Notes under the pieces: generated by a model
The model's input: the letters and a program-made list of their open reading frames with translations, nothing else
What the model was told of the DNA's origin: nothing
Databases searched by the model: none
Position numbers and translations under genes: made by a program
From: Polyangiaceae bacterium
GTDB lineage: Bacteria > Myxococcota_A > Polyangia > Polyangiales > Polyangiaceae
Direction: 5' to 3'
DNA: 27,732 bases
Assembly (NCBI GenBank): GCA_050287085.1
Contig: JBNKBE010000039.1
Location: forward strand, 1-27,732
Shown here: one piece after another, positions 1 to 27,732 of the stretch
How the letters are laid out: every line of letters begins with the position of its first letter
Numbering within the stretch: the first letter of the stretch is position 1

Positions 1-31
1 ACGTCGCGAGACCTGTTCCTCACCCAGCGCT

Positions 32-103
32 GAACGCTGGCGCGAGGCCGGTTCAAGAGCGCTCGCGCGCCAGGCCGATTCAAGAACGCTGGCGCGCCAG
101 GCG
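32..103. repeat. Degenerate ~25-27 bp tandem repeat (about 2.7 copies)
   Basis: Units GAACGCTGGCGCGAGGCCGGTTCAA (32-56), GAGCGCTCGCGCGCCAGGCCGATTCAA (57-83) and partial GAACGCTGGCGCGCCAGGCG (84-103); no unique spacers. Confidence 0.65.
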
Positions 104-127
104 TGTAGCCAGTGGTGGCGGCGCCTT

Positions 128-1201
128 TCAACCCGGAAAGGAGCTCTCCGGATCGCCCTCCACAACCAGCTTTCTTAGGTGTACGGCTGCGGCGCCCGAC
201 GTCTTGAAGCACATGCTCACGACGTGAACTCCGCTGATCATGACTCCTCCGGCCGTGCAGCAGCCATTGGCGCAAGTGGGTGTGCCCCCTGGGTAAACAC
301 CATTCGGGAAGAGCTCGGGCAATCGCTCGCGAAAGGCCGCCGAGCCGTGGAGCTGTTCGTAGCGGACTTTGGCTCCCTTCGCGCGGTTTTCGAGCACGAT
401 GAGGGAGCGCGAGTCGAGCAAGTCGTGAGGGGCCAGCGTTTTGCGATCCGAGCGGAGAAACCACTCGTTCATGGTTTCTGCAGCGAGCCGCACCGTTGGG
501 AGCTTGTCGCCGGCGCCTTTCGTGCACTCCACGAACTTGACGTCGCCGGCGATGGGCCGGAAGGCGGGTTCGGCGAGCGCAGCTCCCAGACGTTCGGCAC
601 ACAGTTTACAGTCGGCACGTCTCAACTCACACAGCAGGTCTATGGCGTCGCGGGTTGCATCGGTGGCAGCCAGGGTACGTGCCAAGTTATAGCGCGCGGA
701 GACATTGCCTGGATCGGAGCGGAGCGCGCGTTCGTAAAGCGTTTGCGCAGCTTGCCAATGGCCTGCTTTGGCTTGGGTGTCCCCCTCGTTGTCGAGCGTC
801 TTGGACGCCATCAGTCTCGGCTGCGCCACTGCGCTGCGCTCAAGGGCGGGTATGTTGCGCTTGGAGCTTGCGCTCGTATCAGTCGGCGGGGTGTCGCTCG
901 TGGAGGCGGCGCCCGCGCCTGGGGCCCCGGCGGCTGGGGGGGCAGCGGACTGGGCGCCGCTGCTGACGGTATTTGTCGAGAGCGCGCCGGAGCTCACGCT
1001 CGGAGATGAGGTGCTGGACTCTTCGGATTCGGACTTGCAGCCCAGCAGGCTGACACCGAGCAGGCCGACACCGAGCAGGCTGCGGCTGAGCAGGCTGCGG
1101 CTGAGCACGGTGCTCAGGGCCGAGTTCGCTGACAAGAGGCTCCGATATGGGTTGGCGCGGCGCCCCGGAGCTCCGTCGGTCGAGGTGGTTTTGGTTTTCA
1201 T
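128..1201 (-). CDS. TPR-containing lipoprotein
   Basis: Lipobox-like LLGVSLLG-C, Ser/Ala/Pro linker, then TPR-like DNEGDTQAKAGHWQAAQTLYERALRSDPGNVSARYNLARTLA and a Cys-containing C-terminus. Start placed at 1201 because that ATG overlaps the upstream TGA (ATGA); the ORF track starts at 1210. Confidence 0.75.
   Translation of the reverse strand: MKTKTTSTDGAPGRRANPYRSLLSANSALSTVLSRSLLSRSLLGVGLLGVSLLGCKSESEESSTSSPSVSSGALSTNTVSSGAQSAAPPAAGAPGAGAASTSDTPPTDTSASSKRNIPALERSAVAQPRLMASKTLDNEGDTQAKAGHWQAAQTLYERALRSDPGNVSARYNLARTLAATDATRDAIDLLCELRRADCKLCAERLGAALAEPAFRPIAGDVKFVECTKGAGDKLPTVRLAAETMNEWFLRSDRKTLAPHDLLDSRSLIVLENRAKGAKVRYEQLHGSAAFRERLPELFPNGVYPGGTPTCANGCCTAGGVMISGVHVVSMCFKTSGAAAVHLRKLVVEGDPESSFPG
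1044..1107. repeat. 15-bp in-frame tandem repeat (4 copies plus partial) in a signal-peptide coding region
   Basis: AGCAGGCTGACACCG / AGCAGGCCGACACCG / AGCAGGCTGCGGCTG / AGCAGGCTGCGGCTG; encodes SRSLL-SRSLL-GVGLL-GVSLL on the minus strand. Confidence 0.85.
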
Positions 1202-3684
1202 GGTCGGCATAACTCGTGGTACTCGTTGTACGGATTGGCGCGCCCAGACCCCACCCGTTGTAGGGGGCGGATTGCTTCGGGTGTGGTGCCTTCAAACGTA
1301 AGCACGTCCCAGAAGTACCCGGAACCGCTTGGGGGCGCAAAGCTCTGGCTGTTGCCGTCGGGTCCAACAACGGTGACACGGGCGCCCGTCGCGTTGAAGT
1401 CTTCCGCTGCTTCCTCGTTCTGCTGGGAAAAGTTGTGAACGAATAACGTGTAGGTTCCGGGCATGCCGCGGCTGAGCGTGATTGTTTCTTGACCTGGCCC
1501 CTCCCAGGCGTCGACGTCGAGCAGCGCGTAGGGCACTGAGTCCAAAGTCCCACGGCAGCCGTCGTCGAAGAAGATTTCTTCTCCGTTTGGCAGCTGCAAG
1601 TGCAAGTCGAGGTCCATCGCTTGGGGCTGCTGCCAAGACAGCGTGATGCGTGTTGCACCCTCTCGCGTGGGGGTCAACGCAAGTTGTACGGCACGTCCGT
1701 CCTCCCCGCCGCAGACCGTAGCGTTGGCTCGGGCGGAGTCGTAGCCCTCGGCTTCGGCAACAACCGTATAGCTACCCGAAGGGATGCCGTCAAAGATGAA
1801 CGAACCCTGCGCGTCGGTGAGCGCCTGACCGACAGGCTCGCTCGATACGTTGTCCAGTTCCGGATACAACACGATGGTGGCCTCGGCGACGGCATTGCCC
1901 CCGTTCAGGGCGTCGACGGCAAACCCGCTGAGCGCGCCCTCTGCGGTGCATTGCTCGGCACCCTGCAGGCGGAGTTCCACAATGGCGCCCTCGGCGCGCA
2001 CGGCTACGTTGCCCAGGCCTGACTCGAAGCCTTCGGCCTCGGCCGTGACCGTGTAGTCACCACAGGCCAGATCGATGGTCGCGAATTGTCCGCGCGCGTC
2101 GGTCGTCAGCTCTTGCGGGGTTGCGCCGGCGACGGATACGTGAGCCGCTTCGATACCCGCCCCGCTTGTGGCCTGGAGAACGCTGCCCGCAAGCGAGCCG
2201 GAGCACGAGGGGAGCTCCAGCTGCGGTGCACACACCTCCGCTTCCTTGTTGGGTTCCGAGAAGCGAGCCACGTTCTGACTCTGGGTACCGCGTATCTGTG
2301 CGCACTGCTGGTTCAGGCGATCCGCCTTCGACACACAGATGCCTTGCTCCTCGTCAGCTGGGTCGGCGATGCAGAAAGTAGGGGCCTTGTTGGGGGGCAG
2401 ATCTGGACAGAAGCGCTCGCAGTCCAAGGTGCAGAAGCCCCCGCTGGCCGTTTCGTAGCAGGTGCCTGCCTTTGAGCTACCGTCTGCGAGCGTGAAGGCG
2501 CAGTCTGCGTTGGCGTTGCACGCGTCACCGATGAAACGCCCTTCCCCGTCGTCGCAGTCGACGTTGAGTTTGACGTCGTCGCTGGCTCCGGCGCGCGACT
2601 CGACGACAACGTAGAAGACTTCATTTCCGGCGTAGTCGATGTCGATGCTGGAGTCATCTCCTGCGACGCACCCTTCGGGGGCGCAAGCGCCGCGGAGTGC
2701 GAGCACGTGCCCCGAGCCCTCAATGCTGATCTTGGCCGTTCCGGTACCACGGGGGCTGAAGCGGTAGACAAGCTCTGCTTCGTCTAACTGCGAGAGACCA
2801 CAGGCATAGTTCGCCATGTCCCGGCTCCCGTGCTGTGGCGTGATCGTCGCGCTGTCTTCGCAGTGCAATTCGCCTTGGGGAGCGCACGTCCAGTCTGGGG
2901 CGACGCACGTTGGGTAGCCGATGAAACCTTCGTCGCAGTGGTCGCACTTGTCGCCGCCGTAACCCGCGTCGCAGGTGCAGACGCCTTCGCTGCACGTGCC
3001 GTGGCTCGAGCAGGAATCGGGCGTGCAGGGCGGCTTGTCCTCCACGTCGTTGCGCCGGATAGCGATGTAGTCTGAGCTGAAAGTGCGGCTGTTGTGTACG
3101 ATGCCCCACGAGCAGCCGCGGGCTTCGTACACCCAATACTTGCCACCCGTGTCGAACTTATCGAATATGACGATGTGTCCACCGGTGTCCGCAGCGTTGC
3201 GGTAGACAAGGGCGTCACCGGCTTTGAGCTCATCGCGCGAGATCTGGGTCCAATGCAGCGTCTGCGCGTAGAACGACTTGGTCGTATACGGATGTCCGGT
3301 ATCCGCTTCGACCGCGGAGGGGCTCGGTACCTGCCAGGACTTGGTCACCAGGCCAGAGCAGTCAGCACCCACCTTATCGCTCGGAAACGAGCATTTGGGG
3401 CAGCCACAACTGTCGCAGTCCTTGGAGCAGCTACCTTTTTTTGAGCCGTCTTGGGTCCAGTAGCCAAAGCCCCACTTGTAGCCGTGACCTACCGCCGACT
3501 TGGCCAGATCGATGATCTCGTCACGGGTCATTGATTCGGCCGCGTGAGCGGAGTGGGCTACCAGCAGTAGCGGAAGAGCTAGTAGGAGCCACGGCGTCCG
3601 GAGGCGTAGGAAGACGACGCCGGAGCACCGATGCCGCGTGAGCGAGTGGTTGCCCGCTCGCAAGAAGGGAGTGTTGCTAGTCAT
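1198..3684 (-). CDS. Secreted NlpC/P60-family multidomain protein (EGF-like, Cys-rich, two carboxypeptidase-regulatory-like domains, YfaP/DUF2135-like C-terminus)
   Basis: Signal peptide ending AHSAHA; NlpC/P60 motifs GxxYxWG, ADCSGLV, GDALVY, GHIVIF, YEA; EGF-like CSSHGTCSEGVCTCDAGYGGDKC; two G-x-V...TDAxGxF...YTVxAEAEG repeats; LSWQQPQAMDLDLHL...LDVDAWEGPGQETI. Exact start uncertain. Confidence 0.85.
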   Translation of the reverse strand: MTSNTPFLRAGNHSLTRHRCSGVVFLRLRTPWLLLALPLLLVAHSAHAAESMTRDEIIDLAKSAVGHGYKWGFGYWTQDGSKKGSCSKDCDSCGCPKCSFPSDKVGADCSGLVTKSWQVPSPSAVEADTGHPYTTKSFYAQTLHWTQISRDELKAGDALVYRNAADTGGHIVIFDKFDTGGKYWVYEARGCSWGIVHNSRTFSSDYIAIRRNDVEDKPPCTPDSCSSHGTCSEGVCTCDAGYGGDKCDHCDEGFIGYPTCVAPDWTCAPQGELHCEDSATITPQHGSRDMANYACGLSQLDEAELVYRFSPRGTGTAKISIEGSGHVLALRGACAPEGCVAGDDSSIDIDYAGNEVFYVVVESRAGASDDVKLNVDCDDGEGRFIGDACNANADCAFTLADGSSKAGTCYETASGGFCTLDCERFCPDLPPNKAPTFCIADPADEEQGICVSKADRLNQQCAQIRGTQSQNVARFSEPNKEAEVCAPQLELPSCSGSLAGSVLQATSGAGIEAAHVSVAGATPQELTTDARGQFATIDLACGDYTVTAEAEGFESGLGNVAVRAEGAIVELRLQGAEQCTAEGALSGFAVDALNGGNAVAEATIVLYPELDNVSSEPVGQALTDAQGSFIFDGIPSGSYTVVAEAEGYDSARANATVCGGEDGRAVQLALTPTREGATRITLSWQQPQAMDLDLHLQLPNGEEIFFDDGCRGTLDSVPYALLDVDAWEGPGQETITLSRGMPGTYTLFVHNFSQQNEEAAEDFNATGARVTVVGPDGNSQSFAPPSGSGYFWDVLTFEGTTPEAIRPLQRVGSGRANPYNEYHELCRP

Positions 3685-3687
3685 GGC

Positions 3688-4692
3688 TTAGTAGTGGCGA
3701 ATGGCAACGCCGTCCTCCTGCACGTCCAAGAACAGTACGGCTCCCTGGCGGGAAACGGAAACGCGGCGAAAGACCTCCTTCGCCGAGGCCGGTGCTGGTA
3801 GCTCCAGCTCTCTGGAGAGCTTCAGTTCGTCGTCGAGGACTAGAAGCCGGAGCTCTTCTTTCTGGGCATCACCTTTGCCGGTGATGTGCTGCGTCACCAC
3901 GTAGAGGTTTCCCGCCTCGTCGGTATGTTCAGAAAGGATACTCGTGATGGGAGAAGAATAGCTGTGGCGGAATGTCCTGGGAGCGAGCGATCCTTCACGC
4001 TTGATGCGAACGACGGACAACGTGGCGCCGGCCAACGTAAGCTCGTAGCTGGCCGTGCCGTCGAAGCTTGGGACGCCCGTCACCCGTTGGCGCGCCTTGT
4101 CGATTTTACCATGGGCGTCAAGAAGTCGTACAGAGTGATCGCCGATGCTGACCCACACTCCGTCGACGAGCGAATGCAGGGCCCGGGTGCCTCCCCCTTC
4201 GTCCACGCCCGCTCCCTCAAGTGGGAGCTCCTCACGAACCTTTCCCGTTTCCGCGTCCACCAGGTACACGGTCTTGGTCACGAGCCGGTCCATCAAGACC
4301 ACGTTCTGGTCGTCGAGTAGGGCGAGCTCTTGGATCGTGGGGGAGGGGATTGGAAACTCTCGAACGACCTTCGCTCCCCGAAAGACCTGAACGCGGGTGT
4401 TCTGTTGGTCGAGCACGAAAACGTCCTCGCCCGCGGCGGCCAGACTCATGGGGGCTTCCGGGTTGGCCTCCTCTTGCTCGCTGTCCCCAAATTGCCCTTG
4501 GCCCTGACCGAAGGGGCCCTCGACGACGGCGGCCCCGACGGCAACGCACTGCCCGGCGTAGCAGGTCTCATCCTCCGAGCAATCGCCGCATTGGGGGTCG
4601 CCCTTGGGTTTCTTGCCACAGCCCAGGCCTGCGGTCAGCACCAGCACTGCACCGGCCACTCTGGCCGCCGTGCTCCTCCACCTATCGTCCAT
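3688..4692 (-). CDS. Lipoprotein with NHL-like/beta-propeller domain
   Basis: VLVLTAGLG-C lipobox, short Cys-rich segment, PEAPMSLAA...VFVLDQQNTRVQVF and TDEAGNLYV blade-like motifs. Start 4692 preferred over 4707 because of promoter spacing. Confidence 0.75.
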   Translation of the reverse strand: MDDRWRSTAARVAGAVLVLTAGLGCGKKPKGDPQCGDCSEDETCYAGQCVAVGAAVVEGPFGQGQGQFGDSEQEEANPEAPMSLAAAGEDVFVLDQQNTRVQVFRGAKVVREFPIPSPTIQELALLDDQNVVLMDRLVTKTVYLVDAETGKVREELPLEGAGVDEGGGTRALHSLVDGVWVSIGDHSVRLLDAHGKIDKARQRVTGVPSFDGTASYELTLAGATLSVVRIKREGSLAPRTFRHSYSSPITSILSEHTDEAGNLYVVTQHITGKGDAQKEELRLLVLDDELKLSRELELPAPASAKEVFRRVSVSRQGAVLFLDVQEDGVAIRHY

Positions 4693-4699
4693 GCTCACT

Positions 4700-4728
4700 A
4701 CTCTCATGGACGGCTAGGTGGCTGTCAA
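4700..4728 (-). promoter_or_regulatory. sigma70-like promoter for the 4692-128 operon
   Basis: Perfect TTGACA (4728-4723), 17-nt spacer, GAGAGT (4705-4700), then 7 nt to the ATG at 4692. Confidence 0.5.
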
Positions 4729-4804
4729 CCGGCGGCGACGGGCTTTTGGTCATAGGTGAGACACACGCCGCCCGCCAGACCTTGCGGGGTTGAGTATGCG
4801 CCGA

Positions 4805-5170
4805 CTATGGCGCGCCGGGTGCTTCGCTGCGGTCGAACTCTCGTTCGTATTTGACTTCCGCCACGCACAGCCGGTAGCGGATGTAGAAGCGGCTTCGACC
4901 GAGCGCTTGTGCAGCACGGTGGTCTGCGAGCGCGCGGAACGCCCGTACCGCCTCCAGGGACGACCAGTAGCTGATGGTGATGCCAAAGCCATCTGCCGAC
5001 CGAGCCGAGGACACGCTTAGAAAGCCGGGTTGCGTCTGAGCCAGCGCCACCATTGCGCTGGCCGTTGTGTCATAGTCGCAGTCTCCTGCGAGCTGGCTTT
5101 CGAAGATGACGGCGTAGCAGGGCGCGATCTGCGAGTCGTCATGCCGGGTGCTTTCAGCTGGCGCTTTCAA
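4805..5170 (-). CDS. Antibiotic biosynthesis monooxygenase (ABM) family protein
   Basis: YAVIFESQL...MVALAQTQPGFLSVSSAR...GITISYWSSLEAV...HRAAQALGR is typical of ABM proteins. The in-frame TTG at 5170 overlaps the upstream TGA (TTGA); the longer 5425 start lies inside the neighbouring gene. Confidence 0.85.
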   Translation of the reverse strand: MKAPAESTRHDDSQIAPCYAVIFESQLAGDCDYDTTASAMVALAQTQPGFLSVSSARSADGFGITISYWSSLEAVRAFRALADHRAAQALGRSRFYIRYRLCVAEVKYEREFDRSEAPGAP

Positions 5171-6336
5171 AGGCGGGGACCGCCAGCGAGGAGTTCGCAA
5201 ACCTGTCGCACCGCACCGTTGCCTCCGCGCGCGGGGCAAACCCAAGTGGCCACACCCTTGACTCGCGGATCGGCGTCTTCTACGGCCACCGCGAAGCCGA
5301 CGGCCTCCATGCACGCGATGTCGTTGATGTCGTTGCCCACGTAGGCGCAGTGCTCGAGGCGCACGCCGCGGCGCTGGGCCCATTCTTTCAGGGCTGGCAG
5401 CTTGTCGTCGACGCCCTGAAGGCATTCGAGCTTCAGCTTCTCGCAGCGCCGAGCGACGACCGGATTTCGCTCCTTGGAAAGCACCAGGCAGGGAAGTTGG
5501 CGAGCCGCGAGCAGACCGAGGCCCAGGCCATCTCGGCGCGACGCTCGCACCATCTCCCGTCCCTCTTGGTCCACGTACACGGCGTCGTCGGTCATGACGC
5601 CATCGAAGTCGAAGACGACGCCGTCGATCGGAGTTGGCATCCGCTGCGCTACCGCGGCCGCATCGAGCAACCGCGCCATGGCGCGGGCCGTATCGAGTTC
5701 GATGGGATCGTCGATCTCCAGCATGCGGCTGGGGTCCATTTCACAGCCGACGACCTTTCCGAAGAACCGAAACTGGGCTTCGAGGAAGCCGCGGGTCCGC
5801 AGGATGTAGAATGCTCCAGTTTCTACAAAGCGGTCCGCGAGTTCTTGCCGCCGTGGTCGGCGCGAGGGATCGTGACCGATGGCGCTCAGCTGTCCATCAT
5901 CCTGCATCTGCCACTGGAAGCGATGGTGCTGAGCTACAGCCACGCCCACGTCGGCTCCGCTCGTCCTCACGCGTTCCATGCCGAGATCGAGCTCCGACGC
6001 CAGCAGGAAAGGTGATGTCGGCTGCAAGAAAGCGAGCCAATCGGGGAGCGTGCCGGCGGCTTCCCATTGGGAGCAGGCATGCAGCAAAGCGGCTTCGGAC
6101 GACGCCGTATCGCCGCTCAGGGCCGCGGGGCGCTCGATGACGTTGGCGCCCGCACTCCGGGCGCACGCGGCGATCTCGTCGTCGTCGGTGCTGACATAGA
6201 CGGCGTCGATGCTACGTGCCGCAAGCGCTACTTCCACGCTGCGTGCGACGAGGGGAATGCCTCCCACGCGTTGTAGATTCTTCCGCGGAATACCCTTGCT
6301 ACCGCCACGGGCCGGGATGATGGCGAAGACGCTCAT
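5167..6336 (-). CDS. Acylneuraminate (CMP-nonulosonate) cytidylyltransferase fused to a KdsC/YrbI-type HAD phosphatase
   Basis: N-terminal AIIPARGGSKGIPRKN, VSTDD, LQPTSPF, ETGAFY, EIDD; C-terminal VVFDFDGVMTD, RDGLG, YVGNDINDI, GGNGAVRQVCE. Confidence 0.93.
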   Translation of the reverse strand: MSVFAIIPARGGSKGIPRKNLQRVGGIPLVARSVEVALAARSIDAVYVSTDDDEIAACARSAGANVIERPAALSGDTASSEAALLHACSQWEAAGTLPDWLAFLQPTSPFLLASELDLGMERVRTSGADVGVAVAQHHRFQWQMQDDGQLSAIGHDPSRRPRRQELADRFVETGAFYILRTRGFLEAQFRFFGKVVGCEMDPSRMLEIDDPIELDTARAMARLLDAAAVAQRMPTPIDGVVFDFDGVMTDDAVYVDQEGREMVRASRRDGLGLGLLAARQLPCLVLSKERNPVVARRCEKLKLECLQGVDDKLPALKEWAQRRGVRLEHCAYVGNDINDIACMEAVGFAVAVEDADPRVKGVATWVCPARGGNGAVRQVCELLAGGPRL

Positions 6337-6500
6337 GAACCGCTTGTACCAGAGCGGGCCCAGCTTCGGAAACGCCTATTGTCCGTCCGCGGGCGGCATG
6401 ACCCGCGAGCCTGCCGCGTGCGAAAGCCTGGAGAACGTGTAGAGCAGCAGTGGGTGATGGAGTATTCAGCGGAGTGCTGCGCTCGCGTCGGCGCAATGCA

Positions 6501-8486
6501 CTAGGAATCGGTTAGCAAAGGCGCTTGGGCGCGCACTATGCCATGAGGCAGCTTGGCCAACATATCCCCTTTGCCCAGCAGCGTTTCTGCGCCCTTCTGG
6601 TCGAGAATGATGCGCGAGTCCACGAGCGCACTCACCTGAAACGCGATGCGTCCGGGGAGATTGCTCTTGATTTTGGAGGGGATAGTTTCGCGACTTGGGC
6701 GTTGGGTCGCGAGCACGACGTGGATGCCCGCGGCCCGCGCTTTCGAACCCAAACGAGCAATTCCGTTGCAGAACTGCTGCTCGCGGGCCTTGTCCGTCAA
6801 TAGGTCTTGGAACTCGTCGATGACAAGCACGCGTCGTTCCAGCGCTACGTCCGGGCGCGCTTCATTGTACTCTTGAATGTCGGTTGTGTTTTCGTCCGCA
6901 AATAGCTGGTAGCGCTCCTCCATGAGCTCTATCAGCTGCTCTATCAGTGGTAGCGTTTCCTCGGCGTCGAAGGAAATGGGCGACTCCAAGTGGGAGGCTA
7001 TCGACGAGCGAAAGGTGGCGCCGGTAAACGTGACGCGCTTGGGGTCGATCAGGTTGAAGCGCAGACCTTCTGGGCCGTGGTAGCGGACCAAAGAGCCAAG
7101 CAGGCTCTGAAGAAAGACGGATTTCCCGCTGCCGGTTTGCCCCGCCACCAGAAGGTGTGGGGTGCCGGCATCCGCGAAGTCGCCGACCACGACCTTTCCG
7201 GTGGGCTCTTGTCCAATGACGAAGCGACCCGGGCGTGCGGCGAGCCACTCTGCTTTGTCATCCAACAAGGGCCCAAGGTAGACGTTGCGGGGTGTCTTGC
7301 GGGTCACCGAGAAGCGACGGTGGCCACCGGACTTTTCGTAGCTGAGCTCGACTCCGAGCTCGCTTGCCAGACGATGTTGCACGTCTTGCGCCGCGCGGTC
7401 GAGCGCGGCAACGGTTCCATGCTGGCGTGAGACCTCGATCAGGTAGGTACGCGGTCCCACAACGGGTTTGCGAGGTGCCACGGCGGCGGCACCCAGTTGC
7501 CGCAAGGCCGATAAGATGTGCTCGCGGATGCGCTCCGCTTCTTCGACACCTTCGCGATCCGTCAGCGGATCGTGAGCTTTGGGCGCATCGGATTCGGCGA
7601 TGCGTTCATCACAAACGACATTGCGCGGTCGTTTGCCAGCAACCGGAGGGTCGTCCCGATGCGCAACGCGCGCTGGGTAGTGTCTGGCGCAAGGCGCCGC
7701 CATCGGGCAAGTGGCGCATAGGTCACGGCGGGCGGTGGCCGGGGCCGTGAGCGGAGCTTGTGCCCAGGCGACCATGTGCCCCAGCGTGGGAGCTAGCTGA
7801 ATCGCAGCGACGGACTCGGCGGTTTCCGCCGGCAGTCGCGTTTCCCGCAGCATAGGCAAGAAACGCAACACTGTGGCACGGGCCTCCGTGCCCTCCGACA
7901 AGGATAGTAGCCGTTGGTACAATACAGCTTGGGCCTGATCCAAAGGTTCGTTGGCCTCGTCAGTTAGCTTGTATTCGATCACTTCGTAGCGGCCGTCGCG
8001 AGTGCGGAAAATCGCGTCTAGGCGACCGTGGATCAACGGCCCTCCAGGCCAAGCGGCCTCTACGGCCCGTTCTCCGCTGTAGATGATGGCGCGAAGCGCT
8101 TGTGCAGGGGCTGTCTGCAGAGCCGCGATGCGACCTGCCAAGTGGCGTGCGAACTCCCGCAATGCCTCCGCCAGGTCGTCTACCTCCGCTGGGATACTCC
8201 AATATCCTGGGTCGGCTCCAAGCTCCTCCCGCAGATAGCTTGCGGTCCAGCGAGTGAGAGCCTCTTGTACATCGTCTACGGGGGTAGCGGCTGGGAGGGT
8301 CGCGAAGTAGTCCGGGGGAGACGAAACGGCTCCGGCGAAGCGATCGACCAGGCGATGGAAGGCTGAACCCAAACAAGAGGAACCAACCGGGAAGGCCACC
8401 GCCTTGTCTTCCAGACGCCCCAGGGCAAAGATGCGTGGGCAGCGCAATGCGTTGCGGACCTCGGTGACGCTGACTCGTTCGCTCAT
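6501..8486 (-). CDS. Cas4/AddB-like Fe-S PD-(D/E)XK nuclease fused to an FtsK/SpoIIIE motor (alpha+beta domains, no membrane anchor, no gamma domain)
   Basis: Nuclease: RCPR, GSAFH, HGRLD...IEYK, QAVLY, CATCPMAAPC. FtsK: VVGPRTY (alpha-domain-like), PHLLVAGQTGSGKS, IDPK, MEERY, VLVIDEFQD, ARAAGIHVVLATQRP, GAETLLGKGDML. The ATG at 8486 overlaps the upstream TGA (ATGA). Confidence 0.9.
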   Translation of the reverse strand: MSERVSVTEVRNALRCPRIFALGRLEDKAVAFPVGSSCLGSAFHRLVDRFAGAVSSPPDYFATLPAATPVDDVQEALTRWTASYLREELGADPGYWSIPAEVDDLAEALREFARHLAGRIAALQTAPAQALRAIIYSGERAVEAAWPGGPLIHGRLDAIFRTRDGRYEVIEYKLTDEANEPLDQAQAVLYQRLLSLSEGTEARATVLRFLPMLRETRLPAETAESVAAIQLAPTLGHMVAWAQAPLTAPATARRDLCATCPMAAPCARHYPARVAHRDDPPVAGKRPRNVVCDERIAESDAPKAHDPLTDREGVEEAERIREHILSALRQLGAAAVAPRKPVVGPRTYLIEVSRQHGTVAALDRAAQDVQHRLASELGVELSYEKSGGHRRFSVTRKTPRNVYLGPLLDDKAEWLAARPGRFVIGQEPTGKVVVGDFADAGTPHLLVAGQTGSGKSVFLQSLLGSLVRYHGPEGLRFNLIDPKRVTFTGATFRSSIASHLESPISFDAEETLPLIEQLIELMEERYQLFADENTTDIQEYNEARPDVALERRVLVIDEFQDLLTDKAREQQFCNGIARLGSKARAAGIHVVLATQRPSRETIPSKIKSNLPGRIAFQVSALVDSRIILDQKGAETLLGKGDMLAKLPHGIVRAQAPLLTDS

Positions 8487-10585
8487 GGCATGTCCTCCCA
8501 CGCGACGAGGTCGCGACCGAACCACACTACCTGCGGCGCCAAAGCGTGAAGCCCCTCCAGCACGATGGCACGACCGACGCTAGGCTGAGAGCGGCGTAGC
8601 TCTCGAATCACCCGCTCTACGGACGCAACGCGAAGGCGCAATAAGATCGCTTGCAAGTGCGCTTGTGTCGTCAAGCCGGAGACGCGGACGTCTAGGATGT
8701 CGTTGTCTCTTGCGCCGATGGGAGCGCTTACGCTGGATGGCGCCGCGACTTCATCAAACGCTGCGGCTTCGTCAAGCGCCGCGACTTCGTCAAACGCCGC
8801 GGCTTCGTCAAGCGCCGCGGCTTCGTCAAGCGCCGCAGAGCGCTCTCCGCGGAGCGCCGCGAGGGTGCTCCACGTCCCAGGTTGAAGCTCGCTGCGCACG
8901 TAGCCTTGTACTTGTTCCAGGCTGAGCGGCGTGCCGCTGGCGTCGCAGAGGTCTCGCGAGCGCGCTAGCTGCAGCAGCGATTCCAGCGCCAGTAGTTGAG
9001 CGCTTTCATCGCGCGACAGCTCGTGCCAGATAAGATGTGGCTGGGCCATGACCTCGAGTTGCCGTTGCGCGGTGGCCCGCCAGGTCGGCGGAAAGGGGCG
9101 CCACTGCTCTCGCAGCAACACGCCGGGTTCTTTCCTGCCGCGTTGCAGCGCTCTGTTCAGCGCGGCCCCCACCGACTTGGGGTGGGCCTGATGCACGACC
9201 GAGAGCCAACGTTCGCCGGGCCTTGTGGGGTGCAGTTGGATGTAGGCGTCGGCAGAACCGCGCAGTGCGACCGTATCCAGGAACTCGGAAGCGAGCAGAA
9301 TGCCGTCGCAGAGTCGTTCGGGATCGGCGCCCAGGTGGTTTACTTCTGCGCGGTCCAGTTGGGTATGCGCCGTCGCTAGGCATTCCTGCCAGGCTTCGGA
9401 AAGCGCCGCTGCTAGCTCTTCTGGAGCGAGAGATTCGCCGGTTGTCTCAACGCTCGTCCCTCGCTCCAGAATGCTGGGGTTAGTGCCTTCTCGCGCTTCC
9501 TTGAGCGCCGAAAGCAACATGCGGGGTGTAATGCCTGGCCGGGAACACAAGCGCTCCACCTGCTCAGGCGTGAAGGGCCAAGGGAAGGGCTCGTCGGGTG
9601 CATCTAGGCGGTTGCACCAAAGCTCGAGCAACGCACGCGACTGCGCTCGGGTGGGCAGGGCTAGTGCGGACTTGGTCATGACCAAGCGTGATTGTTGCGA
9701 TAGGTTCAGTTGCGGCTGAATGCCCTGTTCCCACTCGCTGTCGAGGGCCATCTGTACGATGGAGAGGCCTTGGGTTGCGTCTACCAGCTCTGCCACCAAG
9801 TTGCCGTATTGTGTTATTCGTTCTTCAGTCTCGCTCTTCTGGATTAGGTTTTCGAGTTGGTCGAAGACCAATACGATGGGGGCGCCGAGCGCCGCCGCCA
9901 CGCCCAAAGTGCGCAGGGCTCGCACGGCCCGAGACTCCTCAAGGGAGCTCGCCGCGCCGATGCGTTCGAGCTGAGCAGGATCGCAATCCTGCCCGCCGAG
10001 CCAGGCCAGCAATGCCCGGCGGTGCCGTGGGGACGCAAACGGAAGCTGCAGCAGGCGGTCGATGAAGAGGTCGTCCAAGCCCGGCAGGAGCTCCAGCAGC
10101 TTGTCAGCCAGTATTTCGAGACGTCGCTTGCGCGCCGGCTCCGGCAGTTCCCGAAACGCTAACAGGTGTGTTTCGGGAAAGTCGGACTGGCCATCTTCCA
10201 AGTAGCCGATGAGCGAACCCACCAGCGCATCCGCTTGCAAGCCGCTGCCGCCATAGGAAGCTTGTGAAAGCTGACTCACCGCTTCCCCGAGGACGTAGAG
10301 GGGGGTGAGCCCCGGGTGCAGCAGCGGTCGGATGTGGACGAATACCGCGCGCGGGCCCAGATGGCGGCGCACTCTTGCAAAGAGGTGGGTCTTCCCTGTG
10401 CCAGGAGGGCCGAGCAATACGAGCGATTCGGAGCGCAGTTGCCGAGGGTCGCTGCGGGCCGCCTCGCGAATGCGCGCGACGTGCTCCTCGATCGCGGCAC
10501 TGGCGTCGCAATTCAGTTCCGGCAAGTCGACGAGAGTCGTGACCCACGGATCGGCGTGTAGCGCCGAGAGAAATGTTTCGGTCAT
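8483..10585 (-). CDS. P-loop AAA+-type ATPase with C-terminal extension ending in a winged-helix-like domain
   Basis: Walker A LVLLGPPGTGKTHL, Walker B IVLVFDQLE, SRL (candidate arginine finger), lid/sensor-2-like PFTPEQV...ITPRMLL; ATGA overlaps at both ends. Confidence 0.85.
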   Translation of the reverse strand: MTETFLSALHADPWVTTLVDLPELNCDASAAIEEHVARIREAARSDPRQLRSESLVLLGPPGTGKTHLFARVRRHLGPRAVFVHIRPLLHPGLTPLYVLGEAVSQLSQASYGGSGLQADALVGSLIGYLEDGQSDFPETHLLAFRELPEPARKRRLEILADKLLELLPGLDDLFIDRLLQLPFASPRHRRALLAWLGGQDCDPAQLERIGAASSLEESRAVRALRTLGVAAALGAPIVLVFDQLENLIQKSETEERITQYGNLVAELVDATQGLSIVQMALDSEWEQGIQPQLNLSQQSRLVMTKSALALPTRAQSRALLELWCNRLDAPDEPFPWPFTPEQVERLCSRPGITPRMLLSALKEAREGTNPSILERGTSVETTGESLAPEELAAALSEAWQECLATAHTQLDRAEVNHLGADPERLCDGILLASEFLDTVALRGSADAYIQLHPTRPGERWLSVVHQAHPKSVGAALNRALQRGRKEPGVLLREQWRPFPPTWRATAQRQLEVMAQPHLIWHELSRDESAQLLALESLLQLARSRDLCDASGTPLSLEQVQGYVRSELQPGTWSTLAALRGERSAALDEAAALDEAAAFDEVAALDEAAAFDEVAAPSSVSAPIGARDNDILDVRVSGLTTQAHLQAILLRLRVASVERVIRELRRSQPSVGRAIVLEGLHALAPQVVWFGRDLVAWEDMP
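8741..8836. repeat. 18-bp in-frame tandem repeat (5.3 copies) inside the ATPase gene
   Basis: Plus-strand unit CGCCGCG(G/A)CTTCGTCAA(G/A); encodes AALDEA-AALDEA-AAFDEV-AALDEA-AAFDEV-AA. Confidence 0.95.
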
Positions 10586-11445
10586 GGGGTAGCTTCCGCT
10601 CTCAGGCGCACCCAGCTAAGAGGCAGGTCGTTTGCGCCACGTGGACATAGGGCTGCATCGGCGTCACTGAGGCGACCGAGACCCCCCTCCGGTCTCAGCT
10701 CGACCTCTCCGGCTTCATGGGCTTCGAGCAGCGCCGCGCGAACGTCCTCAGAGCTGGCTTGGGGGCGCAGCCGGCGGCTCACCATCGGGACGCTTGCGAG
10801 GCCCGAGTCTTCGTCCCGTTCCGCCATCACGGCGCCGCGCAGGGCTTGGCTCAGGGAGGGAGTCCCAAGGGGGAGCGCGGGTCTCGGAGCGGCGGGAGCG
10901 GGCGTGGTTGCCTGGCTCGCGCACACCGAGGTCAGCTCCGCGAGTGCCTGTTGCGCGTCCGAGAGCAGTATGCTGGCACCGGCGCGATCTGAGCGCGGCC
11001 TTTTGAGCCAGTCACCGAGTTGTTTGACCTGGTCAGCCAGGGCCATCAGCGCCTCTCGTTCCAGGACCCGCTCGCTCGGGGGCACCAAGGTGGGAACCTT
11101 GCCGCGATAGACCAAGTGCATGGCGCCGCTTCTGGCCAGTTGTTGCGCGATTTTTTTGGCTTCCGTGGCGCTGACGCCGCCCAGGCGCTTGCGCAGGTCG
11201 CCGACGGCCACCGCATGGCCGCTCCTTGCTAGCTGTTGTCCTTGGAGCTCGGGTTTGACGCGAACTCCGGTTTTTGTCTTTTCATAGCCTTCACCGATGA
11301 GCCGCTCGATAACCGATGTGCGAATGCCCGCTTTTCCAAGCTTGCTACTGGTAATGGCCCCCCTTTCTTCCAGGGTGCGTCGAGCCCTCTGAACCACCTG
11401 TAGGATTTGTTCCTCATGGTTCGCCCCCTTGCGCTTCTCCGCCAT
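10582..11445 (-). CDS. Basic hypothetical protein, probably several winged-helix domains (C-terminus reminiscent of cyanobacterial RcaD-like proteins)
   Basis: Lys/Arg-rich helical segments followed by short beta hairpins; C-terminal GLASVPMVSRRL...SEDVRAALLEAHEAGEVEL...LSDADAA...PLSWVRL. Start 11445 preferred over 11499 because of the promoter. The family call is from memory only. Confidence 0.6.
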   Translation of the reverse strand: MAEKRKGANHEEQILQVVQRARRTLEERGAITSSKLGKAGIRTSVIERLIGEGYEKTKTGVRVKPELQGQQLARSGHAVAVGDLRKRLGGVSATEAKKIAQQLARSGAMHLVYRGKVPTLVPPSERVLEREALMALADQVKQLGDWLKRPRSDRAGASILLSDAQQALAELTSVCASQATTPAPAAPRPALPLGTPSLSQALRGAVMAERDEDSGLASVPMVSRRLRPQASSEDVRAALLEAHEAGEVELRPEGGLGRLSDADAALCPRGANDLPLSWVRLRAEATP

Positions 11446-11454
11446 GTGTCGGCG

Positions 11455-11483
11455 AAGATACGCTGCCCCGGGCGACGTGTCAC
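11455..11483 (-). promoter_or_regulatory. sigma70-like promoter for the wHTH-ATPase-nuclease/FtsK operon
   Basis: GTGACA (11483-11478), 17-nt spacer, TATCTT (11460-11455), then 9 nt to the ATG at 11445. Confidence 0.55.
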
Positions 11484-11696
11484 CCCTCGTCTTGTCCATT
11501 TGAGAGTCAGCGAGCTCCTACGCGCGGCGCGTGTGATGGACGGTGGTTCAGGGGGACCAGCGATTCTGGTGCAATTCGGACTTCGCTGAGCCCGGTCCCT
11601 ACGACATCTGGGCGCCTTGAGGGGGAACGATGAAATCTCGCTACGCCGACCCGCGCACGGCGGCAATGACCGAGGAACAAGGAGGGGCGAGCCATG

Positions 11697-12092
11697 TCAT
11701 AGTAGCTGCAGGGCGCGTGCCTCGTCTTCATGAAAGTCGACGTGAAGGTGGTTTCCGTCGGGGTCGACCAAGTTGACTTGGCAGATCTTGAAGTCTCGAA
11801 TGAAGGCGAGTTGGTACTCGACGCTGGCGCCGTTGAGCTGCTCCAAGAATGTCTTCAGATCGTGGGCGCTGAAGGCGAAGTGTTCTAGGTGCAGGTTTTC
11901 ATCTGCTGAAGGGGGCGCATCGACTTCGATGAAGTGAACGACGGCGCGCTCGCCGCAGTACATCCAGGCGCCGCCAAAGGGGAATGCGGGGCGCGCCCCG
12001 GCTCGGAGCCCGAGCACCTCTGAGTAGAAGCGTCGCATTGCTGCGAGTTGAGCCGTTCTCACATTCACGTGATCAAGTGCGACTAGAGGCAT
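11697..12092 (-). CDS. VOC/glyoxalase family protein
   Basis: LDHVNVRT...RFYSEVLGL, GAWMY, LEHFAF, DPDGNHLHV; ATG at 12092. Confidence 0.9.
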   Translation of the reverse strand: MPLVALDHVNVRTAQLAAMRRFYSEVLGLRAGARPAFPFGGAWMYCGERAVVHFIEVDAPPSADENLHLEHFAFSAHDLKTFLEQLNGASVEYQLAFIRDFKICQVNLVDPDGNHLHVDFHEDEARALQLL

Positions 12093-12120
12093 TGCGGCGG
12101 GTATAATCCGCGGAAGCAAT

Positions 12121-12858
12121 ATGGTCTACAGACACCTCTGCCGCGTCACGAGCCTGCGGATTCGTCATGGGCTGCTCGGGCTCGTCATCGCTGGCGGGGG
12201 CGCTTGCTCACCCCCGCACCAGCCCGCTGCGCCCGCCCCGCTACCCTTGCCGAGGAGCGTGCCAGGTCTGCTCCGCCCGTCTCCCGGCGTACCTTTGGAC
12301 GACAACGCAGGGACCGGAAAGGCGGCAAAGGAGACCGCCGATGAAGCGCCGTCACCGGAGCAGCAGCTTCATTTTGAGGACGTCCTGCCAGAAGCAGCGG
12401 ACCCCGCAGCGCTTGCCTGCAGCGGTGCGTCGATTGTGGCTGGAACAGCGCTGCATGCCGTCAATCTCTGTGACCTATTGAGCGCAGATAGGGCGCGGAA
12501 GCTGAGCTCTGACAACCCGCTTCGGTACGAGCTCATTGCGGCGTGGTACGCCGATATTCGGCCCACGTGGACGGCCGCGAACGCCTCGCTATGCGCCGGG
12601 GAAGAGGCGGTGCTGCTTGTAAACAAGTACGCCGACGAGGTGGAGCCGGCTCGACAGTGCGTTCAGCTGCGCTGCGTTTCGAGCTTCCCGCCGGACCCCG
12701 TTCACATCGGGAAGAACGGCGAGTTTTGTATTTCCCAGGCTGCAACGTTTGAGCGTTGGACGGTGGCTCCGGGTCGCGTCGAAGCTCACTACCGTCATGG
12801 TACGGATGTCTGGCGCATCGTTGGCGTGGGGGAAGACTACCAGTTTATCAAGCGCTGA
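12121..12858 (+). CDS. Hypothetical exported protein/lipoprotein
   Basis: Hydrophobic stretch ending GGA-C, Pro-rich linker, Cys-containing C-terminal domain; TATAAT at 12102-12107 just upstream. Confidence 0.6.
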   Translation: MVYRHLCRVTSLRIRHGLLGLVIAGGGACSPPHQPAAPAPLPLPRSVPGLLRPSPGVPLDDNAGTGKAAKETADEAPSPEQQLHFEDVLPEAADPAALACSGASIVAGTALHAVNLCDLLSADRARKLSSDNPLRYELIAAWYADIRPTWTAANASLCAGEEAVLLVNKYADEVEPARQCVQLRCVSSFPPDPVHIGKNGEFCISQAATFERWTVAPGRVEAHYRHGTDVWRIVGVGEDYQFIKR

Positions 12859-12903
12859 AGCCGGGTCGCGTGTCGCGAGAGCTCTGCGCCGGATGCGGGC
12901 GCT

Positions 12904-13434
12904 TCATGGGTTCCGCGTCGCGGGCGACGAAGCATCGACCAGGTCGAATTTAAGCGGCAGAATCACGCTCACGATGCCGCGAGTTGGCGCTGGAAAGGTG
13001 AGGCCGTTGATCTTGTGGGCGACGCATCGGGTCAGTATCTCGGGAACGTCACGGCTCGTGTTGCTGACGTTGGAGACGTCCCCTTTTCGCCGGATGATGA
13101 ATCTGATGGTCACGCGCGCGACCAGGTCGGGACTACTCGCTAGGGCGGCCTCGTAGCATTGGCGGAGGCCGTCCAGATTTGAGCGCATCACCTTTTGGAG
13201 CTCAGCCGGTTCCACACTTCCGGAGGACTGCATGGAACCAACGCGGATCCGTGGCACTCGCGACTGGGCAGGGTTCTCCACGGGAGCAATGGGGGCTGCC
13301 ACCGTTGAAGTCGGCGGCGGGCTCGGGTGGCTTGGTGGGATTGGCTTGTGAGTGCCGCAGGCTGATAGGAGCAACGCAAAGGCTGAGAGAATCGGTCGGG
13401 TTTGGAGCACGGCCCGGGGCATGATCGAGGGCAT
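12904..13434 (-). CDS. Lipoprotein with AgmX/PglI C-terminal (TonB-C-like) domain
   Basis: LLLSA-C lipobox, Pro linker, ELQKVMRSNLDGLRQCYEAAL...VTIRFII...GDV...RCV...LTFPAP...VILPLKF. Confidence 0.85.
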   Translation of the reverse strand: MPSIMPRAVLQTRPILSAFALLLSACGTHKPIPPSHPSPPPTSTVAAPIAPVENPAQSRVPRIRVGSMQSSGSVEPAELQKVMRSNLDGLRQCYEAALASSPDLVARVTIRFIIRRKGDVSNVSNTSRDVPEILTRCVAHKINGLTFPAPTRGIVSVILPLKFDLVDASSPATRNP

Positions 13435-13440
13435 CGTCGC

Positions 13441-13469
13441 ACACTAGCGATTCGCGCGGGCGCCGTCAC
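13441..13469 (-). promoter_or_regulatory. sigma70-like leaderless-type promoter
   Basis: GTGACG (13469-13464), 17 nt, TAGTGT (13446-13441), 6 nt, ATG at 13434. Confidence 0.5.
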
Positions 13470-13736
13470 GGACGAGCTGATGGGGTTCCTGTTGCGGCTG
13501 CGCTTTGAGCCATCCTCCCCTGGCTGTACCCGTTGGCGGTGAGACACGGTGTCGGTATTGCGCTGAAATCTACTTCTCGAGCCAACGGAGTCGATGCTAG
13601 AGCCTGTTCTGGTTCCCGGTTGGGGTTGCACGCCTCCTCTGGAGGCAGGCGCGCGTGGGAGCCCGGTAGCAGCCATCGGCTGCGAACCGCGTTGCTTGGA
13701 AACAGGGGCGGAGTACCGTCGAAAGGTCTTTCTATT

Positions 13737-14210
13737 ATGGCTCAGTTCTCAGTTGCGGAGCACTTCTCCGAGGTCGTTGCCCATGTTGGCAAGCCCGTTC
13801 ATGCTTTGGGCTACGTGCATCGGAAGCCGTCGGTGTGGGAGCAAGTGCAGAGTCTCCTCATCGCCAGCGCCATTGGGGTGATAGCGAAGTCCTTTCTGCA
13901 CAAGGAGAAGCGACAGTACTTGGCGCTCACCGACGGTAGTCTCGTGCTTCTGGAGTTCGCAGATGACGAATTTGTAGAAAGCAAGGAATTCGCTCTCGAC
14001 CAGGTTGAGAACGGCTCGGCTGCTGTCGACGAGAGTCTGGTGAAGCTTTCCTTCGGGTGTGGCGGACAGGACTACAATATCGAGTTGATGCGCTACCAGC
14101 TGGTCGATCTGGATGGAAGTATGATGAGCGATCCGGAGCTCATGAGACAGATTGGGGCCATGACTGCGCGGATCGGCACCAGCTTGCAGACGCGGCGTCT
14201 AGCCGCATAA
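13737..14210 (+). CDS. Hypothetical protein (one hydrophobic segment followed by a beta-rich, possibly PH-like domain)
   Basis: ATG at 13737 preceded by GAAAGG; QYLALTDGSLVLLEF pattern. The upstream extension given in the ORF track looks non-coding. Confidence 0.65.
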   Translation: MAQFSVAEHFSEVVAHVGKPVHALGYVHRKPSVWEQVQSLLIASAIGVIAKSFLHKEKRQYLALTDGSLVLLEFADDEFVESKEFALDQVENGSAAVDESLVKLSFGCGGQDYNIELMRYQLVDLDGSMMSDPELMRQIGAMTARIGTSLQTRRLAA

Positions 14211-14363
14211 CAGGCCGCGCGCTTGTCGGTTCGAGGACACTCGAGGGGGAGCCGAAGTGTGGCGGTGGCGGTTGGGCCGAGTACGCTAATTATTCGCGAC
14301 GCGGGCTGTTGTACTTAGGGAAGCTACGGCGCATTCTTTGGGTCTAGCCAAGGAGCCAAAACG

Positions 14364-14756
14364 ATGATCGACCACACCGGGCTCGCCGTGAGCGACCCAG
14401 AGAAGAGCCGAAGATTCTACGAGCAAGCACTTGCGCCTCTGGACTATGAAGTCCTAGTGGAAGTCCCGCTGGCCGTCACGGGGGGCAGCGTTGTGCTTGG
14501 ACTGGGCGAACGCCCAAGTCCGGACTTCTGGATCAACGAGGGGCAGCCTCAAACTCCCCACGTGCACGTGGCCTTTAGAGCCAAGAATCGCCAGCAGGTT
14601 GACGCGTTCTACCAAGCCGCGATGATGGCCGGAGGGCGGGACAATGGTCCGCCAGGACCCCGCCCGCACTACCATGAGCACTACTACGGGGCGTTTGTTC
14701 TCGATCCGGACGGGCACAACATCGAGGTGTGCTGCCACGAAGCCGCGTCGGCATAG
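14364..14756 (+). CDS. VOC/glyoxalase family protein
   Basis: AAGGAG RBS; MIDHTGLAVSD...FYEQALAPL, HVAFRA...VDAFY, DNGPPGPRPHYH..YYGAFVLDPDGHNIEV. Confidence 0.95.
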   Translation: MIDHTGLAVSDPEKSRRFYEQALAPLDYEVLVEVPLAVTGGSVVLGLGERPSPDFWINEGQPQTPHVHVAFRAKNRQQVDAFYQAAMMAGGRDNGPPGPRPHYHEHYYGAFVLDPDGHNIEVCCHEAASA

Positions 14757-14872
14757 TGCCCGGTGCGGCGGACGCGTCTTGCCGTCGGAGGGCGGCGGCG
14801 CGGGCCCGCCATCGGGGCTGGGCGCGGAGGGGCATGAACGGGTGCCGTGCTGTGGTGTGTACCTCACCCTCA

Positions 14873-14889
14873 TTGGCACTGGGTCTGCG
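14873..14889 (+). promoter_or_regulatory. Possible sigma54 -24/-12 promoter upstream of ppnP
   Basis: TTGGCACTGGGTCTGCG has TGGCAC and GG-N10-GC spacing, about 115 bp before the start; it could be a chance match. Confidence 0.3.
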
Positions 14890-15002
14890 GGCGAGCGAGT
14901 TTCCGGCGCCTAGCTATTCCGAGGCGCCGTGCCGGGTGTCGCTTTGGCATGCGTGCGCGTGGCTTTTGTGCCAGAACCGCCCGAGTCTGAAGGAGACATC
15001 AA

Positions 15003-15287
15003 TTGCTGAAGCACAATACGTATTTCGAGGGCAAAGTTCAGAGCATTGGTTTCGAGCGAAGCGGTCGCGCGCTGACCGTTGGGGTCATGGCGGCGGGGGA
15101 GTATCACTTCAATACCGGCGCTCCCGAGCGCATGACGGTGGTGAGTGGTGAGTTGCGGGTCAGGCTTCCGGATGAGTCGGGCTTCAAGCACTACCCGAGC
15201 GGGACGAGTTTCGAGGTGCCCGGCGACAGCGGCTTCGATCTCGAGGTTGGCGCCGCTACTGCCTACGTCTGCGAGTTCCTGCGATAA
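15003..15287 (+). CDS. ppnP: Pyrimidine/purine nucleoside phosphorylase (YaiE/DUF1255)
   Basis: MLKHNTYFEGKVQSIGF...TVGVMAAGEYHFNTGAPERMTVVSGEL...FEVPGDSGF...AYVCEF; TTG start with AAGGAG RBS. Confidence 0.93.
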   Translation: MLKHNTYFEGKVQSIGFERSGRALTVGVMAAGEYHFNTGAPERMTVVSGELRVRLPDESGFKHYPSGTSFEVPGDSGFDLEVGAATAYVCEFLR

Positions 15288-15407
15288 GCCACCGAAGCGG
15301 GGCGCCAGGTTGACTTCACGGTCGCCGCGCCGGCCGAGCGATGCGAAACGGCTTTTCGCTCGTGCACGGTGCTTGCGCTCCGCGCCGCGGAGGGCTCAAT
15401 TGCGTGT

Positions 15408-15953
15408 GTGGCACGGCCAGCGACCCTATTTCGAGTTAAGCTAGAACTGTCCGATGTCGATCGCGGCGTGTATGAGAGCTTGGATGTGCGCTTGGCTCAG
15501 CACCCATCCGAGGACGAGACGCGACTCGTTTGCAGGTTACTGGCGTACGCGCTGCTCTACGAAGAGGGTTTGGAATTTGGGCGTGGGTTGTCGGACGCAG
15601 ATGAGCCGGCACTATGGGTGCACGACCTGACCGGCAGGCTGCTGCATTGGGTGGACGTAGGCATCCCCAGCGCCGAGCGTATCCACACCGCTAACAAGAA
15701 GGCTGAGCGGCTTACCGTCGTGTGTCATAAGGGGAAAGAGGCGCTTGCTCGCGAGATGAGCAAGCGCTTGGTGCATGGCGCTGGCGATATTCGCGTGCTT
15801 TATCTAGAGCCCGCCTTTGTGGCGCAGCTCGCAGAGGTGCTCGAGCGCAACGTCCAGTGGACCGTCGTGCGCGTGGAGGGTGAAGTGAGTGTAATTGCGG
15901 GAGCGCACAGCTTCTCTGCGACGGTAGAAGAGGGAGCTCTGCCCATAGCGTGA
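15408..15953 (+). CDS. yaeQ: YaeQ family protein
   Basis: MARPATLFRVKLELSDVDRGVY...LAQHPSE...RLLAYAL...FGRGLSDADEPALW..DLTG....WVDVGIPSAERI; probable GTG start at 15408. Confidence 0.92.
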   Translation: MARPATLFRVKLELSDVDRGVYESLDVRLAQHPSEDETRLVCRLLAYALLYEEGLEFGRGLSDADEPALWVHDLTGRLLHWVDVGIPSAERIHTANKKAERLTVVCHKGKEALAREMSKRLVHGAGDIRVLYLEPAFVAQLAEVLERNVQWTVVRVEGEVSVIAGAHSFSATVEEGALPIA

Positions 15954-15969
15954 GCGCATAGCGTGAGCG
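15944..15969. repeat. Perfect 13-bp tandem duplication spanning the yaeQ stop codon
   Basis: CATAGCGTGAGCG at 15944-15956 and 15957-15969. Confidence 0.9.
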
Positions 15970-16143
15970 GGGCTGCTGGGCTGCGGCGCCCCACCCCCCG
16001 ACTTGGGCGTGGCGACCGTCGCCCAAAGGGGCGGGCCAAACTTGGCTATCTGCGGTTGATCGGCGTCTCCTGCCAGCTAGGCTAGAGTCCGAGTGCCCAT
16101 GTCCACGAACGTTCACAAGGCCCGCGACGGGGCGGAGCTACGG

Positions 16144-16917
16144 ATGAGCCGTGGCTGTGGACCCGGCTGCCCTGTGCCTTTGGGGTACCGCTGGGGGTGG
16201 CGGAGTGCGTTCATGGTCTTGTTGACGGGGGGTGCTCTCACCGGCTGCCACTCTGAGGAGAAAGGGGCAACGCTGTCCATCGTGGCGCAGGGCTCGGAGT
16301 TGCAGCGGCGTCTTGGCTCGCTCCAGTTGAAAGACCGCCTGGGGCGCGAGAACTTGGCTGAGGCGCTGAGGCGGGAGACATACGCACCTCTGGAAGAGCT
16401 AGCGAGCTATTGGCGAAGTCGGTCTGGCAATGAGGGTGACGTTGCGCTCTTGGTTCTTCAGGCGCTCGGACCTGCCGCTTATGCACCTCTGGTGGTGACG
16501 CTGGACTCGGCTTCCTCCGAGGACAAGCTATTCGTCTTGGAGGACTTGATCGACAAGCACGCGGAGCAACGGCGGGAGCTCGCCGCCAAAGTGGACGCCC
16601 TACTGGACGACAAGAGCCCGGTGGTCTTGTTGCAACGTGGTGGCGTGGAGGAAACGCCGCTAGCGCGGCGCGTCTGTGATGAGGGCTATTGGTTGCTGCG
16701 ACGTCTTCTGCACACGACGGAGCGGGAGGAGGATGGGGCTCAGGAGATGTGGCACTTCCTACGGCGTGACGAGGACGACCGGGATGCCGCCATCGTCAAG
16801 GCCCGCGCCTCGGGCGAATGGCAAAGTTTCATCGGGCGTCGGGGGCGGTCGGCTGAGGAGCGTCGGCTGCCTGAGCCGAGCCGCGGTGAAGCGCCGGCTC
16901 ACGAGTTGGGCCGATAG
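16144..16917 (+). CDS. Hypothetical helical lipoprotein
   Basis: VLLTGGALTG-C lipobox followed by a Leu/Glu/Arg-rich helical region; start uncertain (16093-16213). Confidence 0.6.
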   Translation: MSRGCGPGCPVPLGYRWGWRSAFMVLLTGGALTGCHSEEKGATLSIVAQGSELQRRLGSLQLKDRLGRENLAEALRRETYAPLEELASYWRSRSGNEGDVALLVLQALGPAAYAPLVVTLDSASSEDKLFVLEDLIDKHAEQRRELAAKVDALLDDKSPVVLLQRGGVEETPLARRVCDEGYWLLRRLLHTTEREEDGAQEMWHFLRRDEDDRDAAIVKARASGEWQSFIGRRGRSAEERRLPEPSRGEAPAHELGR

Positions 16918-16943
16918 CTGCCACAGAGGAAAGGCGTCGCGGC

Positions 16944-17729
16944 TCACTCCAGGGCCAAGTCGCGGCGGAAGAGTGCGCCCGCTGTGCCATCAAAGGCGGA
17001 CGCCGGTCCCAGCGCTTGCACGCCCCGCCACCTTCGTGCAGCCTCTGACGAAAGGCGGATGCCCCTGCTGTCCAATGCGGCAAAAGACCCGAGAAACGCC
17101 TTCCGCAGGGGTTCACTCGTCGCAGCTTTCGCTTTGGCCGCGAGCCGCGGATTGTCCAGAAACGGAAATCCGCCGCCGATGGCGCCATCGAAGGGGCGAG
17201 GCGGTAGGGCCATTCTGCGCAGTCGTGGAACAAATAGGTTGTCAGGTTCTATTCCGTGTTTGTGGTCTACGAGACTCAGGGGCCAATAGCCGTCGGCCAT
17301 GATGACCACACTCATGCGACCCAGTAGCGAATGCTGTAGCTGCGATGCTTGCAGCTGCGACCCCTGAGCACCTCGAGCGGGAATACGCCCTTGGCCGTCG
17401 CTGACGCCGAAGCAGAAGTCATAGGCTCCAGAGTTGTTCCAGGCTTCAACGTAGACCACGGCTCCAGCAACGGGGCTGCCTGTTTCGTCACTGACCCGTA
17501 CCACCAAAGAGCGATAGCCACAGCTCGAGAGCAGTAGCAGGGCGACCCACAGCATCGGCAACGTCGCAAGCGATACTCGCTCGCGACTCCGCCCAGCGCT
17601 CGTCGAAGAGGACCTCGAGTGAGTCGGCCCGCGCCCGAAGTTCGCGCCATGGGCCGTCCGGGGTGTGTCCGCTCGGCTGCAGGGAGCGCGAGTCAGTCCG
17701 GCGAGGGTGCCAGTGTCGTGGGACCACAT
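16944..17729 (-). CDS. Lipoprotein with carboxypeptidase-regulatory-like domain
   Basis: VALLLLSS-C lipobox; VRVSDETGSPVAGAVV...SDGQG...ADGY. The true start may be downstream of 17729. Confidence 0.65.
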   Translation of the reverse strand: MWSHDTGTLAGLTRAPCSRADTPRTAHGANFGRGPTHSRSSSTSAGRSRERVSLATLPMLWVALLLLSSCGYRSLVVRVSDETGSPVAGAVVYVEAWNNSGAYDFCFGVSDGQGRIPARGAQGSQLQASQLQHSLLGRMSVVIMADGYWPLSLVDHKHGIEPDNLFVPRLRRMALPPRPFDGAIGGGFPFLDNPRLAAKAKAATSEPLRKAFLGSFAALDSRGIRLSSEAARRWRGVQALGPASAFDGTAGALFRRDLALE

Positions 17730-17731
17730 GG

Positions 17732-18808
17732 CTATTGCACCAGTCTCTCCGCCTCTTCACGGGCGCGTTGATACTCGCGAATCTTTCCGCGAATAATCGT
17801 TCGCAGCGCGACCTCGCCTTCGACGTTGCCGAGCTGTTGCCAGGCCGCGACCTCTGCGCCGGTGTAGAGAGTCAGGCGGCCTGCTATCGCCAGCCGATTG
17901 AGCGGGTCGCGTAGCTCCTTGTAAGCGGCCGCCAGTGCTAGCGCCTGAGATCCACCGCGTTTCAGTAGATAGGCATCAAGCAGCGCCTCGCGTTCGACTG
18001 GGGGCAGGTCCTGGCGCTTGAGTTGCACCTGGACGTCCTTGTCCGTTTCCTCGTCACGCAAGCCCGCCAGGGTCATGCGGTAGCTGTTCCGCTCTTCGAT
18101 TGTCTTGGCGGCGTGGTACTGCTTGCGCAGTTCAGGCAGGAGTTCGATAGCGTGCAGCGTCACAATCCCATCCAGGAAGAGCCAAGCCAGCTCCGATTGC
18201 TCGCGGATGGCACGGCGCCATCCATGGGCAAAAACTCGACGCCCTCTGGGGGCGTCGAGTTTGAGGAATACGAGGGCAATCGCGGTGTAGGAATTGTGAC
18301 GAGCGAAAGCCGGGAATTGAAAGAGGTACTCTTCGGCGAGGGGCAGGTATTCGGTGCCGTAGCTTTCCAAGTGGTGGGCGATTTTCGCGATCGGCGCTTC
18401 GAAGGCGGCGCTTGCCTTGGGCAATAGCGCGTCGTAGCGCCCGAAGAGAACGGCTTGGTAGCTTGCTGACTCACCTGGATGTTCTAGCCAGCACCTAAGA
18501 ACCGATCCAAAAAACATCGCGGTGTCGTTTCGACCCCAGGGGTGAGCCCACCCCGATGTTGCGATGGCGTTCATAGGGGGGGTGGCGGCTATGAGTTCGC
18601 GGTGCTTCAGCAGGACCTGGCGTCTCGCTTCCGCGTATGCGGCGCCGCGTAGCGGGTTGAGTTCTTGGGCGATTGCGGAGTTGAGGTCAGCTATGGGGCT
18701 TGCGGCCGCGGGACGGAAGCCAAAGAGCAGCACGCCAGCGCTCAGGAGCAGAAGCGCACCTCTGATGACGAGGTCCTTGTGCGTGGATGAGCGCGGCGTC
18801 GGAGACAA
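17732..18808 (-). CDS. Hypothetical secreted alpha-helical (HEAT-like) protein
   Basis: Signal-peptide-like IRGALLLLSAGVLLFGFRPAAA-S, then an amphipathic helical body. The in-frame TTG at 18808 is more plausible than 19045; start uncertain. Confidence 0.6.
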   Translation of the reverse strand: MSPTPRSSTHKDLVIRGALLLLSAGVLLFGFRPAAASPIADLNSAIAQELNPLRGAAYAEARRQVLLKHRELIAATPPMNAIATSGWAHPWGRNDTAMFFGSVLRCWLEHPGESASYQAVLFGRYDALLPKASAAFEAPIAKIAHHLESYGTEYLPLAEEYLFQFPAFARHNSYTAIALVFLKLDAPRGRRVFAHGWRRAIREQSELAWLFLDGIVTLHAIELLPELRKQYHAAKTIEERNSYRMTLAGLRDEETDKDVQVQLKRQDLPPVEREALLDAYLLKRGGSQALALAAAYKELRDPLNRLAIAGRLTLYTGAEVAAWQQLGNVEGEVALRTIIRGKIREYQRAREEAERLVQ

Positions 18809-19157
18809 GTTCGGACGCGAACGAAATAGGATCGGGGCATGTGCCCCCTGCGTGCAAACCCGGATGCAGCGGCACAGATTTTCAGAGCGGCCTTGGTGGA
18901 GCACGTAGCAAGAGTACTCCGAACGCGGGTTTCGGTCACGGCCTCCATCGGCGGAGTCCTTCTTGCCCCCCTCGGTAGGTTGCTCCGAGCGCCCGTGTTT
19001 CGCCGGCGAGCGAAACATTGGGGGCTTTGGTGGCCACGCCTCCATTGCCGACTACGCGTACGGCCCTCCGGGCTTCAGCGTCCGTGCGCCGCTCGAGGAA
19101 GAGCAGGGCCCCGTCTCGGCGAGCGCACAGGCTTTGCACGGTGTTCGAGCATGTTCT

Positions 19158-19787
19158 TCAGGGCAGCCACGTCTTGCCGGTCTCGCAGCTCACGTGGCGC
19201 GCTGAAAGGCGGGTGGGCCCGATATCCAGCACGCCGAATACGATCGGCAGGCCAAAGCGCCGGGGGCCGATCGAACCGGGGTTGATGATGGTGACCCCGC
19301 GGTCTGTGCCGATGAACGGAACGTGCGAATGACCACATACGACCAGCGAGCAATCGTATTCGCGCGCGAGCCGATAGGCGTCGGCTCGCAACTTCGGGCC
19401 GTACACCGCAATATGCATCAACAGAACGCGAAGCACACTGCGCCCGGAGCGCTCGAATGATATGTCGATGGAGTCTGCGAGTTGAGGGCTGCGGGCGTCG
19501 ATGTTGCCCCGCACCATGTGCATGGGTGCGAGGGTTCTAAACGGCTCAAGCACCGCCAGATCGCCAATGTCACCGCCATGCAACAATAGATCAGGTTGTT
19601 GTGCTCGCACCCACTTGGCGCTCTGCGGGCTCACCTTGCCGTGAGTGTCAGCGAGCAACACCACACGGAAGTCGCCAGCGGGTGGCAGCACAACCGTTGT
19701 TGAGGTGTGTTGGGTCGTGTTGCGCAGGGCCTTCCGACGAGTACCAGGGGACCGCCCGCGGGGATTGGTGTCAGAGGGGAGGGGCAT
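19158..19787 (-). CDS. YfcE/MJ0936-type metallophosphoesterase
   Basis: LADTHG, HGGDIG, VRGNID, MH, CGHSHVP, INPGS. Confidence 0.92.
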   Translation of the reverse strand: MPLPSDTNPRGRSPGTRRKALRNTTQHTSTTVVLPPAGDFRVVLLADTHGKVSPQSAKWVRAQQPDLLLHGGDIGDLAVLEPFRTLAPMHMVRGNIDARSPQLADSIDISFERSGRSVLRVLLMHIAVYGPKLRADAYRLAREYDCSLVVCGHSHVPFIGTDRGVTIINPGSIGPRRFGLPIVFGVLDIGPTRLSARHVSCETGKTWLP

Positions 19788-20853
19788 TTCGCATCGTGGC
19801 GATCGGTTGACCGCCTAGATTCTGAGGAGCAAGGGCCACGCGAAGGCTTTGGGTGTCGCAGCCGTACTTTGTTTCTAGTAGCGTGTCGAGTGCGATCGGT
19901 GTGAAGCGTTGTCTCGACCCGAGCTCTCGGAGGAACGCGAGCAGTGCCGGAGGACGAATGCGGTCGTGGATCACAACAACTCCCCCCTGCTTGGCGCTGT
20001 GCATCAGGTTGCCCGCGAGATAGTTGAGGTCGTCCTTCTTGCCGGGCACTGTGTCTCCGGCGCCGCCGTGCCAGATGACACTAACCCAGCCTCGGCGAGC
20101 TAGCGCGTGCTGGTGGCGTTGGATGGCATCGTGGTTGGGGGCTTTGCTGCTTACGTAGGGATAGCCCCCGGGCGGACGAGTGAGCAGCATGTGAAACGGT
20201 CGCCGAGAGCCAGCACGCCCCAGGCGTTCGAGAAGTGCGATGTGGCGAGCTTCGATATCGTGCCACTCCCTCTTGACCTGTTTCGCGCTGGGCCAGTCCC
20301 AGTACGATCGCTGAAAGACCTCCTTGGATAGTGCATCGAAGTGTTCAGCCGAAGTCGCAAGGAGCGCCAACTCGATCTTGAATTGCACCAGCGCGTATTG
20401 ACCTTCGATGTAGTCACCACCGTCGTCGTAGCGTGTTGCCATGTGGATGTCGTGAGTATAGGAGTGCGAACCGATGGTATGTCCTTCTCGTACCATCCTT
20501 TGGATCAAGTGGTAGGTTTTGGGGGTGATGTTGACGCCTACGACGAAGAAGCTTCCAGGCACTGTGCGCGCTGAGAGTGCGTCTAGGACTATGGGCGTGT
20601 CGCGCGGATGGGGGCCATCGTCAAAGGTGAGGGCAATGGTGCCCGGCGTCGCGGCGTCGCGGCGACTGATGAGCGCTGGTGCATACAGTGCTTCGCGACT
20701 GCAGCGCTCCGCGTCTGCGCGGGGCTTCGAGCCCTGGGCGAAGGCCGGAGTGAAGCGCAGAGCACAGCTCATGGCGAGGATCAACGTGAGGAGCCAACGC
20801 TGGGTAGAGGTCCAGCGAGGGGCGATCGCGACGCGGGCGGAACGGGTTTGCAT
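19771..20853 (-). CDS. Secreted polysaccharide deacetylase (NodB/CE4)
   Basis: Signal peptide ending PAFA; IALTFDDGP, HSYTH, RPPGG, VVIHD; long insertion between HSYTH and RPPGG. Confidence 0.9.
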   Translation of the reverse strand: MQTRSARVAIAPRWTSTQRWLLTLILAMSCALRFTPAFAQGSKPRADAERCSREALYAPALISRRDAATPGTIALTFDDGPHPRDTPIVLDALSARTVPGSFFVVGVNITPKTYHLIQRMVREGHTIGSHSYTHDIHMATRYDDGGDYIEGQYALVQFKIELALLATSAEHFDALSKEVFQRSYWDWPSAKQVKREWHDIEARHIALLERLGRAGSRRPFHMLLTRPPGGYPYVSSKAPNHDAIQRHQHALARRGWVSVIWHGGAGDTVPGKKDDLNYLAGNLMHSAKQGGVVVIHDRIRPPALLAFLRELGSRQRFTPIALDTLLETKYGCDTQSLRVALAPQNLGGQPIATMRNAPPL

Positions 20854-20948
20854 GCTCGCATACGGGGATGCGTGACGAGCGCGGCGCTCATGTACGGGCC
20901 GCTGAGCTCTTTCTTCTTTTCGGGTGTCACGGATCGCCGTATGCCATC
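20854..20948. promoter_or_regulatory. 23-bp imperfect inverted repeat in the divergent deacetylase/ECF intergenic region
   Basis: Reverse complement of 20854-20876 (GTCACGCATCCCCGTATGCGAGC) matches 20926-20948 (GTCACGGATCGCCGTATGCCATC) at 19/23 positions. Confidence 0.7.
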
Positions 20949-21020
20949 GGGAACGACTGGCAACGAGCCCGTCGCGGCGCCCGTACCTCGTTAAAATGAC
21001 AAGCGAATCCGACCATTCTG

Positions 21021-21722
21021 ATGCACCTCATGGAACCCGATAGCGATTGCGAAAGATTTCGGATCCTGTCGGCCGGAAAACCCCCTGGCGCTGTGCGCAC
21101 GGCTCAGCAGGAGCTATACGCGCGTCATGCGGGCTACCTGCTGCGGGTTCTTCGTGGTCCTCGAGGTCGCTTGCTGGCCCATTGTGAGATGGGCGCTGAG
21201 GACCTAGTGCACGAGACTTTCGTCAGAGCCTTTGAGCGCGCGGACAGTTACCGTTGTCTCAACTGGGGCAGCGTTCAGCCGCCGTCTGGCGCGGTGGGGG
21301 GTGTTTCTGCAGTCAGAGAGGAAGAAGAACGCCTACGCACCCGAGCCTGGCTTGGGCGCATCGCGGAGCGCTTGCTTGCGGATGCCCTGGCCAAACGTCG
21401 TGAAGTCTCTGGCTCTTTGGACATGGTGGAGTTTTCCGAGGCGGCGCCACCTTCCAGCGGCTCGAGCCAGGCAGTCTTGGTGCGAAGGGCACTGCTGCAA
21501 CTGGATGAACGTGAACAAGATGTCTTGCGAATAACCGCGTTGTATCATCGGGTTGGAGAAAAGCATCAGCGGCTCCCAAACGACGTGGTTCGTGAATTGG
21601 CGGCCCGCTGGAACATCAGCGGCGCCAACTTGCGCGCCATTCGCAAACGCGCGCTCGCGAAACTGCGACGGAATCTGGAGGCCGCCATGCAGCAACCCCA
21701 CGCCGAGGATGGAGCGTCATGA
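21021..21722 (+). CDS. ECF-type sigma-70 factor
   Basis: Region 2 AEDLVHETFVRAF...RAWLGRIAERLLAD; region 4 VRRALLQLDEREQDVL...ELAARWNISGANLRAIRKRALAKLR; TAAAAT at 20992-20997. Confidence 0.9.
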   Translation: MHLMEPDSDCERFRILSAGKPPGAVRTAQQELYARHAGYLLRVLRGPRGRLLAHCEMGAEDLVHETFVRAFERADSYRCLNWGSVQPPSGAVGGVSAVREEEERLRTRAWLGRIAERLLADALAKRREVSGSLDMVEFSEAAPPSSGSSQAVLVRRALLQLDEREQDVLRITALYHRVGEKHQRLPNDVVRELAARWNISGANLRAIRKRALAKLRRNLEAAMQQPHAEDGAS

Positions 21723-22897
21723 GTGACGAAAAGGTTCGTCTTAGCGATGAGCAACTCGAGGAGCTGCTTGGTCGCGCTTTGGCCGACGATATGATACCCA
21801 CTACGCCTGAGGCTGTGCGCCGAGCTGAGCAGTCTGGCGAAGAAGCGATGGCGCCCAGAGCTCCCGCGGAAGGGTTTCCTTCTCCGGTGGAGGGGGCTGT
21901 GGGCGATCCCGAGAGACCAATGGCGGACGTGTCCACAGGGGCGAGCCAGCGCCCGGGTCGAGTCGTCGAGCTCCGGCCAGCGCCGGGCACGCGCCTCTAC
22001 CCGGCACTCCGGGCGGGCGTGGTGGGGGCAGCTCTAGGCGTTGCCGCCACTCTAGCGCTTGCGCCGCGCGGAGAGAACACGCAGTGGATCGGTCCCGAGA
22101 CGGGACCCGGCGCGACCGTCCCGAACTCGGGCGAGCCTCCGAAGGCAGCTCTTGACCTCAGCATGAGCTGCCCGGGTGAGTGTTGCGCCGGCTCCGGCTG
22201 TGCTGTTGCCGCGAAGGCCTGCGCTTCGGAGCGCACGTGTGTTCCTTGTCAGCCGCAACCAAAGGGGCGCTACCGCCTTCAGGTGGGCGACATGACGTGG
22301 GCTAGGGACCAGCTGAGCACGGACGAACCCGCGCCGCGCCTATGCGTCAGGGTGGGGCGTGATGCAGAGCAATGCCTAGACGCGGTGACCGTTGAAAGTC
22401 CGGAGCCGCCGTCCGCGGGCGCTCCATCCGCCTGGCAGGTCACGTCCGGGAGCTACAGCGCAGCGCAGCTTCTCAGTGGCACACAACTGCGTTTGAGGCG
22501 CCAAGCGAACTCACAGTTGGTTGCGGAGTGGTCTCGGCAGGTCGCCATCACGACCGATACCCTTTGCAAAGGACTGAAGGTTGAACTGAGCGATGCGGAG
22601 GGCAAGGCGGTGGCTGCCGTCTCGGTGTTCCTGTTGGACGCACACTTCGTTGAACTGGAACGGGCGTCTTCTGTGGGGCCTCTGCTCAGGAGCTTGACCC
22701 ACCTGGGGGGGGCCAAGAACGCTTCCCTGAAGATCTACGAGACCCGGGCCGAGGGAGCCGGTCGTTTCGTGCTCACCCTGGGTCCCCTGGACTTCGACTC
22801 CAGTGAGACTTTGCGTTGGAGACTGCTAGATGCGGGGCTTTCGCCGCAGCTGACCCTGGGTAGCGACTACCTGGGGGAGCCCAGGGTTGGGGACTGA
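21719..22897 (+). CDS. Probable single-pass anti-sigma factor with Cys-rich extracytoplasmic part
   Basis: ATGA overlap with the sigma gene; acidic N-terminal helix, TM-like GVVGAALGVAATLALA, CPGECCAGSGC...CASERTCVPC, beta-rich domain, possible SPOR-like end. Confidence 0.7.
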   Translation: MSDEKVRLSDEQLEELLGRALADDMIPTTPEAVRRAEQSGEEAMAPRAPAEGFPSPVEGAVGDPERPMADVSTGASQRPGRVVELRPAPGTRLYPALRAGVVGAALGVAATLALAPRGENTQWIGPETGPGATVPNSGEPPKAALDLSMSCPGECCAGSGCAVAAKACASERTCVPCQPQPKGRYRLQVGDMTWARDQLSTDEPAPRLCVRVGRDAEQCLDAVTVESPEPPSAGAPSAWQVTSGSYSAAQLLSGTQLRLRRQANSQLVAEWSRQVAITTDTLCKGLKVELSDAEGKAVAAVSVFLLDAHFVELERASSVGPLLRSLTHLGGAKNASLKIYETRAEGAGRFVLTLGPLDFDSSETLRWRLLDAGLSPQLTLGSDYLGEPRVGD

Positions 22898-22927
22898 GCC
22901 GGACTTTGCTGTGCGTTGGACCAGCGT

Positions 22928-25162
22928 CTACTGGTTTCTACGAAGCGCCATCGGAGCTGGTTGTACTAGCCCCGTGGCGGGGTATGGGTCGACTCCGGTT
23001 TGTTGTAGATAGTCTTCGAGAGCGAGCTTCAGGTGATCGACGTCGACCCGACCGAGGAGGTTCCGCTCGCTGTGCGTGGCGCGCTCTGTGCTCACTTCCA
23101 AGACCCTGTCGGTTCGGGTGATGAAGTCACGTGTCAGTCGATACCGCCCGTCCGTTAGTGTGAGCTTGTTGGAAACGACGCGGTCGGCACCATCGACCAC
23201 CCATGCCTCGGACATGACGATACGCCCGCCGTCGTCCCGGCGCAGACCCTTTGCCAGCGGCAGGAGGTCAACGCCGTCCAGGCCCGCGGGAGCCGGGGTG
23301 TTGGTCAGAGCGAGTATTGTCGGGAAGAGGTCCAGAGAGCTCACCGGACTCCTGATACGCCGGGGCTCGACCCCCGGAATGGAGAGCAACATCGGGATGC
23401 GAGCTACGGACTCGTCAATGACGTGACCGTGAAAGCGGAGCCGCCCTAGCTTTTCGCCGTGGTCGGCAGTGAGGGCCACGGCGATGGGCTCGCCAGCGTC
23501 CTGTCGTCGCGCGAGCTCTGCGAGCAGGGGTTCCACTACATGGTCGAACGTCGCGATTTCGTGGTCGTAGCCATCGCCTACGCTAGGACCAAACCAGGTG
23601 ACATGGGGCGAACGCGTCGTTGGCGTATGAGGGCCAAGGTAGTGAACCCACAGGAAGAAGGGTGAGGTTCCTGCGGTGGCCAGCCATTTGAGTGCCTGTG
23701 CGGTAGCACCCGGATCATCGGGAGTCTTGCTGCCCTTGTCCAGAAACGTGACGACCTCGTCGAACTCGCCCACTACCCCAGTTCCTGGCAGGGCCATGTG
23801 CAATGCTGTGGTTGCGAACGTTCGCACTCCGCGGCGCTTCAGCCACCAGGGCAGTGCTGGTCTGGTTTCGAGCTTGGGAAGTCGATACCATGAGAAGACC
23901 TTCTCCCCGGGGGCAAGTTCCGGCTCGCCGTGCTCCTGCGCCGGGTAACGCCAGCTTGATGTACGCGCGGTTCGTGTCCAGCGCAGACGCCGGGGATAGA
24001 CCCCGCGAAAGTTGGCGGCCAGGGCGAGCGAGGTAGATGAGCCTGAGGTGAAGGCGTTGTCGAAGACCACAGCTCGCTCAGCGGCCCAGCGCGCCAAATG
24101 GGGGGTTGTTGGCCGCGCATAGCCGTGGAGGCTCGTGCGCTCAGCGCTGACGGTGTCGACCGTTATCAGCACGAAACTGACCGGTGCCGGTTGGGCTGGC
24201 ACCGTGACCGCGTCTGGACGGAGCGGACTCGGCGTCGTCATCGAATCGCCCAAACGGCAGTCGTCGTCGATCTGATTGCGCGGTTGCTCGCGGGCTCCCG
24301 GATGGACGCTGCTCTGCACGTCGTTGCAATCGCCTTCTGCGAAGAAGGGCGAGTAGCCATCCCGATCGAGATCGACAAGCCATCGGGCGGCTTGCAGTGC
24401 AAAGGCCGAATGGGGGCGCTCCTGGATGGCTGCGGCCGTCGCGGGATCCACTAGTCGCAGGCCGCTGAGCGTCAGGACGAAGAGAGTTACCCATGACCAG
24501 CGTGAGGTCGCGGTCAGCCACTTCATGGCTGCGGCGGCTCGTCTGACTGTGACACACGGCGTTAGAGCCACAAGCAGCGATCCAAGGCTCGCGGCTTGAA
24601 GGATGTGTCCTGCGACTGGGTAGGTGACGAGGAGGGCCGTTCGATCGAGCCAAGAACAGAGCAGTGCTCCGGCGCTCATCGTGCCGGCGATACCCGCTCG
24701 AAGCCATAGGGGCGCCGCCACCACCCAACCATATGGATGACGGCTACGGGGCTGCAGACCAACGCCGACCAGCATTACCGCAGCGCCCAAGGCGATACTC
24801 GCTAGTAGTGCCGATATTGCGAGGCGGTGAAAGGCCGACCCGAGCCGCGCGAAGACAGCGAGCTGATCCATGGTCCAAAGCGCCACTGTTCCACCCACAG
24901 CGCCCCAGACGGCGAACTGGAGGCCCAAGCTTCGTCGCCCGAGGAGCCATTGCAGTCCTCCCAGCGCGGAGCTCAGTATCACTCCGACCAGGGTGGCCAA
25001 TGCGGCGGAAGCAGCTAGGCCCTGCATGGTGAGGGACGAGCTGAGGAGGGTGTCGACGGTCGAAAGGGCGACGAGCACCGGGGTGAGCAACCAAGCGGAC
25101 GGACTTGTCTGCACCGTCCGAGCCAGGTTTCTCAGTGAATTGGAGGGCGCTGCGTCGCGCAT
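22928..25162 (-). CDS. Membrane-anchored sulfatase/alkaline-phosphatase-superfamily hydrolase or transferase with a MopE-type acidic metal-binding motif
   Basis: Several N-terminal TM segments; DLDRDGYSPFFAEGDCND...VHPGAREQPRNQIDDDC; FVLITVDT, RPTTPHL, FFLWVHYLGPH, YDHEI, TADHGE...HG, VSSLDLFPTIL, LDGVDL. Confidence 0.88.
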   Translation of the reverse strand: MRDAAPSNSLRNLARTVQTSPSAWLLTPVLVALSTVDTLLSSSLTMQGLAASAALATLVGVILSSALGGLQWLLGRRSLGLQFAVWGAVGGTVALWTMDQLAVFARLGSAFHRLAISALLASIALGAAVMLVGVGLQPRSRHPYGWVVAAPLWLRAGIAGTMSAGALLCSWLDRTALLVTYPVAGHILQAASLGSLLVALTPCVTVRRAAAAMKWLTATSRWSWVTLFVLTLSGLRLVDPATAAAIQERPHSAFALQAARWLVDLDRDGYSPFFAEGDCNDVQSSVHPGAREQPRNQIDDDCRLGDSMTTPSPLRPDAVTVPAQPAPVSFVLITVDTVSAERTSLHGYARPTTPHLARWAAERAVVFDNAFTSGSSTSLALAANFRGVYPRRLRWTRTARTSSWRYPAQEHGEPELAPGEKVFSWYRLPKLETRPALPWWLKRRGVRTFATTALHMALPGTGVVGEFDEVVTFLDKGSKTPDDPGATAQALKWLATAGTSPFFLWVHYLGPHTPTTRSPHVTWFGPSVGDGYDHEIATFDHVVEPLLAELARRQDAGEPIAVALTADHGEKLGRLRFHGHVIDESVARIPMLLSIPGVEPRRIRSPVSSLDLFPTILALTNTPAPAGLDGVDLLPLAKGLRRDDGGRIVMSEAWVVDGADRVVSNKLTLTDGRYRLTRDFITRTDRVLEVSTERATHSERNLLGRVDVDHLKLALEDYLQQTGVDPYPATGLVQPAPMALRRNQ

Positions 25163-25169
25163 GAGGTCG

Positions 25170-25199
25170 ATCGTAACACACTCGTTTCAAATCCGTCAC
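25170..25199 (-). promoter_or_regulatory. sigma70-like leaderless-type promoter
   Basis: GTGACG (25199-25194), 18 nt, TACGAT (25175-25170), 7 nt, ATG at 25162. Confidence 0.5.
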
Positions 25200-25411
25200 A
25201 GAGCAGAACACGGGGCTTTCTGCTCGTTCCGGCGCCTGCACCAGCACCGATTGGCGGTGGCGCTCGCTTTCGGCTGGCCCACGTCTCGTGCTTGGTCGAA
25301 GCGCTCGGAGCTGAGAGCCGATCTCAATGCGCCTCTTGGAGTCCCCATGAGACGCCCCGTGGTCGCTTGTCGGGGTTCCACTTATCTGCGATCCTAGATA
25401 GGCTCCAGGGC

Positions 25412-27157
25412 GTGAGACGACAGGGAAATGGGTTCTATGGGAGCACTGCCGCTCTTGCGATCGTGGCACTCGCGGTCGCGGCGCTGGTCATGGCTTGTGG
25501 CTCGGACGCGCCGAAGTCGCCGGGAGCGACGCTTGAGGCGTCCTGGGAAGACGCGCCCGTATCGATTGCTGAGTTCGAGCACGAGAGCGGAGCCGAGTGC
25601 GATGACGGCGACGACAACGACGGCGATGGCTTCGTGGACTGCGAAGATCTGGATTGCCGCTATCAGGGGGAGCATTGCACGCTTGCTCCGCCCCTCAACC
25701 GCACCCGGATAACGACGCTCGCAGAGCGGGCGGAGTACCTCTTCGATGGCGATGACGCCGTGCAGAAGGATGTCGCTCGAAGCGCTTTCAAGGAGGAGCG
25801 GCTCGCAATCGTGCGCGGTGAGGTCATCGATGGTGAGGGTAAGCCTCTGCCGGACGTGCGAGTGAGCGTGGCCGAAAGCAAGGACTACGGCTACACATTG
25901 ACGCAGCGCGACGGAACGTATGAGCTGGCGGTCAACGGCGGTGGTGTTGTCACGCTGCGCTACCACCGCGATGGCTACCTGCGAGCTGCGCGCAGCGTTG
26001 CAACCCGCTGGCGGCAGACGACGCATGCGAGCGCCGTGGGACTTGTACGGCGCGGTCGGACGCGGCACACGGTGTTGCTGGGTAAGCCGCAACTAGTGGT
26101 TCCCGATCCAGAGCAAGATGCAGCGGCTCCTTGGCTGTTCATTCCCGAAGGAACGGAAGCCGAGCTGGTTTTCAGCGACGGAAAGCGGGAGCCAGTGCCG
26201 GAGTTCCACCTTCGAGTTACGAAGTTTCCGGACGAGCCCGCTGAGCGCGCCCCGCGACCGAATCAGGCGCCGCTCTACGCACCGGGCACCGTCACAAATG
26301 GCGGTGGGTTGAGCTATAGCGTCGACTTCGAGGTGGAAGAAGCCACGGCGGCCAAGGCGCGGCAGGTGGCCTTCGATCGCCCAGTTTCCGTTTGGGTCGA
26401 GAATTACAAGAAGCTTCCCGTCGGGCTGGTGGTGCCGCTCCGCTACTACGACGAGGCGGCTCACACCTGGCAACGCGAACACACCGGGCGCGTCGTTGAG
26501 ATCGTTGACGTTGCCGACGGCGTCGCTGCGCTGGACCTTGATGGCGACGGCAAGGCGGACACCGACGAGGCGCTGGCGGAGCTGGGAATTCAGGCTGCGG
26601 AGCTCTCGCTCCTCGCCCAGCGCTACGAAGCAGGTAGAACCCTTTGGCGCACCCAGGTAACGCACTTCTCCGCCTTCTCGGCGGCATGGCGCACGCTTGC
26701 GCGGGGGGCACGCTTACCGCCGGACATTCCGGGGGCGGTGAAAGAAGACGTTGACAACCCTACGCCACGTGGCTCCGTGTTGCTCGAGAACCAGACGGTG
26801 CAAACGGCGTTTGGTGCGCAGGGCACTCCCTATACCCTCGTCTACCAGACGGATAGAAGCGAAGGGTATGGCAGCGCCTTTCGCGTCGACATTCCGCTAA
26901 CGAACGGAGCACCTCCGAGTGGACTGCGCAGCGTCTACGTGGTCGTAGAAGTGGGGGGGCGGTCGTTTTCGGCGGAACCTCACGACCCCAGCGATAAGAC
27001 CCATGAGTTTGTCTGGGATGGCAAAGATGAGCACGGTCGTCTGCCGCAAGGGGGGCGGGCAACACCGCTCTGGAGGTTGCCCGCCAAGGTGGCCGTCACG
27101 CCGGGCAGCTCAAGCAATTCCTCAAACAGACGCCTGACCAGCTACGAAAGTCGATAG
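25412..27157 (+). CDS. Truncated teneurin-like (RHS/YD-family N-terminal part) lipoprotein; probable pseudogene or rearranged gene
   Basis: GTG start, LVMA-C lipobox, CDDGDDNDGDGFVDCEDLDC, IVRGEVIDGEGKPL...YGYTLTQRDGTYELAVNGGG, and ENQTV...GTPYTLVY..DR..GY...VEVGGR...FVWDGKDEHGR, matching the teneurin Cys-rich, carboxypeptidase-like and Fn-plug pattern. Similarity stops near 27052; no NHL or YD repeats follow. Confidence 0.85.
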   Translation: MRRQGNGFYGSTAALAIVALAVAALVMACGSDAPKSPGATLEASWEDAPVSIAEFEHESGAECDDGDDNDGDGFVDCEDLDCRYQGEHCTLAPPLNRTRITTLAERAEYLFDGDDAVQKDVARSAFKEERLAIVRGEVIDGEGKPLPDVRVSVAESKDYGYTLTQRDGTYELAVNGGGVVTLRYHRDGYLRAARSVATRWRQTTHASAVGLVRRGRTRHTVLLGKPQLVVPDPEQDAAAPWLFIPEGTEAELVFSDGKREPVPEFHLRVTKFPDEPAERAPRPNQAPLYAPGTVTNGGGLSYSVDFEVEEATAAKARQVAFDRPVSVWVENYKKLPVGLVVPLRYYDEAAHTWQREHTGRVVEIVDVADGVAALDLDGDGKADTDEALAELGIQAAELSLLAQRYEAGRTLWRTQVTHFSAFSAAWRTLARGARLPPDIPGAVKEDVDNPTPRGSVLLENQTVQTAFGAQGTPYTLVYQTDRSEGYGSAFRVDIPLTNGAPPSGLRSVYVVVEVGGRSFSAEPHDPSDKTHEFVWDGKDEHGRLPQGGRATPLWRLPAKVAVTPGSSSNSSNRRLTSYESR

Positions 27158-27339
27158 GCTCGTTTGAAACGAACATTGCAAAACACCAGGGGTGGATTGC
27201 GAATCCGACGAGCAAGGTCCCCAACTTCAATTCACTTAGCACACAGCATCAGCAGAACCTGTTGCACCATTGGGGGCAAGACATTGCCCGTGCTCAGGAG
27301 CTGAAATCGATTGCTGAAGGGGTGCTGAAAGGGCTGTAA
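27052..27339 (+). pseudogene. Start-less polymorphic-toxin-like C-terminal tip, out of frame with the teneurin-like ORF
   Basis: Frame open 27031-27339 with no ATG; 27061-27336 reads NTALEVARQGGRHAGQLKQFLKQTPDQLRKSIGSFETNIAKHQGWIANPTSKVPNFNSLSTQHQQNLLHHWGQDIARAQELKSIAEGVLKGL; lower GC; TAA lies 3 nt before the next ATG. Confidence 0.75.
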
Positions 27340-27342
27340 TCG

Positions 27343-27585
27343 ATGTCTAGGACAGAAACGTGCGTGGCGGATGATTACCTCCGTGATCTGGGGCAACAGC
27401 TGCGAGAGTATGCATTGCAGGCAAAAAAGCAGGCGGATGAAGGAGGTAGATCAGATTTCGACTGTGGTTACCTATCCGGGTTTCATCGAGTAATTTCCCT
27501 GATGCAGCAGCAAGCGGAATCATTTGGTATCTCATTGGTGGAGCTCGGTTTGGATGGTATCGACGCTGACACCGACTTGACCTGA
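27343..27585 (+). CDS. Small acidic protein, probable immunity protein
   Basis: 80 aa, lower GC, directly after the toxin-like tip; YLRDLGQQLREYALQAK...DFDCGYLSGFHRVISLMQQQAESFGISLVELGLDGIDAD. Confidence 0.75.
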   Translation: MSRTETCVADDYLRDLGQQLREYALQAKKQADEGGRSDFDCGYLSGFHRVISLMQQQAESFGISLVELGLDGIDADTDLT

Positions 27586-27732
27586 GGGAGTGCCCCCCTT
27601 GAGCGCCGCGATCGTGCAGCGCGCCTGCCGCTCCGCGCAGCCCTCGCCCTAATGACTAGTTAAGCCGCAAGGCGTCGGAGGTGTTTTGAGCTAGGGCCGG
27701 ACAAGGCGAGTGATGGTCTAGGATGGCCGTGC

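Follow-up and report, generated by a model that had tools for sequence, protein, structure and literature searches.

Orc/CDC6-coupled 'HerA/FtsK capture' neighbourhoods have been predicted, from comparative genomics only, in section 22 of PMC10853773 (Nucleic Acids Res 2024;52:1005). As given in that section, their parts are an Orc/CDC6 ATPase that carries an inactive REase insert and has a wHTH at its C-terminus, an active REase, an FtsKα-HerA/FtsK module, and a rapidly evolving protein that bears 2-4 wHTHs; an anti-invader role is proposed for the architecture. Here we describe a three-gene cassette of this design at 6501..11483 of the window, by which we mean the whole stretch of 27,732 nt analysed from contig JBNKBE010000039.1 (GCA_050287085.1) of a Polyangiaceae bacterium. 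The original prediction had not recognised the trio as a named system. This is contradicted by section 22, in which the same architecture is already described computationally, so that the cassette is not a previously undescribed trio. Literature searches found no laboratory test of any cassette of the class.

Direct reading bears out three minus-strand genes, g1, g2 and g3, of which successive ones overlap by ATGA (10585-10582 for g1/g2, 8486-8483 for g2/g3). The g1 frame (10582-11499) encodes 305 aa, or 287 aa if translation begins at the ATG at 11445; g2 (8483-10585) encodes 700 aa, and the g3 frame (6501-8525) 661 aa counted from the ATG at 8486. The starts at 11445 and 8486 are shared by homologues and database gene calls, and a Shine-Dalgarno-like GGGAGGA lies 7 nt upstream of the g3 ATG. 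The overlap of stop and start codons suggests that the genes are translationally coupled. The features are, in order of coordinates:

6501..7268, minus strand: FtsK/SpoIIIE motor of g3 (residues 407-661 and stop), Walker A K455
7287..7559, minus strand: FtsKα-like domain of g3 (residues ~310-400), aligned with the Pfam FtsK_alpha match (1.1e-7) of a Planctomycete homologue
7617..8486, minus strand: RecB/Cas4-type PD-(D/E)XK nuclease of g3 (residues 1-290) with four conserved cysteines, Pfam PDDEXK_1 at 9.6e-17
8492..8704, minus strand: C-terminal winged helix of g2 (residues 628-698)
8741..8836, minus strand: 18-nt tandem repeat in ~5 copies (repeat search, family D1), encoding an AALDEA/AAFDEV linker in g2
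8906..9343, minus strand: inserted α/β domain of g2 (residues 415-560), from DSSP of the model and conservation
9431..10585, minus strand: Orc/Cdc6/TnsC-like AAA+ core and lid of g2 (residues 1-385), Walker A K65, Walker B D242/E245
10582..11445, minus strand: g1, a 287-aa protein modelled as tandem winged helices (AlphaFold and Foldseek)
11455..11483, minus strand: sigma-70-like promoter match GTGACA-N17-TATCTT, by consensus only (9/12 positions)

The last of these was found where a promoter had been proposed (11483-11455), and as evidence for a g1 promoter it is weak: a consensus scan over 5.6 kb gave 2 sites, where shuffles gave an expectation of 0.6. The match ends 9 nt upstream of the g1 ATG, so that the mRNA would be almost leaderless. 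The cassette is flanked by a cytidylyltransferase-HAD fusion gene and a glyoxalase gene, unrelated to it as had been stated. Pfam scans detected neither defence nor mobile genes in 20 flanking ORFs and no CRISPR/cas genes in the 23 window ORFs that they covered, and neither a tRNA nor a flanking repeat was found at the locus. The cassette encodes no other self-marking gene and, as originally noted, no methylase (none in its ORFs or in the Pfam scan). This absence weighs against a counter-invader role, since it leaves self/non-self discrimination without explanation; the lack of defence and mobile genes in the flanks of the window counts on the same side.

The earlier reading of the domains was right: the trio encodes a DNA-binding protein, an AAA+ ATPase and a nuclease fused to FtsK, with intact Walker and nuclease motifs. 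In g3, a RecB/Cas4-type nuclease with four cysteines is joined to an FtsKα domain and an FtsK motor. At least 95% of 40 homologues retain D157, E171-x-K173, Q186xxxY190 and Cys16/257/260/266, and the Walker motifs A (449-456) and B (555-560) are likewise intact, with conservation over the same number of sequences. Judged by its sequence, the REase looks active and, on the basis of the four conserved cysteines only, would be of the Fe-S type. The motor matches Pfam FtsK_SpoIIIE (8e-34), NCBIfam FtsK (3.3e-43), FtsK in the PDB (2ius, 4.5e-40) and the C-terminus of PADLOC SspH (2.2e-54); Pfam gave no FtsK_alpha call on g3 of the window itself. The protein carries no membrane anchor and no γ domain, and stops where the γ domain of cellular FtsK would start.

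The product of g2 is an AAA+ ATPase of Orc/Cdc6- or TnsC-like type, into which an α/β domain is inserted and which ends in a winged helix. Both of its Walker motifs, A (G59-T66) and B (D242-E245), are intact and conserved across 42 sequences. The insert, with the secondary-structure order α-β-β-β-α-β-α-β-α by DSSP of the model, has no conserved D...(D/E)xK in the homologue alignment. It is a candidate counterpart of the published inactive REase domain, its fold identity being putative: section 22 of PMC10853773 gives the insert an REase fold, whereas fold comparisons did not confirm one for g2. The repeat linker is largely replaced by gaps in homologues and has pLDDT below 50 at residues 603-632.

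g1 matches no Pfam (0 matches), NCBIfam or PADLOC family. The winged-helix assignment agrees with its AlphaFold model (pLDDT 88.9), which resembles a tandem winged-helix protein; the Foldseek matches are multi-winged-helix proteins (8iue_P at E 2.1e-4, UFL1, SelB WH2-4 and MarR). In the alignment, the N-terminal part is variable and the C-terminal domain bears an invariant ELRPEGGLGRL...C...LSW motif. g1 evolves fastest of the trio, with a median identity to the window protein of 32.7%, compared with 38.9% for g2 and 51.0% for g3; this order, seen in 38 of 40 loci, fits the expectation for a specificity subunit.

Complex prediction supports binding of g1 to g2, the conserved C-terminal domain of g1 sitting on the face of g2 that bears the ATP site. 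The pair scored 0.75 in 3/3 runs, against 0.01 for the best of three controls; a score of 0.75 was reached by 116/157 solved complexes and 2/215 mismatched pairs, a calibration that is only approximate here because we used our own alignments. The runs share at least 87% of contacts, with partner pLDDT of at least 75. In the predicted interface, the invariant g1 motif (residues 249-259) meets the invariant P350-R355 of g2 and the edges of its Walker A and B motifs. Such docking of a winged helix is not part of the section 22 description in PMC10853773.

Conserved gene order and patchy distribution, the comparative expectations attached to the original prediction, were both found. Among 75 loci collected with a g2 profile, 47 have g1-g2-g3 adjacent on one strand and a further 13 fit this order but are cut by contig ends. 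In 7/75, g1-g2 occur without g3 within at least 4.3 kb downstream, which implies that the nuclease motor is dispensable for whatever g1-g2 do and weighs against the counter-invader reading. Trio loci are mostly from Polyangiaceae and other Myxococcota, plus Acidobacteriota MAGs (two with full trios). Planctomycetes hold divergent versions, and another lies on a conjugative Pseudanabaena plasmid; misbinning could account for the cross-phylum occurrences in MAGs. Within the family, close g2 relatives (E ≤ 1e-40) occur in 21/121 genomes and g1 in 19/121; g3 is present as a full-length single piece in 13, split over two contigs in 1 and partial in 2. The genera labelled g1, g5, g20, g28 and g30 each contain one carrier and one non-carrier, and in a sample of the phylum g2 matched 7/401 genomes, 6 of them from the window's own family (G000 counted). 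Predicted proteins of 20 related loci gave no match (E ≤ 1e-5) to window proteins beyond the three cassette genes. The cassette is thus accessory, patchy in Polyangiaceae and discordant within genera, and its flanks vary by genome.

Defence-island neighbours were seen in part. A credible defence gene lies within ±3 genes at 8 of 22 trio loci and at none of the other 14, nor in the flanks of the window, a raw count rather than an enrichment. These neighbours include a full-length type IV mREase (6e-225), Cas3g plus Cas8g, GmrSD, a ZorD/DpdE-like SNF2 helicase, WYL regulators, Uma2 and PDC-S70. Overall, the original interpretation is partly supported: domains, gene order, patchiness and some defence neighbours hold, and the novelty of the trio does not.

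We consider it probable (about 0.6) that the cassette belongs to the predicted counter-invader systems of the Orc/CDC6-coupled 'HerA/FtsK capture' class. Like the original prediction, we infer a mechanism of sensor, loader and translocating nuclease, including its trigger, loading step, DNA target and defence phenotype. g1, a putative three-winged-helix protein with a rapidly diverging N-terminal part, would be the DNA-recognition subunit, its conserved C-terminal winged helix holding the nucleotide-binding face of g2. The latter would act as an AAA+ switch of the Orc/Cdc6/TnsC type, with its own winged helix and an insert of degenerate nuclease fold. When foreign DNA, whether of a phage or plasmid or conjugative, enters, replicates or is packaged, g2 would bind ATP, assemble on this DNA and recruit or load g3. 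As a soluble, KOPS-blind FtsK hexamer with RecB/Cas4-type Fe-S nucleases, g3 may then reel in and cut double-stranded DNA.

Other roles have to be weighed against this. The cassette is unlikely to be an accessory DNA-repair or recombination machine in which g3, as a fused analogue of HerA-NurA or AddAB, resects or processes chromosomal double-strand ends while g1 and g2 target lesions or stalled forks. Such a patchy, genus-discordant distribution with varying neighbourhoods is unlike a core repair function, and the faster evolution of g1 than of g2 and g3 also argues against it. End resection does use RecB/Cas4-type Fe-S nucleases and FtsK/HerA motors, as established for AddAB and HerA-NurA (cf. 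PMC12977600), and the window cassette sits among ordinary chromosomal genes. At one locus (L062), the trio lies immediately downstream of an AddB-like and AddA-like gene pair, but this adjacency occurs in 1/22 loci and restriction, CRISPR or WYL neighbours in 8/22. We find it quite improbable that the trio serves a mobile element of its own, or is what a recently domesticated one has left behind, with g2 and the winged-helix protein recognising the element's origin and the FtsK-nuclease nicking and pumping its DNA for transfer or segregation. FtsK-like TraB works in this way in actinomycete conjugation. A weak NCBIfam TraB match (3.2e-9; 35.9 bits, cut-off 800), the presence in several phyla, the homologous trio on the MOBQ, MPF_T Pseudanabaena plasmid and the term 'mobile gene neighbourhoods' in section 22 of PMC10853773 all favour such an origin. 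However, the same 2-3 genes recur every time in unrelated contexts, the trio of the window has no integrase, relaxase, replication or mating-pair gene beside it, a single transposase-like gene and no integrase were seen among the 132 flank proteins of 22 loci, and tblastn of g2 against 72,556 plasmids gave a single weak match.

Retention of g1-g2 in the 7 loci devoid of g3 would suit a DNA-binding regulatory pair acting in transcription or chromatin, with g3 as an optional add-on. By description, the pair resembles cyanobacterial RcaD, a 285-aa DNA-binding protein most conserved at its C-terminus, and the ATPase encoded by the following gene rcaG (PMC2799420), and a cyanobacterial plasmid bears a homologous trio. 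Yet the g1 profile has only a weak match in the cyanobacterial g1-equivalent (hhalign probability 10%, E 0.003), and an intact nuclease-translocase, kept by 47/75 loci, is needless for a regulator, making this role very unlikely. Abortive infection, in which the triggered parts degrade the host chromosome, so that the infected cell dies, instead of singling out invader DNA for destruction, draws on the missing self-marking gene, on the toxin-antitoxin-like neighbours (DUF433 with DUF5615, and PIN) at 3/22 loci and on the motor, which lacks a γ domain and hence sequence guidance. A variable winged-helix subunit favours specific recognition over indiscriminate activation, and we regard this outcome too as quite improbable.

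The preferred assignment to the counter-invader class also has to be set beside named systems. No PADLOC model matches g1, g2 or g3 over its length and no such system is named there, in agreement with the original prediction; matches are at domain level only (SspH C-terminus, mad8, weak Cas4 and HerA). The DNA-bound AAA+ switches TnsC, MuB and BrxC resemble g2 in sequence only at the P-loop, and no transposase or BREX genes lie beside the cassette. HerA-NurA, Sir2-HerA and DUF4297-HerA likewise couple a nuclease or another effector to a motor of the FtsK/HerA superfamily. The nuclease of g3 is from a different family and is fused to its motor, those systems have no counterpart of the Orc-like ATPase or winged-helix partner, and PADLOC HerA models match only the P-loop region of g3 (best 8.8e-7, residues 439-469). 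With the Cas4/AddB/RecB Fe-S nucleases, g3 shares the D...ExK...QxxxY motifs and the one-plus-three cysteine pattern, whereas its nuclease is fused to a translocase and Cas4 models score well under cut-off (TIGR00372, 15.5 bits against 65). It has the α and β motor domains of cellular FtsK, E. coli FtsK being its best PDB match, but has an N-terminal nuclease and lacks the N-terminal membrane domain, the linker and the KOPS-reading γ domain. Contig C12 of the same genome bears another FtsK frame, of 903 aa. DndH and SspH of DndFGH/SspFGH also combine an REase and a C-terminal HerA/FtsK motor in one protein, and DndG is a triple-wHTH partner to which g1 is comparable. The SspH match is confined to g3 residues 440-660 (positions 1535-1755 of the 1766 in the profile), helicase-C, TRD and inactive methylase domains are absent from g3, and neither a DndF-like kinase nor dnd/ssp modification genes lie beside the cassette. 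With 'HerA/FtsK capture', as described in section 22 of PMC10853773, the cassette shares all core parts listed, and the motor is closest to cellular FtsK in both. Its family also shows the same variable fusions, namely g2 joined to a motor without the nuclease (L087), g2 and g3 as one 1314-aa protein (L112), and motor-less pairs.

The window takes in the whole of contig C39 (27,732 b), one of the 160 contigs of a 6.2-Mb genome, and carries the cassette on its minus strand as three genes:

10582-11499, minus strand (ORF call), or 287 aa from an ATG at 11445: g1, winged-helix protein
8483-10585, minus strand (ORF call), 700 aa: g2, Orc/Cdc6-like AAA+ ATPase
6501-8525, minus strand (ORF call), or 661 aa from an ATG at 8486: g3, RecB/Cas4-type nuclease-FtsK fusion

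The start codons at 11445 (g1) and 8486 (g3) are those of the database gene calls and of the homologues. The ATGA overlaps by which the original prediction had chained the genes are read directly in the DNA at 10585-10582 (g1/g2) and 8486-8483 (g2/g3), and GGGAGGA stands 7 nt upstream of the g3 ATG. The proposed sigma70-like promoter (11483-11455, GTGACA-N17-TATCTT) was confirmed as a consensus match, agreeing at 9/12 positions, in a scan that returned 2 sites in 5.6 kb vs 0.6 expected. Within 11443-11483, 9 nt separate its -10-like hexamer from the ATG of g1, with no Shine-Dalgarno-like run between the two; if this is a genuine promoter, g1 would be transcribed with little or no leader. The genes beside the cassette are unrelated to it, as had been described (a cytidylyltransferase-HAD gene and a glyoxalase gene), and a Pfam scan of the 20 flanking ORFs of the window returned no defence or mobility gene. 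The GC content of the cassette is like that of its surroundings, no tRNA gene occurs in the window, and there are no convincing direct or inverted repeats around the cassette (5800-12400), the best inverted pair having 31 nt at 71%.

Elsewhere in the window, at 21021-22897, a gene for an ECF-type sigma factor (Sigma70_r2) precedes a 392-aa gene without a family, whose start it overlaps by 4 nt; the two may be a sigma/anti-sigma pair. Three large, probably secreted proteins typical of myxobacteria are encoded at 1198-3684, 22928-25162 and 25292-27157, namely one with CarboxypepD_reg repeats and teneurin-like EGF, a sulfatase that bears a metal-binding motif of MopE, and one resembling teneurin TTR. 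A YaeQ gene lies at 15369-15953.

The fusion protein g3 matches Pfam PDDEXK_1 at residues 4-266 (E 9.6e-17) and FtsK_SpoIIIE at residues 407-598 (E 8e-34). The Walker and nuclease motifs had been described as intact, and the homologues bear this out: in 40 homologues of g3, D157, E171xK173, Q186xxxY190, the cysteines C16/257/260/266 and both Walker motifs show at least 95% conservation, and in g2 Walker A (G59-T66) and Walker B (D242-E245) are invariant. Between nuclease and motor, g3 appears to carry an FtsKα domain, an assignment made through a Planctomycete homologue in which Pfam FtsK_alpha is found (1.1e-7) and aligns to window g3 residues about 310-398. The motor is nearest to cellular FtsK (PDB 2ius, 4.5e-40; NCBIfam FtsK, 3.3e-43, 147.7 bits vs a cut-off of 1566); the membrane part is absent and the C-terminus falls where the γ domain would start. 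One g3 orthologue, in another genome (G049:C87:19871-21859, L012/L023), has a single in-frame TGA, which could reflect a pseudogene, a sequencing error or read-through.

In g2, the AAA_16 match exceeds the Pfam cut-off. An α/β domain is inserted at residues about 420-545, between the AAA+ core and a C-terminal winged helix-turn-helix (wHTH), with the order α-β-β-β-α-β-α-β-α, which we take to be the core order of the PD-(D/E)XK fold; a conserved D...(D/E)xK is absent from it. Comparison of the insert (residues 415-560, 42 sequences) with the g3 nuclease profile detected no relation (hhalign probability 0.4%). In a wide VIA-align fold search with the whole 700-residue model, AAA+ matches filled the list and none fell on the insert; its look-alikes in the Atlas were unnamed hypothetical clusters only, and the g2 profile matched PDB sequences at the P-loop level only (E >= 0.17). 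The linker preceding the C-terminal winged helix contains a repeat:

8741-8836: 18-nt tandem repeat within g2, about 5 copies, 83-100% identity, encoding AALDEA/AAFDEV

This linker is mostly gaps in the homologues and has a model pLDDT below 50.

No family was found for g1 in Pfam, NCBIfam or PADLOC. Its model, from a 19-sequence alignment, is confident (pLDDT 88.9) and has three helix-strand units of winged-helix type connected by long helices. The Foldseek matches are multi-winged-helix proteins, namely 8iue_P (E 2.1e-4), UFL1/DDRGK1, SelB WH2-4, MarR and ESCRT-II, the matched chains being presumably tandem winged helices, in part by their entry titles; their low TM-scores are what a flexible string of small domains would give. 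Look-alikes in the Atlas were unnamed hypothetical clusters only. The alignment of the C-terminal domain contains an invariant motif, ELRPEGGLGRL...C...LSW.

The three genes evolve at different rates. Over 40 trio loci, g1 has a median identity to the window of 32.7%, g2 of 38.9% and g3 of 51.0%; this order is kept in 38/40 loci, and the 2 exceptions have a short g1 alignment only. Prediction of a complex of g2 and g1 from alignments of our own reached 0.75 in 3/3 runs vs 0.01 for the best of 3 controls. The 0.75 mark is reached by 116/157 solved complexes and by 2/215 mismatched pairs, counts that hold only roughly here because we used our own alignments. At least 87% of the contacts agree between runs, with a partner pLDDT of at least 75. 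The confident contacts involve g1 residues 211-282, with the invariant loop 249-259 at their centre, and g2 residues 56-61, 245/248, 281-288, 302-313 and 348-356 (invariant PGxTPR), which form a face surrounding the ATP site. We infer that this face is where a neighbouring AAA+ protomer would dock. The model supports, without showing, binding of g1 to g2.

Conserved gene order elsewhere, which the original prediction had proposed to check, is found in most of the 75 loci, which were sorted by six-frame HMM classification.

Classes of the homologous loci
g1-g2-g3 adjacent, one strand: 47 loci
g2-g3, contig end cuts upstream: 5 loci
g1-g2, g3 cut at the nuclease domain: 2 loci
g1-g2, then contig end: 6 loci
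g1-g2, g3 absent from at least the next 4.3 kb downstream: 7 loci
direct fusion of g2 and FtsK part, nuclease lacking (L087): 1 locus
Planctomycete type, complete, with Pfam PDDEXK_1, FtsK_alpha and FtsK still found: 3 loci
Planctomycete type, cut by contig end: 1 locus
g2, no recognisable g1: 3 loci

The pairs with no g3 over at least 4.3 kb (L092, L097, L098, L102, L103, L104 and L109) are followed by unrelated genes (an MFS transporter, a Ser/Thr kinase, unknowns), and in four of the genomes, G030 (L109), G062 (L098), G067 (L097) and G117 (L092), the g3 match is a housekeeping-type FtsK only; genome G057 has a further g1-g2 pair without g3 (L033). Two loci encode fusions:

L087, 8962-11817: 951 aa, g2 joined to the FtsK part, nuclease domain absent
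L112, 5730-9674: 1314 aa, g2, nuclease and FtsK in one chain, in a 16-Mb genome

The weak g2 matches within the family represent another subtype, divergent but laid out in the same way, to which the 1314-aa fusion belongs. Decay is also seen. In L070 (Polyangium sp. y55x31, about 7885-11810) g2 ends at profile position 427 and g3 begins at 140, so that this copy has an internal deletion across the g2-g3 junction, and frameshifts occur in the L073, L077 and L086 copies.

The distribution has the patchiness looked for in an accessory cassette. The family sample comprises 121 genomes, that of the window (G000) included, and close g2 relatives (E <= 1e-40) are present in 21/121 and weak ones in 9 more, while g1 matches in 19/121. 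An unbroken, near full-length g3 is present in 13/121, G000 among them; 1 genome has it divided between two contigs and 2 have a partial g3, the remaining g3 matches being housekeeping FtsK at residues about 530-660. The matches to the three genes are adjacent and colinear. Presence is discordant within genera: those labelled g1, g5, g20, g28 and g30 (labels of genera, not of cassette genes) have one carrier and one non-carrier each. In the phylum sample, with 2 candidates scored per genome, g2 is found in 7/401 genomes; leaving G000 aside, it occurs in 5/28 genomes of its own family, 1/6 of another family of the class and 0/366 elsewhere. The 75 loci come from a profile scan of species genomes and belong mostly to MAGs of Polyangiaceae or Myxococcales, while some are from Kofleriaceae; Polyangium fumosum DSM 14668, P. 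jinanense SDU13, Polyangium sp. 15x6 and Sorangium sp. So ce513 are cultured carriers, and two Acidobacteriota MAGs and four Planctomycete loci lie outside the phylum. Among 1.84 billion representative proteins, the g2 profile matched 184 at E <= 1e-30, and at E <= 1e-10 the count was 768. A tblastn search of 72,556 plasmid records with g2 gave 1 weak match, which led to a homologous trio in Pseudanabaena:

L110, Pseudanabaena sp. PCC 7367 plasmid NC_019690.1, 133-8938: trio on a conjugative megaplasmid

Its g3 homologue is full-length (28% identity, E 7e-63) and is accompanied by a P-loop protein of 680 aa and a protein of 266 aa. This trio adjoins genes for a 1060-aa DEAD/DEAH (SNF2-like) helicase and a SWIM zinc-finger protein, and a phycobiliprotein lyase gene follows, a neighbour worth noting in view of the cyanobacterial DNA-binding protein RcaD and the ATPase RcaG (PMC2799420).

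In 20 related loci, no predicted protein other than those of the three cassette genes matched a window protein (E <= 1e-5). Defence-island neighbours were sought within ±3 genes of 22 distinct trio loci (132 proteins, Pfam and PADLOC), and credible defence genes were found at 8/22, a plain count from which no enrichment is claimed.

Credible defence genes beside the trio
L037: GmrSD-like
L040: WYL-WCX regulator
L044: adjacent type IV mREase, full-length, 6e-225
L054: Cas8g and Cas3g, also a WYL gene
L060: Uma2/PDC-S03
L065: Uma2/PDC-S03 and WYL
L066: adjacent ZorD/DpdE-like SNF2 helicase
L068: PDC-S70

PADLOC matches that rest on generic domains were discounted, namely mad3 (ABC ATPases), PD-T4-6 (Ser/Thr kinases), RtcR (a σ54 activator) and SspA/DndA (a cysteine desulfurase). 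The WYL-domain proteins near the trio may be regulators of the cassette:

L040, 2141-3187: directly upstream of g1, with WCX and HTH domains too
L054, 6918-8024: directly upstream of g1
L065, 14059-15117: three genes downstream of g3, with a WCX domain too

We conclude that this is a genuine, intact accessory cassette, belonging to a class that was predicted computationally. A defence role is the best-supported reading, with a probability of about 0.6. An accessory machine for DNA repair or recombination is unlikely; an AddB/AddA-like pair lies upstream of the trio in L062. The chances of mobile-element machinery are slimmer: one trio is on a conjugative plasmid, and the 132 flank proteins include no integrase and 1 transposase-like gene. 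Equally slim are those of abortive infection; toxin-antitoxin-like pairs are present near the trio in L037, L040 and L058. A DNA-binding regulatory role is the least probable of these.

Within the defence reading, one intriguing if doubtful possibility is that g1 acts as a cap. The conserved C-terminal winged helix of g1 would cover the nucleotide-binding and oligomerisation face of g2 and keep it auto-inhibited as a 1:1 sensor. Once the variable winged helices of g1 recognise invader DNA, the cap would be released, and g2 would then polymerise on the recognised DNA, like TnsC and MuB, and load the γ-less FtsK-nuclease hexamer for processive shredding of the DNA. In genomes with g1-g2 only, the switch might instead work with the FtsK of the cell itself or with some other effector. 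If true, this would be a new logic of self/non-self discrimination without DNA modification. For the class as such, a methylase-free system in which an ORC-like switch is coupled to a chromosome-segregation motor would show how foreign and own DNA can be distinguished other than by DNA modification. The predicted g1-g2 interface supplies directly testable point mutants, and the Polyangiaceae offer a set of natural variants, with 47 intact trios, motor-less pairs, a nuclease-less fusion and a fully fused polypeptide.

Scans with PADLOC, Pfam and NCBIfam for a named system gave domain-level matches only. DndH/SspH of DndFGH/SspFGH has a core of about 1700 aa with helicase-C, TRDs, an inactive methylase, REase and HerA/FtsK, whereas g3 has 661 aa and is matched by the PADLOC SspH models through their C-terminal 220-260 positions only (g3 residues 397-660). 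A CRISPR Cas4 was likewise rejected (TIGR00372, 15.5 bits vs a cut-off of 65; PADLOC Cas4, E 0.003-0.013), and the Pfam scan of window ORFs revealed no cas gene. Housekeeping FtsK, one per genome, consists of an N-terminal membrane domain, linker, αβ motor and γ domain, whereas g3 opens with a nuclease and has the β domain last; contig C12 carries another FtsK, as a frame of 903 aa.

The original prediction had not recognised the trio as a named system, a view that no longer stands since the cassette fits the Orc/CDC6-coupled HerA/FtsK capture systems already published from comparative genomics (PMC10853773). Its sketch of a DNA-binding sensor, an ATPase loader and a translocating nuclease agrees with the hypothesis put forward there, in which motor and HTH domains bring the system to invader DNA that is being segregated, transferred or packaged and pump this DNA to the nuclease (PMC10853773, section 22). 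The same recurrent association is restated in a later paper (PMC12839542, 2026). PADLOC-DB v2.0.0 has no system for the class or the trio and our literature search found no experimental study of the class, so that any demonstration would be the first. As described in section 22, the class combines, in single or multiple polypeptides, an AAA+ ATPase of the Orc/CDC6 family with a C-terminal wHTH, an inactive REase always inserted between the two, an active REase, a HerA/FtsK ATPase preceded in one subset by FtsKα captured from cellular FtsK, and a wHTH protein akin to DndG, SspB or the FokI DNA-binding domain, none of which is among the PDB matches listed by Foldseek for g1 (PMC10853773). The features compared are found in the cassette: g2 has the AAA+ core and the wHTH, g3 is predicted from its motifs to be an active REase-fold nuclease and has the FtsK motor, g1 is a fast-evolving multi-wHTH protein (least conserved in 38/40 loci), and distribution, unrelated flanks and the 8/22 loci with defence-type neighbours agree with a mobile, patchy, conflict-associated neighbourhood; the insert of g2 is a candidate for the inactive REase. 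To this class we add a survey that covers the Polyangiaceae clade and the natural variants in it, the graded rates of evolution of g1, g2 and g3, the persistence of g1-g2 without the nuclease motor, and a model-supported g1-g2 interface at the predicted active-site face of the ATPase.
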